Source of the DNA: a virus
Taxonomy: Duplodnaviria; Caudoviricetes
DNA length: 64,000 nt
IMG/VR virus record: IMGVR_UViG_3300032236_001024
Coordinates: 1 to 64,000 of that record
Direction: 5' to 3' (one strand)
Part shown: one piece after another, positions 1 through 64,000 of the stretch
Position numbering within the stretch: position 1 is the first letter of the stretch
How the letters are laid out: the number at the start of each line of letters is the position of its first letter
The notes under the pieces: model-generated
Seen by the model: the letters and a program-made list of their open reading frames with translations, nothing else
Told to the model about the DNA's origin: nothing
Database searches by the model: none
Made by a program: the position numbers and the translations under genes

Positions 1-627
1 ATGCTCTTCAAATAGACCCTTCAATCCAGTAAGGAATGATTCAGTTACTTGAGCACGGATGTTGTTTTCTACTGCAAGCTTATTCTCAGAAATCCACTCT
101 GCTACTGCATAGTTTAGATATGAGTCGATGTTTTCCATCATATCTGACTTGATTTCTTCATATGATTCTTCAAGCTTTGATTCGAATTCTTCTTCTAGAC
201 GAGCAGCTTCAATTCCAACTCTAGTTGAAACAGCAGCTTCGAATAGTGTACCAACCTTAAGTCTAAAATCTTCTGAAAGATCAGATGAGTCACCGAAAAG
301 AAGTTCAAGGTCTTCCTTTACTGACTGCATGGAATCTCCATTAGCTTTTGACTTGATAGTAGCCATGTTCTTTGCAGAATTGTCACCAGTTGCAAGATTT
401 GCATTGTTATTAAAAAGTTCATCTGGCTCAGGAACACCCATAGCAACCATTACCTGTGAAAGATCATCCTTACCAAGCTGTGAAGCATATGCGACCATTC
501 TTGAAATTAGATCAGAACGAGATACATCAGTTGGCTTTGCGGCAATCGTAGCTTGATTAGATGCAGCAGCATCTTCTTCAAGATTGATTTCCTCTACCTC
601 TTCAATGTTGTTTAGTTCATCAGACAT
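1..627 (-). CDS. gp22: Prohead core (scaffold) protein, gp22-like; truncated by the window edge
   Basis: Not in the ORF track. Manual translation from the ATG at 627 gives MSDELNNIEEVEEINLEEDAAAS...LFEAAVSTRV...IDSYLNYAVAEWISENKLAVENNIRAQVTESFLTGLKGLFEEH, which is gp22-like. It lies directly downstream of gp21 and has an AGGAG RBS. Confidence 0.9.
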   Translation of the reverse strand, partial: MSDELNNIEEVEEINLEEDAAASNQATIAAKPTDVSRSDLISRMVAYASQLGKDDLSQVMVAMGVPEPDELFNNNANLATGDNSAKNMATIKSKANGDSMQSVKEDLELLFGDSSDLSEDFRLKVGTLFEAAVSTRVGIEAARLEEEFESKLEESYEEIKSDMMENIDSYLNYAVAEWISENKLAVENNIRAQVTESFLTGLKGLFEEH

Positions 628-658
628 TATTTTCTCCTATAAAATTTTATATGTAAAT

Positions 659-666
659 TATTTATG
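659..666 (-). promoter_or_regulatory. T4-type late promoter variant (CATAAATA)
   Basis: One mismatch to TATAAATA; lies in the gp21-gp22 intergenic region. Confidence 0.6.
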
Positions 667-670
667 TTTT

Positions 671-1342
671 TTAAAACTTTGAAATTAGATGCTGAAATAC
701 TCTCAGCTTTGCTTCTTCAAGTTGTTGTTTGGAAGGTTTATTGATAACCTTCGCAGCTACTTCTTCAATATGCTTCTTAGCTGCTTCTATCTTCTGTGCT
801 TTAATTAAACCATTGTCCCAAATCCAATCAACGCCTTCCATGATGCCATTTACAAAAGCATCAGGAGCGGATGGATCAGCAACAATATCAGCGGCTGTAG
901 CAAGATAGAAATCATCCTGAACAACATGAATACCATCCTTTTCTACAATTGATCCCATACCTCTTGTAGAAACACCAAGCTGAACACCACTCTCAATAAG
1001 GTTACGAGCGATTGTTCCCATAGGAGTATTAAGAATCTTTGCCTTGCCCATGAAGTCGTTGCCTTCTTGTGTAAGACTTACAATACAGTGTGAAACTCTA
1101 TCAAGGTTAATAGAAGGTCCATCTGGATGACCTAGTTCACCCAAGGCTCTATTCTTATTAACATAATGTTCGTTATAACGATTGACTTCACGAGCAACAG
1201 ATTCGCACTTATACATACGACCATTTCTGTTCTTCTGTTCAGTCTGGATGAAAGGACCGACAATATACATTGTCTTCTGACCTTCTCTTCCTTCTTCTGT
1301 AATACATTTTACTTGTTCGTTTAATTCTGTGATGAGTTTCAT
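671..1342 (-). CDS. gp21: Prohead core protease
   Basis: Motifs NRNGRMY, RALGELGHPDGP, LGVSTRGMGS and DIVADPSAPDAFV. Confidence 0.95.
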   Translation of the reverse strand: MKLITELNEQVKCITEEGREGQKTMYIVGPFIQTEQKNRNGRMYKCESVAREVNRYNEHYVNKNRALGELGHPDGPSINLDRVSHCIVSLTQEGNDFMGKAKILNTPMGTIARNLIESGVQLGVSTRGMGSIVEKDGIHVVQDDFYLATAADIVADPSAPDAFVNGIMEGVDWIWDNGLIKAQKIEAAKKHIEEVAAKVINKPSKQQLEEAKLRVFQHLISKF

Positions 1343-1353
1343 TTATCAGTTCC

Positions 1354-1602
1354 TTAATTCTTATATGCGACTGCAGTGGCTCTTAAATTTACGCCAAATA
1401 AAGTATCTGTTGTATCTTTTGCTACAGTCATTGACTCATATGCTGCTAATGTAGTATTAGCATATGTAGCAGTAGTATTTGCTATGGTTAAAATTGTGAC
1501 TGAATTGTTAGAATTAAAAACTCTAACCAATTTATTTGCACCAACTGTATTTGCAGTTGATAATGATACTTCTGTTCCTAAAAATTTATAAACAGCTGAC
1601 AT
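1354..1602 (-). CDS. Small hypothetical protein in the head gene cluster
   Basis: 82-aa ORF co-oriented and tightly packed upstream of gp21. Confidence 0.65.
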   Translation of the reverse strand: MSAVYKFLGTEVSLSTANTVGANKLVRVFNSNNSVTILTIANTTATYANTTLAAYESMTVAKDTTDTLFGVNLRATAVAYKN

Positions 1603-1605
1603 TTT

Positions 1606-2910
1606 TTAAAATCCTTGTTCTTCTGCAAATTTAATTAGTTGATCAAATCCTTCTTCAGTCTCTAGCTTTTCCATAAACTTTAATTTATTTTTTTCTGAAA
1701 GACTTTCATATAATCTATTTAGTTTTTCTTCTGCCATATTGGCATGTGTTTGTTCATCACCACCAACAGACTTTAATCCTTGTGAAGGAGGGAGAACAAT
1801 TTTTTCTTTTGATACAAGAGGATCAGTTTTTAATTTATTAATACTGTCTTGCATCATATTTACTTTACCAATTGCTTCATGCATATGCTTTGCACGAATC
1901 TTAGCGAGAACTGCACCAGCTACTTTTTCACCTTTTTCTTTTGAACCATAACGAGTTGCAGCATCTTTAGCTATCTTGGCAAAATTCTTACCTTTTTCAC
2001 CAATATCTTTTCCAGCACGAGCATCTTTTGCAGAATATACAGCTTCACCAAGTGGAGGTATAGCTGCACTTTTCTTTCCAATTTCAATTTCTGTTCTTGG
2101 TTGATGACGCTTTACAAGTTCTACTCTTCCATCTTTACCAATTCTTGTGGTAGTTTTAATATCACGAGAAGCAGTGTTTAATGTTCTTACATCAGCCGAT
2201 TCAGCAGCAACTTGAGTTTCTCTACCAGATTTAATTTTTTCTAATGCCTGCTTATGCTTTTGATATTTCATACGAAGATTGTCTGGTATAGGTCTTCCTT
2301 TTTTCTTAAGGAGAGAAATCTGTCTTGATGTTCTTTCAGCCCAAAATTCGTGGAACTGTCTATCTTGTCCAGCTTCTGCCAATTCAACTTCTTCATTCAT
2401 ATTCTGTGCTTTACTGGCAATCCCTTGTCTCTTCTTTGTGTAGATATCATGTAGATGCTTCTTGATTCTAAAATGATCAATTCTATCTTTCACATCATAA
2501 CCGGGATTCTTCATTTCCTTGCTTATAGTATCTACCTTCTTATATAATTCTTTAGTTTTTTTCAAATCTTCTCTGGCTTGTGGTATCATACTTTTAGGTT
2601 TGGCATTTTTATCCACAGCTTCAATAATTTCTACTTCTTCTTTTTTAAAATATTCTTTGGGACGATCACTTTTCATAAGGTCATCATATGACTGTGCATA
2701 TTTTTTTGCTTTTTCAGCATGACGCATTGCTCTATCAATAGAACTTTGATCTTTATTTCTTACACCATAATCATAAAAATAATGAGCATTAGTTACATTA
2801 GACTTTGCAAGTCTTCCATGCTCATCCCATGCTGTATCAGCTTGAGGTTTATCACGAGTAGAAGCAACTTTTGGTCTTAGATATTGATCAAAATCTGGTT
2901 TCTTATCCAT
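1606..2910 (-). CDS. Modular K/E-rich prohead core or internal head protein with a gp68-like C-terminus
   Basis: The C-terminus LYESLSEKNKLKFMEKLETEEGFDQLIKFAEE resembles gp68. It contains EEVE linkers and lies between gp67 and gp21. Confidence 0.6.
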   Translation of the reverse strand: MDKKPDFDQYLRPKVASTRDKPQADTAWDEHGRLAKSNVTNAHYFYDYGVRNKDQSSIDRAMRHAEKAKKYAQSYDDLMKSDRPKEYFKKEEVEIIEAVDKNAKPKSMIPQAREDLKKTKELYKKVDTISKEMKNPGYDVKDRIDHFRIKKHLHDIYTKKRQGIASKAQNMNEEVELAEAGQDRQFHEFWAERTSRQISLLKKKGRPIPDNLRMKYQKHKQALEKIKSGRETQVAAESADVRTLNTASRDIKTTTRIGKDGRVELVKRHQPRTEIEIGKKSAAIPPLGEAVYSAKDARAGKDIGEKGKNFAKIAKDAATRYGSKEKGEKVAGAVLAKIRAKHMHEAIGKVNMMQDSINKLKTDPLVSKEKIVLPPSQGLKSVGGDEQTHANMAEEKLNRLYESLSEKNKLKFMEKLETEEGFDQLIKFAEEQGF

Positions 2911-2913
2911 CTC

Positions 2914-4224
2914 TTACTTACCTCTGTTTAAAAAACCACGCTTGTTAAGCGTTGCCCAAGCAATCTTTTTTGCCTTTTCTGGTGATTTACCAGCTTCAAT
3001 TTCACTCTTTTCGATGTGCTTTTCCATACGGTCAACCTTAGCACCTTCTTCGACATGTTCTACTTCTTCAGTAGCCTTTACCTTTGGCTCAGGGAAACCA
3101 TGCTTTTTATCTCCCCACTTCTTAAGAAGTGCAAGATCAATTCCCTTTTTTCTCTTTTCAGAAGTTGGTGCATCATCACCATAATATGCATCACGACTGC
3201 TTGTTTTAGCCTTTTGAATATATCTGGTAGCAAGATCACGAGAAATTTCATGAATGGCTTCACGATAACCTTCATCCATTGATTTCTTGGCAGCTTCTGT
3301 CTTTTCAGCAAATTCAATTACGGCTTGTTCTTCCATAATTCTTTTTACTTCAGTTCTCAAGATTGCCTTAGCAGTATCACATGCATCATCATAATCTTCT
3401 GTGAAATACTCATCTTCAGTTGAAGGATTGATTACAAGATAATTTCCCTTTGTATCTTCATGAACTGAGATCATATGATCGCCAATCTTGAATGACTTAA
3501 CATGTGAGAATACGTTTTCTTCAATCTGTTCAACTTCTTCAGCCATTTCTTTCTTCTTAGTAAGAAGTTCCTTCCAATCAGTCTTTTCTTTCTTCTTCTT
3601 TTCAGGATGATATGGAGCATCTGGATTTGGTTTCTTCTTACCACCAGCTTCATAACGCTTATAATATTCGTCTTCACCCTTAGCTTCTTCGACTGATTCT
3701 ACTTCTTCTTTCTTAAGATACTTGCCAATAACCTTACGTCTATTCTTTAGATAAGAATCAGTTGAGTCAACCTTACCATCGTTGTTAACATCAGAATCTT
3801 CTTTTCCAACTGGATCAAGTGCTGGCTTTTTCTTTTTTCCTTTAGAGTCATAACGAGCTTCATACTCAGCCTGACCTTTCATCTTCCATTCTTTTTCATC
3901 AAGCTGTTCAGTTTCTTCTTCAACTGCTTCAACTTCTTCCTTAACATCTTTATCCTTTTCAGGATAATCATTTGTTACCTTAAGGTTCTTGTCGTACACT
4001 TCCTTGGATTCATCATCTGGACCATTTTCATATGATGCAGTTGGTGGGTCTAACTTACGATCTCTTCCATTGAAAAGAAAATCTTGATCAGTAATTCCTG
4101 GCACCATATCTCTATTCGATGGTTTAACTTCACCATGTAATGCCTTGAAATTTTGTTCGCCTTGTGAAAGAGGCTGTGCAACTTCCATAATAGAACTAAT
4201 AGTGCTGAGTACTGACTTTGCCAT
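2914..4224 (-). CDS. Modular K/E-rich internal head protein (putative gp21-processed polyprotein)
   Basis: Four EEVExxEE linkers separate short modules; an EF-hand-like [12 protein letters not shown] is present; it sits in the head gene cluster. Confidence 0.6.
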
Positions 4225-4230
4225 TGTTAA

Positions 4231-4422
4231 TTATCCTTCGTGATCTTCGTTATCTGATGTTGCGGTTGGTGGAACAAAAAGTCTAGCAGAAACATCAGCG
4301 ACCATTGACTCAACATGATCTGTAATACGTGACTGCATTTCTGCGTCTAACGCACTACGTAGATTTACTGCGTCTTTATTCCATGCATGGACTAAAATGT
4401 TTTCAAGGTTCTCATTATTCAT
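4231..4422 (-). CDS. gp67: Prohead core protein gp67-like
   Basis: 63-aa helical protein immediately downstream of the portal gene, as in T4-like phages. Confidence 0.65.
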   Translation of the reverse strand: MNNENLENILVHAWNKDAVNLRSALDAEMQSRITDHVESMVADVSARLFVPPTATSDNEDHEG

Positions 4423-4452
4423 CTATTTTCTCCAATAAAAATTCTGTTTCTT

Positions 4453-4460
4453 TATTTATA
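4453..4460 (-). promoter_or_regulatory. T4-type late promoter TATAAATA
   Basis: Exact consensus 31 bp upstream of the gp67-like start. Confidence 0.8.
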
Positions 4461-4465
4461 ATTCT

Positions 4466-6076
4466 TTAGTGTGCGCTACCTTTACCGGGAATATTTGCTT
4501 TATTATTGGTATTATTAGGCTTTTGTTGCGCTTGTTGATCTTGTTCTTGTTGTTTCATACCAGCAAATCCTTGATTTACTTCTGAATCAGGAACCATCAT
4601 TTCTGGTGGTGGCATTTCTTCTGCCATCTCTTGCATCATTTCTGCAATTTCTTCATCTGTCTGTTGTAGAACATTTCTACGAATCCACATATCAGAATAA
4701 TACTTACCAATATATGGTTGAATCATATTGAGAGTATTAAGTCTGTTGGTAATAATTTCTGCATCTTTAAATTCCTCAAAATGATTGTCGATCTTGAAAT
4801 CAAAATTTAATTGATTTGAAATTTCAGGCCAATCTGCTTCTGCTACAATACCTTTAAGAATTAATTGTTTCTCAAGTGTCTTCAAAAGCAATTGTTGAAA
4901 ACGTCTACGCAGTCTTCCTACAAACTTAGTGAACTTCACTTCATCTCTTGAAATTTCTGCAGAACGACCAAGATTAAATCCAGCTTGTCCTGGTTCCAAT
5001 CTTGACATAGGAACATTCAATGCCTGATATAATTTTTTCTGAAAGTACTGAACATCTGATAGTTCACCAAGATTTTGACCAGCTGGAAGAGTAGTAATTT
5101 CAGTACCACGATTGCCTTCACGACGAGGTAGCCAATAATCCTCAAGCATAGTCATATACTTTCGATCATCACGCACTTCACCAGTAGAAGCATCATATAC
5201 AAGGCGATTCTTATGGCGAACCATCATATCTCTAAGATACTGTTCTGCCTTAAGCTTTGGAAGATTACCAACGTCAATATAGAAAATTCTTCTTTCAGGA
5301 GCACGAGAAATACGATAGATGACTGTAGCATCCTCAAGTGTTCTCAACTGATTTAATGGCTTGATTGCTTTCTGAAGATAAGAATAAACAAGCTTATTAT
5401 TGCTATCCATCATACCAGATGTGACATGAAGAATAGAATCAACAGAAATTCTTAGACCAGATGTATTTGTGTCTAAAGGAAGACCTCCATTACCACCAGC
5501 TGGAAGAAAACTTCTTTCATTGTATACGAAGTATTCTTTTTGAGTATCAAATACTGTGGCTTGTCCTTTTGGTCTTTTCTTTACTTCTCTTATTTTACGA
5601 ATTTTTCTTGGATCAAGATAACGAAGTTCTTTAATACCATCTCTTGGTCTTGCTTCATCAATGATGATATGATAATACATACGTCCATCGATGTACCATC
5701 TTTTGAAGATATCATATGCTTCATTTTGAAAATTAAATAAATCAAGAACATTAGAGAACTCTTCTCTGATAAGTTCTTTTACATTGTCGCTATATTCAAG
5801 TTTATCTGTATTAATAGAAACAATCTCATCAGCATCAGCGTCAATAGCTTCATTGACGATATCATCAATGGCTTGTTCTATCTCTGGCTGTAATGAAATT
5901 TCTCTGTATTTGGCAACTAATTCTGATTCTGTTCTTGCAGTACCATCTAGGTCAACGAATGTGCCATAAGCACCACCAGCTGCAACAACAACAGCGCCAT
6001 CGTCCTTTATCTCTGGAGCAAAGGATTCAATAGGTTCTTCAGTTTTTCTTTTGATTTCAAATCCAAAAAGTTGCAT
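4466..6076 (-). CDS. gp20: Portal vertex protein
   Basis: Motifs YRISRAPERRIFYIDVGNLPKLKAEQY, MLEDYWLPRREGNRGTEITTLP and EISRDEVKF. Confidence 0.97.
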   Translation of the reverse strand: MQLFGFEIKRKTEEPIESFAPEIKDDGAVVVAAGGAYGTFVDLDGTARTESELVAKYREISLQPEIEQAIDDIVNEAIDADADEIVSINTDKLEYSDNVKELIREEFSNVLDLFNFQNEAYDIFKRWYIDGRMYYHIIIDEARPRDGIKELRYLDPRKIRKIREVKKRPKGQATVFDTQKEYFVYNERSFLPAGGNGGLPLDTNTSGLRISVDSILHVTSGMMDSNNKLVYSYLQKAIKPLNQLRTLEDATVIYRISRAPERRIFYIDVGNLPKLKAEQYLRDMMVRHKNRLVYDASTGEVRDDRKYMTMLEDYWLPRREGNRGTEITTLPAGQNLGELSDVQYFQKKLYQALNVPMSRLEPGQAGFNLGRSAEISRDEVKFTKFVGRLRRRFQQLLLKTLEKQLILKGIVAEADWPEISNQLNFDFKIDNHFEEFKDAEIITNRLNTLNMIQPYIGKYYSDMWIRRNVLQQTDEEIAEMMQEMAEEMPPPEMMVPDSEVNQGFAGMKQQEQDQQAQQKPNNTNNKANIPGKGSAH

Positions 6077-6092
6077 AATAATATTTTTCCTT

Positions 6093-6130
6093 AAGAAAAG
6101 AGAGCCGTTACTCTATTTATAACGGCTCTC
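6093..6130 (-). terminator. Rho-independent terminator after gp19
   Basis: Minus strand: GAGAGCCGTTA-9 nt loop-TAACGGCTCTC (perfect 11-bp stem) followed by TTTTCTT. Confidence 0.85.
6114..6121 (-). promoter_or_regulatory. Late promoter TATAAATA embedded in the terminator hairpin, upstream of gp20
   Basis: Exact consensus spanning the stem-loop junction. Confidence 0.75.
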
Positions 6131-6140
6131 GATTACTTAA

Positions 6141-6692
6141 TTATGATCCGCCAGCATTACCAGTAACGCCATTCACGATTTCGAATGTGTCATACTGGAA
6201 TGTTACTTGGAACTCTTCGATTTCATCAACAGATGCCCACTGCAAATCAATTGTAGAAATTGCTTCTGGATAAATTCCATTGAACTGATATGTTCTTAGA
6301 ACTTCTCCAGCCTTGCCATACTGAGTTACAGTTGCCTGTGACTTGTATTCTGCAGGAGCGCCAGTAGGTAGTGCTGTGACATTTTGCTGATAGAGATTAA
6401 TATAGTTATTCCACTGTTCCATTGCATCTCTCACAGCAAAGTCTTCGTCATTGATAATGGTTACTGTCCATGGATCAAAACGACGATCACCAGCCATCTT
6501 AAGTCTTCTTCCAAAGTAAGGAACCTCAATTAGACCAAGTTGTGAACTTGGAATTTGAGCTACCTTACAAAGAAATGGGAGCTTAATATCAGCAACCGGA
6601 TTAATTGGGTTGCTGATGATTACTTGGAAGAGGGATGGTCTTGCGCCACCAAATTGAAGGCGTGATCTGATATCATTAATATTGAATGCCAT
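6141..6692 (-). CDS. gp19: Tail tube protein
   Basis: Motifs GGARPSLFQV, EVPYFGRRLKMAGDRRFDPWTVTIINDEDF and IEEFQVTFQYD. Confidence 0.95.
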   Translation of the reverse strand: MAFNINDIRSRLQFGGARPSLFQVIISNPINPVADIKLPFLCKVAQIPSSQLGLIEVPYFGRRLKMAGDRRFDPWTVTIINDEDFAVRDAMEQWNNYINLYQQNVTALPTGAPAEYKSQATVTQYGKAGEVLRTYQFNGIYPEAISTIDLQWASVDEIEEFQVTFQYDTFEIVNGVTGNAGGS

Positions 6693-6706
6693 TTTATTTC
6701 TCCCTC

Positions 6707-8821
6707 TTAGAACTTACCAACAATTTCTTCGAACTCAACACCAGTGCGTACAGCAACGAAGTTAAGCTGGATGAAATTGATTGAACGTGCGGGCTTAATG
6801 TAAATGTCACCTCTGAATTCGTTTCTGTCAATAACTTCTGGAGTATTGTTTGTTGTGTCACAAACAACTCTGAAATCATAGATTCCACGACGACCTTGAA
6901 TGTCACGAAGATATGGTTCTACAAGATTGCGGAATGCTGCTCTTGTAAAATCATCGTTAAATTCAAATAGAGTTGACTTAGCAGCTGTTGCAATTGCTTT
7001 CTCAAGTACGATGAACAATCTACGTACATTGATACGATCAAATGCAGATGGTCTTGAAAGCAATGTCTTATCACCATAAAGAAGCGTTCCCTGTCCTTGT
7101 AGTGTTACTACAGGATTGATTCCGTTACGATAAAGAACATCACGTTCAGTTTTATTTGGATTATAAGAAAGTTTTACAACATTCTTGATAACACCTCTGT
7201 TCAATCCAGCTGGTGAGAACCATGGATCACGAACATTGTCAGTACGAACACAGAGACCAGCAATATCACCATTGAGTGGAACCCAACGATAAACATCATT
7301 GTACTTGTCATACTGATACTTATAGCCAGAATCTAGTACTGCATAAGATGTTGAAGTCAATGCATTTCTGAATGCAAGAACATTGTTCATTTCTTGACCG
7401 GGGGCATTTACTGTGTTATTCAATTCAGGTGAAATAAATGCTACACAATCTTTTCTATATTCACAGATATTATCTATGATATAGTTTGCAAGTGTTTCGC
7501 CAATATTTCCTCTTGACTTACCACCAAGAATCAATGAAACATCTACATCTTCAGATGACTTATACTTGTCATATGCAGTCATTAACTTTGATGTAGAAAT
7601 AGCTGTTTCACTATCACCATCTGCACCATTATTAAATGATAATGATAAATTAGTTGTAATACCTGGTGCAAGAGAAGTATTGTCAGAATTTTTTTCAGTT
7701 GCTTCGAGTGGTCTAGTTGACCATACATAACGTGATCTATTGTTTAGAACATCTCTATAGTAGATCGAACCACCTTGTTCACTCTTGGCATCCTTTGCAA
7801 CAGAAACATTGCTCCAAACTTCAAGAATTTCACCAGGAATTCCTGTAATCTTACCATCTTCGTCTGAAACAACGACATGAATTTCATCTCTTACTGAATT
7901 ATTTGCATTTCTATCATCGACATACTTAGTACTAGTAGGAGCAGTATCTACAGCATTGTGGTATTCCCAATACTTAGTACCAAATGAAGTTGTTGTTCCA
8001 GTAGAAACAAGATTTCCGCTAATAGTAAGGTCATCTTTTTGTCTAAATGTTTCTACAAATGTAAGTGGGAAATATGAATATCCCCATGTATGTGTAGCAT
8101 TTGAAGTTGGAACTGTTACAACACTACCAATACTCTGAATAGTCATATATTGTGTACCAATAGTGCTATTTCCTACAAGAAGCTTATCACCAACAATAAA
8201 TTTTCCGTTTAAATCAGCAGCAGCAACACTAGAAAATGTGTTGGCAAGATGTTGATAAAATACATTTGCTGTAGATGAACCTACAGGCAAACTAAACGAA
8301 TAATAAGTATTTGATGATGAAACAGAAGTATTTGATCCATTATATGCTACAATAGTGCTTTGATAAGCATTTGATGATGGACAAATTGAAATTTTCAATG
8401 AATTTCCATGATGACCAGCATACTTAGCAACAAAGTAAACATTTGCATACGTTGCTGAAGCTTCAAAAGATGATTTTTGTGTCTGATAATCGCTTAAATT
8501 TTTAACTACAATATTGCCAGGAGTTGAAACTCCACTATTTGCATAAGCATTATAAGTAGTTGCAGATGCTGCTCTTGTTACATATAGCTGATTGCCATAT
8601 GCCAAAAAGTTTGCAGCTGTGAAAAATGATTCGTAATTGTTGGCAGTTGGCTTACCAAAAACTGATACTAACTCATCCTCAGAAGAGACAAGAACTCTCT
8701 CTTCGATTGGACCCCATTTGAAAACTCCAGCTGTTCCACCAAAAGTAGAAGAGACTGCAGGAACAATGGTTGTTAGATCAATTTCAGATACGTTAACGCC
8801 TGGGCTAACTTGAAATGGCAT
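6707..8821 (-). CDS. gp18: Tail sheath protein
   Basis: N-terminus MPFQVSPGVNVSEIDLT; motifs PWFSPAGLNRG, FDRINVRRLF and IYIKPARSINFIQLNFVA. Confidence 0.97.
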   Translation of the reverse strand: MPFQVSPGVNVSEIDLTTIVPAVSSTFGGTAGVFKWGPIEERVLVSSEDELVSVFGKPTANNYESFFTAANFLAYGNQLYVTRAASATTYNAYANSGVSTPGNIVVKNLSDYQTQKSSFEASATYANVYFVAKYAGHHGNSLKISICPSSNAYQSTIVAYNGSNTSVSSSNTYYSFSLPVGSSTANVFYQHLANTFSSVAAADLNGKFIVGDKLLVGNSTIGTQYMTIQSIGSVVTVPTSNATHTWGYSYFPLTFVETFRQKDDLTISGNLVSTGTTTSFGTKYWEYHNAVDTAPTSTKYVDDRNANNSVRDEIHVVVSDEDGKITGIPGEILEVWSNVSVAKDAKSEQGGSIYYRDVLNNRSRYVWSTRPLEATEKNSDNTSLAPGITTNLSLSFNNGADGDSETAISTSKLMTAYDKYKSSEDVDVSLILGGKSRGNIGETLANYIIDNICEYRKDCVAFISPELNNTVNAPGQEMNNVLAFRNALTSTSYAVLDSGYKYQYDKYNDVYRWVPLNGDIAGLCVRTDNVRDPWFSPAGLNRGVIKNVVKLSYNPNKTERDVLYRNGINPVVTLQGQGTLLYGDKTLLSRPSAFDRINVRRLFIVLEKAIATAAKSTLFEFNDDFTRAAFRNLVEPYLRDIQGRRGIYDFRVVCDTTNNTPEVIDRNEFRGDIYIKPARSINFIQLNFVAVRTGVEFEEIVGKF

Positions 8822-8867
8822 TGTTTTCTCCTTTTTATAATAAAAATCATATACTAATTCGTATGAT

Positions 8868-8875
8868 TATTTATA
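8868..8875 (-). promoter_or_regulatory. T4-type late promoter TATAAATA
   Basis: Exact consensus upstream of gp18. Confidence 0.85.
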
Positions 8876-8881
8876 AAAACA

Positions 8882-10015
8882 TCAATTTAGCAAAAATCTT
8901 TCGAATTCGCTTGAACTCATAACCTTATCCTCAAAATCATCCTCTCTGCCATCATCTATAATGCCAAATGGAGTGAAATCTTCCTCAACTTCTTCCTCAA
9001 TTCTTCTGCGGATATCAGTATTTGATACATCTTTAAAATAATTTTGACTTACCATCCAAGCAAACAACACCAAACACATTACCAAATCATCATGATGACC
9101 TTCTTCCGCATTATAGGTATTTTTGTCTACCGCATAGGTCGAAAGTTCATTTATTATATCATAATCATTTAAAATTATTTTATCCGATTCAATAAGGGTT
9201 TTTAAGTTAGCGCATCCTATTCTTTTGGTGATTTGGGTTGTTTTTATTCCTAATCTATTTTGATTGCCATCTGTACCTATAGCAGTGCCTTTTCTTCCAC
9301 TCATTCTGGTCATTACTATGTTTTCATATTCCAAATCTTGGTGTAGAATGTTGACAACCTGTGAACCTATATTTATTTCCACTAAAATAGAGGCATCATT
9401 GTAGTATCTGCCAATATTTGCTATCAAGGTAGGGAAAACTAACTGTGACATATTTGCATCTTTAAATGTAGCAACTACTTCATATGGTACTGTAGAACAA
9501 TCAGTAACTACAAGAGCAGACGAATCCATACCCAACCCCTCACTCACATCTACTGTTATTGCATATACATGGTCTTTAATTGGATGCTTATAGATTTTTA
9601 CTTCATGTGGATTGTCGATTGGACGCATATAAACCAATCTGGAAAGTACAGTTGGGTGAATAAGAGTATTAGAAGACCCTAAGAATTCGCAATTGTGTGA
9701 TAAAATATCGTTAGCATAAAACTGCTCATTTTCTACCCCAACAATATCAAAATATTCAAATTCTCCATCTTTATAATCTAAAAAAAATATTTTTGATTTT
9801 TCATTTTTACATATGATAATGTCGTCGTTCTTAAGATCAATAGATTTTTTCCACCCATCTACAGTCATAATTCTATGGGTAAGAGAACATTTTAATTGAC
9901 TACCATTTTCTAAATAAATTTCAATTTGTCCATTTTTTTTAATTTTTTGTACACCTTTAAAAGGTAAATAGCCTTCAGATGTTTCTATTAATATATTATT
10001 ATTTTTAAAGAACAT
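8882..10015 (-). CDS. gp17: Large terminase C-terminal half: IntC (108 aa) fused to the nuclease domain
   Basis: The first 108 aa end in FDIVGVENEQFYANDILSHN followed by CEFLGS (intein blocks F/G and the Cys+1). The remainder has the RNase H-like terminase motifs ITVDVSEGLGMDSS and AEEGHHDDLVM. Confidence 0.93.
   Translation of the reverse strand: MFFKNNNILIETSEGYLPFKGVQKIKKNGQIEIYLENGSQLKCSLTHRIMTVDGWKKSIDLKNDDIIICKNEKSKIFFLDYKDGEFEYFDIVGVENEQFYANDILSHNCEFLGSSNTLIHPTVLSRLVYMRPIDNPHEVKIYKHPIKDHVYAITVDVSEGLGMDSSALVVTDCSTVPYEVVATFKDANMSQLVFPTLIANIGRYYNDASILVEINIGSQVVNILHQDLEYENIVMTRMSGRKGTAIGTDGNQNRLGIKTTQITKRIGCANLKTLIESDKIILNDYDIINELSTYAVDKNTYNAEEGHHDDLVMCLVLFAWMVSQNYFKDVSNTDIRRRIEEEVEEDFTPFGIIDDGREDDFEDKVMSSSEFERFLLN
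9692..10015 (-). mobile_element. Split intein, C-fragment (IntC, 108 aa)
   Basis: Block B (CSLTH), block F and a terminal His-Asn followed by Cys. Confidence 0.9.
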
Positions 10016-10565
10016 TTCGTTTTCCTGTAATTATATTATATAATTGTGTTTCAGTTACGTTATATTCCTTGTGAAATTCTTTAGAAAAAGCTCTCTCATA
10101 AGTAATTTTTCTTCCATTTTTTGATATATCGCCTACCCCTTTTAAAGTAATTTTATTATTATATTTTTCTAAAATTAGACAACATTCATGATCAGTAATT
10201 TTAACTTTGCCAAATCTTTTTCCTTTTCTATTATTTTTAATTTCTTCTGAAAAAGAATACTTTTTTCCTTTATTCCAAGGAATTGTTCCTTTTGGAACCC
10301 CGCCAATATTTGGTCTTTTCTTTCCCTTTTGTAAATTTGAAGAATAATCTGGACCAAATCCAATTCTTTTAGCAATTAATGCAGCTGCAAACCAATCTTC
10401 TTGCTCTAAATGAATATCAAAATGTTCTCTTATTGTAACTAATTGTAAATTTTCTATGTTATTATTTTTATGATTACCATCTATATGATGTATTTCATAA
10501 GAAAACCCATTTTCATCAGTTGGTATTTTGCCGTGTGTATTTTCCCAAATTTTTCTATAATGCAT
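10005..10565 (-). CDS. Free-standing HNH homing endonuclease
   Basis: YEIHHIDGNHKNNNIENLQLVTIREHFDIH HNH motif and a PWNKGK NUMOD-like DNA-binding tail. It is more AT-rich than the flanking genes and lies between the intein halves. Confidence 0.9.
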   Translation of the reverse strand: MHYRKIWENTHGKIPTDENGFSYEIHHIDGNHKNNNIENLQLVTIREHFDIHLEQEDWFAAALIAKRIGFGPDYSSNLQKGKKRPNIGGVPKGTIPWNKGKKYSFSEEIKNNRKGKRFGKVKITDHECCLILEKYNNKITLKGVGDISKNGRKITYERAFSKEFHKEYNVTETQLYNIITGKRNVL

Positions 10566-10590
10566 ATAATTTAATCCTACAAAATTGCAT

Positions 10591-11475
10591 TCATAATATA
10601 TTTATAATTTCTTTGATTGCAACTTTTTTGGAAATGCCATCTATTGAAATATTAATTTCTGTATCACCATCTAAACATTCAAACTCTTGACGGAACTGGT
10701 CAACAGAAGTATTACGGATAGTCTCTACTTTCCATGCTTCATCTCGACCGGGAACATCTGACCAATGAACGTCAACACGAGCATAAGAATTTTCATTATT
10801 AACAGAGTCCATCCAAATTTTATAGAACAAGTTCATTCCATTTGGAGTAGAAGTTATCAGAAGCTTTGATGTGTTACCAGACGAAATAGTGGGGAATACT
10901 GAGGCAAAAAACGTATCTTGGATATTTCTTGGAACGAATGCAAATTCGTCAAGATAAATCAAGTTATAGGATTGACCACGGATAGCAGATGATGAGGTAG
11001 CAGATGCAAGTATTTTAGAGCCATTTTCCAATTCAATATTTCCCTTATTCCACTCAACAACACCTTGCTGCATCCACTTTGGCAACCATTCATAAGCGAG
11101 TTGGACTCTCGACAAAATTTCTTTTGCCTGAACTTGTTTATTGGCAAGAACAGCAATGTTATAATTTTCATTAAATAATATTTTATGTAAAAGATAACCA
11201 ACGACGCCTGTAGTTTTTCCAACCTGACGAGGCATTTTACATATGGTAAAACGATTATCGTCAAATACCTTAAACATCTTTTTCTGATATTCATAAGGTT
11301 TAAATGATACAAGACCTTTATCAACACTTACAATTTTAACATAATTTTCACAAAAATAATTAACATCTTTAGCGCATTTCACATATTCTAGAATTTGATC
11401 TGCCGTAAATTCTAATGTTACATCTTTACGCTTTAGATTTTTATTACCAAGATATATTTCGTTCGTATTACTCAT
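10591..11475 (-). CDS. gp17: Large terminase N-terminal half: ATPase domain fused to IntN (28 aa)
   Basis: Walker A (MPRQVGKTT), Walker B (LIYLDEFAF) and TSTPNG; ends in RQEFE-CLDGDTEI...IL*. Confidence 0.95.
   Translation of the reverse strand: MSNTNEIYLGNKNLKRKDVTLEFTADQILEYVKCAKDVNYFCENYVKIVSVDKGLVSFKPYEYQKKMFKVFDDNRFTICKMPRQVGKTTGVVGYLLHKILFNENYNIAVLANKQVQAKEILSRVQLAYEWLPKWMQQGVVEWNKGNIELENGSKILASATSSSAIRGQSYNLIYLDEFAFVPRNIQDTFFASVFPTISSGNTSKLLITSTPNGMNLFYKIWMDSVNNENSYARVDVHWSDVPGRDEAWKVETIRNTSVDQFRQEFECLDGDTEINISIDGISKKVAIKEIINIL
10594..10677 (-). mobile_element. Split intein, N-fragment (IntN, 28 aa)
   Basis: CLDGDTEI is intein block A starting at Cys1; a stop follows after 28 aa. Confidence 0.9.
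10599..10606 (-). promoter_or_regulatory. Late promoter TATAAATA inside the last IntN codons
   Basis: ATT ATA AAT ATA TTA TGA contains the exact consensus, 34 bp upstream of the HNH ATG. Confidence 0.6.
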
Positions 11476-11482
11476 AATTTAA

Positions 11483-11866
11483 TCAATCTCTATCAGTAAC
11501 GTGATACGCCCACATATGAGTTTCACCTTTTTTCAAAGCATCTCTATATCTATGATGACCATCAACAATTTTCCCATTTTCAATTACTATAGGTGGTCTT
11601 GTTTCTGAAGACATTTTACTATATTTTGCTTGTTTTTTATTACTAGGAATATTATGGTCAGCATCACCAGATTTTATATCACTTAATGGTGTTTTCTTTA
11701 ATTTTGCTTCAGCACCACGAAAATAATCAACCATGAGACCATGATCAACATCATCAGAAGATGTTCTTTCTATATGATCTGCAATATCATGTTCATCCTT
11801 CAGATGATGTTCATATCCTTTAGGAGGTTCATTACTTTCAAATATAAAATTTTTAAATGTCTTCAT
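11483..11866 (-). CDS. ParB/Sulfiredoxin-like domain protein with a capsid-targeting-like N-terminus
   Basis: RPPIVIENGKIVDGHHRYRDA matches the ParB/Srx DGxHR motif; the N-terminus is MKTFKNFIFE. Confidence 0.7.
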   Translation of the reverse strand: MKTFKNFIFESNEPPKGYEHHLKDEHDIADHIERTSSDDVDHGLMVDYFRGAEAKLKKTPLSDIKSGDADHNIPSNKKQAKYSKMSSETRPPIVIENGKIVDGHHRYRDALKKGETHMWAYHVTDRD

Positions 11867-12260
11867 TTGCCTTATCTTTTATCATTTTTAATAGTTCAGT
11901 GGATGATCCAACAAACAAATTATTATTCACTGTCTTATTGCCTTCATTGTTATTATCAGGCTTTGTCAATTCTTTGTTCTTCTTAGCCAAATCCATCAGG
12001 TCTTTGTTAGCATCAGCAAGTGTTTTGATAAGATTAGTAACAACCTCAAATGCTCTTGGCGACTCAGATTGTCTGGCAATATCCACAATATCTTCTAGGG
12101 CTGATGTGCCTTTTTCAATAATGTCGTACATATTTTGACGGGCATATTCATAGTCGTTCTTTTCTGTTTTTGCTGGCAAGAAAACAGGATTTGGTGCAGG
12201 AGGAATTGGAGGAATTCCAAGAGAATTTGATATTATATCTTTATTTGGCATTTGAATCAC
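11853..12260 (-). CDS. gp16: Small terminase subunit (true start probably 12251, MPNKD)
   Basis: DYEYARQNMYDIIEKG...ARQSESPRAFEV...NNNLFVGSSTELLKM. Confidence 0.9.
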   Translation of the reverse strand: MIQMPNKDIISNSLGIPPIPPAPNPVFLPAKTEKNDYEYARQNMYDIIEKGTSALEDIVDIARQSESPRAFEVVTNLIKTLADANKDLMDLAKKNKELTKPDNNNEGNKTVNNNLFVGSSTELLKMIKDKANEDI

Positions 12261-13053
12261 TCACAGTTACGATGAACCCATAAGAATCTGTTTCATCAAT
12301 TTGAGAAAGAGCAACTGATAATTCTGCATTAGATGTTGGTTCACCATCTACTGTAAGCCCAGGTCTAATCAAAGTAGTAACAATACCAGTATTTGCAGTC
12401 GTATCAGGATATATTCTAACATCAGCAATCTTAATAATTTTACTTTCTGTGACAGGACCATAGAAATAACATTTCATAGTAAATGAAAGAGAAAATGTTA
12501 AAACTCTTCTTACTGTAAAATCAGAAGCATAACTATCATCAATTTCTACATTGTCTAATACAATTGGTATATCAGTCGCATTATCATAATCAGACAAAAG
12601 TCTTGCAGTTACTGTCCATTCTGGTGTAAAATAAGGAAGTATTTGTTCTACAATTCTTAATCCATCTTCCATTGTTTTCACCATAATATCTAGTCTAAAA
12701 CCTAGATTATATGGAGCAGGATTATATACTTTCTTGTAAGTATTAATGCCATTTATTTCTTTTCTAGAAGCAATTTTATTAATTGTTGAAAGTTTTCTAC
12801 TAGGATCATAATTTACTGAAGTAATCTCAAATGACATGCGTGGTAATCTAATTGCAGTTAATGCTGCAGCTTCTGGATTATCTTCAATACGAGCAAGAAA
12901 TTTTTCTCTAGGCCCATATGCAATAGGAATTTTAAATGACTGTTCAAGAACACCAGCATCATTTACTCTTTCAATTTTGATATTATTGAAAAGAGTGCCA
13001 AATATGACAACATATTTTTTAAATAGTGAATTATAAAATGGTGATGATAACAT
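12241..13053 (-). CDS. gp15: Tail sheath terminator/stabilizer
   Basis: KIPIAYGPREKFLARI, LPRMSFEITS and IVEQILPYFTPE. Confidence 0.92.
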   Translation of the reverse strand: MLSSPFYNSLFKKYVVIFGTLFNNIKIERVNDAGVLEQSFKIPIAYGPREKFLARIEDNPEAAALTAIRLPRMSFEITSVNYDPSRKLSTINKIASRKEINGINTYKKVYNPAPYNLGFRLDIMVKTMEDGLRIVEQILPYFTPEWTVTARLLSDYDNATDIPIVLDNVEIDDSYASDFTVRRVLTFSLSFTMKCYFYGPVTESKIIKIADVRIYPDTTANTGIVTTLIRPGLTVDGEPTSNAELSVALSQIDETDSYGFIVTVSDSNAK

Positions 13054-13781
13054 TACGCTCTTTTCTCCAACTCACTAAATGGGTCACGCTCAGAAAAATC
13101 TAGGAAGTCTATACCTTCAGTTTCAAAATAATCATTCTGAGAACCTTCATCCAATCTGTTTATGCTATATTCTTCTTCCAGAATATCAAATCCAGCTTCA
13201 TCTAATAGAACAACACCAGTTTCTGTGGTGAAAACATAAGGATCGACAGTAGTTAAGAATGCATTATATGTATTATCAATTATATCAATGCCAGTATTAA
13301 ATACCTCATTGGAATATTCAAATAGCTCACAAACAACATCATAGAATTGTAATGCGCCCATCTGATAAAATATAGGTTTTTTATTGACATATTTTATATG
13401 ATAAAGTGCTTTATTAAATGGGAACCAAATTAAATCATTTTCAATCGGTCTATCTCTTCTTAATATAGAGCCAACTTCATTATCAAATACTCTCATTGCA
13501 ATAGAGAATGTAATTTGATCTCTTACTTCAACGCCAAATTTAGAAAGGAATTCACCATCACCTTCAAATCCATCAACATTCTTGATATACATTTCAACAA
13601 GAATTGCTCCACCATATTCAGTGACTGATTGCTCTCTGAAAGTGTTGTCTCTGGTAACAATTTTTCTTGGCACATAATAGGTATCTACACCATGAATTTT
13701 TATAGATTCAATGATAAGGTTCTCTATTAAGTTCTGTTCACCAGAAGAAGAAAAATTATTAAAATAGAAGCTAGTTGCCAT
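13053..13781 (-). CDS. gp14: Neck protein
   Basis: EQNLIENLIIESIKIHG, GDGEFLSKFGVEVRD and FSERDPF. Confidence 0.92.
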   Translation of the reverse strand: MATSFYFNNFSSSGEQNLIENLIIESIKIHGVDTYYVPRKIVTRDNTFREQSVTEYGGAILVEMYIKNVDGFEGDGEFLSKFGVEVRDQITFSIAMRVFDNEVGSILRRDRPIENDLIWFPFNKALYHIKYVNKKPIFYQMGALQFYDVVCELFEYSNEVFNTGIDIIDNTYNAFLTTVDPYVFTTETGVVLLDEAGFDILEEEYSINRLDEGSQNDYFETEGIDFLDFSERDPFSELEKRA

Positions 13782-14338
13782 TAGTGATCCAATTCAGCCA
13801 ATTTATGGCGTATAGCTGCAATAATTTTCATATGAGTTTTTGATAAAACTCTTTCTTTTTCTATATAGTTCATTATGTTGAGAGTTTCTTTCTTATACTT
13901 CTCACGCCAAGCAGCATTCTTTGCTGTTTTTAAATCAGAAACATTATCAAGTCTGTCAGCAAGTTTAATTACCAATGCATAACTTGTCATTTTCTTCATT
14001 TTTTGGGACAAATATTCTGTTTTACCAACCTTTGCAATCTCTTCTTTGTCAGAAGTTAATTCCTGCACAAGAGAAGCAACAAGAGCACCAAACATTTTTT
14101 CTAAATCTTCTTTAGTTGTATTGGTGTCTTCAATGGTATCATGAGTATATGCAGCACTTATAAGAGCGTCAAGATTATGTGATTTTTTGAATTGTTTGAC
14201 AAGTGCAGCAACTCTTTCTGGATGACGAATATAAGAAGAGCCATCTGATCTTGTTTGACCAGCGTGTGCTCTGGCAGCATAATTCCATGCACTCTTTATA
14301 TCTTCGTCTAATTGAACAAATAAATTAAATGGTAACAT
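13781..14338 (-). CDS. HD-domain small alarmone hydrolase (RelA/SpoT hydrolase, Mesh1-like)
   Basis: AHAGQTRSDGSSYIRHPERVA, AAYTHDTIEDT, FGALVASLVQELTSDK and IKLADRLDN give the complete SAH motif set. Confidence 0.88.
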   Translation of the reverse strand: MLPFNLFVQLDEDIKSAWNYAARAHAGQTRSDGSSYIRHPERVAALVKQFKKSHNLDALISAAYTHDTIEDTNTTKEDLEKMFGALVASLVQELTSDKEEIAKVGKTEYLSQKMKKMTSYALVIKLADRLDNVSDLKTAKNAAWREKYKKETLNIMNYIEKERVLSKTHMKIIAAIRHKLAELDH

Positions 14339-14342
14339 TATT

Positions 14343-15083
14343 TTATCCTATGAGATCGCTAACAGGCAAGCTGTAACTACTAATCATTTCTGCTTCTAAT
14401 TTATCAATTGCATCATGTGCATCTTGATAAATCTTTTCACCATTAAAAGTTACACCACCAGGCAACTGCATACCAACAAACTTGGTAAGATTAGTTCCCC
14501 ACTGCTTCTTAATTAACTCAGAAGCATATCTCTGAAGCCATCTATCATTCCATACATCTGTAAATTCTGCAGGATCGACAATTTGATAAGCTTCTACTAC
14601 AAGAAATTGACCAACAATAATTTTATCCCAGTTAACATCAATATAAAGTTTATTAGTATTTCTGTTATATCTAATTGGTTGTTTTCCAACAAGAAGACCT
14701 TCTAGCAATTGAAGTTGTTGGAATGCCATATAATATGGAACCATAGACTGATATGTCAATGTGTAGAGATCGTTCAAAGCAATCTGATATCTGATATTAA
14801 AGATATTATTTGATGAAATATAATCACCAATATCAAATATATTGACAGCACCAATAATGTTTTGTGGAAGAGTGATATACTTGTTTGTTATATCTTCTGC
14901 TGTAAATTGATGCTTATAATATATTTTTTCAGTACCATCAAAATGATAATCCCAATAATACTTCAATGCTTCATCAATACGATCCTCAACCTGATCATCA
15001 TCAACATTGATTTCGATAACTGGTTTCCCAAGTTTACGAAGACAGTATTCTTTGAATTGCTCTCTAGTAGTTAATGTTGCCAT
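14343..15083 (-). CDS. gp13: Neck protein
   Basis: TTREQFKEYCLRKLGKPVIEINVDDDQVEDRID and KKQWGTNLTKFVGMQLPGGVTFNG. Confidence 0.95.
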   Translation of the reverse strand: MATLTTREQFKEYCLRKLGKPVIEINVDDDQVEDRIDEALKYYWDYHFDGTEKIYYKHQFTAEDITNKYITLPQNIIGAVNIFDIGDYISSNNIFNIRYQIALNDLYTLTYQSMVPYYMAFQQLQLLEGLLVGKQPIRYNRNTNKLYIDVNWDKIIVGQFLVVEAYQIVDPAEFTDVWNDRWLQRYASELIKKQWGTNLTKFVGMQLPGGVTFNGEKIYQDAHDAIDKLEAEMISSYSLPVSDLIG

Positions 15084-15104
15084 TTTTATAATACCTTTTT
15101 TAAG

Positions 15105-15112
15105 TATTTATG
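15105..15112 (-). promoter_or_regulatory. Late promoter variant CATAAATA upstream of gp13
   Basis: One mismatch to the consensus; overlaps the upstream stop codon. Confidence 0.55.
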
Positions 15113-15392
15113 ATTTAGTTAGCGCAGCAAGTTGTGAGGTTAAAAATTCCAATTGTGTTTGAATTTGCTCCACTGTAATTTGTGTTATTGTGGTTTCAGG
15201 TAGTAAAAATTCAATAAATTCATCATTCAATGAATAATACCATTGATTTGCAATAATATTACTACCACAATCAACCCAAAATAAATCTTCATGAACTTCA
15301 AATTCATTTTCACAAACTTCTGCAATTCTGCTACCAATAATTTCATTATTACTATTATAAATTTTTTCATTTGATGATATTAAAGCTTTCAT
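15108..15392 (-). CDS. Small acidic protein, probable tail fibre-associated or assembly protein
   Basis: 94 aa with a coiled-coil C-terminus; directly follows the Gly-rich fibre gene. Confidence 0.55.
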   Translation of the reverse strand: MKALISSNEKIYNSNNEIIGSRIAEVCENEFEVHEDLFWVDCGSNIIANQWYYSLNDEFIEFLLPETTITQITVEQIQTQLEFLTSQLAALTKS

Positions 15393-15393
15393 T

Positions 15394-18300
15394 TTAATAC
15401 TCCACTATTACAACACCAGGAGAACCAGAAGCACCATTGGTATTGCCGCCTCCTCCACCAGCACCATAAGCTATACCAATAGTAGAACTTGTGGAATAAC
15501 CACCTCCAGAACCACCCCCTCCAAAAATGGAACTTCCTCCAGTACCACCAGCGTAATTACTCCCACCAGCAGTGTATATACCAGAACCTCCGGAACCTCC
15601 ACCATAATTAATAATACCACCCGAACCAATTCCTCCACTAGAACCACCGCCAGTAGCATATAAACCGCCTTTTCCTCCGGTTGCAGAACAATAAGAACCA
15701 AATGAAGAAGTTCCGCCATCAAATCCTTGTGAACTTGTGCCACCACCATTACCAGCATTGCCAATAGTTAATCGAATAGAGTCAAAAGGATTTACTGTTA
15801 TTATTTTTATTGCGGTTCCACCAGCACCGCCACCACCGCCACCCCAATCGCCACCAGATGCTCCACCACCACCACCGCCACCAACAACAGTTACTTTAAT
15901 TTTGGTGATATTATTAGGAACATTAAATAATTGAGCACTACCAGTGTATTCGAATACTTTAATATTAGTAAATCCACCACCAGTTCCACTACCACCACTT
16001 CCTGGTGATCCAGTATAACCAACTGCAACAGATGCACCAGATGATCCAGTATATGCTCTAGAACCAGTATATCCTTTTGCACCATCACCTATAACACTTA
16101 CTGTTCTTGTATGAAAATTGTCTGGAATACCAGCAAATGAAAATTCATGTTCAGATTGTAAAAAGAATTTTAATTTATATGGTGCTAAAGGAATCGTAGA
16201 ATCGTAAAAATCAGTTCCAAAGAAACTACCATTAGAATTTAATGGTACTGAATTCCAAAAACCTCCTGTATCAGTAACTTTAGCTATTTGTTTTCCTGTA
16301 AAATCTTCAATCGTGTAGTAAAATTGATCTCCAGGTTTACCATCGGTAATCGACCAACCAAAAGTTTGATTTTGTACTACAGAAGATGGATATGTTATTT
16401 TAACATTATTAATAACAGTAGTACTCAATTTTACTACAGCGCCTGAAGAAAAATTAAATCTTAATGATAACTTTCCTACATATCGATAATCAAAAAATGT
16501 ATTATTTAATTTAGTTACATTTCCATCTGAATCAACTGGTTGAAATGTTAATGAAGTATTAAGCCATGGCATATTGTTGCCAGTAATGTATAAATCATAA
16601 TATTCATTTGGTTGTGCGCCAGTAATATAAAAATCAAATGGTTGACCGTATATTATTGTTGATGGGAATGATATACTCAATCCTTTTGCACCACCTGATC
16701 CCCTATATCCTACAGAACCTCTATAACCTTCTAACCCTCGTGATCCATTAAATCCAACAGAACCTTGATAGCCATTAGTTCCTCTTGCACCAGATGATCC
16801 TTGATAACCAATATTTCCTAATGATCCTTGATAACCTTCAGAACCACGATAACCAACGGAACCACGATATCCTGCTCCTGCAGAACCAGTATATCCATCT
16901 TTACCTTGCGAACCTTGATATCCAACAGAAGATGAATAACCTATTGATCCTCTATAACCTGTCAGACCAATACCTAATGAACCAGTATATCCAACAAACC
17001 CAGCTGAACCTTGAAATCCAACAGAACCATTATAACCTACTGAACCACGAACACCTGGTCCTAATGAACCAGTGTATCCAATTATTCCTTGAGAACCTCT
17101 AAATCCTTCAGAACCTTTATAGCCTGAACAGCCTGTATATCCTATTGTTCCTTGAAATCCAGAACTTCCACGATAACCAGCCGAACCTTGAAATCCTACT
17201 GAGCCAAAATAACCTGTTGATCCTCTGACACCTGGTCCTAATGAACCAACATAACCAACTGGTCCTATATCACCAACAGAACCACGATAACCGACTGAAC
17301 CACGAACACCTGGTCCTAATGAACCAACATAACCAACTTCACCTTGTGAACCTTTGAATCCAGTATTTCCACGAAGACCAAGCGAACCTTGATAACCTGC
17401 CGATCCTTGATAACCTTCTGATCCTTGAAATCCTACTGATCCTTGAAACCCTACGGAACCTGAATAACCTCTAGAACCTCTATATCCTTCAGAACCTTGA
17501 TAACCTTCTGATCCTTTATAACCTACTGAACCTTTATAACCTACCGATCCAGTATAGCCAACTATACCTTGTGAACCTTGATAGCCTTCAGAGCCTTTAT
17601 AACCTGCAGAACCTTTATAGCCAGTAACTCCCGGTCCTAATGAACCTGTATATCCAACAAATCCAGCTGAACCTTGAAATCCTACTGAGCCTGAATAACC
17701 TCTAGAACCTCTATATCCTTCAGACCCTTGATAACCTTCAGAGCCTTTATATCCTTCTGAACCTTTATAACCTTCTGACCCACGATAGCCAGTTAATCCT
17801 TGACCCAAAGAACCAGTATATCCAACAATACCAGATGAGCCTCGAAATCCTACAGAACCTTGATAACCTGGACCTCCAGAACCAGTAAAACCAACTATTC
17901 CTTGTGAACCTATAAATCCTACAGAACCTCTATATCCTGCAGAACCTTGATAACCTTCTGATCCTTGATAACCTTCACTTCCTTTGTATCCTTCAGAACC
18001 CTTATATCCTTCCGATCCACGATAACCAGTAAGTCCTGGTCCACCAGAACCAGTATAACCTACCGATCCTTGATAACCTTCTGATCCACGATAACCAGTA
18101 ACTCCTGGTCCTAACGAACCTGTATATCCAACACTACCAGATGAACCTTGATAACCTTCTGATCCACGATAACCAGTAGTTCCTGGTCCACCTGAACCAA
18201 CATATCCAGTATCGCCTCTTGAACCTCTAAAACCTTCTGATCCACGATATCCTGCTGATCCCTGAACACCTGGTCCTAATGATCCAGTATAACCAACAAT

Positions 18301-18567
18301 ACCTATATCACCAACAGAACCACGATAACCCACCGATCCTTGAACACCAGGACCACCTGAACCAGTATAACCAGTTGGTCCTACATCACCAACCGATCCA
18401 CGATATCCTACAGAACCATTATAACCAGGCAAACCATTGACAGCACCAGAAGACCCAGTGTATCCAATACTCAAACTTGTAATACTTGCTATACTTGCAA
18501 CTAATTCTGCAAAATTAGCATTCAAATCTGATGCTTTTAAATAATCAAATTGTGCCCAAATTTTCAT
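15394..18567 (-). CDS. Collagen-like (GYxGSx)n tail fibre with a Gly-rich C-terminal domain
   Basis: About 590 aa of Gly-X-Y repeats, two beta-rich domains, and a C-terminal VTVVGGGGGGG...GGxGGTSSFG Gly-rich tip. Confidence 0.8.
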   Translation of the reverse strand: MKIWAQFDYLKASDLNANFAELVASIASITSLSIGYTGSSGAVNGLPGYNGSVGYRGSVGDVGPTGYTGSGGPGVQGSVGYRGSVGDIGIVGYTGSLGPGVQGSAGYRGSEGFRGSRGDTGYVGSGGPGTTGYRGSEGYQGSSGSVGYTGSLGPGVTGYRGSEGYQGSVGYTGSGGPGLTGYRGSEGYKGSEGYKGSEGYQGSEGYQGSAGYRGSVGFIGSQGIVGFTGSGGPGYQGSVGFRGSSGIVGYTGSLGQGLTGYRGSEGYKGSEGYKGSEGYQGSEGYRGSRGYSGSVGFQGSAGFVGYTGSLGPGVTGYKGSAGYKGSEGYQGSQGIVGYTGSVGYKGSVGYKGSEGYQGSEGYRGSRGYSGSVGFQGSVGFQGSEGYQGSAGYQGSLGLRGNTGFKGSQGEVGYVGSLGPGVRGSVGYRGSVGDIGPVGYVGSLGPGVRGSTGYFGSVGFQGSAGYRGSSGFQGTIGYTGCSGYKGSEGFRGSQGIIGYTGSLGPGVRGSVGYNGSVGFQGSAGFVGYTGSLGIGLTGYRGSIGYSSSVGYQGSQGKDGYTGSAGAGYRGSVGYRGSEGYQGSLGNIGYQGSSGARGTNGYQGSVGFNGSRGLEGYRGSVGYRGSGGAKGLSISFPSTIIYGQPFDFYITGAQPNEYYDLYITGNNMPWLNTSLTFQPVDSDGNVTKLNNTFFDYRYVGKLSLRFNFSSGAVVKLSTTVINNVKITYPSSVVQNQTFGWSITDGKPGDQFYYTIEDFTGKQIAKVTDTGGFWNSVPLNSNGSFFGTDFYDSTIPLAPYKLKFFLQSEHEFSFAGIPDNFHTRTVSVIGDGAKGYTGSRAYTGSSGASVAVGYTGSPGSGGSGTGGGFTNIKVFEYTGSAQLFNVPNNITKIKVTVVGGGGGGGASGGDWGGGGGGAGGTAIKIITVNPFDSIRLTIGNAGNGGGTSSQGFDGGTSSFGSYCSATGGKGGLYATGGGSSGGIGSGGIINYGGGSGGSGIYTAGGSNYAGGTGGSSIFGGGGSGGGYSTSSTIGIAYGAGGGGGNTNGASGSPGVVIVEY
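16690..18470 (-). repeat. Imperfect 18-bp/9-bp coding tandem repeat (GGTTAT-NNN-GGTTCT-NNN)
   Basis: Recurrent CCTTGATAACCTTCTGAT-like units on the plus strand. Confidence 0.85.
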
Positions 18568-18574
18568 TAAATTA

Positions 18575-18949
18575 TTATCCTAGTATTGACTTACCATCTA
18601 ATATATCATGTAAAGAATTATCAAGAATAAACTTACCCCCACCACCAACTGATCCACCACCTCCACCACCTCCTCCACCACCTTCCATTGGAACTGTGGT
18701 AGAGGGACTTCCTGTTATTATCACAGCACCACAACCAGTAACACTTGTTATTGCAGCAACATATTGTCCTTCTGATTTTACTCTTGGCGAAGCAGTAGTA
18801 ATTGAAGTAATACCATGTGTTGGGCAACTATGAGCATCGCCCAATCTTGCAACTAGAATACCATCACATCTGAATTTAGTTCCATATGAAATGATAGTTC
18901 CGCCATGGTCGCTAGTATCACCTAATCTTGCTACTGGTTGTTGTGACAT
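18575..18949 (-). CDS. PAAR-domain spike tip protein (gp5.4-like) with a C-terminal extension
   Basis: PVARLGDTSDHGG, LVARLGDAHSCPTHG and VAAITSVTGCGAVI, followed by a poly-Gly linker. Confidence 0.88.
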   Translation of the reverse strand: MSQQPVARLGDTSDHGGTIISYGTKFRCDGILVARLGDAHSCPTHGITSITTASPRVKSEGQYVAAITSVTGCGAVIITGSPSTTVPMEGGGGGGGGGGSVGGGGKFILDNSLHDILDGKSILG

Positions 18950-18954
18950 TCAAA

Positions 18955-19578
18955 TTATTCTATTCCTAAAATTTCTTTAAATTCTTCAAGATGCTCTTTG
19001 CGATCTTCAAGACCAATAGTTCCACCATTGACTTTCTTAGTGACACGTACAATATCATCCGTATCTGCAAGTTCATTACATCCATTGTTTGCCCAGAACC
19101 ATGCAGCTGATTCTAATGCACCACCAGCTGTCTGAAGATATTCAACTGCTTCATCAAGGGGCATTTCAAGAGTTTCTGCAAGTGATTCGTAGTTATTTCG
19201 ACCAGTTAACTGAATCAAACCACGACCACAAAATCTCCATCCATCACCAGACTCAGGCGATCCATTGCCCATACGATTAGCATAAACAACATTTGCAATC
19301 TTCTCTGGTTTTCTTGCATACTCATCTGCATCTCTTCCAGCATTTTTAAAATACTTAGGGAAAATCTTATTCAATCCATCAGAAGAATAGTTCAAGTTTT
19401 CTTGCATTAATCTGAATCCACCTGACTCATGAGCGCACTGTGCAAGAAAATGTGCAAGTCTTAGTGGTGTATTGATTTCATAATACTCAGAAAGTAGATC
19501 GTAGTTATTTGCAATTGCTTCTGCAATATCCTGTCTTGCGGTTGGGCATATTTCTTTGATTTGTTCTACTGTAATCAT
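18955..19578 (-). CDS. Glycoside hydrolase family 19 endolysin
   Basis: LAHFLAQCAHESGGF, ENLNYS, GDGWRFCGRGLIQLTGRNNY and TKKVNGG. Confidence 0.92.
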   Translation of the reverse strand: MITVEQIKEICPTARQDIAEAIANNYDLLSEYYEINTPLRLAHFLAQCAHESGGFRLMQENLNYSSDGLNKIFPKYFKNAGRDADEYARKPEKIANVVYANRMGNGSPESGDGWRFCGRGLIQLTGRNNYESLAETLEMPLDEAVEYLQTAGGALESAAWFWANNGCNELADTDDIVRVTKKVNGGTIGLEDRKEHLEEFKEILGIE

Positions 19579-19589
19579 TGTTTACCTCT

Positions 19590-21197
19590 TTATATTGTAT
19601 CGTTATACATTATGAATGCTATTTCTGTTGTGGGTGGTTCATAATCAAATGATGTTCCAATAGTTGCATTTAGGTCAGTTCCATTTATAGTATTAGCTAA
19701 AGATGGAGCATGATTATGTCTTGTAGTATTTGTTGAATCTGAGATAGCATCATAAAAAGAAGAATGACTTCCCATATCCACTTTTCCACCTGCACCAAGT
19801 ACTGGTACAGGAGAACCAAGTTTTGCATGACCATGTTGCCAATTTATAGTTTCTACATCAATATTTGTTATAGTTATTTTACTTGAAGAATTTTCAAAAA
19901 CACCATTTGTTACATCATCTTGAGTAAAATTTAAAAATGGATATCTTCCTCTTAAATCTGGAGTTCCATTTTGTCCATCACAAAAATACCATCCTTTAGG
20001 AAGAGTATTTTTTCCAGAACTATTTGGTCCAGTAAATCCAGAATATTTACCAATGCTATAACCAATTATCAATCCATTAACAATTGGTGAGTATGGATTA
20101 GTTGATAAAAATGCTTTTAATCTATTTGATTTCAATTGCATATTATATGTATATGTGACATTATGTGTATGTGAAATTGTATCTGGACCAATTGGTGATC
20201 TAATATTAGACAATAATTTTGTTGCGCCCATTGATTCGGGGATAACATCAAATTTCCTATCCGCAATACTAGAAGCATATTTTACAACATTATCATTTTT
20301 GTGATCATGATAACCAGAATACTCTGAATAAATTTGAAAATTTATATTATTCGCAAATTTATTTTTTATATTCATAGCGCCAATATTATTTGGTTCTAGA
20401 TTAGATTTAGTTTGTGAAAAAGTTATTGGCAAAGCATAACCATTGGCAGATTGATCAAAATATGAATTTGCGGTTATATCGTATGGACTATAATACCCAG
20501 AAGGTAGAGTACTATTGCCATAATACATAACAATTATATCTTTTGGAATATATGTAATAATTTTCATACTCAATTTTGGGTCTTTCATAATAGGATCGAC
20601 AAAAAAACTTCCAAATGATTGAGATATATAACTTTCATTAGATTGTTTTAAATAATTTGAACTTCCAGGATTTATATCAATTAAATTTTTATACAAATTT
20701 TTAACTGTGTGAGTATGTCCCTCATGAGGGTAATTATAAGAATTTATAGAAAAAGTTGCAGGCTTAGTTTTATAATCTACTTTATAATCATTCATAAGAG
20801 GAGGAATCATATTTCTTCCTACCAAATTATAACTATGCGCTCCACCAGTAAATAATAAAGTTGATTGATTTGCAGACATATTTGTATTTGCATCATATCG
20901 CAAATCACATAAAGAGGGCCAATTATTAGCATCAGATACACATCTGACAACATAATTTATATTTTGTAGTGTTTTTTTGTTAGGAGAATAATAACTAGAT
21001 ATATCTGGAGCAGATGCTGCCCCAAGCTGATATTGACTAAAAACTTTTGGGTTGGCAGTCGTTACACTCGTTGAAGATGGATCAACTCCATGAGTAGCAA
21101 GATTTGATCCATTCCAATCACTAATTCTATGCCAAAACAAAATAGAATAATCTGGCAATGAATTCATTGGTTTTGCAGGTGGTGGTGATACAGCCAT
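19590..21197 (-). CDS. Tail-collar-containing fibre protein (gp12-like)
   Basis: LPKGWYFCDGQNGTPDLRGRY tail-collar motif and HxH metal-binding repeats (GAHSY, GHTHT, SHTHN, QHGHA). Confidence 0.75.
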   Translation of the reverse strand: MAVSPPPAKPMNSLPDYSILFWHRISDWNGSNLATHGVDPSSTSVTTANPKVFSQYQLGAASAPDISSYYSPNKKTLQNINYVVRCVSDANNWPSLCDLRYDANTNMSANQSTLLFTGGAHSYNLVGRNMIPPLMNDYKVDYKTKPATFSINSYNYPHEGHTHTVKNLYKNLIDINPGSSNYLKQSNESYISQSFGSFFVDPIMKDPKLSMKIITYIPKDIIVMYYGNSTLPSGYYSPYDITANSYFDQSANGYALPITFSQTKSNLEPNNIGAMNIKNKFANNINFQIYSEYSGYHDHKNDNVVKYASSIADRKFDVIPESMGATKLLSNIRSPIGPDTISHTHNVTYTYNMQLKSNRLKAFLSTNPYSPIVNGLIIGYSIGKYSGFTGPNSSGKNTLPKGWYFCDGQNGTPDLRGRYPFLNFTQDDVTNGVFENSSSKITITNIDVETINWQHGHAKLGSPVPVLGAGGKVDMGSHSSFYDAISDSTNTTRHNHAPSLANTINGTDLNATIGTSFDYEPPTTEIAFIMYNDTI

Positions 21198-21213
21198 TTT
21201 TTAATCTTTCAAT

Positions 21214-22260
21214 TTATGATGTAGGGAATCCACTAGCGCCCATAGTTCCAAGCCATGTTGTACCAGCATTATAAGTGTAAATGATGACACTATCAGTATA
21301 TCCGTCTTCTGTTGAAAGTAGTGGACCATTATTTGGATCAATTCCATTTGACCAATATAAATTTGGATTTAGAGACCAATCTAATGTCAACCCACCACCA
21401 TTTGATTGTTTAAAGAATATCGTCATAGTATAAAGTGTGCCATTAACTAAATTTGACTCATCTAAAATTATATTTGTTATAGGTGAATCTAATGTAATAA
21501 CATTAATATTTGATAACGATGGATTGAGTGTTATTGATGATGTTACAACATATGTTGATGTATACTCGCCAAATCCTCTAAATGTAGGATTTTTAATTAT
21601 ATTTGAGTTGAAATTGACAACAGATATTCCAACATTTGAAGTCACAACATCATTTGGTTCAAACATCAATGCATCTCTTGTGTCATTTACTCTGACATAT
21701 CTTCCACCATAATCATTATACACGGGATATTTTTCAAATGTATCTGGATTTAGAACATCAGAAAGACTCAAGAATGAAATAGGTCCGATAGTTCCAACCG
21801 AACCAGTATATCCAACTGATCCGAAATAACCTCCAGACCCCTGATAACCTACTGGACCTCGATTTCCATCTGCACCAGTATTTCCATCTAAACCTTGAGA
21901 ACCCATATAACCATTTGCACCAGCAAGTCCATCCGCACCAGCTGATCCCTGATAACCAACATCTCCTTGAATTCCATCTGCACCAACTGATCCAGTATAA
22001 CCAATTAATCCTTGATCACCAATCGATCCTTTATAACCAGCTTCTCCAGCAGGTCCAGTATCACCTTGTGAACCTTTATATCCTTCAGAACCTCTATAAC
22101 CAGTTACTCCTAAAGAACCTCTATAACCAGTTAATGCAAGTTCTGGTGCATATATCCATCTGGTTCCAGTGGATGTTAGAACTAATACCGAATTAGCTGC
22201 AGCTGTTGTGCCGTCTGGCTGTGTACTATCAATTTGTGAGACGAAAATTTTGGTTGCCAT
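21214..22260 (-). CDS. Short collagen-like fibre protein with a C-terminal beta domain
   Basis: GYRGS/GYQGS repeats at about aa 45-160; C-terminal FFKQSNGGG...DW...W...TYNAGTTWLG fibre-type domain. Confidence 0.7.
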   Translation of the reverse strand: MATKIFVSQIDSTQPDGTTAAANSVLVLTSTGTRWIYAPELALTGYRGSLGVTGYRGSEGYKGSQGDTGPAGEAGYKGSIGDQGLIGYTGSVGADGIQGDVGYQGSAGADGLAGANGYMGSQGLDGNTGADGNRGPVGYQGSGGYFGSVGYTGSVGTIGPISFLSLSDVLNPDTFEKYPVYNDYGGRYVRVNDTRDALMFEPNDVVTSNVGISVVNFNSNIIKNPTFRGFGEYTSTYVVTSSITLNPSLSNINVITLDSPITNIILDESNLVNGTLYTMTIFFKQSNGGGLTLDWSLNPNLYWSNGIDPNNGPLLSTEDGYTDSVIIYTYNAGTTWLGTMGASGFPTS

Positions 22261-22292
22261 GGAAATTCCTCAGAAAAACATTTGTTTCATTG

Positions 22293-22300
22293 TATTTATA
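22293..22300 (-). promoter_or_regulatory. T4-type late promoter TATAAATA
   Basis: Exact consensus at the head of the minus-strand fibre operon. Confidence 0.85.
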
Positions 22301-22524
22301 TTTCCCGTGAAGGATAAGAAAACTAAATAAGGGTGATCATATATTTGATCGTCAAAAGGTATAGGCGTTGATGGTAAATTGTTTATTTAATATTGCCCCC
22401 TCACAAAAAGAGAAAAACTTCTCTTTGCTTGCCTTCGAATCTATCTCACAAAAATTAAATCAATCAGAAGTAATGACTTTTCGTTCAGAAAGGCAATACT
22501 CCCATAATTAGTAAAGAGGTACAC

Positions 22525-23325
22525 ATGGATAGACTTTCTCGTGCAGAAAAAAGAATGAACAGAAAACAAAAGAGAAATGAAGAAAAAACAGTAATATCCA
22601 ATGGACTAAAAATAAAAAGTGTAAAACCAAAGACAGATAACCAAGAATTGGTCTTTAAAGACTTCACAAATGGGAAAAATTTACTTATACATGGACTACC
22701 AGGCACGGGAAAATCATTTATTTCATTATATCTAGCACTATCAGAGATAGAAAATTTCAGAAATTATCACAAAGTTGTTATTATTAGGTCAGTCGTCCCA
22801 TCCAGAGATATGGGATTCTTACCAGGAAATATTAAAGAAAAATCAAAAGTTTACGAGCAACCATACCAAGAAATCTGTAGAGAACTGTATGGACGAGGCG
22901 ATGCCTACGATATCCTAAAGAATAAGGGAATGATTGAATTCCAAACATCTTCTTTCTTGAGGGGGTTGACATTGGATCATTCTATCATTATAGTAGACGA
23001 ATGCCAAAATATGACATACTCAGAACTTTCTACAATCATCACCAGAACAGGTCAAAATTCCAAGATTATCTTCTGTGGTGACTACCGACAAACCGATTTG
23101 AAACATGATGATGAAAAGCAAGGCGTATTTTATTTCATGAAAATTCTTAAGAATATGCACAAATACTTCAGTTGCATCGAATTTATGGAAGAAGATATTG
23201 TTCGCTCTGGTCTAGTAAAAGATTTCATTATTACAAAAAGCAAATTTGACAGAAACCTTTATAACATGGTGCAAATGCATGTGGAAACCGAATTCAGAAA
23301 AGAACAAAACCTTTCAACACACTAA
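22525..23325 (+). CDS. phoH: PhoH-like ATPase
   Basis: GLPGTGKSF Walker A, RSVVPSRDMGFLPG, FLRGLTLD, IIVDECQN, GDYRQTD and IVRSGLV. Confidence 0.95.
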   Translation: MDRLSRAEKRMNRKQKRNEEKTVISNGLKIKSVKPKTDNQELVFKDFTNGKNLLIHGLPGTGKSFISLYLALSEIENFRNYHKVVIIRSVVPSRDMGFLPGNIKEKSKVYEQPYQEICRELYGRGDAYDILKNKGMIEFQTSSFLRGLTLDHSIIIVDECQNMTYSELSTIITRTGQNSKIIFCGDYRQTDLKHDDEKQGVFYFMKILKNMHKYFSCIEFMEEDIVRSGLVKDFIITKSKFDRNLYNMVQMHVETEFRKEQNLSTH

Positions 23326-23974
23326 CAAAATAATTGTTGAGAAGGTAGAACAAATCAACACAGACTCCGGTAGGTTTTATCAAACTCCTACCGGAAATCG
23401 TTACCCATCTGTCACAACTGTTGTTGGATTGATGAACAGAGATGCTATCATGGAATGGCGTAGGCGTGTTGGTGCAGAGGAAGCAAACAAGATTTCTTCC
23501 AAAGCTGCTTCTCGTGGTACTCGTGTCCACAAGATTTGTGAAGAATATATCAACAACGAAGATGTATTTAATAAGAAGTACAGCATCATTGACCTAGAAA
23601 GTTTCTCTAGGTTGAGGAAAGTTATTGATGAGAAGATTGACAATGTGCATCTTCAAGAGGTAAAACTATATTCTGACTATCTCAAGATGGCTGGAACAGT
23701 TGACTGTGTTGCTGAATATGAAGGAAAGTTGTCCATCATTGATTTCAAGACAGCGATGAAGCCAAAAGAAAAGAGTTACATCACTAATTACTTCTGTCAA
23801 GCATCTGCTTATGCTATCATGTATGAAGAGAGAACTGGTATTCCTGTTGGGCAGATTGTAGTAATGATTTCTGTTGATGATGAGGAACCACAAATCTTTG
23901 TAGAAAAACGGGATGACTATGTGGACAAGTTGATGGAAGTAAGAAAGCAATATACCGATAAGTATGGCGTTTAA
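23246..23974 (+). CDS. PD-(D/E)XK exonuclease (real start may be downstream)
   Basis: RYPSVTTVVG, RGTRVH, AGTVDCVAEYEGKLSIIDFKT and QASAYA. Confidence 0.88.
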   Translation: MTETFITWCKCMWKPNSEKNKTFQHTNKIIVEKVEQINTDSGRFYQTPTGNRYPSVTTVVGLMNRDAIMEWRRRVGAEEANKISSKAASRGTRVHKICEEYINNEDVFNKKYSIIDLESFSRLRKVIDEKIDNVHLQEVKLYSDYLKMAGTVDCVAEYEGKLSIIDFKTAMKPKEKSYITNYFCQASAYAIMYEERTGIPVGQIVVMISVDDEEPQIFVEKRDDYVDKLMEVRKQYTDKYGV

Positions 23975-23979
23975 TCTAC

Positions 23980-24010
23980 TTGACATATATTAAACCTCGT
24001 GTTATAAATA
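23980..24010 (+). promoter_or_regulatory. Composite sigma70 (TTGACA-N17-TATAAA, with TGn) and T4 late (TATAAATA) promoter for the tmRNA
   Basis: TTGACA at 23980-23985, a 17-nt spacer, and TATAAATA at 24003-24010. Confidence 0.8.
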
Positions 24011-24016
24011 TGATAC

Positions 24017-24305
24017 TTGGTTGTTGAGGCGCACGGAATAGACAATTCGGACTGGGGGGCAGTACCCCACGCCTCCACCATAAGTACACTGGGGACTTTT
24101 GCTCGCTTTAGAGGATTGGTTCTTATTCCGCAAAGTGAGTGTAACAGTGTACTTTTGATGGGGGCGAAATAGGCTCGACGGGTTGTAGTAAAGGTACGAA
24201 GAGACTAAGTAAACTCGTAAATGCAAACGACAACAATGCATATGATGTGGCTCTAGCAGCCTAATCGGAGTTCGAGGAACACTTGGCAACAGAAGTTCCT
24301 CACCT
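24017..24305 (+). ncRNA. ssrA: Circularly permuted (two-piece) tmRNA
   Basis: The acceptor piece has T-stem TGGGG/CCCCA, loop GGCAGTA, and CGCCTCC-ACCA ending at 24080. The coding piece starts GGGGGCG at 24160, giving a 7-bp acceptor stem with G3.U70. The tag frame at 24223-24264 encodes ANDNNAYDVALAA*. The outer ends are approximate. Confidence 0.93.
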
Positions 24306-24310
24306 TTTTT
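24274..24310 (+). terminator. Hairpin at the tmRNA 3' end; probable terminator
   Basis: GAGGAAC/GTTCCTC stem with an inner TG-GCAA-CA, followed by ACC and a T6 run. Confidence 0.6.
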
Positions 24311-24325
24311 AAAGCAGGATTAATC

Positions 24326-24559
24326 ATGAAAATTATTAATATTAAGACACCATCTGATTTTGTTATTGAAATTGAGATGATTGTGAAGGATAAAAGTTGT
24401 GAATATATTGATGCTGTTATGTTGTATTGTGAAAAACATAACATAGAAGTAGAAACTGCAGCAGACCTAATCAAACATAATTCAGTACTCAAAGCAAAGC
24501 TTCAATATGAAGCAGAATCATTGAATATGATGAGGAAAACTAACAGACTTCCAATCTAA
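24326..24559 (+). CDS. gp33: Late promoter transcription coactivator
   Basis: FVIEIEMIVKDKSCEYIDAVMLYCEKHNIEVE...LKAKLQYEA..LN...LPI. Confidence 0.9.
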   Translation: MKIINIKTPSDFVIEIEMIVKDKSCEYIDAVMLYCEKHNIEVETAADLIKHNSVLKAKLQYEAESLNMMRKTNRLPI

Positions 24560-24569
24560 GGAGTTTATC

Positions 24570-24839
24570 ATGGGATTTAGAAGTACAACAAAAACAGCCT
24601 ATATCGAAACTGAAGTTGATGTTGATCTGGATGACTTTGATATTGATGATATCATTGAATATGTCGAGGAAAAAGGTTATACTGTTCTTGAAGGAAAGTC
24701 AGCTACGAATATGGATGATTTGGATAGTCGTATTTGGAAACTCTATCAGTCATGGAAACTTGATGGGGATGAGCGTCTTAGCTTTTGGAACGAGTGTCAT
24801 TCTTTCTTCTCAGATTACTATAATAAAGTAAGTTCATGA
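24570..24839 (+). CDS. Hypothetical acidic protein
   Basis: 89-aa ORF with an AGGAG RBS, overlapping the gp59 start (ATGA). Confidence 0.7.
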   Translation: MGFRSTTKTAYIETEVDVDLDDFDIDDIIEYVEEKGYTVLEGKSATNMDDLDSRIWKLYQSWKLDGDERLSFWNECHSFFSDYYNKVSS

Positions 24840-25408
24840 CACCTTTTGAAGCGTACAAACAGTATCTTGCTATCAAACAACATTTCACTCTTCCATCTTA
24901 TGATTACTTCAAGTATAATGGTAAGGTAAGAGCAAACGAATCATCATTTGAAAGTCGCAAGGACAAGTATATGTTCTACAAACTTTCAAAGAAGGAAGAA
25001 TTGCACGAGTTTCTTGTGGCAAATCTTTCAGAACATCCAAACATTTGGGTAGGCGATCTAGTCTCAGACGAGTGTGACCTTACCTATAAAAAGTTTCTAC
25101 TGCGAAAAGAATCATTGACATATCTCTTTAAGAATGATATAGATCAACTTCTTGAAGACTTTGATTCTAACTTCAAGGTAGAAGATGGGGAATACCCCCA
25201 TTTACTAAAGCTTCTTATTCGACAGAAGATCAACAAAGAAACATTTATTATTATTAATGATTGTGTGAGTTTCTTTGCTTCTTGGAATAAGAAGATTCTT
25301 GATCCAGTTCTTTGGCCTACCATAGCTATGAACTGTAGTAAACTACGTCCTTTTCTAAATATAGAAAATGATAAATACTGTGTAATCTTGAGAAATAAGT
25401 TTTCTTGA
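24836..25408 (+). CDS. gp59: Helicase loader
   Basis: MTPFEAYKQYLAIKQHFTLPSYDYFKYNGK, FESRKDKYMF and INKETF. Confidence 0.92.
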   Translation: MTPFEAYKQYLAIKQHFTLPSYDYFKYNGKVRANESSFESRKDKYMFYKLSKKEELHEFLVANLSEHPNIWVGDLVSDECDLTYKKFLLRKESLTYLFKNDIDQLLEDFDSNFKVEDGEYPHLLKLLIRQKINKETFIIINDCVSFFASWNKKILDPVLWPTIAMNCSKLRPFLNIENDKYCVILRNKFS

Positions 25409-25462
25409 TTACATATACATCGTCTAAACAATCGTAAACACATCGTACATACGGAGATAAAC
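25409..25462 (+). promoter_or_regulatory. Repetitive unstructured leader; candidate gp32 autogenous translational operator
   Basis: Three ATCGT-(C/T)-A(A/C)A units precede the GGAG RBS of gp32. Confidence 0.5.
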
Positions 25463-26407
25463 ATGTCTACATTTGAAGCACTTAAGAGCAACCGCAAGTC
25501 TCAGTTTGATAAGCTTAACAGCGAGATTGCCAAGCTAAATTCCCCCCAAAGCAATAACGAAGATGATCGTTTCTGGAAGCCTGATATTGATAAGGCTGGA
25601 AATGGTTATGCTGTCATTCGTTTCCTTCCTGCACCTTCTGGTGAGGATGTTCCTTTCACTCGTATCTGGGATCATGGATTTCAGGGACCGGGAGGATGGT
25701 ATATTGAGAAGTCTTTGACTACTTTTGGTCCCGGCACCGCTGATCCTTGCACTGAGTATAACTCACAGCTTTGGAATTCTGGTATTGAGTCTAACAAGGA
25801 AATCGTTCGTAAGCAGAAGCGTCGTTTGAGCTATTACTCTAACATTTATGTCGTTTCTGATCCTAACCGTCCTCAGAACGAAGGCAAGGTCTTCCTCTAC
25901 AAGTATGGTAAGAAGATTTTTGAGAAGCTTAATGAAGCTATGCATCCTGCATTTGATGAACAGGGTCGTAGTCCTGAACATCCTCAGTATGATCCTTCCA
26001 ATGCATTCAATCCTTTTGATCTTTGGGAAGGTGCAAACCTCAAGCTTAAGATTCGTAAGGTTGATGGTTATCCAAACTATGATAAGTCAGAGTTTGATCG
26101 TACTGGACCTCTTGTTAGGGATGATGAACAGCTTGAGAAAATTTGGAAGTCTGAGTATTCACTCACTGAACTTCTTGATCCCAAGAACTTCAAGTCTTAT
26201 GATGAGTTGAAAAAGCGTTTGGAAAAGGCTCTTGGTCTTACTGTCGAAACCAACAAGAAGGCTACACCTCATAGCGATGATCAGGATTATGCTACATCGC
26301 CTAAGATGGCTGCTATGAAGGAAGCACCAAAGGCTTCTACTCCTTGGGATTCTGCAGAGGAAGACGATGAAGACCTGAGTTTCTTCAAGAAGCTTGCTAA
26401 GGACTAA
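25463..26407 (+). CDS. gp32: Single-stranded DNA-binding protein
   Basis: DDRFWKP, GNGYAVIRFLP, GPGGWYIEKSL, GKVFLYKYGKKIF and an acidic C-terminal tail. Confidence 0.97.
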   Translation: MSTFEALKSNRKSQFDKLNSEIAKLNSPQSNNEDDRFWKPDIDKAGNGYAVIRFLPAPSGEDVPFTRIWDHGFQGPGGWYIEKSLTTFGPGTADPCTEYNSQLWNSGIESNKEIVRKQKRRLSYYSNIYVVSDPNRPQNEGKVFLYKYGKKIFEKLNEAMHPAFDEQGRSPEHPQYDPSNAFNPFDLWEGANLKLKIRKVDGYPNYDKSEFDRTGPLVRDDEQLEKIWKSEYSLTELLDPKNFKSYDELKKRLEKALGLTVETNKKATPHSDDQDYATSPKMAAMKEAPKASTPWDSAEEDDEDLSFFKKLAKD

Positions 26408-28464
26408 GGAACACCAGCCCCATAGTAATTTCCGTATAAGGCTCTGTCTATATGGGATGACTGTGGGGCTGTTTGTACTGCACCAGATACTCTTGCTGTC
26501 TGTGCTTGACCACCGCCACCACCACTATTATTTGTATTATTAATAATCACAGGTGCAAAAGGTGCAGCTTGTTCTACTGCCATTTTTGCAGACTGCTGAT
26601 TAAATACTTGCTCTCTACCAGATGGAGCCGCATTTACCATATTATCTTGTATAGCAAGAGCCATGTTTCTTGATGTTAATGGTATTCTTTCTTCTTGCGG
26701 ACGAGTTACTGGTGCAGGAGTATTCGTAGTTTCGCCGCCACCAAATATAGATTTGAATGCATTCTTCAGACTATCTGGTATAAATCCAGAAACTAAATCT
26801 ACTGCTTTGCTAGGCAATGATTTAAAGAAATTCCATACACCATTGATTAGAGAACTTACTGATTCGCTTATCTTTCCTGCAAGATCGAATGAAAGTATAT
26901 CATCAATTTCTTTTTTGAGATTGTCAAATACTGATAAAGCCTTGTCTTTTAATAAATTAAATGGCGATAGTACAATGTCGATGATTGAGAAACTGTCCCA
27001 CCAATCAGAAAATGATTTTACTGCATCGTTGAACTTATTAGTTATACTATCTTTTATTGTACCAAAGGTATTCAATATAGAATCAATTGGATGGAAATCA
27101 TTCCACCAATCAGAAAACGCTTTAGTCATATCAGTAAATTTTTGACTTATAGATTTGCCAATATCTTTTACACCATCCCATAAAAGTTTAAATCCATCTT
27201 CAATGACACTCCAACCGTCAGCAAAGAATTTACCTACATCTTTAGCAAAATTTACAATAGTAGTTCCAATATCTTTGATGCTTTGCCATAGAGATGCTGC
27301 TAGATCAACTACATAATTCCATGAATCAGAAGCTTTTTTAGCAACCAGTTTTCCAAAATCAACAAATGCTGTTCCAATATCTTTGATGCTTTGCCATAGG
27401 TATGCTGATAAATCTGTCACATAATCCCATGCTTTGGTTAATTTCTTTCCTGCCCATTCTCCAAATTCTTTGAGATGGGTTCCAAAATCAGATAGCCAGT
27501 CCGTCGCTGCATGGAACCATTCCACAAGTTTATCTGCAAGATTAAAATTATCTAACCATTCACTTAAATCTTTTGCTGTATCTTTAAACCCAAAGAAATT
27601 TAAGAGCATTACTCCAATTCTTCCTATACCTTTAAGAAGAACATCACCTATTGTTCCAATCATACGAACTATTGCATCTCCAATCTTACCTTCTGCAAGA
27701 TCACCAAATACTTTAGCAAGATTATCAAATAGTTTTGCCCAATCTTCACGTTCTAAGGCTAAGAATATACCAGCAAGAATACCAACTGGACCTAAAAATC
27801 TTACTGCAAAACGTGCAAGTCCCATAAGAACAGAACCAATTCCACTTATAAAATTGCCAATTGGTGCAAGAAAACCAAGAAGACCTTTAGCACCATCAAA
27901 AAGATTACTGAGAAATCCACCAGGTTTCTTTGTGTCTTCTTTATTATCATTGGCTGCTAAAGCTGGAATATTTGTTTTTGGTTTATTTGCTTCTCTAGCA
28001 TTCTCAATGCTTTGTAATGTCTGTTTTTCAACAAGTTCGTTTGCTTTTTCTAATATACTATTTTGTTTTTTAGCATAATCAACCAAATGATTAGTACCAT
28101 CCAAAATCTTTTGATTAACATCAATTAATTTTTGAAGAAGACTTTCCATAGGTTTAAATGAAGCAGCTGTTGCTTTATTTTGATCCGCAACACGTTGTGC
28201 TGCATTTACTGCATCATTTTTTCTTGGATCACGACCAAATGCTGGCATAATTGCTCCAAGACCAACAGAATCTAAAACATCAGCGGCAATATTTTTGGGT
28301 TTAAGCCTATCAATATCTGTAGCCTTCATAAATCCAGTTTTTATCGTATTGTATGTGCCTGCAGCAATCGCACCAGCAACACCACCAACTGCTTTAGTTG
28401 TGGAAACTGCTGCTGATCCAACTTTACCAGCTACTTTTTTTGTTAAATTACCTAAATCAGCCAT
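26404..28464 (-). CDS. gp29: Baseplate hub / tail length (tape measure) protein, gp29-like
   Basis: 686-aa helical protein with Trp-spaced amphipathic repeats (LWQSIKDIG twice); follows gp26 and gp51. Confidence 0.7.
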   Translation of the reverse strand: MADLGNLTKKVAGKVGSAAVSTTKAVGGVAGAIAAGTYNTIKTGFMKATDIDRLKPKNIAADVLDSVGLGAIMPAFGRDPRKNDAVNAAQRVADQNKATAASFKPMESLLQKLIDVNQKILDGTNHLVDYAKKQNSILEKANELVEKQTLQSIENAREANKPKTNIPALAANDNKEDTKKPGGFLSNLFDGAKGLLGFLAPIGNFISGIGSVLMGLARFAVRFLGPVGILAGIFLALEREDWAKLFDNLAKVFGDLAEGKIGDAIVRMIGTIGDVLLKGIGRIGVMLLNFFGFKDTAKDLSEWLDNFNLADKLVEWFHAATDWLSDFGTHLKEFGEWAGKKLTKAWDYVTDLSAYLWQSIKDIGTAFVDFGKLVAKKASDSWNYVVDLAASLWQSIKDIGTTIVNFAKDVGKFFADGWSVIEDGFKLLWDGVKDIGKSISQKFTDMTKAFSDWWNDFHPIDSILNTFGTIKDSITNKFNDAVKSFSDWWDSFSIIDIVLSPFNLLKDKALSVFDNLKKEIDDILSFDLAGKISESVSSLINGVWNFFKSLPSKAVDLVSGFIPDSLKNAFKSIFGGGETTNTPAPVTRPQEERIPLTSRNMALAIQDNMVNAAPSGREQVFNQQSAKMAVEQAAPFAPVIINNTNNSGGGGGQAQTARVSGAVQTAPQSSHIDRALYGNYYGAGVP

Positions 28465-28470
28465 TTGTTT

Positions 28471-28641
28471 TTATCTTTTGTTGTTTTCTTCTTGATCTTT
28501 TAGATGCCTTAATAATAATTCAACAAATAGGTCACGCTCATATGGGTACATATCATACACCTCTGTCAATGAGTATTTATGATGCTGGACCAAAGAGAAT
28601 AGTGTATTATAATAGACGGCAATATCATTATACCCCGTCAT
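28471..28641 (-). CDS. gp51: Baseplate hub assembly catalyst
   Basis: Not in the ORF track. MTGYNDIAVYYNTLFSLVQHHKYSLTEVYDMYPYERDLFVELL..., 56 aa, TAATG-coupled to gp26. Confidence 0.88.
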   Translation of the reverse strand: MTGYNDIAVYYNTLFSLVQHHKYSLTEVYDMYPYERDLFVELLLRHLKDQEENNKR

Positions 28642-29333
28642 TATGTAAAAAAACTATTGATTCCCTTTAGCACAACTTCCTTGATTTCACCGTTCTTATT
28701 CTTTAACTTTACTGTATGTTCGACTGAAGGCATAGTCTCAAAAAAATTTTGAATAGAATTCATGCTGTCCATTGGTAGAGTATTAATAAAATCCTGCAAT
28801 TCTTTCTCTGTATATTCTTCATATACAGTATCATCATCATAAATCTTATCGATACACTTGAGAAGCATAATGAATACTGCTTCATCCTTGCCAGCTTCTT
28901 CGACTGCCTTAATTTCTTGAAGGGTTGGATAGCGCATAACAACGCCAATATTATCAAAGAGATTGAACTTGTTGATGTGTCCTTCTGTTCTCTTAACTTC
29001 AATATCATCCAAGTTTATCTTGAACTTGATATTCTCATTATTATCAGGATCATTGTATTCAAGATCAACGATTTCACCAACAGACTTAGCTCTTAACTTG
29101 ATAAAAATGTATTCAATATCAAAGATTGCCAACTTTTCTACATCAATTGGTTCGATAATACAGTTCTGAATAACCTGTTTAACGGTGCTAATAATATCAT
29201 CTGTGTTTTCAGAACTCTTAGCCATGAGAAGAAGCTTCTCTTCTTGGACTGTAAATGGTCTGAAATTGACTCGTTTTTGTGTAGATGGTATAGTAATAGA
29301 ATGTGTAGGATGTTTAATTTTTGGTAGTGCCAT
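28641..29333 (-). CDS. gp26: Baseplate hub subunit
   Basis: MALPKI, FRPFTVQEEKLLLMA and DIEYIFIKLRAKSVGE. Confidence 0.92.
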   Translation of the reverse strand: MALPKIKHPTHSITIPSTQKRVNFRPFTVQEEKLLLMAKSSENTDDIISTVKQVIQNCIIEPIDVEKLAIFDIEYIFIKLRAKSVGEIVDLEYNDPDNNENIKFKINLDDIEVKRTEGHINKFNLFDNIGVVMRYPTLQEIKAVEEAGKDEAVFIMLLKCIDKIYDDDTVYEEYTEKELQDFINTLPMDSMNSIQNFFETMPSVEHTVKLKNKNGEIKEVVLKGINSFFT

Positions 29334-29354
29334 TTCATTTCACCTCATATTAAA

Positions 29355-30077
29355 TTAAAAATTAATAGTATTTCGACGTAGTGGAGTTGTTGTTCCAATT
29401 TGTTCTCTTACATTAGAAAGATTCGTATCAATTCTTGTTTGAAGAGAAGATGTTGTATTTGTTCTTGAGAAAGAATCAGGATTGATAGTTCCCTGATCTA
29501 ATGTCTCTGAAGTCCAATAAGTATATGTAAACGTAACTGGTATCTTTGTCAAGGTGTCTTGGCTATTCCAATCTACTGTTATTTCGCCAATGTTTATTGG
29601 ATATGCTTCTTGTAGCGATACGCTGAAGATTTTTTCTTCTGTTTCACCATATTGAACCAATTCAATTATACCAAAATAATCTTTTGGATAAGCAAAAGTA
29701 TATGGACCCAATCCATTATTTGTTGTCGAATCTTGAGAAGAATTTTTATTAAAGTTGAAAACTGATTGTAGCCATTTATGCATAAAAGATATTACAGCTC
29801 CATCGTTGTCACAAAAAAAGTTTAAAGTAACATCTTGGTATATTGTAGCGTAAGGTCTTTTTTCTATGTTTCCATAACCAGATGCTCTAATATCATCAGT
29901 TTGATATGCAATACCGGGAATAGATGCAGACTCACACATAAAAGATAGATTTTGAGCTTGTTTAGAATCAGATATTCCTTTTGGATAAGCACGAAAATAC
30001 GCCATAAATCTAGAAGCTTTCGCCAAACCTCCACTATTATTTACTGCAGATTTCATTTCATCTATGCTAAATGCCAT
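29355..30077 (-). CDS. gp54: Baseplate tail tube initiator (gp54-like, gp19 paralog)
   Basis: GGLAKASRF, CESASIPG, LQEAYPINIG and IPVTFTYTYW. Confidence 0.75.
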   Translation of the reverse strand: MAFSIDEMKSAVNNSGGLAKASRFMAYFRAYPKGISDSKQAQNLSFMCESASIPGIAYQTDDIRASGYGNIEKRPYATIYQDVTLNFFCDNDGAVISFMHKWLQSVFNFNKNSSQDSTTNNGLGPYTFAYPKDYFGIIELVQYGETEEKIFSVSLQEAYPINIGEITVDWNSQDTLTKIPVTFTYTYWTSETLDQGTINPDSFSRTNTTSSLQTRIDTNLSNVREQIGTTTPLRRNTINF

Positions 30078-30673
30078 TAGATTTTTCCTCTAGAATCTCT
30101 GAATACAATTTCTTTGTTTATTCTTGAACCATTCTTTTCGAATTGTTCGAATGGTATGAACAATGCGTAGTCCCATTCACTAGCAGGAATCATAAGAAAT
30201 TTTGTTTGGAGGTGAGAATATAGATATCTCTTGACACAAGGTCTGAAAAATCTGTATCTGGACGCACTATTTAAAATATCGTAGCTGATTTTTAGACGAG
30301 TTGTCTCGTCATATTTGTTATTATTTACCTTATCATACAATGCATCCATGAGTTTTGCTCTAAGAACAGGAGGAAGATAATGGAGATTGATTCCCATAAA
30401 TCCACCTTCTACCGCCTTGAATGGGAAAACTAAAGGATATCTGTCATAAAATGGTAGAGTGACCTTATGCTTTGGGTTGTACATGTATAGATACATGAAA
30501 CCAGGTCTCATAGAAGTTCTTAAATAATCTTTATTGTCCATCATGATATTGCGGACTTTTGAGTTGGCGTTTCTGAATTCGCCAAGCTTTCCTGCCATCC
30601 ACTTCCTTACTTGGTCAGCGGATCGTTTTTCGGCTGGTCTATTTGGGTCTATCTTGTCTGAGAAAAATGGCAT
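30077..30673 (-). CDS. gp2: DNA end protector protein
   Basis: YNPKHKVTLPFYDRYPLVFP, GINLHYLPP and CVKRYL. Confidence 0.92.
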   Translation of the reverse strand: MPFFSDKIDPNRPAEKRSADQVRKWMAGKLGEFRNANSKVRNIMMDNKDYLRTSMRPGFMYLYMYNPKHKVTLPFYDRYPLVFPFKAVEGGFMGINLHYLPPVLRAKLMDALYDKVNNNKYDETTRLKISYDILNSASRYRFFRPCVKRYLYSHLQTKFLMIPASEWDYALFIPFEQFEKNGSRINKEIVFRDSRGKI

Positions 30674-31116
30674 TACTTTTTACCGATCCCAAGTTCTTTT
30701 TCAGTCATTATTTTAAATATCCATTTCCTATCAGCACAATATTCTTGTGCTGCTTTCCATTTTGCTGAGTTTACAGCATATGTTTTTACTTCTGTGAGGT
30801 ACTTTTTTGTCATCTTTTTCTGAACTGTAGGAGCATTTACTTGGCATAATGGTTTGATTTCTACCAACATAGTATTTATGTTGTTCTCATTATCCCTAAC
30901 CTTTACCCAAAAATCAGGGAAATATCTATGAATTCTGTTGTCCATAGGGCTAACATAAGGAATAATGATCTCTTCTGATGACCAAGATAATACATTAGGA
31001 TGGGAATCTAAATGACGCATAAACTTAAGTTCCCACAGGCTCCTGTAAACAATATTTGTCGGATTTCCTTTGTATTTTTCTATATTATTGGGTCTAAATT
31101 TTCCTTTATAAGCCAT
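30673..31116 (-). CDS. gp4: Head completion nuclease
   Basis: YKGKFRPNNIEKYKGNPTNIVYRSLWE, HRYFPDF, LVEIKP and NSAKWKAA. Confidence 0.93.
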   Translation of the reverse strand: MAYKGKFRPNNIEKYKGNPTNIVYRSLWELKFMRHLDSHPNVLSWSSEEIIIPYVSPMDNRIHRYFPDFWVKVRDNENNINTMLVEIKPLCQVNAPTVQKKMTKKYLTEVKTYAVNSAKWKAAQEYCADRKWIFKIMTEKELGIGKK

Positions 31117-31128
31117 TAGTTCTCGCCA

Positions 31129-31136
31129 TATAAATA
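31129..31136 (+). promoter_or_regulatory. Late promoter TATAAATA for the baseplate operon
   Basis: Exact consensus upstream of the gp48-like gene. Confidence 0.85.
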
Positions 31137-31144
31137 ATGTTGTA

Positions 31145-31152
31145 TATTTATA
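31145..31152 (-). promoter_or_regulatory. Late promoter TATAAATA for the gp4 operon
   Basis: Exact consensus on the minus strand. Confidence 0.85.
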
Positions 31153-31161
31153 GAGGATACA

Positions 31162-31941
31162 ATGGCTGTAGAATTAAATTACCCAAAAGAAACATCTTCT
31201 TATAATTCTAGATTGGTATTTAGAAAATATGAAAGACCACGACCTAATTCTCCTGTAACTTCAACAACTGAAGCTACAATACGTTTACCCTTGCCTACAA
31301 CTCTTTCAGATCAGTTTAATATGCAAATTAGTGATGTTCAATTTGATATTTTAGGTAATTTTGGGTCCGCATCTGATATTGCAACTTCAGGTAAAACTAA
31401 ATTGGAACAATATGCTTCTGAAATACGTGGTGGAAGAGGAGCTATCAGTTTAATTAAAGAGATAACTATTGGTGCTGCAGCACTCATGCCGGGAATTTCT
31501 GACACAAAACTTGGTGCTCTTGCTAAATCAGAACTTGGTATAATAAGAAATCCTCACCACACAACACTTTTTGATGGCGTAAGATTAAAAACATATGCAT
31601 TTACATGGAAAATGTCTCCAAAATCTCAAGATGAAGCAAATACTTTAGAAGAAATAGTTAAAAATATTAAGGGATATATGCATCCAGCTATATCTGCTGC
31701 TGGATTCGCTCTTGATTATCCTTCTCTTGCTGAGTTGACATTTGAAGTTGGTGAAAATAAATTAGTTCCTAATGTAAAACCATCTTTCGTAACTTCGTTT
31801 ACAATTAATGGTTCTGCAGGTGGAACCCCAGCTTTTTATAGAGATGGAAAATCTACTATTGTAGAAATGAGTATAGCTTTTCAAGAAATTAACGTTCAAA
31901 CTAGAGAAGATTTTCTAGGCAGACCAGATACAACAGGATAA
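31162..31941 (+). CDS. gp48: Baseplate tail tube cap
   Basis: TIRLPLP and IRNPHHTTLFDGVRLKTYAFTWKMSPKSQDEA. Confidence 0.8.
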   Translation: MAVELNYPKETSSYNSRLVFRKYERPRPNSPVTSTTEATIRLPLPTTLSDQFNMQISDVQFDILGNFGSASDIATSGKTKLEQYASEIRGGRGAISLIKEITIGAAALMPGISDTKLGALAKSELGIIRNPHHTTLFDGVRLKTYAFTWKMSPKSQDEANTLEEIVKNIKGYMHPAISAAGFALDYPSLAELTFEVGENKLVPNVKPSFVTSFTINGSAGGTPAFYRDGKSTIVEMSIAFQEINVQTREDFLGRPDTTG

Positions 31942-31944
31942 TAA

Positions 31945-32505
31945 ATGTCTTCATTTAATTATTTTCCAAAAATAACATATAATAATTTGACCTGTATAAA
32001 TCTTTTATCTAAAATATCTATAATTAGAAATTATATGAATTCGCATGATAAATTTTATTCTTATGTTGTGAAAGAAGGCGAACGCCCAGATATTGTTGCC
32101 TATAAACAATATAAGGATTCGTCTTTGGATTGGATAATTTATATTACAAATGATATAATCGATCCTTATACCGGATGGGTTATGGACAGAACAGATTTTA
32201 TTAATTACTTGGAAGACAAATATAATGTAAAGGCAGAAAAACTAACTTCTGTTTCTATACCTTCATCAATTGCATACTATTATTACCAAGGATTGCCTTC
32301 TGATACTGAAGAAGAAATAGCTAGTTATAATTATACAATGACCGCAGAAACTTATGAAATGTTAGGAAGTCCTTCTGGATGGGCTGCGAAAAGCATTTAT
32401 GATTATGAGAATGAAAAAAACGAAGCAAAGAGAACAATAAAAATTCTCCGTCAAGGTTATATTAATGACTTCAAAAAACAATTTAAAGATTTAATTAATG
32501 GCTAA
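31945..32505 (+). CDS. gp53: Baseplate wedge subunit (LysM-like)
   Basis: YFPKITY, YVVKEGERPDIVAY, WIIYITN, YDYENEKNEAKRTIK. Confidence 0.9.
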   Translation: MSSFNYFPKITYNNLTCINLLSKISIIRNYMNSHDKFYSYVVKEGERPDIVAYKQYKDSSLDWIIYITNDIIDPYTGWVMDRTDFINYLEDKYNVKAEKLTSVSIPSSIAYYYYQGLPSDTEEEIASYNYTMTAETYEMLGSPSGWAAKSIYDYENEKNEAKRTIKILRQGYINDFKKQFKDLING

Positions 32506-33862
32506 TTTAAATCCCCTTGAAATAAGATTATCAAAAATTACCATCACAAAATTTGATGGTTCTGATAGACTTGATTTGATTCCTCAATTTGTCGAATTGT
32601 CTGTTTATCAATCCATATTTGAACCTGTGATGAGAGCAGAACTTCTATTGAATGATAACATTGGACTATTTGTTAACTATCCATTCACTGGTGAAGAAGT
32701 TTTAGATATAGAATATCAACAACTTACTGATATTGGTGCTGGCGAATTAGATTCAAAAAGTTTGCAATTTATCATTAAAGGAGTAAGAGAAACTACTTTA
32801 GATGATAGAGCAAGAGCCGTAATGTTTATTGTCGATCTTGTCAGTGTAGAATTTCTTCAAAACGTAAGAAAAATGGTATCACATGCCTACAACGATCTTG
32901 TAGAAAAGATGGCAGAACAAGTATACGACAATTATATCAAGGAAGACACTGATAACAAATTTAAAAAGACAAAAAAATTTACAAAAGAAGAATCTAAAAA
33001 AGTTAGAAGTTTGATTGTTCCTAATCTCAGACCATTTCAAGCTATTCAATGGTTGGCAAAACAAGCTGTGGCTAAAGATACTGATAAAAATTTTCTTTAT
33101 CTTTTTTATGAAGATAATGAAGGATTTAATTTTGTTACCATTCAAAAACTCATCGAAGATGCTCTGAAAGATGCTAAAAATATTGAGGCTGAAAAATACA
33201 AATATATTTCTGATCATGAAATCGAAGATTTGCAAAATGATGATCAGAAATACGCTTTAAAGTTAATTTCAAATATTATAAACAATAAACGTTTCTCGTC
33301 AATAGAAAAGATTGCTGGAGGTTATTTTCAAAATGAACTTTTTGAAATAAGTTTACTTCAAAAAAGTTATAATAGCACTCCTGCAGAACTTCAAAAAGAA
33401 GAATCTAAAGATAATCATTTGGGAGCATATCCACTCAATACGGATGGGTATATAGATTACGTTAAAAATCAAAAAGAAAAAACGGAATATTCAAATCGTA
33501 TTCGTTATTTAATTAATAATTATGAAGATTTGGAAGAAGGTAATAGAACACAACCTCAATATCGTTCAAAATTTGGTAATGCTACTAAATATCTATATGC
33601 TCTAAACCAATTAGATTACACCATTACTGTTCCTGCAAACATGAAATTGAAGGCTGGTCAGATAATTTATTGTGATATTCCAGAAATGCACGGATTTAAT
33701 GAAGTCAATCAAGACAAATATGTTTCTGGGTTTTTTATTATTACAGAAGTAAAACAAGTCATGAGTTTTGGAAATAAGGTGGCTACATCATTAAGAATAA
33801 ACAAAGACGGATATTTAAGCAAATTGGATAAAACTACTTACAACCTTGGAACAGCACAATAA
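32498..33862 (+). CDS. Baseplate hub protein (gp27-like)
   Basis: ELSVYQSIFEP, GEEVLDI, FLFYED-type motif and LKAGQII...SGFFIITEV; lies between gp53 and gp5. Confidence 0.7.
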   Translation: MANLNPLEIRLSKITITKFDGSDRLDLIPQFVELSVYQSIFEPVMRAELLLNDNIGLFVNYPFTGEEVLDIEYQQLTDIGAGELDSKSLQFIIKGVRETTLDDRARAVMFIVDLVSVEFLQNVRKMVSHAYNDLVEKMAEQVYDNYIKEDTDNKFKKTKKFTKEESKKVRSLIVPNLRPFQAIQWLAKQAVAKDTDKNFLYLFYEDNEGFNFVTIQKLIEDALKDAKNIEAEKYKYISDHEIEDLQNDDQKYALKLISNIINNKRFSSIEKIAGGYFQNELFEISLLQKSYNSTPAELQKEESKDNHLGAYPLNTDGYIDYVKNQKEKTEYSNRIRYLINNYEDLEEGNRTQPQYRSKFGNATKYLYALNQLDYTITVPANMKLKAGQIIYCDIPEMHGFNEVNQDKYVSGFFIITEVKQVMSFGNKVATSLRINKDGYLSKLDKTTYNLGTAQ

Positions 33863-34821
33863 TGATGATGGATGATTTTTATGGCGATAAATTTAGATGG
33901 TTTGTTGGCGTTGTCAAAGACATTGGCGACGACAGATCACGAGTACGTGTTAGAATATTTGGTATTCATCATACTGAAGATGTGACTAAAGTATCTGATG
34001 GCGATCTTCCTTGGGCTCTTGTTTTATATCCAACGACTGGCGGTCAGACAACTGCAGGGAATGCTAGTCATAATTTAATGCCGGGAGCTTGGGTAGTAGG
34101 GTTTTTCTGTGATGGAATTGATTCGCAACAGCCAATAGTGTTTGGAGTAATCAATGGTGGTATGGAATCAATAAACTCCTCACCAAAACAAAACACAAAT
34201 GTAAATCCATTGTCGCCAAATCAATCTTCTTCAACTCCTTCTTCTACCGTAAATGATTCTACAGGAAGTCCAACAACCACACAATTGAGTGGTGATAGTA
34301 ATGTCCAGAAAGTTTATAACTATTTTTGGGAAAAAATAAAGCAAGAAGGTAAAGTTACTGGCGATTTAAAATGTATTGTAGCTGCTATTTGTGGTAACTT
34401 ACAAGGAGAATCTGGGCAAAGTATTGACCCCCAAGCCTATAATGGTAACGACAAAGGCGAACCATCATATGGAATTGCTCAGTGGAGAGCAGGTAAATAT
34501 GATAGATATACTCCTTTATTAAAGTTTTGTGGGATAACTGCTGAAGTAAAACCACCCAATCTTCCTCCTCTTGAGAAGCAATTAGATTTTATGTGGCACG
34601 AACTACAAACATCAGAAAGATCAGCATATAATAAATTGATTACTTCCACGACTATTCAAGATGCTGTAGCTGGAATGATTTATTTTGAAAGAGATGATTC
34701 TTATAAAAAAATTAGTGGCGGATGGACTGTTGATAGAAAAGCTAGTAGTTACACTAGAAAATTAGAAAATGCAAGAAAAATACTTTCTTCTTTATCATTT
34801 ACAGGAACTCCTTCATCATGA
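33862..34821 (+). CDS. gp5: gp5 N-terminal OB-fold fused to a phage tail lysozyme domain
   Basis: FRWFVGVV, RVRVRIFGIH, LPWA, VVGFFCDG, followed by AAICGNLQGESG, YGIAQW and QLDFMWHEL. Confidence 0.88.
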   Translation: MMMDDFYGDKFRWFVGVVKDIGDDRSRVRVRIFGIHHTEDVTKVSDGDLPWALVLYPTTGGQTTAGNASHNLMPGAWVVGFFCDGIDSQQPIVFGVINGGMESINSSPKQNTNVNPLSPNQSSSTPSSTVNDSTGSPTTTQLSGDSNVQKVYNYFWEKIKQEGKVTGDLKCIVAAICGNLQGESGQSIDPQAYNGNDKGEPSYGIAQWRAGKYDRYTPLLKFCGITAEVKPPNLPPLEKQLDFMWHELQTSERSAYNKLITSTTIQDAVAGMIYFERDDSYKKISGGWTVDRKASSYTRKLENARKILSSLSFTGTPSS

Positions 34822-35198
34822 ATTTAATGTCAACTTCCGCTCTCACATTTTATAAAAATTTAACTTTTAATTTCTCGAATACATTGAGAAATGAGTCAAT
34901 AAATTTAGAAGACTATGCGTCTAGCGGATATGTAATAGATATTAATGGGGAAATATATTCATCTGGTTCAGTTGGGGGTGATTCAGCAACAGTCATTATT
35001 ATTGGTGGGTCTGATAGGTTTATCAATGAAAAAGCAAATAGACTTGAATCTACATTTTACATGAGTGAACCTCAAAAGCTAACTCTATATAAAGTTATAA
35101 GAGAACTTTCAATGAAAATTGATAGTGCAAATATAACCAGCGATAACGATAAATTGGAACAATCATTATGCGCTCTCTACAGAAATTATTGTGGGTAA
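34818..35198 (+). CDS. Degenerate Amidase_2/PGRP-like domain protein (tentative)
   Basis: GYVIDINGEIY...SATVIIIGG...MSEPQKLTLYKVI parallels the T7-lysozyme fold but lacks His ligands. Confidence 0.45.
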   Translation: MNLMSTSALTFYKNLTFNFSNTLRNESINLEDYASSGYVIDINGEIYSSGSVGGDSATVIIIGGSDRFINEKANRLESTFYMSEPQKLTLYKVIRELSMKIDSANITSDNDKLEQSLCALYRNYCG

Positions 35199-35201
35199 TA
35201 A

Positions 35202-37292
35202 ATGTCAATAGATAAATTTACAGATAATCCAGAATATGTTAAGAAAATTACTAACAGAGATGGTTCTGGATTAAGTAAGAGTGTTGCTCCTCAACATATT
35301 GATGGAACTGGCAATCCTATTCCTTACTATGAAGTATCCGTAAAAGAAAAACCTGGTCATGCTTCTGATACAACTATTACTCATACAGGACCAGGTGCTG
35401 GCGTATCAACAGGCATAGGAAAATCTACAGACATGCAAGGATTCGTTTCCACTACAGGAAACAGAATCATGTTGGACAATACTTTTGGTTCTGACACTAT
35501 TGTTCTGCAGCATCATTCAGGCGCAACTATAATGATTGACGCTGACGGTTCAATCCATATGATATCTTCTGGTAAAAAAGGTGTTGGTATGGTGGCTCCA
35601 AAAGGAGACGGAACTGTATATGCCAAAAATCATCTTATTCTCAAAGCAGATGGTAAACTAACAATCGAAACAGATGGTGATCTTGATATTAATGTTGGTG
35701 GCGCACTTTCTCTCCATGTTAAAGGTGATATGCACACATATGTTGAAGGATCAATTGAAGAATTTACAGATGGGGCTAAAGTAACTGAAGTTGTCAAGGA
35801 TATGAGTCATACAGTTGGTGGTGACAACAGAATAACCGTTGCTGGTAACATGCACACGCAAGTTACTGGACAAAAAGAAATTGATGTTGGTAAAGATACT
35901 TTTATTCGTTCTGACAAGAATACACTCATCGCAACTCAAGAAACCATGAAGATTATGTCTATTGGTGACATGAGCCATGATACAAAAGCTAAGTTTACGA
36001 CAAAATCAGAAGATGATATGACGCATGAGACCAAAGCAAACTATGCTGTAAAGATCGAAGGTGACGCAACTTTTGATAATAAAGGAACCAATACACTTAA
36101 ATCAGATGGCAATATATCAATCAATACTCAAGGAATGGTATTAGCTAAAGCTGCTGATGCAGTCAGTATAGAAACTCAAGACAATTTTGATCTTAAAGCT
36201 ACTGGCGATACAAAGTTATCAGTTGGTGGAGATTTTAATATTGATACAGATGGTGATCTTATCACTAAATCTGGTGGAGCAACTAGTATTGAAACTCAAG
36301 GAACATTTGACGCAAAATCTGAAGATGATATGAAATTATCATCTGGTGCAATCATGTCAATACAATCAACTGGTGTTGCAGATTTTAGATCATCATCGAC
36401 TGATATTGATGCTGGCGATCCTTCACCTTCTTCACCAAATAGTCCGTCTCCTTTAGAACCAAATGAGGCTGATCCAGCAAACGATACTTCGGATATTAAG
36501 GAGGCACCAAAGGCGCAATATCCACCAGCTGAAACTATTGTAGATAATATGACTACTATTCGTGAGGCTCCAGATTTTCCAAAGAATGCTAAGAGAATGT
36601 CTAAAGGCGAATTCTCACTTTATAAAAATGAAGGAAATACACCAAATCCAAAAGCAGAGGAAGCAGCTTCACCAAATCAAGGTGCAGGCGCACCACCAGT
36701 TATTTCAGGTGGCGACATGGGAGAACCTCAAGCAATTGGAGCTTATGATAAATCTTCGTCTGTATCAAATTCATTTATGGCAGAAAAAAATCCATTGCCA
36801 ATGCCAGCATCTATCTATAATACCAATGAAAAAATATCAAAGCATGTAACTGTTGGTCAAATACTAGGATTGCGTTCAGTTCCTGTTGGAGAACAAAAAG
36901 CTATTATAACAGAAGCAATGCATGTGGCATGGAATATTATTGATCCTCTTATTGAAAAATATGGCGCAAGAGTACAAATAACATCTTGGTATAGAAGTAA
37001 CTCAGGTAATCATGCTAAGGGCGGGGCTGTAGATTTACGTTGTTCTAATAAAAATGATGTACAGACAACATCAGAAATAGCAGCATTCGTGAGAGATAAT
37101 CTTCCATACAGTAAGATTTTGTTAGAAAAAAATGATAGCCCAGGAATTCATGTTCATGTGGAATCTGCACAAGCAGGAAATGCTGGTGGAGGAACAGTAA
37201 TAACATGTTCTGATCCAAAATGCGAATCTAGTGTTTCTGGAATACAGTTACAGTATGCAGTTGCAGCATTAGAAGGAAGAACATATGGCTAG
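35202..37292 (+). CDS. gp5 C-terminal beta-helix spike with a C-terminal peptidase M15 domain
   Basis: Octapeptide VxGxxxxx repeats at about aa 150-400; C-terminal ITSWYRS..NHAKGGAVDL...HVHV. Confidence 0.8.
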   Translation: MSIDKFTDNPEYVKKITNRDGSGLSKSVAPQHIDGTGNPIPYYEVSVKEKPGHASDTTITHTGPGAGVSTGIGKSTDMQGFVSTTGNRIMLDNTFGSDTIVLQHHSGATIMIDADGSIHMISSGKKGVGMVAPKGDGTVYAKNHLILKADGKLTIETDGDLDINVGGALSLHVKGDMHTYVEGSIEEFTDGAKVTEVVKDMSHTVGGDNRITVAGNMHTQVTGQKEIDVGKDTFIRSDKNTLIATQETMKIMSIGDMSHDTKAKFTTKSEDDMTHETKANYAVKIEGDATFDNKGTNTLKSDGNISINTQGMVLAKAADAVSIETQDNFDLKATGDTKLSVGGDFNIDTDGDLITKSGGATSIETQGTFDAKSEDDMKLSSGAIMSIQSTGVADFRSSSTDIDAGDPSPSSPNSPSPLEPNEADPANDTSDIKEAPKAQYPPAETIVDNMTTIREAPDFPKNAKRMSKGEFSLYKNEGNTPNPKAEEAASPNQGAGAPPVISGGDMGEPQAIGAYDKSSSVSNSFMAEKNPLPMPASIYNTNEKISKHVTVGQILGLRSVPVGEQKAIITEAMHVAWNIIDPLIEKYGARVQITSWYRSNSGNHAKGGAVDLRCSNKNDVQTTSEIAAFVRDNLPYSKILLEKNDSPGIHVHVESAQAGNAGGGTVITCSDPKCESSVSGIQLQYAVAALEGRTYG

Positions 37293-38796
37293 TTCATGGG
37301 ATTCAAATGGCAATTCAACTGGAGAAACATCAAATCCAGATATGAACAAAGATACGGCTGCGTATACACAAGTAGGTATGTATAACAACCCAGGTTTCTT
37401 TGGTGATCAATCTATGAAAAATTCTAATGCTGCATTTAATAAAGCAGTTGATATGAGTTCTTCAGTTTCTGGGTTTGGTTCATATTTACAACAACAAAAA
37501 GCACCTTCAAATTATCAAAGAACACCAACAAATTATCTTCTTGTTGATAGAGAAAAAGATGCAATTGCTATAAAATCAAAAGAATTGGCTACATATGGCG
37601 TTGTTCCTGTAGATGTTTTGACTCATTTCTTTTATATTTTAGCTGCGATAGAAAATCAAACAGATATGATTCATATTGCAAAAGTTGTTGGAATACCAGA
37701 ATTGGAAAGCAACATATACATCCGTAATATTATCAAGGTTCTTGGAATAAAAGATATTTACAAGGTAGGATATTTGGCTAATGGAGTATCGTCTGTAATC
37801 AATACTTTTGCGTATAAGTATGCAAATGCTTCTACAGCTTCAAATCCATATAATACAAGTTTTGGTGATGTTGCACAAGCACAAGATTTGGCAAGATCGT
37901 TAGGAATACTTGGTCCCATACTAGTATCTGCAGCTACTAATTTGAACAGCGACACCAGTATTTTGAGAAATACCCCAAATATTTCCTCTTCTGCTATTAA
38001 TCAAACTATAAATTACGCTTTAAAATTGGCATCTGGTTCTTCTACAGGTCTTTCGCCATCTGCATTGACAAATCCATCATCAAATATTGGTCAACTGGCG
38101 TCTAAAGTTGGTTCTACTGTAATTAAAAGTTTATTAAGTTCTCCATCTCTTGGAGGATCATTAAATTCTTTTGGAAGTATGGGATCAGTTGCAGCTGGAC
38201 CATTATTAGAACAAGTTGGTGGGTTTGCAATAGGAAACTTTATGTCTGAGCTTATAACTGGCAAGAGAATACCAACACAAAAAATTGCCAATAATCCTTC
38301 TCTCAGACCACCATCATATCAGGGTAAAGCATTCTTTGGCGAAACACCATGTGCTCTTCCAGCTGTAGATCAATTATTTTGTAGAAAAGTAGGATCATTC
38401 GGCAATGCTGCTGGTGGTAGTGGCACGGATTCGTTTGGTATGCAAAATTTTGCTTCGTATGGCGGAACATCTGATATATCTTCGGTAATCACAAGAATGG
38501 TTTCAGGATCGTCAAATATACCAAGTCCAACTACGTATTATGGGCAAAACATGAACCAGATGATTAGTAATGTCTGTAATGTTTTAAATGTACCAACCAA
38601 TTCTTCAATTGAAATGAGAAGATCAGACAACTCAATTCCATTTTTCATTGGATTGAGTGCAGCTATTGCTGGCGAATCCTTTAGTCCATTTGGTTCAAAA
38701 CCTATTTCTGAAGGATGGAAACTAGCTTCATCAACATCAAACGATATTCAAAGATATAATCCACAATACCTCAACGCATGTAGAACATCATTATAA
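37285..38796 (+). CDS. Hypothetical Ser/Asn/Gly-rich baseplate-region protein
   Basis: 503-aa ORF overlapping the upstream stop, within the late operon. Confidence 0.7.
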   Translation: MASSWDSNGNSTGETSNPDMNKDTAAYTQVGMYNNPGFFGDQSMKNSNAAFNKAVDMSSSVSGFGSYLQQQKAPSNYQRTPTNYLLVDREKDAIAIKSKELATYGVVPVDVLTHFFYILAAIENQTDMIHIAKVVGIPELESNIYIRNIIKVLGIKDIYKVGYLANGVSSVINTFAYKYANASTASNPYNTSFGDVAQAQDLARSLGILGPILVSAATNLNSDTSILRNTPNISSSAINQTINYALKLASGSSTGLSPSALTNPSSNIGQLASKVGSTVIKSLLSSPSLGGSLNSFGSMGSVAAGPLLEQVGGFAIGNFMSELITGKRIPTQKIANNPSLRPPSYQGKAFFGETPCALPAVDQLFCRKVGSFGNAAGGSGTDSFGMQNFASYGGTSDISSVITRMVSGSSNIPSPTTYYGQNMNQMISNVCNVLNVPTNSSIEMRRSDNSIPFFIGLSAAIAGESFSPFGSKPISEGWKLASSTSNDIQRYNPQYLNACRTSL

Positions 38797-38799
38797 ATA
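38792..38799 (+). promoter_or_regulatory. Late promoter TATAAATA upstream of gp25
   Basis: Exact consensus, but only 5 bp from the ATG. Confidence 0.6.
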
Positions 38800-38804
38800 A
38801 TAAA

Positions 38805-39194
38805 ATGACAACACAAAACATTTATTCGGACCTCACTACTAATTTTACGACACATCCAATTAAGGGTGATCTAATCTTATTGTCTAATGCAGATGCAGTG
38901 AAGCGTTCTATTATCAATCTGATGTATACAGAACCATATGAAAGATTTTTTAGCCCAAATATTGGGGCTGGTTTAAAATCATATTTGTTTGAAAATATCA
39001 GTCAAGATACTGAATTTATGATAAAAGAAAAAATAAAAGAAGTCATAACTAATTTTGAACCAAGAGCAAATTTGATAAATGTTTCTGTGAAAGCCGTTCC
39101 CGATCAAAATTTATATACTGCTTCTATTGTGTTTTCTATAGTTAATAGTATTAATCCAATAACTCTAGAAGTTATATTACAAAGAGTAAGGTAA
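38805..39194 (+). CDS. gp25: Baseplate wedge subunit
   Basis: YSDL..NF..HP, AVKRSIINL, ERFFSPNIG and FEPRA. Confidence 0.93.
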   Translation: MTTQNIYSDLTTNFTTHPIKGDLILLSNADAVKRSIINLMYTEPYERFFSPNIGAGLKSYLFENISQDTEFMIKEKIKEVITNFEPRANLINVSVKAVPDQNLYTASIVFSIVNSINPITLEVILQRVR

Positions 39195-40984
39195 TGGCAA
39201 ATACAGGTTTTCTTTCAGTATCTGATGCTAGTTTTGATGGGATCAAACAGAACCTAAAAAACTTTCTAAAAGGCAAAACTGAATTTCAAGACTATAATTT
39301 TGAAGGTTCAAACCTTAACGCTATGTTAGATGTTCTTTCATATAACACTTATATGAATTCATTTTATCTGAACATGGTCGGAAGCGAAATGTTTCTCGAT
39401 ACAGCACAAATGAGACAGTCTGCAGTTTCACATGCAAAAGAATTGAATTATTTACCAAGATCAAGAACATCTGCCAGAGCTTTAGTGACCATGACTATTA
39501 ATACTGGAACAGACATTCCTTCATTTTTAGTAGTCCCAGAAAATTATACTTTAAGAGCAACTATAGATCAGAAGAATCTTGATTTTACCACAGACGAAGA
39601 TATATTGGTATTCAATAACAATGGTGTTTATTCTACTGGTCCAATATATGTATATGAAGGTAAAATTGTAACAGAATATTTTACAGTTGTTGATTCTAGT
39701 ACAAAATATATTTTACAATCTGAAAATATTGATACAAATAGTATTAAAGTTACTATTATAAATTCAGATACAGATTCCTCAAATACTGCATATTCATACA
39801 CCGAAAGTCTTTTAGGATTGACTTCTGCATCAGAAGTCTATTTCTTACAAGGATATGGAGAAAATCAATATGAGATTGTATTTGGTGATGGAATTTCTGG
39901 GAAGAAATTGACCAATGGAAATATAGTAAAAGTAAAATATAGATCAACTAATGGTGAATTAGGTAACAGAGTTTCCAATTTTTCTGTTACAAGAAAGATA
40001 GATGATCTTTATAATGTTTCTGTCTCTACTAATGTTGTAGCAACAGATGGGTCTGAAAGAGAAGAAACAGAGTCTATTAAATTCTATTCACCTAGACATT
40101 TTGCTACTCAAAATAGAGCAGTAATAAAAGAAGATTACATAACACTTATTAGAAATAAGTTTCCTCAGATTAAAACTTTGGGTGTATATGGAGGTGAGAA
40201 CGCCGATCCACCTCAATACGGAAAAGTTATTATAACACCAATTCCATATGGGTCAATACCTTTTGTCTCTTCTCAGTTAAAACAATCTATAATTGATTAT
40301 TTGATGACAAAAACATTAACTACAGAGCCTATAATACGTGACCCAGAATATCTTTATCTTAAGATATCTACCAATGTTTCTTATAATCCAACTTTGACTG
40401 AAAAAACTTCAAATCAATTGATATCGGATATCACACAAAAAATTCAAAATTATGATAGTTTATATTTGACTGAATTTGGAAATGATTTTAGAAAATCAAA
40501 ATTATCATCTATGATAGATTCTGTCGATGGATCGATAGTAAGTAATGATACAATTATTAGAATGATTTATAAAATTACACCTGTTCAGGGTATTTCACAG
40601 AGGTATGATTTCTCATTCTCAAATCCTCTATATAGACCATTTTTAGTTGCGTATCAATCTTCAGAAGAAGAAGTAATACAAAGTAATACATTCTCATATG
40701 TTAAGAATGACTACTTGTACGAAAATGTACTCATAACAGATGATGGCATGGGTAATTTAAGAATTTGTTATACTTATGCTGGTGCTAGAGTTGTTCTTGT
40801 AGATTCTATCGGCACTGTGGATTATGCTACTGGTAAAATGTCATTTGACATTAATCCATATAGCTATAACCAGTCGATAGATTTTTATGCAATTCCAAAT
40901 ACAGCAGATATTACAGTAAATGAAAGTAAATTCTTAAGAATAGATTATAGCAAAATTGTTGTTCTCATGAATCCAGTAGCATAA
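39194..40984 (+). CDS. gp6: Baseplate wedge subunit
   Basis: DYNFEGSNLNAMLDVLSYNT, NEMFLD-type motif, LNYLPRSRTSA and QNRAVIKEDY. Confidence 0.93.
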   Translation: MANTGFLSVSDASFDGIKQNLKNFLKGKTEFQDYNFEGSNLNAMLDVLSYNTYMNSFYLNMVGSEMFLDTAQMRQSAVSHAKELNYLPRSRTSARALVTMTINTGTDIPSFLVVPENYTLRATIDQKNLDFTTDEDILVFNNNGVYSTGPIYVYEGKIVTEYFTVVDSSTKYILQSENIDTNSIKVTIINSDTDSSNTAYSYTESLLGLTSASEVYFLQGYGENQYEIVFGDGISGKKLTNGNIVKVKYRSTNGELGNRVSNFSVTRKIDDLYNVSVSTNVVATDGSEREETESIKFYSPRHFATQNRAVIKEDYITLIRNKFPQIKTLGVYGGENADPPQYGKVIITPIPYGSIPFVSSQLKQSIIDYLMTKTLTTEPIIRDPEYLYLKISTNVSYNPTLTEKTSNQLISDITQKIQNYDSLYLTEFGNDFRKSKLSSMIDSVDGSIVSNDTIIRMIYKITPVQGISQRYDFSFSNPLYRPFLVAYQSSEEEVIQSNTFSYVKNDYLYENVLITDDGMGNLRICYTYAGARVVLVDSIGTVDYATGKMSFDINPYSYNQSIDFYAIPNTADITVNESKFLRIDYSKIVVLMNPVA

Positions 40985-40985
40985 A

Positions 40986-42743
40986 ATGTTTGTAGATTTA
41001 AAAAATATTGCTCCTTTAATAGAAAAACAGTTTCCTTCCTTTTATGCTGAAGAAGGTGAAAACTTTCTGCAGTTCATGAAAGCATATTATGAATGGTTAG
41101 ATACTGAAGGACCAGAACAAAAAATTAGAAGACTGGGCGAATATAGAGATATTGACCAGACATTAGATGAATATTTAAAGTATTTCATGTCAAAATACAT
41201 GTATGGAATACCAAAAGAAATTTTATCAGATAAAAAACTTTTAGAAAAGCATATTTTAGACCTTTATCGTTCCAAAGGAACTTCAGAAGGAATGAAGCTT
41301 CTCTTCAGATTACTTTATAATATAGACATTGATATTTACAGACCACAAGTAGACATGCTGAGAACTTCTGGTGGTAAGTGGACTGAAAGAAAGTATATAG
41401 AAGTAAAGTCAAAAAATCTTACAAATCATTATTCTTATTTGAACAAATATATTTACGGGTCTAGTTCTGGTGCAATAGCATATGTCGATGAAGCTATTCA
41501 ATTGTATAGTGGCAATCAAATTTCGCATATTCTTTACATAACAGATTTGCATGTTGGAATAAACGGCGATGAATTTATGGTTGGTGAATATTTAATGTAT
41601 GATGGGTTTACAGATATCTCTGAGGTATCTACTGTTCTTGGTTCCGCCCGTAGCGCAACTGTAGTTAGTTCTGATGCAGAAAATCATATAAACGATACTC
41701 TTACTGCTTATACTGATTCTGGAAAAGGATTAAAAATAGTAGTAAAAAACTTAGCAAATCAATTGTACAAAGGCTATTTAAATTTTAAAATTGTTGACGG
41801 TGGATACGGCTATAGAACAGATTCTGTTATTACATACGGAACTGATCCCACAGGTGCTGGTGCATCATTTAAAATTGCCTCAATTATAAATCCTACAACA
41901 ATAAAATATAATGATGATTTTGTCAAACCTTATTTAAATGTTCCTCTTAATACTAGTTTTAGTGGTCTTGATTTAAAAACATTGTATGACAAAACTACAT
42001 TTCCATTAGCTGCAGCAAACATTAATACAGTAATTGGAAATGCATTAAATATCTATGCTTTAGAAGTCGGTACTATAGGTTCTATAACCGCAACAACATC
42101 TGGCAATCATAAGTATAAAAATGATCTTCAAGTAACAGTAAAAGAACCAAAAGTTATTCCATACGCTATTCCTGACGGCAATGGTGGTATATGGGGTAAT
42201 GATGCAGTCATTACTGCAGAATTGGCTGCATCCAATGGAACTGTTACAGAAGTTAAAGTATTAGCTTCTGGTTATGGGTTTAATACTCAAGATGAACAAA
42301 TATTAACAAGAAATTCTTTAAATGGTAAAGAAGTTAGTTTGAAACTGAATATTGATGGAGTTGGACTTGAAGAAGGTTATTGGGAAGATAATTCAGGATT
42401 CCTGAATTCCGATAAATATATCCAAGATAGTTATTATTATCAAGAGTATTCCTATGAAATTCAGGTTGAAAAATCATTAAACACTTATGTTGATGTGGTG
42501 AAAAAAGTAATGCATCCTCTTGGAAACATTATGTTTGGAAAACCATTAATTATTGATGAAAATACATTAATGTTATCTTTACAAGGCGATAGAGTTAATA
42601 CAAATGTTACAACATCGACTTCAAGTGATTCACGTACATTATTCGATTATGTTATTATTGATAATTCCATGGTTCAATTATTCTGGGATGGATTTGCAAA
42701 TAAATGGAAATATACATCAAATGGTTCAATTTATGTTCAATAA
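40986..42743 (+). CDS. gp7: Baseplate wedge initiator, gp7-like
   Basis: QFPSFY...FMKAYYEWL, YRSKGT and GFLNSDKYIQDSYYYQEYSYEI...HPLG. Confidence 0.8.
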   Translation: MFVDLKNIAPLIEKQFPSFYAEEGENFLQFMKAYYEWLDTEGPEQKIRRLGEYRDIDQTLDEYLKYFMSKYMYGIPKEILSDKKLLEKHILDLYRSKGTSEGMKLLFRLLYNIDIDIYRPQVDMLRTSGGKWTERKYIEVKSKNLTNHYSYLNKYIYGSSSGAIAYVDEAIQLYSGNQISHILYITDLHVGINGDEFMVGEYLMYDGFTDISEVSTVLGSARSATVVSSDAENHINDTLTAYTDSGKGLKIVVKNLANQLYKGYLNFKIVDGGYGYRTDSVITYGTDPTGAGASFKIASIINPTTIKYNDDFVKPYLNVPLNTSFSGLDLKTLYDKTTFPLAAANINTVIGNALNIYALEVGTIGSITATTSGNHKYKNDLQVTVKEPKVIPYAIPDGNGGIWGNDAVITAELAASNGTVTEVKVLASGYGFNTQDEQILTRNSLNGKEVSLKLNIDGVGLEEGYWEDNSGFLNSDKYIQDSYYYQEYSYEIQVEKSLNTYVDVVKKVMHPLGNIMFGKPLIIDENTLMLSLQGDRVNTNVTTSTSSDSRTLFDYVIIDNSMVQLFWDGFANKWKYTSNGSIYVQ

Positions 42744-42754
42744 GAAAGTAAGAT

Positions 42755-44260
42755 ATGCCTAGTAGTTTTAACCAAACAATTAAAACAAAAATTATTGAAG
42801 ATTTCATCAAAGATGTTGCTAACACGCAAGTTAGTTATTATATCGGGTTTGGAAAAAATGATGCTTGGAGTGATGATTCAAATCCTCCATTAGCCAATAC
42901 TAGCATTCAATCATATTTCTATGATGTACATAAAAATTTAATATGTGGTAAAAAATTAGATTCGACCAGTGTTTCTCCAATTATTAGAAGAATTGTTTGG
43001 CAGACTGGTACAGTATATAACCAATATGATCATACAGACGCAAACATTTATTATAAAAATTTCTATGTAATAAATTCATATGGAAGAGTGTATAAGTGTT
43101 TATTCAATAATTATGGTTCTGCTTCGACTGTAATGCCAGATGGGAATATGACTCTTGGCGATTTTGATACTGCAGATGGTTATAAATGGAAATATCTATA
43201 CACTATGTCTCCTGCTATGCAGGTAAATTTTGCTTCAGCAGAATTGATGCCAGTTTATACTGATTCTTCGGTAAGTAGTAAATCAGTAGATGGAGCAATT
43301 CATACATGTTTTGTAAGCACTAAAGGAAGCGGGTATGTTTCTGCTAATGGTATAATAGATTCTGTTTTATCTAGTAATGTATTTAAAATTTCAAATACAA
43401 CTTCATCTTCAAATGTTGGAATATACAACAATTCTACATTTTATGTAAATGGTGGAGTTACAAGTTCATCTCGATCTGTAATCGATAAGTACATAAGCAA
43501 TACAAGTGGTAGATATGTATATACAAAAACTCTTATAACAGAATTGGCTGGTTCAACTTATAGTATTTCACCACAAGTTAAATTTACAGGCGATGGTTCA
43601 GATGTATTTGCTATGGCAGTTGTCAATCCTGTTAATGGTGAAATTAGCAAAATAAATGTTATTAATAAAGGCAGTAATTATAGATATTGTACTTCTGAAA
43701 TAATAGCAAATACTTTATATGGCTCTGGAGCAACTTCATATCCAGTTATATCTCCAAAAGGTGGTCATGGTGCAAATAATATGTATGAATTGGGAGCAAA
43801 AACTATAGCAATTTCTCTCTCAACAAACCAATCTGTTGATGGCGGTAAATTTTTAACTTGGTATACTTACAGACAAACTTCTTTGTTATATAATCCAATA
43901 TCTAGTTCTACTGGAAGTGTATATACAGGAACTAATTTTACACAACTTACTAAATTTGTATTGTCTACATTCACTGATAGATTTACAGTTGGAGATACAG
44001 TAAGTAATTATAGTGGAGCATCAGCAACTGTTGTTTATATGGATACTACCAATAAATTATTGTATGTAAAGAACATTGTAAACGGCAGTTTTCATGAAAA
44101 TGATATCATATATTCTAAACAAATAACAGCTACAATATCTACCATAAATAATACTGATATAGCTCCATACAGTGCAGATGTTTTATATTATAATAATATA
44201 AAACCAATTAGTAGAACAGGCATAACAACAGAACAAGTAAAAATATACTTTTCAATCTAA
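42755..44260 (+). CDS. gp8: Baseplate wedge subunit
   Basis: NFYVINSYGRVYKCLFNN, TADGYKWKYLY, ISPKGGHG and DVLYYNN..PISR. Confidence 0.88.
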   Translation: MPSSFNQTIKTKIIEDFIKDVANTQVSYYIGFGKNDAWSDDSNPPLANTSIQSYFYDVHKNLICGKKLDSTSVSPIIRRIVWQTGTVYNQYDHTDANIYYKNFYVINSYGRVYKCLFNNYGSASTVMPDGNMTLGDFDTADGYKWKYLYTMSPAMQVNFASAELMPVYTDSSVSSKSVDGAIHTCFVSTKGSGYVSANGIIDSVLSSNVFKISNTTSSSNVGIYNNSTFYVNGGVTSSSRSVIDKYISNTSGRYVYTKTLITELAGSTYSISPQVKFTGDGSDVFAMAVVNPVNGEISKINVINKGSNYRYCTSEIIANTLYGSGATSYPVISPKGGHGANNMYELGAKTIAISLSTNQSVDGGKFLTWYTYRQTSLLYNPISSSTGSVYTGTNFTQLTKFVLSTFTDRFTVGDTVSNYSGASATVVYMDTTNKLLYVKNIVNGSFHENDIIYSKQITATISTINNTDIAPYSADVLYYNNIKPISRTGITTEQVKIYFSI

Positions 44261-44269
44261 GGACTAACA

Positions 44270-47230
44270 ATGGCTGAGTTACAAACGAATTTTAATATAG
44301 CACCATTCTATGATGACTATGATGAGGATAAACAGTATTATAGAATTCTGTTTCGTCCTGCCACGGCTGTACAAGCTAGAGAATTGACTCAGCTTCAGAC
44401 TATTCTTCAGAAGCAAATTTCTAGATTTGGAAATAGTATATACAAAGACGGTTCGATCATCGAAGGTTGTGCCTTTATGCGTTCTTCTTTTTATCAGGTA
44501 AAAATTAAAGACAATACTACATCTACAATCGATTTTAATATTATTGTAAATGATGACAATGATGTTGCCAATAGTTATTTACTTGTTTCCAATACAACTG
44601 GAGTTAGAGCAGCTGTATTTAAAGCTTATGCTGGTGCAGAAGATGTTGTGAACCATGGATCGTTAGATACTAATAGGGCTTATGTAAGATATGTAACTTC
44701 AGGCAATAATGCTGGAATAGAAGTTTCACAATTCCAATCTAATGAACAGATTGATGTTTATACCCCAGCACAAGATAAAACTGGTATTTTAAATCCTGCT
44801 AATAAATTGGGTTACATTTATTCTGTAACTTCAAATAGTCTTATTAATGCTATCAGCACTGGATATGGATTGCGTGTAAGTACTGGATCGATATATCAAA
44901 AAGGGTATTTCTTAAAAGTTCTTCCAGCAAGCACTATTATTAAAGAAAATAGTTCAAATGCAGCTGGCATGGTTGTTGGGTTTGACACTAAGGAATATAT
45001 TATTTCTCCGGTAGAAGACGAATCATTGTATGATAATTCTATTGGCAGCACAAATTATAATGCTCCAGGTGCTTATAGACTTAAGCTTGTACCAGAAATA
45101 GTAGCATATGATAAATCAAATAGTGAAGTAATTATTCCTAAAAATTTCTTGACTCTCCTTGAATTTGATGGTGGAGACGGAAGAGTAGTTGAAAACAATA
45201 CTACTCCTCAGTATAGCCTAATTATGGATGAAATGGCAAAAAGAACAGCGGAAGAATCTGGTGATTATGTCATTAAGCCATTCCAAACAGATGTTATTTC
45301 GCATGGAACAAATGCCAATCTATTCTATTATAATGTTTCCGCAGGAATTGGATATGTTGATGGATATAGAGTAGAATTCCTTTCACCAAGAAAGATTTTG
45401 GCTCCTAGAGCTATTACTACAAATTCGCTTTCTAGTCAAATTGTTACTGCAAGCTTTGGCAATTATATTCAAGTAAATAACGTATCAGGCGTTTTTGATT
45501 ATAACAATCTTCAAGAAATGGCAATATATAGTGCACCTCAAAGTGTTTTAGCTAATAATCAGACAAGATCATCTGCAACTGGCACACAAGTCGGGACTGC
45601 AAATATCAGAGCCATGAAGTATGATAGCGGTCGTAAAGGCACACCAAGTGGCGTTCACAATTTTTATATATTTAACATAAAAATGAATGCTGGATATAAT
45701 TTTCAAAAGGATGCAAAGAGTTTTGTTGTAACATCTGCAAACAATTCAAATCCAGATGCCCCAATCAATTCTTTTGCTGACATAGTTACTGATATTAATG
45801 GTAAAGCAAATATAATTGATAGTGCTCTTGCTATTTCAGTTTTTGATACTGGTTTGCCAAGTGTTAAAAGTCTAACAAATTCTAATGGTGAAAACAATAC
45901 AAAATTTGTATATAAGACACTATTAAAACAAACTCTAGCACCTTCAAATGGTAGGGCTACAGCAACATTTTCACCCAATGGTTCAGACAAATTTAATTAT
46001 GGTATAGGACAACTAACCGATAGTGAAACAAATGATATAGATTTTATTTTTGGTTCAGACGGAATTTCTCAACCTGTTATAACTACAACTACTATCGGTG
46101 GTGTATCAAATACAACATGCTCTAATGTAGTATCAACTACCGATTTTACAGGTGTATTTAATGTTGGTCAAGGAATTCAACTTAAAAATACTTCAACTTC
46201 GGCTGTATCTTATCATACAATCAAATCGATAAACACGGCAAATTCAATTACAATTACACCAAATACATCACTTACTGGAACTTTATCACTTCAAAAATTT
46301 ATAAAGGCTGGTACATTGGTTGATATGTCTGGTGCTGGCAACACATTTACAATTAATAGTTTGACTAATGCCACATTGATGTTTGAATTTGATCCAGTAT
46401 CTCCTTATCCTAGCATTATTGCTGCAATTCCAGCAACTAAATCATATTCTCAGGGTATTGAAAAAGTTGTTCATAAGAATAGTTATGTAAAAATAGATTG
46501 TTCGACTCATACAAATACTACAAGAGGACCATGGACACTTGGTCTTCCAGATGTTTATAAAATTGCCAATGTTCATTTTGGCACTGATTATTCGGAAAGC
46601 AATGTTGATAAGAAAGATTGGTTCTATTTAAATAATGGTCAGACAGATTCATATTATGGATTATCACAACTTGTTCTAAATCCAAAATATGCTGGAAGCT
46701 TATCATCATCTTCTAAATTGCTTGTAAAGCTAGATCATTTCACTGCAAATATTACTGCGACTAAAGCAGGATTCTTTAGTGTGGATTCTTATCCAATTGA
46801 TGATACGGATACTGCAGATATAGCATCAACAATCAAGACGGCAGAAGTTCCTGTTTATGTTGATACTTCATTAGTTGCACATGATTTGAGAAATAATATT
46901 GACTTTAGATTCTTCATGGCGAACACTGCAAATGTTGCATCTAGTATATCAAATGCAACAATCAATCCTCCTGTAAATGAAAAAACATTTGTTAAGGGTC
47001 TTTCTGGACAGCAAGTTGTTCCATTGACAGAAGAAAATGTTGTATATGATGTGACATTCTATATGCCAAGAAGTGATATCCTCATGATAACAAGAGATGG
47101 AAGCCTAGATATTAAACTTGGATTGCCAGCTTTAAAGCCACAGCTTCCAACCATAAATAAAACAGGTATGCCAATTGCACAAATTTATGTTCCACCATAT
47201 CCATCATTAACATTTAAAGAAGCAGAATAA
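44270..47230 (+). CDS. Large virion structural protein, DUF4815/VrlC-like, N-terminal part
   Basis: NFNIAPFYDDYDEDKQYYRILFRP..AVQARELTQLQTILQKQI, YNAPGA.R and RTAEESGDY. Confidence 0.85.
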   Translation: MAELQTNFNIAPFYDDYDEDKQYYRILFRPATAVQARELTQLQTILQKQISRFGNSIYKDGSIIEGCAFMRSSFYQVKIKDNTTSTIDFNIIVNDDNDVANSYLLVSNTTGVRAAVFKAYAGAEDVVNHGSLDTNRAYVRYVTSGNNAGIEVSQFQSNEQIDVYTPAQDKTGILNPANKLGYIYSVTSNSLINAISTGYGLRVSTGSIYQKGYFLKVLPASTIIKENSSNAAGMVVGFDTKEYIISPVEDESLYDNSIGSTNYNAPGAYRLKLVPEIVAYDKSNSEVIIPKNFLTLLEFDGGDGRVVENNTTPQYSLIMDEMAKRTAEESGDYVIKPFQTDVISHGTNANLFYYNVSAGIGYVDGYRVEFLSPRKILAPRAITTNSLSSQIVTASFGNYIQVNNVSGVFDYNNLQEMAIYSAPQSVLANNQTRSSATGTQVGTANIRAMKYDSGRKGTPSGVHNFYIFNIKMNAGYNFQKDAKSFVVTSANNSNPDAPINSFADIVTDINGKANIIDSALAISVFDTGLPSVKSLTNSNGENNTKFVYKTLLKQTLAPSNGRATATFSPNGSDKFNYGIGQLTDSETNDIDFIFGSDGISQPVITTTTIGGVSNTTCSNVVSTTDFTGVFNVGQGIQLKNTSTSAVSYHTIKSINTANSITITPNTSLTGTLSLQKFIKAGTLVDMSGAGNTFTINSLTNATLMFEFDPVSPYPSIIAAIPATKSYSQGIEKVVHKNSYVKIDCSTHTNTTRGPWTLGLPDVYKIANVHFGTDYSESNVDKKDWFYLNNGQTDSYYGLSQLVLNPKYAGSLSSSSKLLVKLDHFTANITATKAGFFSVDSYPIDDTDTADIASTIKTAEVPVYVDTSLVAHDLRNNIDFRFFMANTANVASSISNATINPPVNEKTFVKGLSGQQVVPLTEENVVYDVTFYMPRSDILMITRDGSLDIKLGLPALKPQLPTINKTGMPIAQIYVPPYPSLTFKEAE

Positions 47231-50200
47231 TGACATATAATAGAAAAGACCTTGCAGTTCAAGTTGATATTAAATCAATCAAAGGATATACAATGCGTGA
47301 AATTGGCGCATTGGAAGAAAGAATCAAGAGACTTGAATATTATACAGTTCTTAATGCTCTTGAATTAGAGACAAGAGCACTTTCAATTAAAGATGATACA
47401 GGAACATTAGAACGTTTTAAGAATGGTATTTTTGCTGATCCTTTTAATGATTTTACTATCGGAAATAAAGACGATAAAGAATTTCGTATAGCAATACAAG
47501 GTTCTAAATCTATTGCAAGACCTTTGTTTGAAGAAAATATTCATTCATTTAAGTACTCCCCTTCATATAGTTCAAACATAAAAGTATCTGGTCATCTGGC
47601 AATTCTAGATTATGACCATGAATATTATGGCGGAAATAAGTATGCTACAAGCTATAGAAACTGTGCAGAGTTTTTCTACAAGTATAATGGCAGTTTAACA
47701 CTTTATCCAAATTTTGATAATAGAACTGTAGCAACTACAACAGACGCTCAGATGGTTACAATTGATTTGACTAAAGGGTTTACTGATCTTATAGCAACTG
47801 GTATTGCAAAAAATATTGATACTGTAACTAATGGTTCTACTATTTCTGGGTCTACTACTTCTGATTGGAATGGTGGTGGTTCAAAAACTACGAATCACTG
47901 GACAGAAACAGCTACAAAAACTATTACAGATATTGCAGTAACAACTGGAACTGCAAATCTTACACAGGATGTTGGAACATATGTCACTAATGTTGCTTCT
48001 CTTCCATATATGAGAAGTAGACTTATCGCATGTGTTGCTAGAGGTATGCGTCCAAATACCAGATTGTATGTTTATTTTGATAAATTGGCGGTTTCTGTTA
48101 TGTGTGCTCCAGCATATGTATCATCTTTATATGCTACAAACAATAGAATTGATTCTACTAAAATGGAACCTCTTATAGCCAATGGCAAAGAGAATGAAGT
48201 ATTAGTACAAAATGGTAAATTTGGCGATCCTATAATTTCTAACGCTTATGGTGAAGCATATTTTATCTTCTCTCTTCCTGAAAATACTTTCAGAGGTGGT
48301 GATAGAACTATGATTCTAACCAACGTTGATAGTGTTGCTGCAGAAGATGCCGTTATTACTAGAACTGAGGCAGTTTATACTTCTTCTTCTCTTGCTGTTA
48401 CACAAAACAGTCTTAAGTTCCAAATACAACAGCCAAAATTTACTCCAACTAATATATCTACACCTGTTATTGTAAGAGAATGGGATACATCAACTTATCA
48501 GGAACCTCCATCTGCATATGTTCCTTATGTTCCAGGTGATGTTGGTGGATTTGCAGATGGTGGATGGGTAGCATCCGATTCTGGTAATTGTGGTGGTGAT
48601 GGAGGAGGTGGCGGTGATGGCGGTGGCGGTTGTGGTGATGATCCAATTGCCGAAACATTTGAAATTGCTGATTTATCATCTGTATCTCAACCTGGCATAT
48701 ATCTAACACAGATTGGTGTGTTTTTCAAAAAGAAAAGTCCTACACTAGGTATTAGATGCAGTATCATGGGCACAAACCTTGGGCAACCAGACAGAAATCA
48801 AATTCTTGGATCAGTAGAATTATTACCACAATATGTTTCTGTGAGTGATGATTCTAGTGTAGAAACTTTATTTACTTTTAATAACCCTGTTCTTCTTCAA
48901 GCAGATAAACAATATGCTTTTGTATTGATGCCAGAAGGAAGTAATCCAGATTATGAAATATGGTATTCTGAAATTGGTGGAACAGATATTCTTTCTGGTA
49001 CAGATATCAATAAACAACCATTCAATGGATTGATGTATATCTCTTCTAATAATAGAGGATGGAGTGCAGTACAATCTTCAGATATCAAATTTAATATGTA
49101 TAGAGCTAGATTTAAATATGATACTGGCACACTTTCATTGAGAAATGAGACAGAAGATTATTTAACTCTTAGTGCATATTTAAGAGCCAATACTTCAAAT
49201 CCTGTAAGAGTTGGTGACGTTGTTTATGCAGCAAACACTGCAAATACACGACAAACATTTACAGATACATCACAATATCCATTTGGTATTGTAGAAGCTG
49301 TCGATGAATTGAATGGTAAGTTGATCTTGGAAAAGACAAATGGTCTATTCAGTAATACAACTTATCCAAATCTTAAAATTTATAGAGTATCACAAGTTGG
49401 AAATGTTGCTCAAATAACTCTTTCAAATCTAGTCGCAAACTGTACACTAGGATCAATTGATGATATTCAATATCATAATATAGTTCCAAAATTCAATATT
49501 ATTGAACCAAGTGGCACTTCAATAAAAATGTCATATACTGGTTCGAGTAACAGTTATTACAATTATACAAAAGACAATGATTCTCATATTGTAAAAAATG
49601 AATCATTATATGAATTTAGCGATTATGAAAGAATTCTTAGAAGTTATTCTAATGAAGTTGCTACCAACTCAGCAAATCCAAATTATTATATAAATGGAAC
49701 CGGAACAGCTGAAATAATCTTAAAAACATCTGATCCATATCTTTCACCAGTTGTTGATCTTAATGCAAGAACGATGAATTTTATTAAAAATATAATTAAT
49801 ACCGATTTGACTAATGAAGACACTCGTTATGGTAATGCATTAAACAAGTATATTTCTAAACCTGTCGTTCTTTCACAAGAAGCAGAAGATTTATTAGTTT
49901 ATATAACTGGCTATAGACCATATAGTACTGATATTTTAGTTTATGGAAAATTCTTAAATAAGAATGATACAGATAGTCTTGATTCAAAATCTTGGACATT
50001 AATGAATAACAATAATCTTGGAAGCTATGGTTCTCCACAAGACAGAGAAGATTATAGAGAATATGTATATTCAATGCCTATTTCTAATAATCAATTGATT
50101 GCTGCAACTTCAGTTCCAACGGCTGCTTTCCTTGATAAAGAATCGATTGATCCATTAAATGTTCTTACATATTATGATACAAGAACAGAATTTTATACAG

Positions 50201-50298
50201 GATATAATTCTTTTGCTATTAAGATAGTTCTTACTGGTTCAAATCCTGTAAATATTCCAACAATGCGTGATGTACGAGCAATTGCTCTTATGAGGTAA
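47230..50298 (+). CDS. Large virion structural protein, DUF4815/VrlC-like, C-terminal part
   Basis: YTMREIGALEERIKRLEYY, RFKNGIFADPF, DPIAETF, DIKFNMYRARF and FAIKIVL...P.MRDVRAIAL. Confidence 0.85.
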   Translation: MTYNRKDLAVQVDIKSIKGYTMREIGALEERIKRLEYYTVLNALELETRALSIKDDTGTLERFKNGIFADPFNDFTIGNKDDKEFRIAIQGSKSIARPLFEENIHSFKYSPSYSSNIKVSGHLAILDYDHEYYGGNKYATSYRNCAEFFYKYNGSLTLYPNFDNRTVATTTDAQMVTIDLTKGFTDLIATGIAKNIDTVTNGSTISGSTTSDWNGGGSKTTNHWTETATKTITDIAVTTGTANLTQDVGTYVTNVASLPYMRSRLIACVARGMRPNTRLYVYFDKLAVSVMCAPAYVSSLYATNNRIDSTKMEPLIANGKENEVLVQNGKFGDPIISNAYGEAYFIFSLPENTFRGGDRTMILTNVDSVAAEDAVITRTEAVYTSSSLAVTQNSLKFQIQQPKFTPTNISTPVIVREWDTSTYQEPPSAYVPYVPGDVGGFADGGWVASDSGNCGGDGGGGGDGGGGCGDDPIAETFEIADLSSVSQPGIYLTQIGVFFKKKSPTLGIRCSIMGTNLGQPDRNQILGSVELLPQYVSVSDDSSVETLFTFNNPVLLQADKQYAFVLMPEGSNPDYEIWYSEIGGTDILSGTDINKQPFNGLMYISSNNRGWSAVQSSDIKFNMYRARFKYDTGTLSLRNETEDYLTLSAYLRANTSNPVRVGDVVYAANTANTRQTFTDTSQYPFGIVEAVDELNGKLILEKTNGLFSNTTYPNLKIYRVSQVGNVAQITLSNLVANCTLGSIDDIQYHNIVPKFNIIEPSGTSIKMSYTGSSNSYYNYTKDNDSHIVKNESLYEFSDYERILRSYSNEVATNSANPNYYINGTGTAEIILKTSDPYLSPVVDLNARTMNFIKNIINTDLTNEDTRYGNALNKYISKPVVLSQEAEDLLVYITGYRPYSTDILVYGKFLNKNDTDSLDSKSWTLMNNNNLGSYGSPQDREDYREYVYSMPISNNQLIAATSVPTAAFLDKESIDPLNVLTYYDTRTEFYTGYNSFAIKIVLTGSNPVNIPTMRDVRAIALMR

Positions 50299-50302
50299 AA
50301 TT

Positions 50303-50530
50303 ATGTCAATTGAAAACAGCAACGAAGGATTTATCAGATCAAGAATAAATAAGGGTGCATTGGTAAATGCAGATCATGATAATTATGTTGCTTATAAAAA
50401 GCAAAGACAACATTTAGCTGAAGTTAATGGTAATATTAGTAAAATAAATAATTTAGAAAATGAATTAGGCAGTATAAAAGAAGAAATGACAGAAATAAAG
50501 CAACTTTTACTTAAGGTACTCAATAAATGA
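50303..50530 (+). CDS. Small coiled-coil structural protein
   Basis: 75 aa with a coiled-coil C-terminal half; typical follower of DUF4815-like genes. Confidence 0.7.
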   Translation: MSIENSNEGFIRSRINKGALVNADHDNYVAYKKQRQHLAEVNGNISKINNLENELGSIKEEMTEIKQLLLKVLNK

Positions 50531-52407
50531 CTATATACATTCCAAGTGTAAATACTTCAACAGATAGCTTTTTAATGTGGATTAACAATTCCAATAAAGC
50601 TTTCTCTGCTTTAAGTAATAATGCTGTCACCACAAATTCTAATAATGCTATTGGTAATTCTGGAATTACAGGACTATTCACTGCAAATGCTCTATTTGCA
50701 AATATTTCATTTAATATTGGGTATAGCACTCAAAATGTTGTTATGTCTAATACTAGCCTTATATTCAATAGTACATCTACAATTAATACTGTTTATACTA
50801 GAGATGGGTTTACTATTAATACAGCCGGAAGTAATACCAGATATACTGGCGCTTCATTAAGTATTGCTGGCACAACAAATGTTAATAGTACTAACGTAAC
50901 TTCAATTAATGCTACATTTTCTAATACAATTGTTGTTGGTAACACAATTATTACTAGAAGTAATATTACAGCAGATACTATTTCTTTTAAAGCATTTAGT
51001 GCAATTTCAGCATTAAAATTTCCTGGAGTTGAAGCTAATTCATCCTTTGATTATTATGGATTAAGATTAAATTGGACTCCAAGTAATGGTCCACCAGCCA
51101 ATACATTTATAAATGGTCAAGGACTTATTACTAGCGGTGACGTAACTGCAAATAATTTTTATGCTAAAAATAATTTTTATATGAGACAGCCTGATGGTGG
51201 TTATGTAAAAGCCTTTACATTACAAACTACAACCACAACTACTACAACAACTCCTCCTTCAGGACCACCTGTAACAACTACAACTACAAAATCAACAGTT
51301 GTCAATGAATCTAATACTGTTTTTGTAAGTCAAAACAATTATTTCTCATATGGGTTAACTTCAAATGGAAATGTTGGTATTGCTGTAGGTATTCCAGATT
51401 TTAAAGGATTGTCACCATTACATATTGCCAGACAACGTACTAGTGGAATTAAAGCATTAAACACTGATAGTATGGCAGTCATAGAATCGGATACTTTAAA
51501 TACATTTGTTGAATTTAGACATAAGGATTCGGTTGGTTCTTCATCTGGTATGATATTTGTTGATACAAGTCAATCAGGTTATTTGGTATATAATACAAAT
51601 TATGGTTCACAAGGCGGAACATTAAGAGCAGGTGCATACAACGCAATAAATTTTGAAGTTGGTGGTACAGACACATTATTTGCAAATGGTGTCGCAAGCA
51701 AACCAGTAATTATGCAAGTATCTCCATCTTATGTTTCTTCAAACGTAGCACTAAGATTGAATGGTTCTACTTCTAGTTATACAGAACTTGTTTCAAATGC
51801 TTCACCAACTGCAGGTGGAATAAGATTTACATTACCTAGCAACACTGGAACAGCCAATTTTGTTATGACTGCTACTGATGGAGCAGGAAAACTTGGCTGG
51901 GCAAATGCAGCTGTTCTTATCACTGGTTCATCTTTAAGTCTCAATACCTTTACTACTAGTTTAAATGGTGTGATTGGAACTAGTCTCAAAGTTCAAACAA
52001 GTTTAGGTGTAGGAACAGAACCATCTGGCGTAGCTGGCGAAATTCGTGCAACAGATGATATTACTGCATTCTTTTCGTCTGACATATCACTCAAGACAAA
52101 CATTAAACCAATTGAAAATGCTCTTGAAAAAATTGATCAAATAAATGGTGTTTCATTTGATTGGACTGATTCACATCTTATTGAACATGGTGGCGAAGAC
52201 GATTACTTCAATAGAAAGCATGACGTAGGTGTTATTGCTCAAGAAATTGAAAAGGTTCTACCAGAAGTCGTTGGTACAAGAGAAAATGGAATTAAAGCTG
52301 TTAAATATGATAGAATTGTTGCCTTACTTATTCAGGGCATTAAAGAATTGAAGTCGGAGCTTGATGAGGTAAAAAGCAAGAATTGTTGTTCTTGTGGAGG
52401 CAAGTAA
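50527..52407 (+). CDS. Tail fibre with a C-terminal intramolecular chaperone (peptidase S74)
   Basis: AFFSSDISLKTNIKPIENAL, GVSFDW, GVIAQEIEKVLPEVV and YDRIVALLIQGIKEL. Confidence 0.88.
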   Translation: MTIYIPSVNTSTDSFLMWINNSNKAFSALSNNAVTTNSNNAIGNSGITGLFTANALFANISFNIGYSTQNVVMSNTSLIFNSTSTINTVYTRDGFTINTAGSNTRYTGASLSIAGTTNVNSTNVTSINATFSNTIVVGNTIITRSNITADTISFKAFSAISALKFPGVEANSSFDYYGLRLNWTPSNGPPANTFINGQGLITSGDVTANNFYAKNNFYMRQPDGGYVKAFTLQTTTTTTTTTPPSGPPVTTTTTKSTVVNESNTVFVSQNNYFSYGLTSNGNVGIAVGIPDFKGLSPLHIARQRTSGIKALNTDSMAVIESDTLNTFVEFRHKDSVGSSSGMIFVDTSQSGYLVYNTNYGSQGGTLRAGAYNAINFEVGGTDTLFANGVASKPVIMQVSPSYVSSNVALRLNGSTSSYTELVSNASPTAGGIRFTLPSNTGTANFVMTATDGAGKLGWANAAVLITGSSLSLNTFTTSLNGVIGTSLKVQTSLGVGTEPSGVAGEIRATDDITAFFSSDISLKTNIKPIENALEKIDQINGVSFDWTDSHLIEHGGEDDYFNRKHDVGVIAQEIEKVLPEVVGTRENGIKAVKYDRIVALLIQGIKELKSELDEVKSKNCCSCGGK

Positions 52408-52410
52408 CGC

Positions 52411-55005
52411 ATGACTATCGCACCAGTAAATGTATCAGCTTCAGTAGTTAGTGATGAAGGTGGCTACGAAAGAAACCCAACAGAACTTAAAAATAATGTA
52501 GTTGTAAATAAAAGACCCTTTTCTTTCGGTCAGCATTGGCCTAATGTTATAGAAAGAGATGGCGATGTTGCATTATCAATGTCAAAATTGAAAAATAAGG
52601 TAGTGGCATATAATGTATATGCTTCTGGGTACAAAGCTGAATATCCTTATAACTCAACTCCAGTAATAAGAATTGGTGATAATGCAACTGACACTGATTC
52701 TGGTTTATTTCCATATATGACTGATAATGATTGGTTTTCAGTAGATGTTGCTTTTGTAGCAGAAACTCAATCAATGATATCTAATGAAGTTTTTAGAGTA
52801 TTTTTTAAATACAACTCAAATGGTTTGAATGATATTCCATATGTAAGCGATACAGTAACTTCAATTGTTGCCAAAGGAACTCAATCAAAAAAAGAATGGG
52901 TTACTTTAGGAGATACTAGAGTAGATTATGGAAATTTAGCTTTTATTAGTAGTGCTTTTGATCCTTATGGTATACCAGTAGGTGATAAAAAAGTAGATAG
53001 TTATGATTTATTACCTGATCCAGATTCTACTTTTTCTTCAATTTACACGTATTGGGTAAAGGTAAGTTTGCCTGGTGCAACAAATGAATTATATAGAAAA
53101 TATCAGGTAATGGATAGAAATCTTAATAGTTATGTTTGGCTTCCAGCATCACGTTCACCTAGTCCAGATTTAAATTATAGTGTATACCAAACTACCGGAA
53201 CAGGGACAACAAAAGCTATAATACCATCTAGTATTGGTGGTGATTTAAATGTTTTTGGTATAAATGAACCTTTACCAAGAGGAAATGCTACAGGTGTGGA
53301 TGGTGTATATCCATATTCTGTTGGTGATTATATTACAAAATTAGAATATAATTCTGATAAAAGATTGCAATATATGACATACCAACTACAAAGTGTTTCG
53401 GGTGCTGATTTAGAACCACAATTTAATCTTGTGTGGAAACAGGGCGAACAATATTTTGACAATTTTGATTCTTTTGTAGTTGCTACCGTTGGTCAACAAA
53501 CTACTTATCCATATCCATTAAAACATTTTACAAAGACAAGAGAAAATGTTCCAGAAAGTTCAACAACTGGTGGAACTATAATATATTCTTTACCAACTCA
53601 GCAATCTGAATATAGCTCATTTGTTGTTGGTCGTAAATATTATATAGAAAATTATGGTGCTTCAAACTATGGAACATTTACAGAATATACAATAACATCA
53701 ACAACAGCTTATACTTCAGCTACATCTTTACCAAAAGCAAATGTTGTTGGTCAAAGAGCTTTAGTAGGAACTGGATTTACTTCTACTTCAAAATATTATT
53801 GGTATACTGTTGAACGAGGCACAACAATAACCTCACCTGTTAATGCTAGTGGAAGTACTATAACAACACCTGTAGTTATTCCTATAAAAATATGGACTAG
53901 ATCAGCTACTTATGTAAATTCAATTTCGACGATAGATAAATTAGTAAAATCTTTACCGTTTGCAGATGAAAATCCTGTTGGAACTATTGTTTATATGGAT
54001 ACTGGTAGAGGTTATTTTGATCAATATAAAGTAGTATTAGCAAATCCTAGTAGTTATGAACCAAATGATCGATATGAAAACTTTGAAAATTATGGAAATT
54101 TTCAAACCAGTTATATTGGTGCGAGCAAATATGCTTATAAAGATGATGATGGAACAATTAAAGGATGCCAATACTATGAATGGAAAGGTAATAATGGAGG
54201 AACAACTAAAAAGAAATGGGTATTAACTGACAATTATGACCCAAATCTAAAAGTTGGTAATCCTATTAATTATGTTGCTGGAACTATCAATGATTTGCCA
54301 GACCCAAATCTATATTCTGTCGGAACTACAGTATTATATACAAATTTTGATCGTATAACGAATTATTATTCGGTCGATCTTGATACATCAAATACTAAAA
54401 ATATTTTATGTAAGGTATTTTATCATCCAAAAAATAAAGAGGTATGGGCATCTGCACAATATACTGGAGCATCTACTACTGCTGCAAATAGAAGATGCCA
54501 AGTAATTATAAGAAGAATACAATATTGGCCCCCAGGAACATCAACAATGGATCAAGATTATCCTGCTTATGCTAGTTATTATGGTTATACTCCATATTAT
54601 ACTAATATTGATCCTAAAATAGTAAGAGTATTTCAAGAAATTGATCATAGAGAACCAGATGAAACAACTGCAAAGGCTTATCAATCCTTACTTTCTAGTA
54701 ATCAAATGACTATAGATGGTATTGCAAATGAAAGAATAAATTTAAATCCAAGTGCAAATCCTTTAAATACTAGAATTTTTAATAGTAATCAAAAGCTTAG
54801 AGTAAAAATGGCTACAAGACTTGCAGCTTACAAATATAATGATCCACAACAATACCCATTGTATCCATGCATAACACATGTTAATTATTATGATGATGTT
54901 AAATGGAATGATCCAAGTCTTGGGTTAGGTTCAAAACCACCAAATAATATTACTACTGTCCCATCTGCCGAATGGACATTCGCCACTCGACCATTTACTG
55001 GATAA
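52411..55005 (+). CDS. Uncharacterised Tyr-rich fibre/adhesin-like protein
   Basis: 864-aa ORF with recurring LP...xVGxxxY motifs; follows the S74 fibre. Confidence 0.6.
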   Translation: MTIAPVNVSASVVSDEGGYERNPTELKNNVVVNKRPFSFGQHWPNVIERDGDVALSMSKLKNKVVAYNVYASGYKAEYPYNSTPVIRIGDNATDTDSGLFPYMTDNDWFSVDVAFVAETQSMISNEVFRVFFKYNSNGLNDIPYVSDTVTSIVAKGTQSKKEWVTLGDTRVDYGNLAFISSAFDPYGIPVGDKKVDSYDLLPDPDSTFSSIYTYWVKVSLPGATNELYRKYQVMDRNLNSYVWLPASRSPSPDLNYSVYQTTGTGTTKAIIPSSIGGDLNVFGINEPLPRGNATGVDGVYPYSVGDYITKLEYNSDKRLQYMTYQLQSVSGADLEPQFNLVWKQGEQYFDNFDSFVVATVGQQTTYPYPLKHFTKTRENVPESSTTGGTIIYSLPTQQSEYSSFVVGRKYYIENYGASNYGTFTEYTITSTTAYTSATSLPKANVVGQRALVGTGFTSTSKYYWYTVERGTTITSPVNASGSTITTPVVIPIKIWTRSATYVNSISTIDKLVKSLPFADENPVGTIVYMDTGRGYFDQYKVVLANPSSYEPNDRYENFENYGNFQTSYIGASKYAYKDDDGTIKGCQYYEWKGNNGGTTKKKWVLTDNYDPNLKVGNPINYVAGTINDLPDPNLYSVGTTVLYTNFDRITNYYSVDLDTSNTKNILCKVFYHPKNKEVWASAQYTGASTTAANRRCQVIIRRIQYWPPGTSTMDQDYPAYASYYGYTPYYTNIDPKIVRVFQEIDHREPDETTAKAYQSLLSSNQMTIDGIANERINLNPSANPLNTRIFNSNQKLRVKMATRLAAYKYNDPQQYPLYPCITHVNYYDDVKWNDPSLGLGSKPPNNITTVPSAEWTFATRPFTG

Positions 55006-55017
55006 TGGAAAATAAAA

Positions 55018-55347
55018 ATGTCAATAAAAACAAACTTAATAGTAGATCAAGGCGCAAATTTTGTTTACAATATCTATCTGATAGATGCTGATGGCAATCC
55101 TTTTAACATTTCAAATTATACTGCTAATGCTCAGATAAGAAGAACATATACTTCTTATTCATATGTAACGATGAATACTGCTATAACTGGTGTTTCTGGT
55201 CTTATTACTCTTTCTATGAATGCAGCAACGACAGCCAATCTTACAAATACTCGTTATGTATATGATCTTGAATTGAAGAATAGTGCGAATGTAGTTTCTA
55301 GAATTGTAGAAGGAACTGTAACAGTAAATCTTGGAGTGACACGATAA
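55018..55347 (+). CDS. Small Ig-like virion structural protein
   Basis: NLIVDQGANF, YVYDLEL and RIVEGTVTVNLGVTR. Confidence 0.75.
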   Translation: MSIKTNLIVDQGANFVYNIYLIDADGNPFNISNYTANAQIRRTYTSYSYVTMNTAITGVSGLITLSMNAATTANLTNTRYVYDLELKNSANVVSRIVEGTVTVNLGVTR

Positions 55348-55550
55348 TGCGTGATCAAAGAATTACTGTTACATTATTTAATGGCGTTATAATTACTTTA
55401 GCAAGAACTGTTCCCTTGACGACCACTGTTATCGTCAAGGAAAATAATGGAACTATTGAAACTCTAAATTCACTAAAACAAAGACAGTATGGGCTCTTTG
55501 ATACTCCAACAGTATTGCCTGTAGTTGCACAAGAGCCATTTAGTTTTTAA
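55347..55550 (+). CDS. Hypothetical protein
   Basis: 67-aa ORF TAATG-coupled to the upstream gene. Confidence 0.55.
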   Translation: MRDQRITVTLFNGVIITLARTVPLTTTVIVKENNGTIETLNSLKQRQYGLFDTPTVLPVVAQEPFSF

Positions 55551-58391
55551 TTACTGAACCTTGAATACAAATGATCCCATGTGATCACAGAGTATTGTTG
55601 GGTCTGCCCAAATCCTAAATCCTTTAGCAGAAGCTTTCCTACAGAAATCCAAATCTTCTGAGAAAGTGTTATTATGATCGATAGCAGATGTATAGACAAA
55701 CTGTGGATAACCAATATCTACCATAACCTGCTTCTTGATTAGAACACATCCAAAACCACATGCTCCTGCTTCAACAAGTTCAGTCTTTCCTCTGAGCTTA
55801 TCATAGGGCATATGAGTATAGCCGCCCATATTATTTCTTTCGAAGATTTCGATAGTCTGGTGTTCATGGAACCTCTGGCGATAAATTCCAGAAACGATAT
55901 CTCTATCATATGAAATGAGCTTTGCCAAAGTATCTGGTGGGAAAGAAACATCATAATCAACTGAGAAAAGATAATCCCAATTTCCTTTGACAATCCAATC
56001 TGCAATCAGATTACGAACCTGATCGACATTGTATCCATAAAAGAACTGGAAATCAGCTTCTACATTAGGAGGCAAAATCTGATCATAGATTGCTTTGAAA
56101 GTTGTAGGCTCAATATTCTTTGCAGTAGGAATAGCGATAAGAACACGCTTCTTCCTCGCTGATTCTATAACATTAGCAGCAATACCAGTTCTTTCCAACA
56201 ACTCACCCATAGTTTCAACCTTTGGCATGTTATCTTGTACCAAAGGAGCTTCTTCTACCTTTTTATTCTTCAACCAATCAGTAAAATTTGTTACACGATC
56301 AACCATATCATCACTCACCTTCTTTTCACTTTGTTTAGTTGTAATTTTTTCTGCGTTTTTGTTTTGAAGTTCGCCATGAACTTTATAATCATTTAGTGGG
56401 TTCTTATCATTGTACATATAAAAAATATCTTGGACAGCAACAACTTTGTTTGGGTCAGCTTGCTCAATGATATTATAGAATGTGGCATTGTCTCCACCAG
56501 CCTTGAACCAGTTACCATCTTCGTCCTTAAAGACAGATTCATCGACAGCCTCAACAAGATTCTTTCTAAATACTCTAAGATGAGGATATGGCATACCCCA
56601 ATTAAACTTGTGTAGACGATATGCTCTGAGCTTTCGAATATGTGATGGATATGGCTGTGCAATCAATGGAATGTTATCAGCCATTGACCAACAACTACCA
56701 TACGCATATTCTGTCTTCTCGTTTGCAAAAAGACTATTGTAATAATTGAAGATGTTGTTATCAGGCATGAGTGCATCATCACCATCAAGCAACATAACAA
56801 TATCATCACTTTCAATGTGCTTGAAAGCTTCTATTTGATTGCGAACTGCGCCTTTATTTTCAAGATTTTTTACGACATAAAACTTGAGTTGCAACTCAAC
56901 AGGATATTTAGAAATGCATCTACGAATTTCTTCATAAGAATTGTCTGTAGAGCAATCATCAATAATAATATGTCTATAGTTATCATAATCCTGTGTAGCA
57001 ACAGAATCAATCATATTTTCGATATAATCTTTGCTGTTATAAAGAGGACTTACAATAACAATTCTTTGTTCATTTCCTTCCTTACGAGTATTCCATTCGA
57101 TATTGTTGCTGAACCTGCGACCAAATACACGATGAACTTTATCATTGATGTATGTTACCTTACGGTATTCATCAACTGGTAAGTAAAGCTTAAAGGTTCG
57201 AAAGAACAACTGCTTCCACTGAAGAGCAACAGTATCCCATGTGCATACATCCTTGATGATGTTACAATGATATTGCTTTTGCTGATGTAAATATCTGTTA
57301 TGATATGCATTCAAAGTCATTTCGACAAAGCGATGTACTTGTACATCTGGATTAATATTTGGAAACAAACCATTTGGCTCAATAGCATAATCAATAAAAT
57401 AAGATGAATTTTCGATAGCTGTTTCTTCCAACGCACCAAAACGAGTAGCAAGGATAGGTACATTATAAGCTAATGCTTCTAGTGTAGAGATACCAAATGT
57501 CTCAGGGAAAGCACCAGGAAAAATAAAGAAAGAAGCTTTAGATAATGTCTCAGCAATTTCCTTCTGAGAAATAATACCAGTAAATTCAATATCAATCTGC
57601 TTATACTTTGGGTCTTTGGAAATTACTTGCCACTTCTTTCCCTGATCATCCAAAGGCGCATCTGAACGAAACTGATAAAAACCACCAATGACTTTAAGCT
57701 TTGCGTTTGGAGCATGTTGCTTGACAGCAGGCCAAATTCTATCAATAAGAGGAATCATTCCCTTGGTCAGGGATGCATTATAAACAAAAAGATTTGGGTC
57801 TTTATCTGCGATGTTTACTTCATCAAAATACTTCACCATACCATTTCTGGTCTGGAAAATTTTATTCTTGAGAACTTCAAAGTTTCTACGATTTCCGTGA
57901 TCACAATTTCCAACATATGATGTATGAAAATCACTGAGCGTGAAAATTTTGTCGATATATCCTTGTACTGCAAGGTCTTCTACATTCTGATCACCATTAC
58001 AGAATGTATCATGCATCCAAAGAATTTTCATCTTTGCATTTTTACGAATACCTTCAAACAATTTACAAGGAAATCTTGTTGCGTGATTGTAAGCTTCATA
58101 GTAGTGCTCTGGAACAAAAGGAACAACAGTTCTAGAAGCAATAATAATATCAAAGTTTTCATCTGGTCTAATACTTTCAACAGGGCGATATGTCACACCA
58201 GCATAGACACCGGACTTGGCATCATCCACATCACAAGCATTAAAGACTGTAACAGGAAAACCAAGGTTTGCTAATTCTTTTGACATAAGAATTACAGCTG
58301 ATTCAGAACCACCCAATCCTTTTTTGGAAAGAGTTGTTCCATCATAAACTAGACCAATAAGATCAAGGATTGCAATAGAAGGATATTTCAT
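55551..58391 (-). CDS. Three-domain glycosyltransferase (GT4 + GT2 + GT2-like)
   Basis: GT-B domain: GLGGSESA and FPETFGISTLEA. GT-A domain: SPLYNS..YI, IIDDCSTD and LDGDD. Second GT-A domain: LIAIPT, VRNLI, FSVDYDV, GFGCVLI and EDLDFC. Confidence 0.9.
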   Translation of the reverse strand: MKYPSIAILDLIGLVYDGTTLSKKGLGGSESAVILMSKELANLGFPVTVFNACDVDDAKSGVYAGVTYRPVESIRPDENFDIIIASRTVVPFVPEHYYEAYNHATRFPCKLFEGIRKNAKMKILWMHDTFCNGDQNVEDLAVQGYIDKIFTLSDFHTSYVGNCDHGNRRNFEVLKNKIFQTRNGMVKYFDEVNIADKDPNLFVYNASLTKGMIPLIDRIWPAVKQHAPNAKLKVIGGFYQFRSDAPLDDQGKKWQVISKDPKYKQIDIEFTGIISQKEIAETLSKASFFIFPGAFPETFGISTLEALAYNVPILATRFGALEETAIENSSYFIDYAIEPNGLFPNINPDVQVHRFVEMTLNAYHNRYLHQQKQYHCNIIKDVCTWDTVALQWKQLFFRTFKLYLPVDEYRKVTYINDKVHRVFGRRFSNNIEWNTRKEGNEQRIVIVSPLYNSKDYIENMIDSVATQDYDNYRHIIIDDCSTDNSYEEIRRCISKYPVELQLKFYVVKNLENKGAVRNQIEAFKHIESDDIVMLLDGDDALMPDNNIFNYYNSLFANEKTEYAYGSCWSMADNIPLIAQPYPSHIRKLRAYRLHKFNWGMPYPHLRVFRKNLVEAVDESVFKDEDGNWFKAGGDNATFYNIIEQADPNKVVAVQDIFYMYNDKNPLNDYKVHGELQNKNAEKITTKQSEKKVSDDMVDRVTNFTDWLKNKKVEEAPLVQDNMPKVETMGELLERTGIAANVIESARKKRVLIAIPTAKNIEPTTFKAIYDQILPPNVEADFQFFYGYNVDQVRNLIADWIVKGNWDYLFSVDYDVSFPPDTLAKLISYDRDIVSGIYRQRFHEHQTIEIFERNNMGGYTHMPYDKLRGKTELVEAGACGFGCVLIKKQVMVDIGYPQFVYTSAIDHNNTFSEDLDFCRKASAKGFRIWADPTILCDHMGSFVFKVQ

Positions 58392-58407
58392 AACTACCTC
58401 ACGGTTT

Positions 58408-58415
58408 CATAAATA
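58408..58415 (+). promoter_or_regulatory. Late promoter variant CATAAATA for the collagen fibre operon
   Basis: One mismatch to the consensus; intergenic. Confidence 0.6.
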
Positions 58416-58430
58416 AAGGGATCATGTGTA

Positions 58431-58438
58431 TATTTATG
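58431..58438 (-). promoter_or_regulatory. Late promoter variant CATAAATA for the glycosyltransferase
   Basis: One mismatch to the consensus; 40 bp upstream of the GT ATG, which has a GAGGT RBS. Confidence 0.6.
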
Positions 58439-58457
58439 TTCAAAAAATGGGAACGAT

Positions 58458-61091
58458 ATGTCATTAGAAATACGTCATATAGAATTTGTGGGTGATGGAG
58501 AAACTACACGTTTCAATACAGGAATACGTGATATCAATTCTACCAATCTTTTAGTATTTGTCAACGGGTTTATTCAAGCCCCTGGCGTTGATTATCAAGC
58601 TGAATATTATGATGTTTCTTTTGCAGTTGCTCCATTTCTTGGTTCTGATATAGAAATTCGTTATATTAACACAACTGATGTTGGTTATCAAGGTTCTGTA
58701 GGTTATCAGGGTTCTCAAGGATTAGATGGTGCAGAAGGATTACAGGGTCTTGATGGTGTTCAAGGACCAGTAGGTTATCAAGGTTCGACTGGTGAACAAG
58801 GTCCAGCTGGAACTCCTGGTGGTGAAAAAGGTTATACTGGTTCTGAAGGTATAGGCTACACTGGTTCAATAGGTATTGGTTATGCTGGTTCTAAGGGAGA
58901 GGCTGCAGCCCCAAGATCGAGTCAATTAATAACAACAGACAGTGGTTCTGTTTACATTTTAAATGAATATGTTTTAGATTCTAAACATATCATTGTAACA
59001 TTAAATGGTCTTGTACAAATTCCAAATGTAGATTATGTTGTCTTAGATGGAAATCAATTAACATTTTATTCACAAGTTTATCCAAATGTAAATCTCGAAA
59101 TTAAATATTTTGGACCTGCGCCAAGTTATCAAGGATCAGTTGGATTTGTAGGATCAGTTGGTTATCAAGGTTCTATAGGATCAGTTGGTTATCAAGGTTC
59201 TACTGGTATTGTTGGATATAGTGGTTCTGTTGGTGAGCAAGGACCACCAGGTGGTGAAAGAGGATATGTAGGTTCGATAGGTTATACTGGTTCTACTGGT
59301 GCAGGATATACTGGTTCTATAGGACCATCTGGCGCACCAAAAATAACAAAATTATTTACTGCTAATGGTACTGACACATTATTTGATACTGGTGAAACTA
59401 TTACAGAAGCAACAAATGTTTTTGTTATGGTCAATGGTCTTGTTCTTATTCCTAATACAGATTATACAATTGTTGGTGGCACAAAAGTTAATATAACATC
59501 CCCACCATATAGTAGTTCTACTGTTGAAATTAGAATATTTCAATCGGCTGGTTATATTGGTTCAACAGGTTATTATGGGTCTGTTGGATATCAAGGTTCA
59601 GCTGGTGTTAGCTATGTCGGTTCATCTGGATTTGTTGGTTCGGTAGGATTTGTCGGTTCAATTGGTTATCAAGGTTCTATTGGTTATACTGGTTCCATGG
59701 GTCCAATGGGACCACCTAATGGTTATACAGGTTCACAAGGACCAATTGGATATCCAAAAGAAAATCAAGTAATAACTGTAAATGGTACAGATCATATATT
59801 CAATTTAAATAAAAAAATAGACAATACTAAGTCAATATTCGTTTTTATTAATGGTCTTGGTCTTGTTCCAGATGATGATTATACAATAGTAAATGATGGA
59901 ACCCAAATATCTCTAAACACAATACCTTTTAATGGTTCTACAATTGAAATAAGATATTTTGCTGATGCAACTGGTTATCAAGGATCATCTGGTTATAAAG
60001 GTTCAGAAGGTTATCAGGGATCATCTGGATATAAAGGTTCGGAAGGTTATCAAGGCTCTGTAGGTTATCAAGGATCAAAAGGTGCGACCGGAGACCCTGG
60101 TGGTCCACAAGGATATACTGGTTCAGTTGGATATGTTGGATCAATAGGAACAGGTTATGCTGGATCGCAAGGTCCAGCGGGATCACCAAAAGCAAAACAA
60201 GTATTTACAGCTGATGGTATAGTTAAGACTTACACATTGAATACAAATGTTGAAGCTACTCAATCAATATTTGTTATGCTTAATGGTTCTGTTCTTATTC
60301 CAGATGATGACTATACCATTCAAAATAATAATACTCTTATTTTGAATGCATTACCAACTAAAAATTCTAGTATTGAAGTAAGATATTTTGGAAGCACTGG
60401 TTATATTGGTTCTTCTGGTTATCGTGGTTCAGTTGGATATCAAGGTTCAGCTGGTGCAGCTGGTATTGCACAAGCATATGTTTCACCATTTGCTCCTTCT
60501 GTTTCAGAAAGAATTCCTGGCGAATTGTGGTGGGATACTGATAATGGTATTTTAAACATTTATTATGATAGTGAAAAAACTTGGGTAGGACTTGCGGAAG
60601 GACCAAGAGGACCATATGGTTATACTGGTTCGGGTGGATTGGGTTATACTGGTTCAATAGGTATTGGTTATGTCGGATCATTAGGATACACTGGTTCAGT
60701 TGGATTTATTGGTTCAGTTGGTTATGTAGGTTCTAAAGGTTATGCCGGATCATTAGGATTTACAGGATCGATTGGATTTGCAGGATCAGTTGGTTATGTT
60801 GGATCAATTGGTTCTGTAGGTTATGTTGGATCAAAAGGTAATGGTTATAATGGCTCATTCGGATATACTGGTTCTATTGGATATACAGGTTCATCTGGGT
60901 ATATTGGTAAAGATGGTTATTCTGGTTCTGTAGGATATACAGGATCAGTTGGAGATGTTGGAGAAATTGGTTATACTGGTTCGAAAGGATATGGTTGGAC
61001 TGGTCCAGATATAACTATAACAATTTCTACTTTGTTGCCGCCCATTTCTGGTGGAAAAGATGGTGATATATGGTATAGGTATACAGTATAA
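58458..61091 (+). CDS. Collagen-like fibre with (GYxGSx)n segments alternating with four ~60-aa beta domains
   Basis: Four copies of F..DG....F.......VF.NG....P..DY........P.....IEIRYF separated by Gly-X-Y runs; C-terminal GGKDGDIWYRY. Confidence 0.8.
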   Translation: MSLEIRHIEFVGDGETTRFNTGIRDINSTNLLVFVNGFIQAPGVDYQAEYYDVSFAVAPFLGSDIEIRYINTTDVGYQGSVGYQGSQGLDGAEGLQGLDGVQGPVGYQGSTGEQGPAGTPGGEKGYTGSEGIGYTGSIGIGYAGSKGEAAAPRSSQLITTDSGSVYILNEYVLDSKHIIVTLNGLVQIPNVDYVVLDGNQLTFYSQVYPNVNLEIKYFGPAPSYQGSVGFVGSVGYQGSIGSVGYQGSTGIVGYSGSVGEQGPPGGERGYVGSIGYTGSTGAGYTGSIGPSGAPKITKLFTANGTDTLFDTGETITEATNVFVMVNGLVLIPNTDYTIVGGTKVNITSPPYSSSTVEIRIFQSAGYIGSTGYYGSVGYQGSAGVSYVGSSGFVGSVGFVGSIGYQGSIGYTGSMGPMGPPNGYTGSQGPIGYPKENQVITVNGTDHIFNLNKKIDNTKSIFVFINGLGLVPDDDYTIVNDGTQISLNTIPFNGSTIEIRYFADATGYQGSSGYKGSEGYQGSSGYKGSEGYQGSVGYQGSKGATGDPGGPQGYTGSVGYVGSIGTGYAGSQGPAGSPKAKQVFTADGIVKTYTLNTNVEATQSIFVMLNGSVLIPDDDYTIQNNNTLILNALPTKNSSIEVRYFGSTGYIGSSGYRGSVGYQGSAGAAGIAQAYVSPFAPSVSERIPGELWWDTDNGILNIYYDSEKTWVGLAEGPRGPYGYTGSGGLGYTGSIGIGYVGSLGYTGSVGFIGSVGYVGSKGYAGSLGFTGSIGFAGSVGYVGSIGSVGYVGSKGNGYNGSFGYTGSIGYTGSSGYIGKDGYSGSVGYTGSVGDVGEIGYTGSKGYGWTGPDITITISTLLPPISGGKDGDIWYRYTV

Positions 61092-62521
61092 TGCCTGTGT
61101 ATGTAAAAAAAGATAATAAATGGCAAATCGTTGCATCTTCATATAATGAGCCATCACCAACATTATTTAATAATGTGAACGGCGAATGGAGAGAAACTAG
61201 GTCTGGATGGGTAAATGTAAAGGGTGAATGGCAAAAATTTTATCAAAAAACTCCTATGGTAAAAAATAAATTAAAAAATTTTGTTTTTTTAGGTGATTCA
61301 TTATCATATGGAACTGGATTGCCAGTAAGTCAACAATTCACAACATTAATACAAAATCATTTTAATGGAATTGATAATAATGGAAATAATAATGTTGTTA
61401 GATCATTGATGGTTGATGATAGATCAACAACTGGAGGAGAAAATAGATTTATTACATCTTCTGGTGTTAAATATACTAATACTGGCATTTTTTCTCCTGT
61501 ATATGATGATAAAAGAATCAGAAATACAGCAATAACAATACCAGCTGGAGAGTATATTGATATACCTGTAAATAAAGCAAATGGTAAATTATTTAATATA
61601 TCTGTCAGTGGAAAAAATTTTGTTGGTGAGATAAGTTCTGTATGGTTAACTTGGCAGTTTGGTACTCGTGGTTATTTTGAAAATTTAATTTTACATGAAA
61701 CAATAGATAGTAATATTACAACACATGGAAATGTATATTATGGGAATCCGCTTTATGCTAATTTTTGGGGTGGTGATACTGAAAATTTTTATGATTATTC
61801 TATAGATTTCGATTCAAAAGCAACTTATGTTAGAATAAAAGTTACTTCTGGTGAATTACGAATTAATTCTGTTCATAGTATGTCAAATTTTCCACTTTAT
61901 GCATCAGAAAAAAATGTTGGTATTGTTCAAGTAATTGCTAGAGATGGTTATACATTCGAAGATTTTCTTAATGTTCCAAGACAAGAAATTAGAAATAATA
62001 TTCTATATAAACAATATTATGATGATAATACAAATAGTAATGCTACCCCTGTTCTTATAGTCCAAGCTGGACTAATGGATATAGTAAAATTAGGTCGAAA
62101 TGCATTAGATTTTTTTCAGTATTTAGAATACGGAATTTTATTACATCATACTCCAACTAATGATATAGTATATGGAGGATATTCGACAGATTCTAATAGT
62201 ACAAGTATTACAGCATATGATATTGTTTTAACAATACCTCACCCACCAAGTCAATTAAGTCCTTATTTTAAAATTTATAATGAAAACATAAAAGCTATAA
62301 GTGATGTATTTCATTTAATGGCTAATAGACATAATTTGGATGTAGTCGATTTAAGTACACTAGATATGGGGATAGATTGTTATCAACTTACTCTTGATAG
62401 AATAAACCCAAATTACAAAGGTTCTGTAAAAATAGCAAATAAATACATTGAGGATTTAGGTTTAGCTTCATTCCAAAACAATTCAAGTCAAGAATACTTA
62501 TTACCCGCTAGAGGATTATAA
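61091..62521 (+). CDS. SGNH/GDSL-fold protein with a fibre-docking N-terminus, probably non-catalytic
   Basis: VFLGDSLSYG (block I), AGLMD (block III) and DRINPN (block V, His replaced by Asn); N-terminal YVKKDNKW...WVNVKGEWQKF. Confidence 0.65.
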   Translation: MPVYVKKDNKWQIVASSYNEPSPTLFNNVNGEWRETRSGWVNVKGEWQKFYQKTPMVKNKLKNFVFLGDSLSYGTGLPVSQQFTTLIQNHFNGIDNNGNNNVVRSLMVDDRSTTGGENRFITSSGVKYTNTGIFSPVYDDKRIRNTAITIPAGEYIDIPVNKANGKLFNISVSGKNFVGEISSVWLTWQFGTRGYFENLILHETIDSNITTHGNVYYGNPLYANFWGGDTENFYDYSIDFDSKATYVRIKVTSGELRINSVHSMSNFPLYASEKNVGIVQVIARDGYTFEDFLNVPRQEIRNNILYKQYYDDNTNSNATPVLIVQAGLMDIVKLGRNALDFFQYLEYGILLHHTPTNDIVYGGYSTDSNSTSITAYDIVLTIPHPPSQLSPYFKIYNENIKAISDVFHLMANRHNLDVVDLSTLDMGIDCYQLTLDRINPNYKGSVKIANKYIEDLGLASFQNNSSQEYLLPARGL

Positions 62522-62529
62522 AAAAATAA

Positions 62530-64000
62530 ATGGCACAATTAATTTTTCCAGATAATCCTTTAATTGGGGCTACAACTACTACTGGTGGTTATGTTTGGCA
62601 GTGGGATGGAGAGCGTTGGTTAAAAGTACCAACTGATTATCGTGGTTCTGCCGGATATGTCGGATCATTTGGTTATACTGGTTCTACTGGTGCTGGATTT
62701 ACAGGATCAAGAGGATTTGTAGGTGCTCCTAGTGCAATTCAAATAATAGAATCGACAGGTGCAAGTTCTTACACTCTTGATAGATTAGTTGCAGATGCAT
62801 TATCATTATTCGTTATTGTAAACGGTTCTTTCTTAATAGCAAATGTTGATTATACTGCTTCTAGTAGTACAATAACATTTAACAATATTCCACAAACAAA
62901 ATCTAATATCGAAATTATATTTTGGGATGTAGCTGGTTATTATGGTTCAACTGGTTATCAAGGATCAGCAGGTTATACTGGTTCTGCTGGTGTTGGATAT
63001 ACTGGTTCTGTTGGTGCTGTTGGTTCTGTAGGTTATCAAGGTTCTGTTGGTGTACAAGGACCACCAGGTGGTGAAAGAGGATATGCTGGTTCTAAAGGTG
63101 ATAGAGGTTTCTTTGGCTATAGCGGTTCATCTGGGTATATTGGTTCACAAGGTGATATAGGTTATACTGGATCAGCTAGTACTGTTGTAGGTCCACAAGG
63201 TCCACGAGGTATAAATCCATCAAAAGGAATAGATTTATATAATTCATCATCATATCAAAATTTAACTGGCGTTACAGTAGATACTGCTACAAATTTAAAA
63301 CAAACTGTTGATAGTACTATTAATGATGCTGGTATTGATAATGTATTTTATTTTAATGGTGATGGTGAAAGATATGTTGAAGGCGTATACAAATTAAATT
63401 TATTTGGTTATCAAAGCGTTTCATTATCAGTATACAGTGGTGATGGGCTTTGGGCTCCAATTCCAACAAATCCTATACTTATTGAATATTCTATTGATCC
63501 TGATAATTATGGATGGCAAAATTTTGCTATTATTAATCCATCATTATTAACTATAGGTTTATGGAATACATTAACATTTAATATTCCAAATGAAGCAAAA
63601 AATCCAACTGGTGTTTATTTCCGTTATATCCAATATGTAAATGGTGGAATTGGAAAAGATAATTATCTTTTAACTGATTTAGTTTTAAATCCATTAATTG
63701 GTTATACTGGATCGCAAAGTTATACTGGTTCAGCTGGTTATACTGGTTCGTCTGGTTATCAAGGATCAATCGGTTATTCTGGTTCTGTTGGTGATACTGG
63801 TGGCACTGGTTATCAAGGTTCAGAAGGCTATCAAGGTTCAGAAGGTTATCAAGGGTCTGTTGGATATACTGGTTCTACAGGTAATCGAGGAATTCAAGGT
63901 GAAATAGGTCCAAAAGGTGATACAGGTGATACTGGTTATCAAGGATCAGCAGGATTTAGAGGACAAACAGGATTTAAAGGTTCATATGGTGAACTTGGTG
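62530..64000 (+). CDS. Collagen-like fibre protein, truncated by the window end
   Basis: Not in the ORF track. The ATG at 62530 gives MAQLIFPDNPLIGATTTTGGYVWQWDGERW..., with GYxGS runs, one beta domain and a jelly-roll-like insert. I saw no in-frame stop before the window end. Confidence 0.85.
   Translation, partial: MAQLIFPDNPLIGATTTTGGYVWQWDGERWLKVPTDYRGSAGYVGSFGYTGSTGAGFTGSRGFVGAPSAIQIIESTGASSYTLDRLVADALSLFVIVNGSFLIANVDYTASSSTITFNNIPQTKSNIEIIFWDVAGYYGSTGYQGSAGYTGSAGVGYTGSVGAVGSVGYQGSVGVQGPPGGERGYAGSKGDRGFFGYSGSSGYIGSQGDIGYTGSASTVVGPQGPRGINPSKGIDLYNSSSYQNLTGVTVDTATNLKQTVDSTINDAGIDNVFYFNGDGERYVEGVYKLNLFGYQSVSLSVYSGDGLWAPIPTNPILIEYSIDPDNYGWQNFAIINPSLLTIGLWNTLTFNIPNEAKNPTGVYFRYIQYVNGGIGKDNYLLTDLVLNPLIGYTGSQSYTGSAGYTGSSGYQGSIGYSGSVGDTGGTGYQGSEGYQGSEGYQGSVGYTGSTGNRGIQGEIGPKGDTGDTGYQGSAGFRGQTGFKGSYGELG

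Follow-up and report, generated by a model that had tools for sequence, protein, structure and literature searches.

The AceL-TerL atypically split intein was reportedly introduced by Thiel et al. in 2014, and Cat (PDB 6DSL) is a consensus derivative of it; GOS-TerL is said to have been treated also by Bachmann and Mootz in 2015. TerL split inteins as a family combine a short IntN (25-37 aa) with a long IntC (104-122 aa), according to PMC2677866, PMC11766414 and PMC13014065, and the published split position of AceL and GOS TerL is S2, after helix a1 (PMC13014065). AceL-TerL, GOS-TerL and Cat splice efficiently, and cross-reaction is known among related TerL inteins (PMC11766414). GOS-TerL, from Lake Gatun, is the "Terminase" among the fractured loci of Dassa et al. 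(2009), who saw no endonucleases other than GIY-YIG and Vsr-like ones and put forward gene fracture by an HNH enzyme as a prediction only (PMC2677866). The Pseudomonas jumbo phage MIJ3 likewise has an HNH homing-endonuclease gene between the split-intein halves of an essential gene, but there the host gene is PolB and the intein is split canonically, its N-half containing all of blocks A, N2, B and N4 (PMC6892783). In phage Aeh1, an essential T4-like phage gene, nrdA, is also split by a free-standing HNH gene (mobE) and its pieces are co-transcribed, but it lacks an intein and the halves assemble non-covalently (PMC2677866).

Here, we describe the only terL gene of an uncultured freshwater T4-like phage (complete 202-kb genome with terminal repeats), which is very probably a fractured gene whose halves are trans-spliced by an HNH-broken mini-intein into a 535-aa TerL. 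The element is a divergent allele (~30% identity) of the published AceL-TerL, GOS-TerL and Cat atypically split inteins. Dassa et al. described this arrangement in 2009 under the name "fractured gene" (PMC2677866), with the halves in original order and orientation, a split-intein half on each and a free-standing endonuclease gene between them; the locus is an added member of a described family, not a novel arrangement.

Layout of the terL locus

The window (the whole stretch of DNA analysed; 64,000 nucleotides, positions 1 to 64,000 of IMG/VR record IMGVR_UViG_3300032236_001024) carries the locus as three minus-strand open reading frames (ORFs), each in a different reading frame. ORF1 (10591..11475, 294 aa) encodes TerL-N plus IntN and ends RQEFE/CLDGDTEINISIDGISKKVAIKEIINIL followed by a stop codon, the slash marking the splice junction. 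ORF2 (10005..10565, 186 aa) is a free-standing HNH_3 gene. ORF3 (8882..10015, 377 aa) encodes IntC plus TerL-C, with residues 1-108 ending ...ILSHN/CEFLGS; the ATG of IntC and the stop codon of the HNH gene lie in an 11-nt overlap. The cassette between the two splice junctions measures 986 nt, a length not divisible by 3.

The terL N-extein (10678..11475, minus strand, 266 aa) is a T4-type terminase ATPase domain ending ...FRQEFE (Terminase_6N, E 3.5e-24). It is 60-64% identical to TerL of Pelagibacter phages, Methylophilales phages and cyanophages, with matches that stop at residue 267. The C-extein (8882..9691, minus strand, 269 aa plus stop) begins with Cys+1 (CEFLGSSNTLIHP...) and is an RNase-H-like nuclease domain; ORF3 matches Terminase_6C (E 4.3e-11) and, weakly, Intein_splicing (E 2.3e-4), and intein-less TerL proteins match it from residue 109 or near it. 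The complete genome has one terL-N and one terL-C and no second terL.

Judged on intein-less relatives, excision of the intein would restore the uninterrupted host sequence QEFE/CEFLGS. The gp17 of P-SSM2, which has no intein, reads KIEFE/CEFLGS without a break, terL is continuous in 72 of the 80 closest IMG/VR loci, and two of these relatives (L028 and L029; TerL-N 89% identical, terL continuous) read RQEFE/CEFLGSTNTLIHP. The insertion site corresponds approximately to T353/A354 of T4 gp17, 4-7 residues before the ATPase/nuclease domain boundary. The sequence-only reading of this DNA had proposed an ATPase half ending RQEFE with a 28-aa IntN, a 186-aa HNH ORF between the halves, a separate ORF with a 108-aa IntC ending SHN/CEFLGS, and a site at the ATPase/nuclease boundary; all four were borne out by the ORFs and coordinates above. 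Its further claim, that joining would restore QEFE-CEFLGS in a 535-aa protein, agrees with the continuous relatives and with the extein sum (266 + 269 = 535 aa).

Three other matches were set aside. DSL-LC03, considered as a carrier of a shared intein because of its long ORF1 match, has a continuous TerL; the 880-aa terminase of B23 has its intein at the Walker A site, different from the site here; and the match of P-SSM2 from ORF3 residue 82 is an alignment extension.

No terminator was found in a search between the three ORFs, and a scan for sigma-70-type promoters returned chance-level matches only. A T4 late-promoter-like octamer, TATAAATA (10599..10606, minus strand), lies inside the final codons of IntN, 34 nt upstream of where the HNH gene starts; it is kept in L008 and L010 and reads TATAGATA in L013, which lacks the HNH gene. 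The octamer is unenriched, with 9 copies over the window where 11.5 would be expected, and is recorded only as a candidate promoter. A near-identity DNA search of deposited phages gave no match to the locus, and a search of RNA runs found it in none.

Intein halves and predicted trans-splicing

IntN (CLDGDTEINISIDGISKKVAIKEIINIL; 10594..10677, minus strand) is 28 aa long, followed by a stop codon at 10591-10593; it aligns with block A of the Pab PolII intein, and its counterpart in a modelled contiguous allele is strands b1-b2 plus helix a1. IntC (MFFKNNN...NDILSHN; 9692..10015, minus strand, 108 aa) holds blocks N2, B, N4, F and G. Both nucleophiles, Cys1 (CLDGDT...) and Cys+1 (SHN/CEFLGS), are conserved in all relatives examined. 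Block B of IntC reads S44-L-T-H47 (S-x-x-H), with Ser in place of the usual Thr, as also in CatC; block F has D90 and block G has H107-N108. Cys1, S44-x-x-H47, D90, H107, N108 and C+1 are invariant among relatives 56-98% identical (alignment A1), and the H, D, H, N and C columns are at least 90% conserved, nearly invariant, over 49 family members (alignment A2). IntN was placed by N-terminal homology to contiguous alleles, since MAFFT scattered its 28 residues in alignment A2. Against L008, IntC has a dN/dS of 0.011/0.496 = 0.02 and is under strong purifying selection; for IntN, dN is close to dS, yet this compares only 28 codons with 5 differences. By sequence criteria (nucleophiles, blocks B, F and G, restored host sequence), the element is a class 1 intein.

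Every PDB sequence match of IntC is an intein, and the best is CatC (6dsl_B), matched over the full length (E 4.8e-8) at ~30% identity; the element is therefore placed in a divergent branch of the TerL split-intein family. The same intein also occurs as contiguous, in-frame alleles (P0168, P0267). The model of P0267, a contiguous mini-intein at the same terL site, has a pLDDT of 95.2, and inteins (VidaL, NpuDnaB, gp41-1 and Cat; TM 0.7-0.84) head its list of structural matches. The intein is thus predicted to adopt the HINT horseshoe fold, judged on P0267. An AlphaFold model of IntC by itself (7 sequences) was poor (pLDDT 46.5) and was left out of the structural fold search, so that the fold evidence comes from contiguous P0267, which is ~30% identical to IntC in alignment A2. 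IntN ends where H26-33 ends in the P0267 model, and the IntC alignment begins at residue 37.

AceL-TerL and Cat likewise belong to T4-type terL, with the same S2 split after helix a1 and the same Cys1/Cys+1 pair. The terL insertion site is also the same, as seen indirectly through the Cat-like locus L067 (CatC match, E 4.5e-46), which sits at terL ...VEYG/C...SHN/CEFLG. Fragment sizes are similar, 25/104 and 30/104 aa for AceL-TerL and Cat (PMC11766414 and PMC13014065) vs 28/108 aa here. The intervening gene is HNH_3 here but GIY-YIG in L067, and splicing has been demonstrated for AceL and Cat, whereas here it is predicted from sequence. GOS-TerL differs in having Ser1 and halves of 37/115-122 aa (PMC11766414), where this locus has Cys1 and 28/108 aa.

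We infer both the occurrence of splicing and the DNA target of the HNH enzyme. A mini-intein would have inserted a few residues before the ATPase/nuclease hinge of TerL, and the free-standing HNH gene would have broken it in the loop after the first helix. Co-transcription of all three ORFs, late in infection, is probable. Two separate proteins would be translated from the terL halves, TerL-N-IntN (294 aa) and IntC-TerL-C (377 aa), and the 28-aa IntN would dock on the 108-aa IntC to complete the HINT fold. The canonical class-1 steps, a thioester at Cys1, transfer to Cys+1 and cyclisation of Asn108, would then give the 535-aa TerL with a native ...QEFE-CEFLGS... junction. The HNH enzyme would be the mobility engine, with no part in splicing; most likely it cuts terL alleles that lack the HNH gene, and repair copies the cassette in (homing).

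Alternatively, splicing may have been lost, with the intein halves only holding the TerL halves together non-covalently in a two-chain terminase like Aeh1 NrdA. A split essential gene working without splicing is documented in Aeh1 nrdA (cited in PMC2677866; PMC3045599), but residues needed only for the chemistry, with no role in docking (Cys1, block-B His, block-F Asp, His-Asn and Cys+1) stay nearly invariant down to ~30% identity here, and the nearest characterised relatives, AceL-TerL, GOS-TerL and Cat, splice efficiently (PMC11766414), which makes a two-chain terminase improbable. Removal at the RNA level, by a group I or II intron with an HNH ORF and coincidentally intein-like flanks, is much less probable still. 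HNH endonuclease genes are frequent in phage introns, and the phrog family matched by ORF2 is itself named for an intron-like enzyme; yet a search of 8500-12000 against Rfam returned no family even at E <= 1, group I intron models included. The flanks, moreover, are in-frame terL extensions with intein motifs, full-length CatC homology and a dN/dS of 0.02, and the same intein is known in contiguous in-frame alleles.

That the locus is mis-assembled, or that terL is dead and the genome defective, is just as hard to credit as an intron. The sequence is metagenome-derived, and the related L048, a mosaic in which an extein segment is duplicated, could have arisen as a chimera in assembly. However, the three-ORF layout is repeated in three IMG/VR contigs (L007-L009) and in ENA contigs, and Logan contigs from two other studies span the junctions: in X6, a single contig runs from terL-C through the entire cassette to terL-N, and in X4, contigs cross both splice junctions and the IntN/HNH junction. 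Contigs from a different sample (X2) cross the C-side and N-side junctions. Because of these recurrences, the layout is real and not an assembly accident. Among the joints in contigs aligned to the locus, which had short sides and came from diverged metagenome contigs, none matched a precise 986-nt deletion. In addition, each of the three ORFs has a start codon and an AGGA-type ribosome-binding site of its own, the genome, with its terminal repeats, is complete, and all parts are under purifying selection. Trans-splicing of a fractured terL remains the preferred reading.

The endonuclease gene and alleles at the terL site

ORF2 matches PF13392 (HNH_3; E 9.2e-13) and phrog_12324 ("intron-like DNA endonuclease"; E 7.5e-21). 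Its product has an N-terminal HNH nuclease and a C-terminal module of ~100 aa, presumed to bind DNA; GIY-YIG enzymes of inteins allelic at the terL site share this module with the HNH ones. The gene is single copy in the genome and an intact ORF under selection (dN/dS 0.023/0.213 = 0.11 vs L008). Clusters homologous to it number 216, and the four sampled were all at the same terL site.

Identity to L008 is 93.8% over the cassette and 83.3% over the exteins (Fisher p 4e-16), and on the C-side the high-identity tract stops exactly where intein and extein meet. The cassette is younger than the gene that hosts it and was acquired by recent lateral transfer. A filled allele (L052) and two empty ones (L050 and L051) have exteins 92-100% identical, and filled terL sites are few beside 72 empty ones, a sporadic distribution; the element is still mobile between phages. 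The sequence-only reading had also likened the split to the short-IntN, AceL-TerL type and the intervening gene to a homing endonuclease: the first is upheld by the lengths of the halves, the CatC match and the S2 position, and the second by an HNH gene with these signs of recent mobility.

In L013-L015 (at least 7 contigs), IntN and IntC ORFs are present with only a 25-codon HNH remnant between them, a lineage in which the HNH gene has been deleted and the split kept. Tentatively, this one terL site may hold, in living phages, all stages of the life cycle proposed for a fractured gene: empty, contiguous mini-intein, split with a free-standing HNH gene, split with a free-standing GIY-YIG gene, split with GIY-YIG fused in frame to IntN, and split with the nuclease deleted. 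In this scheme, plausible but short of probable, the HNH and GIY-YIG enzymes would belong to a single lineage in which the C-terminal DNA-binding module stayed and the nuclease heads were exchanged, and the last nuclease codons would now serve IntC-TerL-C as its translation-start region, a co-option that would account for their survival after deletion.

For phage biology, the locus stands in the complete genome of an uncultured freshwater T4-like phage, where assembly of the packaging motor would depend on protein trans-splicing by an element that is still moving between phages. For intein evolution, the compact natural series supports the gene-breaking model of Dassa et al. at a single site and includes a clean case of an endonuclease lost and a split kept. 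New here are the age contrast between cassette and host gene, the near-identical filled and empty alleles, the HNH-less split, and the module common to HNH and GIY-YIG enzymes. For protein engineering, the locus offers a further Cys1/Cys+1 pair with a peptide-sized 28-aa IntN, a candidate for orthogonality at ~30% identity to Cat. The new orthogonal intein suggested by the sequence-only reading is a possibility qualified by the cross-reaction known among related TerL inteins (PMC11766414). Its individual value as a tool is modest, because sequences of this kind have become plentiful.

Vibrio phages 1.244.A, 1.255.O and the K469 type (MG592609 and others) carry an allele at the same terL site (KQEME/C...FHN/CSFRGS), with the same early break and the same 11-nt overlap between the upstream ORF and the IntC ORF; there, IntN and a GIY-YIG nuclease (PF01541, E 2.1e-6) form a single in-frame fusion protein of 653 aa. 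The Vibrio phage records name this fusion "coil containing protein" and leave the intein allele unannotated.

Layout of the terL locus and its independent assemblies

The terL gene of the window lies in two halves around a free-standing HNH gene, all on the minus strand, in exact agreement with the three-ORF layout proposed in the sequence-only reading. ORF1 (11475..10591; 294 aa; Terminase_6N in Pfam/PHROGs) carries terL-N and IntN and ends RQEFE/CLDGDTEINISIDGISKKVAIKEIINIL followed by a stop codon (slashes mark splice junctions); ORF2 (10565..10005; 186 aa; HNH_3) is the HNH gene; and ORF3 (10015..8882; 377 aa; Terminase_6C plus a weak Intein_splicing match) carries IntC and terL-C, its first 108 residues ending ILSHN before CEFLGS. 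The three ORFs are in different frames, each has an AGGA-type ribosome-binding site, and the 3' end of HNH, with its stop, overlaps the start of IntC by 11 nt. The cassette between the splice junctions is 986 nt, which is not divisible by three, so full-length TerL cannot arise by read-through. No terminator-like site was found between the ORFs, and no Rfam family matched the terL region at E ≤ 1. The window is part of a complete viral genome (202,141 bp, terminal repeats) with exactly one terL-N, one terL-C, and a single-copy HNH gene; no further inteins were detected in it.

Assembly error is excluded as the origin of this layout, because the same three ORFs occur in three IMG/VR contigs (IntC 97% identical), in ENA contigs, and in Logan contigs from other studies. 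Logan contigs from four runs were aligned to the locus, and all runs containing it were freshwater or lake metagenomes. The probable source run spanned the whole stretch with 0 differences. A different sample, X2, yielded two such contigs, the first crossing the terL-C/IntC junction into the HNH gene and the second covering the terL-N junction, IntN, and the start of HNH. From another study (X4) came separate contigs for the junction of terL-C with IntC, for a portion of the HNH gene, and for the stretch joining HNH, IntN, and terL-N; a third study (X6) gave a single contig from terL-C through the entire cassette to terL-N. One HNH-split locus, seen in two samples, has terL-N broken into 92-aa and 154-aa ORFs in L018 and intact (290 aa) in L019, either a frameshift variant or a sequencing error.

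Plausible T4-type late promoters are two minus-strand copies of the octamer TATAAATA, one at 8868-8875, 47 nt upstream of the tail-sheath start, and one at 10599-10606, 34 nt upstream of HNH. With 9 copies against 11.5 expected, the window shows no enrichment for this octamer. Between gp16 and terL lies a ParB/Srx-like gene (11483-11866, minus strand) that is missing from the otherwise colinear contig L008, where the alignment is fully gapped and gp16 abuts terL, marking an indel between close phages.

Intein type and insertion site

The splicing residues are complete (Cys1, S44-x-x-H47, D90, H107, N108, and Cys+1), invariant in relatives at 56-98% identity, and at least 90% conserved over 49 family members. 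IntN is similar to block A of the Pab PolII intein. Among solved structures, IntC is closest to CatC (PDB 6DSL chain B; E 4.8e-8), the consensus atypically split TerL intein, with the full length of IntC aligned; gp41-1 and the DnaB inteins come next. IntC modeled alone was poor (pLDDT 46.5) and was left out of the fold comparison; the fold was instead judged on P0267, a contiguous mini-intein that occupies this terL site (...SQEFE/CVSGNT...ILSHN/CEFLGS; pLDDT 95.2), whose top structural matches are inteins (TM 0.7-0.84: VidaL, NpuDnaB, gp41-1, RadA, and Cat, the last at 33% identity). Mapped on this model, the IntN/IntC break comes right after helix α1, with IntC starting in the next loop, the same 'S2' split position as reported for AceL-TerL and GOS-TerL (PMC13014065). 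The CatC match and this break bear out the suggested short-IntN split of AceL-TerL type, and trans-splicing of the two TerL halves is predicted with high confidence.

ORF1 aligns with about 2,700 phage TerLs as far as residue 267, a Cys, and ORF3 aligns with intein-less TerLs from residue 109 or close to it. The junction that splicing had been proposed to restore, QEFE-CEFLGS, is indeed continuous in P-SSM2 gp17 (...KIEFECEFLGSVNTLINP...) and, as RQEFE/CEFLGS, in 72 of the 80 closest terL loci in IMG/VR, classified by the state of the site; the 72 include the empty L028 and L029, which show 89% identity to the window in TerL-N. Among the 80, the IntN-HNH-IntC cassette is present in L052 and in L025-L027 (the phage type of contigs L007-L009), L067 has a GIY-YIG version, L048 is mosaic, and two contigs stop short of the site. 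On T4 gp17 the site falls at about T353/A354, 4-7 residues before the boundary of the crystallized ATPase (2o0h) and nuclease (3c6a) domains, as expected from the claimed ATPase/nuclease-boundary location. The mosaic (L048:1882-4145) reads, in order, continuous QEFD/CEFLGS...KEP, an HNH gene without its catalytic N terminus, IntC, and CEFLGS...KEP repeated, and it contains frameshifts; either coexisting filled and empty alleles were joined during assembly, or the locus has decayed.

States of the site and recent transfer of the cassette

Besides empty, the site occurs in five states: a contiguous mini-intein (P0168, P0267, P0201, P0236); split with a free-standing HNH gene (window, L008, L010, L019-L024, L052); split with a free-standing GIY-YIG gene (L067); split with an in-frame IntN/GIY-YIG fusion (Vibrio phage 1.244.A and its relatives); and split without a nuclease gene (L013-L015), the last on at least 7 contigs. 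In L013, about 25 last HNH codons (VFAKQYHVQYNVTEAQLFNIITGKRYVL and a stop) remain out of frame immediately behind IntN, with the ribosome-binding site and overlapping ATG of IntC, so this lineage has lost the nuclease gene by deletion and retained the split intein. The IntC of L067 matches CatC at E 4.5e-46, so the published AceL/Cat family appears allelic with the window intein.

Homologues of the HNH protein fall into 216 clusters (E < 1e-5). Four of these were sampled (49-68% identity, T4-like, each from a different metagenome), and in every one the HNH gene is flanked by terL-N and IntC-terL-C; L010 shares the window layout. An IntC profile search returned 2,019 representatives at E ≤ 1e-3 (379 at E ≤ 1e-10), the best 150 comprising 58 IntC-TerL-C proteins, 40 one-ORF TerLs with an intein, and a remainder that includes different hosts. 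Residues 81-179 of the window HNH protein match residues 79-180 of the L067 GIY-YIG protein (37% identity; E 4e-17), and the Vibrio fusion holds two copies of this region (E 3e-8 and 4e-4), indicating that the enzymes of this site, despite their different nuclease heads, have a C-terminal module in common, presumably for DNA binding.

Compared with L008, the terL exteins of the window have dS 1.1-1.3 and 83.3% DNA identity, IntN has dS 0.06, dN/dS about 1 (28 codons, 5 differences), and 94.0%, HNH has dS 0.21, dN/dS 0.11, and 94.5% (including the 25-nt spacer and IntN stop codon), and IntC has dS 0.50, dN/dS 0.02, and 92.6%. Whole-cassette identity (93.8%) differs significantly from that of the exteins (Fisher p 4.4e-16). 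The most similar stretch is the 5' half of HNH (99-100% identity). Identity falls from 92% to 73% precisely where IntC meets the extein, whereas at the other end it stays high for about 150 nt into the N-extein. This excess over the exteins, with its edge at the IntC/extein boundary, indicates a cassette ancestor much more recent than that of the host genes, the pattern expected after homing. Exteins of the filled L052 (995-nt cassette) and the empty L050/L051 are 92-100% identical.

The IntN ORF of L067 (2998-3891) ends ...KQLYDE, then CEFIGL and a stop; this tail copies the first C-extein residues (CEFIGS) and may be a footprint of nuclease-gene insertion. In Vibrio phage 1.244.A (L002; MG592609.1), the annotated 'coil containing protein' (628-2589) joins TerL-N, IntN, and the GIY-YIG nuclease in a single frame, and the 'terminase-like family protein' after it comprises IntC and TerL-C; the intein is unmentioned in the record.

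Known systems and inteins at other terL sites

Fractured genes were defined by Dassa et al. 2009 (PMC2677866), who reported a gp17-like terminase from Lake Gatun 'fractured at an unusual point' (122-residue IntC missing motif N1 only), proposed steps from mini-intein through invasion by a free-standing endonuclease to in-frame fusion or loss, and found GIY-YIG and Vsr-like nucleases only, predicting HNH. Active trans-splicers include AceL-TerL (25/104 aa; Cys1/Cys+1), GOS-TerL (37/115 aa; Ser1/Cys+1), and Cat (30/104 aa) (PMC11766414), and MIJ3 PolB has a free-standing HNH gene between split-intein halves (PMC6892783). The window intein is about 30% identical to Cat, for which splicing is known, whereas here it is predicted. 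The locus adds a divergent member to the known group of atypically split TerL inteins; it is arranged as a fractured gene around an HNH_3 homing endonuclease, and we judge the overall reading of a split-intein terL fractured around an HNH gene supported. The analysis adds evidence that the cassette moved recently, a natural series of states at a single site, and a module common to HNH and GIY-YIG enzymes.

Inteins also occur elsewhere in terL. L023 has two, the HNH-split one at QEFE/C and, in a 654-aa terL-N (505-2469), a contiguous one of about 360 aa at Walker B (...GGSYN/CVDGNS...NNILVHQ/CIFLDEFAFV), with Gln instead of Asn as last residue. Five proteins (P0237, P0203, P0248, P0182, and P0152) are atypically split, IntC first, with exteins beginning at the Walker B region (e.g., ...SSNC/DEFAFV); this region is a second terL site with the short-IntN type of split. 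Synechococcus phage B23 (L003:1384-4026) encodes an 880-aa terminase whose Walker A P-loop is interrupted by a large contiguous intein (PRQCGK/ALDL...THN/TTTT), in which residue 1 is Ala, not Cys/Ser.

Follow-up and report, generated by a model that had tools for sequence, protein, structure and literature searches.

A circularly permuted, alpha-type tmRNA gene of reduced architecture in the genome of a T4-like myophage

Between the gene for a PDDEXK-type exonuclease and that for a gp33-like late-transcription coactivator, the genome of a large phage carries a stretch that annotation based on open reading frames (ORFs) would miss, as the original prediction pointed out and our results support. 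Does this stretch encode, as was also claimed, a circularly permuted, two-piece tmRNA of the alphaproteobacterial type, and what can such a gene reveal about its own origin and about the host? The source genome, a virus record of IMG/VR, measures 202,141 bp, has direct terminal repeats, and is rated 100% complete. It has a G+C content of 35.7% and 21 tRNA genes, which are located far from the locus at 136-180 kb, and it is the genome of a complete, lytic-type, T4-like myophage. The window analyzed here comprises the first 64 kb of this record.

The claim of a phage-encoded, permuted, alpha-type two-piece tmRNA is borne out by ARAGORN and by two Rfam models. ARAGORN makes a single call in the window (23988-24355, plus strand, tag ANDNNAYDVALAA), which it labels 'Permuted' and which is the sole tRNA-like gene in the 64 kb. 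Rfam cmscan matches RF01849 (alpha_tmRNA) with 128 bits and an E-value of 1.4e-34 at 23976-24304 (gathering score 50), and RF04321 (tmRNA_permuted) with 113 bits at 24019-24264 (gathering score 47). These are the only two Rfam matches in all 64 kb at gathering threshold. ARAGORN and the alpha_tmRNA covariance model, the checks that had been named together with the prediction, are both positive, and we place the gene that they call at 23976-24310. Such a combination of features is far beyond chance: the gene is real, intact, and maintained by selection. The locus is very probably an intact, working two-piece tmRNA gene of the alpha type that has been passed down in a Kyanoviridae-like lineage of aquatic T4-like myophages, the Melnitz and pelagimyophage group. 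The parts of the gene and its neighbors are as follows.

22525-23325, plus strand: PhoH-like gene, upstream of the tmRNA (phrog_170, 9.4e-81)
23246-23974, plus strand: PDDEXK-type exonuclease gene, directly upstream of the tmRNA (phrog_298, 4.9e-74)
23980-24010, plus strand: promoter, with TTGACA at 23980-23985, a 17-nt spacer, and TATAAATA at 24003-24010
24015-24080, plus strand: acceptor piece, ~66 nt (direct reading, ARAGORN, Rfam; all of its helices are found by RNAalifold on 12 phage copies)
24014-24022, 24030-24032 and 24042-24049, plus strand: outer, middle and inner P2 strands of the acceptor piece
24053-24069, plus strand: T arm, stem TGGGG/CCCCA and loop GGCAGTA (direct reading)
24070-24076, plus strand: acceptor 3' strand CGCCTCC, followed by discriminator A (24077) and encoded CCA (24078-24080)
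24081-24159, plus strand: intervening segment, 79 nt, presumably removed on maturation
24082-24091 with 24145-24154, plus strand: spacer closing stem, AAGTACACTG with CAGTGTACTT, stacked on the acceptor stem (fold)
24155-24159, plus strand: conserved leader TTGAT, directly 5' of the mature 5' G
24160-24310, plus strand: coding piece (direct reading, ARAGORN, Rfam)
24160-24166, plus strand: acceptor 5' strand GGGGGCG, which pairs to a 7-bp acceptor stem including G3.U70
24167-24178, plus strand: D-loop analogue, 12 nt
24179-24186, 24196-24198 and 24203-24211, plus strand: P2 strands of the coding piece
24042-24049 with 24179-24186: inter-piece helix, ACAATTCG with CGGGTTGT, 8 pairs of which two are G.U
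24212-24222, plus strand: linker, 11 nt, between the last P2 strand and the resume codon
24223, plus strand: resume codon GCA
24223-24261, plus strand: tag frame ANDNNAYDVALAA, with stop TAA at 24262-24264
24268-24271 with 24281-24284 (S1) and 24274-24280 with 24295-24301 (S2), plus strand: 3' pseudoknot, loop GGCAACAGAA
24305-24310, plus strand: T6 tract
24326-24559, plus strand: gp33-like late-transcription coactivator gene, 16 nt after the U-tract (phrog_254, 8e-18)
24836-25408, plus strand: gp59 (phrog_269, 9.4e-55)
25463-26407, plus strand: gp32 (phrog_224, 3.1e-111)

The permuted order is directly visible: the acceptor strand with its encoded end, CGCCTCC-ACCA at 24070-24080, lies upstream of GGGGGCG at 24160-24166. 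Each element that had been predicted, namely an acceptor piece ending with CCA at 24080, a 5' GGGGGCG from 24160, the G3.U70 pair, a GGCAGUA T-loop, the inter-piece helix, and the tag frame, can be read in the sequence, and the predicted coordinates are right to within 2-5 nt. The T loop conforms to the alpha-type GGCNGUA (TGGGG-GGCAGTA-CCCCA), and the coding piece contains the terminal pseudoknot with a GGMAACAGAA loop. The middle P2 helix has one C.A mismatch. The transcript probably starts at ~24015 (expected 24015-24017), and the U-tract ends at 24310. The tag frame begins with GCA and ends with a stop codon (24223-24264). A tag start of ANDN is found in 90 of 107 viral and 137 of 138 cellular copies, and the tag of this phage combines it with ALAA, the commonest ending (72 of 107 viral copies).

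In the minimum-free-energy structure of the precursor (24014-24310), the T arm and acceptor stem, the spacer stem, the outer inter-piece helix, and the 3' hairpin are all present, and the z-score is -4.1 relative to shuffles. Helix pair counts were obtained from RNAalifold and from scripts. In an RNAalifold alignment of this phage and 11 close relatives, every expected helix is predicted and 26 of 54 pairs show compensatory changes; the outer, middle, and inner P2 helices are each recovered with such changes, and so are 8 of the 10 pairs of the spacer closing stem (alignment columns 69-78). An 8-bp anchored version of the latter is paired in 456 of 464 cells (98.3%; 58 distinct variants), compared to 67.7% in partner-shuffled controls, and the outer two pairs of the T arm are complementary in 26 of 26 cells with 13 distinct variants. 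The S2 hairpin at the 3' end is paired in 83% of cells vs 53% in controls, with compensatory changes at 5 of 7 pairs. The S1 stem of the pseudoknot did no better than the control in a crude anchored test over all viral copies (55% vs 52% paired), and on inspection of the alignment it covaries within the close clade of this phage only. Across 105 distinct genes, cognate inter-piece duplexes are on average more stable than non-cognate ones (-14.2 vs -10.4 kcal/mol, p 5.6e-21), showing that the two pieces are co-adapted. Overall, more than 100 distinct phage copies show covarying helices. Because of this covariation, and because 89 of the 107 viral tags end in ALAA or RLAA, sequence comparison supports selection on both the structure and the tag.

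This kind of gene is already known, since a phage gene at the equivalent position has been published. A two-piece ssrA directly upstream of the gp33 coactivator gene was described by Buchholz et al. 2022 for Melnitz EXVC044M, a phage of OM43 bacteria (Methylophilales), and for pelagimyophages (PMC9004378). Among the 18,146 phage genomes of that study, 402 have a tmRNA; it is two-piece in 53, of which 50 are aquatic, and two-piece tmRNAs were counted in 17 of 47 contigs clustering with Melnitz (PMC9004378). A blastn search of our gene, in which the conserved stretches are short, against 50,697 phage records returned no match at E<=1e-5; at E<=1 it yields the Melnitz SsrA and a few alphaproteobacterial phages. 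The Melnitz SsrA is the best match in a cultured phage, with 70.9% identity over 79% of the query. Both phages share the gene order PhoH, PDDEXK nuclease, ssrA, gp33 coactivator, gp59 (helicase loader), and gp32 (ssDNA-binding protein), a permuted alpha-type tmRNA with the same acceptor and T arm and an ANDN...ALAA tag, the composite promoter TTGACA-N17-TATAAATA, a 3' pseudoknot with an AACAGAA loop, and a low alpha_tmRNA score (107 bits in Melnitz vs 128 here). They differ in the length of the spacer (166 nt in Melnitz, 79 nt here) and of the pre-tag region, which is longer in Melnitz; the Melnitz copy (L031) does not belong to the short forms discussed below. Furthermore, the Melnitz tmRNA is followed immediately by a glutamine riboswitch (52.8 bits) whereas ours is followed by a U-tract, the Melnitz genome is smaller (141.5 kb vs 202 kb), and it lacks the ArfA-family ORF that is present here. 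Our work therefore adds a complete 202-kb genome to the published aquatic T4-like phages with an alpha-type split tmRNA, and the significance of the finding is modest. Beyond the literature searched are only the miniaturized architecture and the co-occurring ArfA-family peptide.

The neighborhood is conserved well beyond these two phages. When IMG/VR was scanned for the motif of alpha-type T loop and acceptor arm, 120 matches were listed, the true total being at least that number. The GGGGGCG 5' piece follows downstream in 119 of these 120 contigs, and the one exception stops 10 nt past the motif. Among the matches listed, at least 70 contigs share the same-strand flank on one side or more and 41 on both; PhoH or the exonuclease is found upstream on the same strand in 56 and gp33, gp59 or gp32 downstream in 55 of the 120. 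In the genome studied here, tail fibers are also encoded upstream, along with PhoH and the exonuclease. Its gp32 is at most 52.5% identical to that of any cultured phage, the best matches being Sinorhizobium phage phiN3 and cyanomyophages.

The cellular counterpart is the two-piece tmRNA of Alphaproteobacteria, of the Caulobacter type (Keiler et al. 2000, as cited in PMC9004378). With the cellular RNAs described by RF01849 our gene has in common the permuted order, the GGCNGUA T loop, G3.U70, the encoded CCA, the three-part inter-piece P2, the AAAUAGGNUCGA D-loop analogue, the ANDN...LAA tag, and the terminal pseudoknot with its GGCAACAGAA loop. It departs from them in its score, resume-codon offset, coding-piece length, and spacer length, as well as in its promoter, and while cells encode SmpB, this phage does not: none was found in the complete 202-kb genome. 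Like other tmRNA-bearing phages, it is a large phage with its own ribosome-rescue RNA and many tRNAs that relies on SmpB from the host; unlike here, where the RNA is the alpha-type split form in an aquatic T4-like lineage, most other phage tmRNAs are one-piece and of the host's own type.

How might such an RNA act during infection? Drawing on established tmRNA biology, we infer transcription, processing, alanylation (charging), and tagging as successive steps. One precursor, spanning about 24015-24310, would be transcribed early from a sigma-70-like promoter, and the same TATAAATA may also drive late transcription. The spacer closing stem could then present the junctions to host enzymes: RNase P would cut before G24160, after the conserved TTGAT leader, and the 3' end would be trimmed to the encoded CCA at 24080. 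The expected products are an acceptor piece of ~66 nt and a coding piece of ~145-150 nt, held together by the acceptor stem and the three P2 helices. Host AlaRS would charge this RNA through G3.U70, and host SmpB, on which the phage tmRNA presumably depends, would deliver it together with EF-Tu to ribosomes stalled on broken mRNAs, which might be plentiful in infection by a nuclease-rich phage. Translation would resume at GCA 24223 and add (A)ANDNNAYDVALAA, an LAA-ending degradation tag for host ClpXP-type proteases. The phage could thereby supplement the rescue capacity of its host.

The RNA is stripped down compared to its cellular relatives. Counted from the 5' end of the coding piece, the resume codon is at 63 nt here and, in 134 of the 138 cellular copies, at 82-87 nt; the coding piece measures 142 nt up to the end of the pseudoknot, where the cellular median is 205 and the minimum 162; and the distance from the stop codon to the end of the terminal pseudoknot is 37 nt against a cellular median of 82. 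Only 11 nt separate the last P2 strand from GCA 24223, where cellular copies have a PK1 region of roughly 37 nt. This linker is too short and therefore leaves no room for a PK1 pseudoknot, which is kept by every sampled cellular alpha tmRNA. By eye, 24195-24199 and 24216-24220 could form a 5-bp helix as a candidate substitute for PK1. The short upstream region is common to 33 of 107 viral copies, and the stripped-down form, without PK1 and with a short 3' domain, is found in a third of viral and in 0 of 138 cellular copies. Because of this architecture, the RF01849 score is low (128 bits as compared to 160-313 for complete cellular copies, and typically 200-313 in 151 sampled alphaproteobacteria). 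One of the genomes in this draw, G045, is unpublished and contributed one row to the score distribution only; its sequence was not used. The spacer measures 79 nt; it ranges from 4 to 266 nt in viral copies (median 81.5), the cellular median being 34.5 nt. Given the loss of PK1 and the low alpha_tmRNA score, both judged from sequence, full tagging activity of the miniaturized RNA cannot be assumed. It constitutes a natural experiment on the minimal requirements of a tmRNA.

The same genome encodes a second candidate rescue factor, listed here in the same manner.

G000:C1:115622-115687 (308-424 of locus L298), minus strand: ArfA-family ORF of 38 codons (PF03889, 29.9 bits, cut-off 25.5)

This ORF has a GGAGG ribosome-binding site and a KKGKG-Y-RK-KH core, and a GC-rich hairpin with a T-run behind it holds the TAA stop in its loop. 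The complete 173-kb genome behind L073, the closest complete tmRNA relative, has a comparable ORF (34.3 bits), and none was found in Melnitz or in three other tmRNA-bearing relatives searched. Together, the tmRNA and the phage ArfA-family peptide suggest that rescue of ribosomes repeatedly becomes limiting for large phages. It is conceivable, though on balance we think it unlikely, that a sub-lineage including this phage and the 173-kb relative runs its own two-tier rescue module, in which a PK1-less two-piece tmRNA with a combined early/late promoter is accompanied by an ArfA-family peptide whose synthesis could be tmRNA-gated as in E. coli. If true, rescue capacity in infection would be largely independent of host regulation, and the phage RNA would be a natural example of a minimal tmRNA that functions in the absence of PK1. 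We also considered ArfA as a means of discriminating between hosts and dropped it, since 3 of 151 sampled alphaproteobacteria carry ArfA; an alphaproteobacterial host is therefore not excluded by the peptide, nor is the host settled by it.

The loss of PK1, the shortened 3' domain, and the Rfam score below those of cellular copies also raise the question of whether a real phage tmRNA might have changed its job. Instead of duplicating the host function in general, the miniaturized RNA could free stalled ribosomes, or it could be used selectively, for instance by tagging host proteins for amino-acid recycling or by replacing a host tmRNA that a defense system has inactivated. Selective tagging has been raised as a possibility by Buchholz et al. 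(PMC9004378), and the ArfA-family ORFs in this genome and in its closest complete tmRNA relative are compatible with a two-tier circuit of tmRNA and peptide. However, conservation of the tag frame and of its ALAA end resembles that of cellular tags, all tRNA-like features are intact, the sequence demands no new function, and ArfA is absent from Melnitz and the three other relatives. We consider a change of job improbable and continue to favor an RNA that tags and rescues in the conventional way.

The upstream region of this tmRNA points to a phage gene. Ahead of the first piece, the promoter can be read in two ways, as a sigma-70 -35/-10 pair or as a T4-type late-promoter motif, and TATAAATA stops 5 nt short of the first paired base of the tmRNA; its early, sigma-70-type reading is probable and its late reading possible. 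An automatic promoter scan of the region did not flag the site because the rule of the scan demands a T at position 6 of the -10 element. In the 64-kb window, TATAAATA is not over-represented (9 copies found vs 11.5 expected), and its significance therefore rests on conservation across relatives. Of 111 distinct viral upstream regions, 77 have TATAAATA at a fixed distance of 65-74 nt from the CCA end, compared to 1 of 131 cellular regions, and the composite motif TTGACN-N16-18-TATAAAT occurs in 53 of the 111 viral and 0 of the 131 cellular regions. A conserved promoter of phage type implies that the tmRNA gene is wired into the phage programme. As for the other TATAAATA sites (window positions 4453-38799), five of eight precede the start of a same-strand gene, in most cases a structural gene, by 26-47 nt and fit T4-type late promoters.

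Phylogeny leads to the same view. Trees were built from 106-109 viral and 130-146 cellular copies; the cellular sample combined 120 motif-matched contigs with 30 high-scoring copies, taken from an evenly drawn set of 151 alphaproteobacterial genomes, and 16 low scorers, the latter being the parsable copies from 20 low-scoring genomes, with six of them at loci of 30-34% G+C. The viral or cellular label requires only 3 changes on these trees, as opposed to ~80 when labels are shuffled, and the copy of this phage sits in an all-viral clade with an SH-aLRT support of 96-98%. None of the 16 added low-scoring cellular copies, including the six from loci of 30-34% G+C, joined this clade. As the drawn genomes carry no taxon labels, a SAR11-like donor is neither named nor excluded by the tree. 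The exact 32-nt acceptor string of this phage copy has 0 matches in about 185,000 species genomes. One contig binned as Candidatus Marinimicrobia (L125 / G004) carries a full alpha-type tmRNA (249 bits against RF01849) and is probably a mis-binned alphaproteobacterial contig.

Within the viral clade, the nearest tmRNA neighbor is that of L019, which is 93% identical. The contigs that are closest by PhoH, gp59, and gp32 (L111, L056, and L052, with up to 76% identity) are not the carriers of the closest tmRNAs, and those that are (L019, L084, and L073) have a protein identity of only 50-60%. The tmRNA may be exchanged among related phages. In L019 (706-1000), the leader of the acceptor piece is as in L084, the P2 strand of the coding piece is as in other relatives, and the inner P2 helix has two or three mismatches; this copy may be a recombinant or a chimeric assembly.

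Could the gene nevertheless be a recent capture from an alphaproteobacterial host chromosome, or a remnant of integration into it, that reports the current host? Temperate phages use ssrA as an integration site, and the cellular genomes that carry the GGCAGTA T-loop together with the same acceptor arm are either labelled Alphaproteobacteria or are unclassified bins with a tmRNA that scores as alpha-type. Yet both pieces are complete, no tyrosine integrase was found in the complete 202-kb genome, which is of the lytic, T4-like type, and the position of the gene is conserved in at least 70 contigs. The phage-specific promoter, the all-viral clade, and an acceptor string that occurs in no cellular genome searched point in the same direction, and the homologous Melnitz gene serves a phage whose host is not an alphaproteobacterium. 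This explanation is largely refuted and we regard it as very improbable; the tmRNA was not recently captured from a host. Of the earlier claim that the RNA is 'host-derived', the deep past is what survives: judged from sequence, the alpha-type origin is sound and predates the divergence of the phage lineage, whereas a recent transfer does not agree with the slot, promoter, clade, and acceptor string described above.

The further claim that the tmRNA points to the host group proved unsafe. Among homologues in culture the nearest is that of Melnitz, and the host of Melnitz is a methylophilaceous OM43 bacterium, not an alphaproteobacterium (PMC9004378). Because of this precedent, inference of the host from the tmRNA type is weak. 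The tmRNA gene evolves as a phage gene, with a promoter and a clade of its own and a slot that is conserved, and the type of a phage tmRNA alone should therefore not be used to call the class of its host.

A last alternative concerns the region 3' of the tmRNA. A glutamine riboswitch at the 3' end of ssrA has been reported as common but not defining (PMC9004378). In the region 23700-24700 of our genome, a search with the riboswitch model RF01739 gave no match even at E<=10, while the same search was positive in Melnitz (52.8 bits). The slot that holds the riboswitch in Melnitz and the U-tract here is occupied in L019, L073, and L084 by a tRNA gene (anticodon TCT by eye, Arg), which begins 7-9 nt past the tmRNA pseudoknot (L019 1002-1075, L084 12522-12595, L073 2062-2135). 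The precursor with its 3' hairpin and U-tract could be imagined to act mainly in cis, as a terminator, attenuator or processing signal for gp33 with tmRNA function secondary or lost, given that S2 is followed by ACC and T6 ending 16 nt before gp33 and that this slot is regulatory or variable in relatives, but this is the least credible reading of all, since a terminator needs no conserved tag frame, G3.U70, T loop, encoded CCA or covarying inter-piece helices, and since the tmRNA is equally conserved in relatives with a downstream tRNA or riboswitch.

The spacer between the two pieces varies in content as well as in length. In this phage, 24081-24159 contains no ATG-initiated ORF and forms a long hairpin instead. 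Small ATG-started spacer ORFs are present in some relatives, including L073 (1812-1908, plus strand), L058, and L276 (Melnitz, about 3056-3221). The product of the L073 ORF would be hydrophobic and ~23 aa long, and the spacer ORF of L058 resembles an ORF located downstream of the tmRNA in L109.

Follow-up and report, generated by a model that had tools for sequence, protein, structure and literature searches.

Some bacterial collagen-like surface glycoproteins have a dedicated glycosyltransferase (GT) encoded next to them, as do Bacillus BclA, with its rhamnose/anthrose GTs, and BclA3 of Clostridioides difficile, with SgtA. A role of SgtA in the glycosylation of BclA3 has been confirmed (PMC7157674). 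Among viruses, Mimivirus has a collagen glucosyltransferase, R699 (PMC9546862, PMC12279948), and the soluble multidomain transferases A064R and A111/114R of chlorovirus PBCV-1 build a virion-protein glycan without host machinery (PMC7826918, PMC9614988). Phage-encoded GTs of mycobacteriophages modify the phages' own virion proteins (PMC12619734, citing Freeman et al. 2023, PMC10527164). Pelagimyophages have GT genes among their tail-fibre genes and collagen repeats in structural proteins (Zaragoza-Solas et al. 2020, PMC7029224).

The locus described here belongs to an uncultured freshwater T4-like phage, whose complete genome of 202 kb is 95% coding and whose gp6 baseplate protein is 34-35% identical to gp6 of Pelagibacter and Methylophilales myophages. 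The window, that is, the whole stretch of DNA that was analysed, has a length of 64,000 nucleotides.

The glycosyltransferase and its collagen-like neighbours

It was found that a GT ORF (P0001; 55551..58391, minus strand) is the sole minus-strand gene within a plus-strand structural block of about 83 kb (31162-114549); the initial annotation had recognized the lone orientation but put the block at 33 kb. The ORF, Pfam, PHROG and an AF2 model (pLDDT 80) indicate a soluble three-domain GT fusion of 946 aa, and a membrane segment was not predicted (maximum Kyte-Doolittle 19-residue mean, 1.33). Domain 1 (residues 1-425; 57117..58391, minus strand) has a GT4-type GT-B fold, as judged from PF00534, PF13692, invariant columns and Foldseek. 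Its residues 200-330 match Pfam Glycos_transf_1 (50.7 bits; cut-off 26.4), the EX7E motif has an invariant E305 and a nearly invariant E297 across the GT family, and the Foldseek matches are BshA, MshA, PimB' and glycogen synthase. Domain 2 (residues 440-685; 56337..57074, minus strand) has a GT2-type GT-A fold. Residues 446-614 match Pfam Glycos_transf_2 (PF00535, 75.3 bits; cut-off 23.3), D479 and D536-G-D538-D539 are invariant in the family, and a profile search against PDB gave GalT1 (5hea), TarS, and chondroitin and heparosan synthases. A poorly conserved linker (residues 686-744; 56160..56336, minus strand), predicted to be disordered (pLDDT <50) and mostly undefined in the family consensus, leads to domain 3 (about residues 745-946; 55554..56159, minus strand), which is modelled as an A197/Anp1-like GT-A fold (AF2 pLDDT 88.8).

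A Pfam search of domain 3 gave nothing above cut-off, PF03452 reaching 13.9 bits in P0001 itself (cut-off 28.8). With an E limit of 1, PF03452 matched this domain in 30/30 members of the family, the lowest E being 1.2e-7, and the domain matches phrog_1574 and phrog_12406 (glycosyltransferase). D812-x-D814, E912-D913 and H937 are invariant in the family. The VIA Z scores were 19.9 for the LH3 accessory domain, 19.5 for A197, 18.2 for Mnn9, 17.8 for Mimivirus R699 and 17.3 for COLGALT1, while generic GT2 enzymes scored about 15, below these protein-glycan GT-A matches (17-20). In the model, domain 3 appears as a GT-A domain nearest to STIV A197, Mnn9 and the collagen-GT accessory domain, and not as a canonical GT2. 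The earlier label "GT4-GT2-GT2 fusion" was nearly right, since its length, GT4 and GT2 were borne out and the third domain is predicted to fold as GT-A without canonical GT2 identity. All three domains keep intact, invariant catalytic motifs.

A 66-bp spacer divides the GT from a 40-kb array of collagen-like (G-Y/F-x-G-S-x)n fibre genes, which extends to about 98 kb in the genome. The first fibre gene (P0002, 877 aa; 58458..61091, plus strand) reaches 128 bits with Pfam Collagen (cut-off 27.2) and has 50 G[YF]xGS motifs. Its (G-Y/F-x-G-S-x)n segments are interspersed with globular modules, each about 90 aa long; in one of these, residues 301-360 match the N-terminal domain of the T7 tail fibre (PF03906, 60 bits). 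Coupled to it is a non-collagenous ORF (P0003, 476 aa; 61091..62521, plus strand), for which family searches gave no match; it bears a GDSL-like "FLGDSLSYG" motif. A collagen-like fibre gene of 3098 aa begins next (62530..64000 in the window, plus strand) and ends at 71826 in the genome; P0004 scores 86.5 bits on Pfam Collagen. Two more GYxGS collagen-like genes are on the minus strand, one of 1057 aa with 73 G[YF]xGS motifs beside the neck genes (15394..18567), and one of 348 aa with TATAAATA 32 nt upstream (21214..22260). In the four collagen-like genes of the window, 189 "GS" dipeptides were counted, in agreement with the 150-200 G-S sites first estimated. Genome-wide, 1532 Gly-X-Y triplets have Ser (39%), Tyr (31%), Phe (6%) and Pro (3.7%) at X, and Thr (20%), Val (15%), Gln (11%) and Lys (5%) at Y.

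Promoters in the divergent spacer

According to the ORF coordinates, the spacer (58392..58457) is a divergent intergenic region common to the GT and the fibre operon. As noted in the initial annotation, it holds a late-type box on each strand. One CATAAATA box (58408..58415, plus strand) lies 42 nt before the fibre ATG and is kept in 16/16 distinct related spacers. The other CATAAATA box, found by motif search (58431..58438, minus strand), lies 39 nt before the GT ATG; the GT-facing NATAAATA box is kept in 8/16 of these spacers. In this genome, 95% of which is coding, 36 of the 53 copies of YATAAATA lie at most 60 nt upstream of a same-strand start; thus, their placement is not due to chance.

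A sigma70-like match (TTGACA-16-(TG)TAGAAT; 58537..58564, minus strand) also faces the GT from a position inside the fibre gene, near the 5′ end of its coding sequence, 146 nt upstream of the GT. It is conserved in the phage's own clade and identical in four close relatives. Its function is uncertain, since 22 of the 27 sigma70-like matches scoring at least 11/12 across the genome fall inside genes. In a sister clade, a sigma70-like TTGCCT-17-TATAAT occupies the place of the GT-facing late box. With both kinds of element facing the gene, the timing of GT expression appears ambiguous; the late-type box facing the GT counts in favour of fibre glycosylation.

Possible early promoters of the sigma70 type would suit a DNA-modifying enzyme. 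Such a GT would glycosylate modified bases to evade restriction, like the T4 alpha- and beta-glucosyltransferases, and this is a frequent role of phage GTs (Pyle et al. 2024, cited in PMC12619734). However, a thymidylate-synthase-family hydroxymethylase (PF00303) was not found in the complete genome, while the control search was positive in 10/14 genomes, which counts against T4-type DNA glucosylation. No Tet_JBP match was found in the phage, where the control search was uninformative, and none of the T4 glucosyltransferase families was among the Pfam matches listed at E up to 0.01. I know of no precedent among DNA GTs for a three- to four-domain enzyme plus methyltransferase kept beside fibre genes. 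DNA modification, one of two alternatives named at the outset, is thus weakened, and I regard it as highly improbable.

Co-occurrence with the fibre repeat and the candidate acceptor

Is the GT tied to the GYxGS repeat in other phages? In about 30 related IMG/VR loci, in which the GT is 54-98% identical, a divergent GYxGS collagen gene of about 540 to 2270 aa lies directly upstream of the GT wherever upstream sequence exists. In the fibre-to-GT direction, a (GYxGSx)3 DNA pattern was the sole criterion for selecting 41 viral records, each 29 kb or longer. A full GT was found in 27/41. Two records had a weak domain match alone (G003, which lacks a true GYxGS fibre, and G031, with a completeness of 20%), and the 12 without a GT match were fragments 10-27% complete or false pattern matches without G[YF]xGS (G009, G026). 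All five true GYxGS records with a completeness of at least 60% have the GT. In the GT-to-fibre direction, GYxGS repeats were found in 5/5 further GT-bearing jumbo-phage records.

These phages are distant from one another. Compared with this phage, gp6 of G036 is 36% identical, and gp6 of G001, G024, G028 and G040 can be aligned over just about 100 residues (26-32% identity); GT identity between deep lineages is 48-56%. The divergent pair is retained in two distant lineages (G036 and G001). Thus, the proposed check of phylogenetic co-occurrence gave a strongly positive result from either side, and it did so in three or more deep myovirus lineages; common ancestry or cassette transfer inflates the counts. 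What co-occurs with the GT is the fibre stalk motif, while the neighbouring fibre genes vary widely in length. Since the head-to-head pairing recurs in very different phages, the GT probably sugar-coats the phage's own fibres; with moderate confidence, I suggest from the sequences that P0001 glycosylates them in the cytoplasm of the infected cell.

The adjacency is looser in the jumbo-phage clade. There, the GT often has Thr/Ser/Gly-rich neighbours that lack collagen runs, or is separated by a few kb from GYxGS genes. The Thr/Ser/Gly-rich neighbours would suit another acceptor (the capsid, sheath, baseplate, non-collagen fibre parts, a host protein or a small molecule), the link to collagen repeats being merely positional for a gene lying in a fibre module. 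Likewise, the GT4 relatives BshA and MshA act on small-molecule acceptors, and mycobacteriophage virion glycans are on capsid and tail-tube C-termini, as described in PMC12619734. Another acceptor nevertheless seems quite unlikely, as the genome-level co-occurrence is specific to G[YF]xGS repeats in both directions and a GYxGS gene is the immediate divergent neighbour of the GT in three lineages. The modelled fold likeness of domain 3 to protein-glycan enzymes gives no acceptor specificity.

The GT family is almost only found in phages. When 185,579 prokaryote species, each represented by one genome, were scanned with pattern seeds, there was a single match, a 12-kb contig with the same phage gene arrangement (a misbinned phage contig). 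In 50,697 cultured-phage records, neither the full-length GT nor GYxGS fibres were found. A near phage-only distribution is unexpected for a borrowed O-antigen enzyme, and this bears on the second alternative: the GT may act on lipid-linked intermediates to make or change a glycan of the host envelope (O-chain, capsule or receptor), thereby blocking superinfection or the re-adsorption of progeny to infected cells and debris. It would travel with the fibres since both are tuned to one receptor. GTs of the pelagimyophage host-recognition cluster have been interpreted in this way (PMC7029224). By sequence, the best matches of the GT2 and GT4 domains in NCBIfam and PDB are with polysaccharide, teichoic-acid and LPS enzymes, each far below its cut-off. 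In both this phage and the sister clade, the GT is faced by sigma70-like promoters, and a separate GT2 gene elsewhere in the phage is counted as envelope-directed. However, the tight divergent pairing is retained across lineages, and the GT tracks the stalk repeat despite wide length variation among the adjacent fibre genes and presumably different hosts for the deep lineages. Together with the lack of a predicted membrane segment, these features make host-surface modification unlikely.

If fibre glycosylation is the function, P0001 would be a soluble, phage-specific single-chain glycan assembly line with one retaining-type GT4 and two GT-A domains. Longer relatives have the order GT4-GT4-GT2-GT-A, with or without an FkbM methyltransferase, and one relative is split over two ORFs; the extra GT4 and methyltransferase, like the three intact domains here, fit an assembly line. 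The Pro-poor fibres would present hundreds of regularly spaced hydroxyls (Ser at X, Thr at Y, and Tyr) and would be modified before or during fibre assembly. The product may be a short oligosaccharide of at most three sugars, serving in helix stabilisation, shielding or adhesion; the longer relatives would add a fourth sugar and a methyl group. What the sequences show is the domain make-up with its motifs, the gene pairing, the co-occurrence, the near phage-only distribution and the missing hydroxymethylase; the fibre as acceptor, the modified residue, the sugars, the time of enzyme production and the role of the glycan are inferred. Also in favour, the phage encodes a GDP-mannose-4,6-dehydratase-like enzyme, a second epimerase/reductase, a methyltransferase and at least five further GTs. 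Overall, the glycosylation reading of the initial annotation is partly supported: it gains from the co-occurrence, the domain make-up and the weakened DNA alternative, while its late timing is ambiguous.

Comparison with known systems

The mycobacteriophage systems, as described in PMC12619734, involve capsid and tail-tube C-termini of Actinobacteria siphoviruses and separate single-domain GTs. Here, the candidate acceptor is the collagen-like fibres of T4-like and jumbo myoviruses, and the enzyme is a fused multi-GT. Pelagimyophages are likewise aquatic T4-like phages with GT genes embedded in the fibre region; PMC7029224 stresses GT8, read as host O-chain modification, and the GT fusion family and its GYxGS link are not in that paper.

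PBCV-1 has single polypeptides that combine two GTs with a methyltransferase, or three GT functions; the long phage relatives likewise have a methyltransferase at their end. PBCV-1 is a eukaryotic virus in which the sugars are put on the major capsid protein, as atypical N-linked glycans. Among PBCV-1 proteins, the best BFVD match (Q98454) is weak, with an E of 4.5e-10, and is limited to domain 3.

In a sequence search of PDB, a single entry matched domain 3 at E <0.01, namely the crenarchaeal viral GT-A glycosyltransferase STIV A197 (2c0n; E 0.0012). It is also the top Foldseek match (E 3e-10), and the VIA comparison gave Z 19.5 and rmsd 2.2 over 163 residues. A197, a minimal viral GT-A domain, shares the DxD motif with domain 3, although it is a stand-alone archaeal-virus protein of 203 residues with an identity of about 20%. 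To my knowledge, the acceptor of A197 is unproven.

The GT-A-type domains of three collagen GTs, human LH3 and COLGALT1 and Mimivirus R699, are structurally nearest to domain 3; about 190 residues align, with Z 17-20 and rmsd 3.0-4.1, and sequence identity is 11-19%. The best match in LH3 is residues 293-525, which I take to be its accessory domain without catalytic activity; by contrast, DxD, ED and His are retained in domain 3 of the phage enzyme. All of these enzymes modify collagen of the virus or cell that makes them, as is proposed for the phage. These enzymes act on hydroxylysine, whereas Lys occupies just 5% of phage Y positions, and the phage's only PF13640-type 2OG-Fe(II) oxygenase is absent from other GT-bearing phages.

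SgtA and BclA3 differ from the phage pair in several respects. They belong to a spore exosporium and not to a tail-fibre array, the repeat is G-x-T instead of G-Y/F-x-G-S-x, and the phage enzyme, a putative glycosylator of its fibres, is a three-domain fusion of an almost phage-only family. In both systems, a Pro-poor, hydroxyl-rich collagen-like surface fibre is encoded beside a soluble GT, which in the case of SgtA O-glycosylates in the cytoplasm of the producing cell.

The glycosyltransferase and its locus

The virus record (202,141 bp) has direct terminal repeats and an IMG/VR completeness estimate of 100%. The phage is a T4-like myovirus of the lytic type. Its genes at 35-52 kb match baseplate hub, wedge subunit, and long-tail-fibre PHROGs, and it encodes gp32 and PhoH. 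No close cultured phage was found. Identities of the gp6-like wedge protein are 41% to that of Stenotrophomonas phage DLP_6, 37% to those of Sinorhizobium phiM12-type phages, and 34-35% to the Pelagibacter and Methylophilales myophage counterparts. Lake-water metagenomes are among the best sources of matching DNA.

The locus described in the initial annotation, a glycosyltransferase fusion divergently paired with collagen-like fibre genes, was confirmed. The ORF of the 946-aa fusion (P0001, hereafter GT; 55551-58391, minus strand) is indeed the only minus-strand gene among the surrounding genes, but the stretch of 33 kb quoted for this was too small; the plus-strand block, as defined by simple greedy gene calling, runs from 31162 to 114549. 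A spacer of 66 bp (58392-58457) separates GT from the gene of fibre 1 (58458-61091, plus strand). On the other side, the tail operon (plus strand) reaches 55550 and directly abuts the GT stop codon, which begins at 55551, in a convergent arrangement with zero spacer (window positions 55347-55553). No terminator-like hairpin was found at this junction, the sole terminator-like site in 54800-58700 being at 54811-54827 on the minus strand. Late tail transcripts may run antisense through the GT gene. The ORF following fibre 1 (P0003, 476 aa, 61091-62521, plus strand) is translationally coupled to it and has a GDSL/SGNH-like motif (FLGDSLSYGTG). P0003 could be an esterase-type head, perhaps receptor-modifying, borne on the collagen stalk. 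Neither P0003 nor 52411-55005 has a match in Pfam or PHROG, and NCBIfam gave no match for three upstream ORFs, P0003, or the third domain of GT, and none above the cut-off for GT.

The domain order had been read as GT4-GT2-GT2, which stands for the first two domains but not for the third as a canonical GT2. Domain 1 scores above the Pfam cut-offs (50.7 bits against 26.4 and 44.9 bits against 27, residues 200-330); PF00534 or PF13692 above the gathering score was taken to denote GT4, which in CAZy is a retaining family of GT-B fold. Among 30 homologues with 48-97% identity, E305 of the EX7E motif is invariant and E297 nearly so. In the AlphaFold2 model, domain 1 has a GT-B fold (Foldseek TM by target 0.62-0.68 to BshA, PimB', and BA1558) and is likened to the GT4 enzymes BshA, MshA, PimB', and glycogen synthase. 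Domain 2 matches PF00535 (75.3 bits, cut-off 23.3, residues 446-614), and in the 30 homologues D479 and D536-G-D538-D539 are invariant; PF00535 above the gathering score plus a DxD motif was taken to denote GT2, an inverting family of GT-A fold in CAZy. In residues 745-946 of P0001, no PF00535 match was found, and only eight of the 30 homologues have weak domain 3 matches to it (best E 0.0096).

Domain 3 is instead an A197/Anp1(GT62)-like GT-A domain by its Z scores of 19.5 to 2c0n and 18.2 to 3zf8. Its D812-x-D814, E912-D913, and H937 are invariant in the 30 homologues, all of which match PF03452 (Anp1) at E ≤1 (best 1.2e-7), P0001 itself scoring 13.9 bits against a cut-off of 28.8. Taken alone, domain 3 has Z scores of 19.9 to the LH3 accessory domain, 19.5 to STIV A197 (rmsd 2.2), 18.2 to Mnn9, 17.8 to residues 249-455 of Mimivirus R699, 17.3 to COLGALT1, and about 15 to the generic GT2 enzymes TarP and SpsA; STIV A197 is also the sole PDB sequence match at E <0.01. 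R699 is the mimiviral collagen glucosyltransferase (PMC9546862, PMC12279948). The modelled likeness to R699 is suggestive only, as it concerns a fold sub-class, and in part non-catalytic domains, and not a demonstrated acceptor. The model consists of three folded domains with a disordered linker at 686-744 (mean pLDDT 80 for the whole and 88.8 for domain 3 alone), and its domains 2 and 3 jointly resemble the two-GT-A enzymes, namely heparosan and chondroitin synthases and LARGE1. The C-terminal part of GT matches phage glycosyltransferase PHROGs, and many phages, cyanophages among them, encode relatives of domain 3 as separate proteins of about 200-230 aa. P0001 is predicted to lack membrane segments (KD19 maximum 1.33). 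A Gtr-type seroconversion role (GtrA/GtrB/GtrV), which would call for a membrane-bound bactoprenol glucosyltransferase together with a flippase and serotype-specific partners, was considered and rejected; the only resemblance is a weak phrog_841 match (E 6.4e-5) at the start of the GT2 domain, and the lack of a predicted membrane segment and the T4-like lytic type of the phage also disfavour it.

A protein search with GT gave 1852 proteins at E ≤0.001. Relatives of about 900-960 aa are 64-97% identical, while forms of 1330-1620 aa (about 47-51% identical) have a second GT4 domain at the N-terminus and often a C-terminal FkbM methyltransferase. One distant T4-like lineage has two ORFs in place of the single gene (77320-80837 of record G036), the first encoding GT4 (437 aa) and the second GT2 plus GT-A (734 aa). 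Three other records (G011, G019, and G037) have a GT match containing stop codons, which may be split genes, frameshifts, or decay. This shuffling of domains is compatible with a stepwise assembly of a defined oligosaccharide. Nearly all members of the family that were found belong to phages. When 185,579 prokaryote species, one genome per species, were scanned from a pattern seed, a single locus emerged, on a contig of 12 kb that had been assigned to a gammaproteobacterial MAG (NZZP01000034.1). Since the contig has the same divergent layout of GT and three GYxGS genes, it is most likely a misbinned phage contig. Among 50,697 deposited phage genomes there is no full-length relative, the protein matches being only partial and single-domain, and a nucleotide search with the GT locus gave no match in these records. 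For the GYxGS fibre query, the only matches in these records were three partial ones (19-24% of the query, about 33% identity).

Co-occurrence with the collagen-like fibre repeat

The fibre array downstream of GT extends from 58.5 to about 98 kb. Fibre 1 (P0002) and the giant fibre (P0004, from 62530, plus strand) are strong matches to Pfam Collagen (PF01391; 128 and 86.5 bits, above the cut-off) and have long unbroken Gly-X-Y runs. Genome-wide, nine genes have runs of at least four Gly-X-Y triplets, including those of 3098-aa and 2929-aa proteins. In the 1532 triplets of such runs, the X position is Ser (39%), Tyr (31%), or Phe (6%), with 3.7% Pro; the Y position is Thr (20%), Val (15%), or Gln (11%), and Pro is low here too. 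The prevailing pattern is a strict alternation of G-(Y/F)-x and G-S-x. The rough estimate of 150-200 G-S sites agrees with the 189 GS dipeptides counted in the four collagen-like genes of the window. The fibres may have a fold other than a triple helix, for example a Gly-rich fold of the polyglycine-II type.

Fibre 1 looks like beads on a string, in which five globular modules of about 90 aa lie between collagen-like segments; one of these modules, at residues 301-360, has a match to PF03906, the N-terminal domain of T7 tail fibres. Residues 270-386 of P0004 (window 62530-63999, plus strand) form a globular insert that resembles Reelin subrepeat B below the threshold (PF21471, 24.3 bits against a cut-off of 27, E 2.8e-5). 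The repeat Ser codon is TCN in 566 of the 572 G[YF]xGS motifs (AGY 1%), whereas AGY accounts for 24% of all serines in the genome. Jumbo-phage relatives have both AGY and TCN at this position. The codon pattern suggests that the repeats expanded locally within each lineage and that Ser was selected across lineages.

Is the pairing of GT with this repeat general? Wherever upstream sequence exists among the roughly 30 IMG/VR loci that have the short GT form, a GYxGS gene lies directly upstream of GT and divergent from it. These neighbour genes span an about four-fold range of length, and it is the stalk repeat that co-varies with GT. I scanned IMG/VR with a DNA pattern for three consecutive GYxGSx units and searched the resulting 41 records of at least 29 kb with a GT profile. 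A full GT was found in 27 of them. Twelve had no GT match, being either fragments with an estimated completeness of 10-27% or false pattern hits without G[YF]xGS (G009 and G026). Only a weak domain match was found in the other two, one having a collagen ORF with a single G[YF]xGS (G003) and one being 20% complete with a stand-alone domain-3-like gene (G031). Among true GYxGS records of at least 60% completeness, all five have GT. In the opposite direction, GYxGS repeats were found in all five further GT-bearing jumbo-phage records that lack an adjacent collagen gene, and the reversed pattern used as a control was absent from four of the five. The co-occurrence check was strongly positive in both directions (27/41 and 5/5).

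The GTs of five distant records are 48-56% identical to P0001. One is a complete genome of 181 kb (G036), whose gp6 is only 36% identical to that of the window phage. The other four, of 210-328 kb (G001, G024, G028, and G040), have a baseplate-J-type protein of 1141-1213 aa, in which only about 100 N-terminal residues can be aligned (26-32%). The divergent pair of GT and GYxGS genes is present in G036 and also in G001. In other jumbo-phage loci, the neighbours of GT are large proteins rich in Thr, Ser, and Gly (T+S+G 0.30-0.48), of which some have Gly-X-Y runs. Taken together, these records extend the pairing to three or more deep lineages.

A functional link between GT and the GYxGS fibres is well supported by these comparisons, and reasoning from it I lean cautiously towards the view that GT puts sugar on the phage's own fibres. 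The main rival is that GT modifies the host surface. Zaragoza-Solas et al. read the glycosyltransferases in the fibre region of pelagimyophages as host O-chain modifiers, and also noted collagen repeats in structural proteins (PMC7029224); a 2025 paper on aquatic 'moraphage' jumbo phages described four core glycosyltransferase families, for which virion glycosylation was only one possibility (PMC12619734). With the stalk repeat as the co-varying partner, host-surface modification seems unlikely, and the chance that another protein or a small molecule is the acceptor of GT is slimmer still.

Promoter-like sequences at the locus

A late-type box on each strand of the spacer had been noted, and both were located. 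The CATAAATA box facing the fibre gene is at 58408-58415 (plus strand), 42 nt before its ATG, and the one facing GT is at 58431-58438 (minus strand), 39 nt before the GT ATG. T4-type late promoters were sought as TATAAATA-like boxes 20-45 nt before late genes, and such boxes are enriched upstream of structural genes. Of 53 YATAAATA copies in the genome, 36 are followed within 60 nt by a start on the same strand, and copies are found upstream of neck, baseplate, and fibre genes. With non-coding DNA making up only about 5% of the genome, this placement marks the box as a genuine signal here. Back-to-back or overlapping TATAAATA boxes also lie between other divergent gene pairs (window 31129-31152; 152901-152902 and 162984-162987 of the full record), which indicates that the arrangement at the GT/fibre locus is general to the late promoters of this phage.

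In 16 distinct related spacers, the fibre-facing late box is kept in all and the GT-facing box in eight. In a sister clade, whose GTs are about 63-66% identical, the GT-facing late box is replaced by TTGCCT-17-TATAAT, 38-44 nt ahead of the GT start. In the spacers of the distant records G036 and G001, CTAAATA-like boxes face the fibre gene and no clear box faces GT. The phage and its four closest relatives also have an 11/12 sigma70 match, TTGACA-16-TG-TAGAAT, at 58564-58537 (minus strand), 146 nt upstream of GT. It sits in the conserved 5′ coding part of the fibre gene and may be a chance match retained through coding constraint; 22 of the 27 sigma70 matches of this quality in the genome are intragenic. 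The sigma70 scan of the whole locus was at noise level (20 matches against 16.6 expected), and just two sites stand as leads, the 11/12 match at 58537-58564 and, in the sister clade, the intergenic TTGCCT-17-TATAAT. The claim that GT is a late gene is thereby put in doubt; a late-type box does face GT, but only half of the spacers keep it, and sigma70-like matches face GT as well. Judging from these sites, GT may be synthesized early, late, or both. Early synthesis would be compatible with fibre glycosylation, and lateness lends that reading no strong support.

Acceptor, sugar supply, and relation to known systems

Modification of DNA by GT is very improbable, because no thymidylate-synthase-family protein (PF00303, including dCMP/dUMP hydroxymethylases) is encoded in the complete 202-kb genome; the control search for this family gave matches in 10 of the 14 genomes used as references. 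A Tet_JBP search was likewise empty, but it carries no information, since its control gave a match nowhere. The T4 alpha- and beta-glucosyltransferase families were not listed by Pfam for GT at E ≤0.01, and a distant GT-B kinship with these enzymes is possible.

Outside the window, the phage has genes that may supply sugars. A GDP-mannose-4,6-dehydratase-like gene (144411-145451, minus strand) with a methyltransferase gene beside it (143725-144414, minus strand) and a second epimerase/reductase gene (158167-159090, minus strand) are found, and together these genes may constitute a phage-encoded 6-deoxyhexose pathway. There are at least five further glycosyltransferase genes, at 113611-114549, at 129268-129969, and three within 167126-169528. 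The last three are consecutive small GT-A-like genes on the minus strand (two Glyco_tranf_2_4 and a third with a weak PF00535 match, E 0.004). As the last of them has a TATAAATA box 24 nt upstream, they are a further candidate late glycosylation module. The set is compatible with the phage making its own glycans; such phage genes are commonly taken as host LPS-related auxiliary genes (PMC7029224).

The phage also has a single PF13640-type 2OG-Fe(II) oxygenase, fused with DUF6817 (345 aa, 151829-152866, minus strand, outside the window). A TATAAATA box lies 28 nt upstream of its gene, back-to-back with the late box of a divergent gene at 152937. The idea that the fibres are hydroxylated and then glycosylated was set aside, because this oxygenase is absent from five other GT-bearing phages.

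A fuller scheme is tentatively proposed as one possibility. A single-chain, nearly phage-only assembly line would O-glycosylate Ser (X position) and/or Thr (Y position) of the Pro-poor fibres, where the sugar would stabilize or shield the fibre as hydroxyproline or glycosyl-threonine does in other collagens, and the GT/fibre pair would be passed among unrelated myovirus families as one divergent cassette. If true, this would be the first collagen-glycosylation system of a bacteriophage, abundant freshwater phages would have glycoprotein tail fibres, and the usual annotation of glycosyltransferases from phage host-recognition islands as auxiliary genes for host LPS modification would need revision. 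Glycosylated fibres would alter views of adsorption, stability, protease and grazer resistance, and host recognition in uncultured freshwater myoviruses and jumbo phages. The system would also be a simple one of bacterial type for the stabilization of Pro-free collagen helices, and a soluble enzyme with a defined hexapeptide repeat may be of use in glyco-collagen materials.

The literature search found no account of the GT fusion family or of its link with GYxGS fibres. Systems that serve as precedents for the function are SgtA-BclA3 of C. difficile (PMC7157674), the multidomain glycosyltransferases of chloroviruses (PMC7826918, PMC9614988), the collagen glycosyltransferases of mimivirus (PMC9546862), and, as cited in PMC12619734, the virion glycosylation of mycobacteriophages (Freeman 2023). 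The collagen glycosyltransferases LH3, COLGALT1, and R699 act on hydroxylysine made by an associated lysyl hydroxylase; the fold match of domain 3 to them is to an accessory-type domain. If the fibres are glycosylated, virus-encoded virion glycosylation, known so far from chloroviruses, mimiviruses, and mycobacteriophages, would be extended to T4-like phages. This kind of glycosylation is already known, as are collagen-like glycoproteins that have their own glycosyltransferase, and the present system would be a variant of them.
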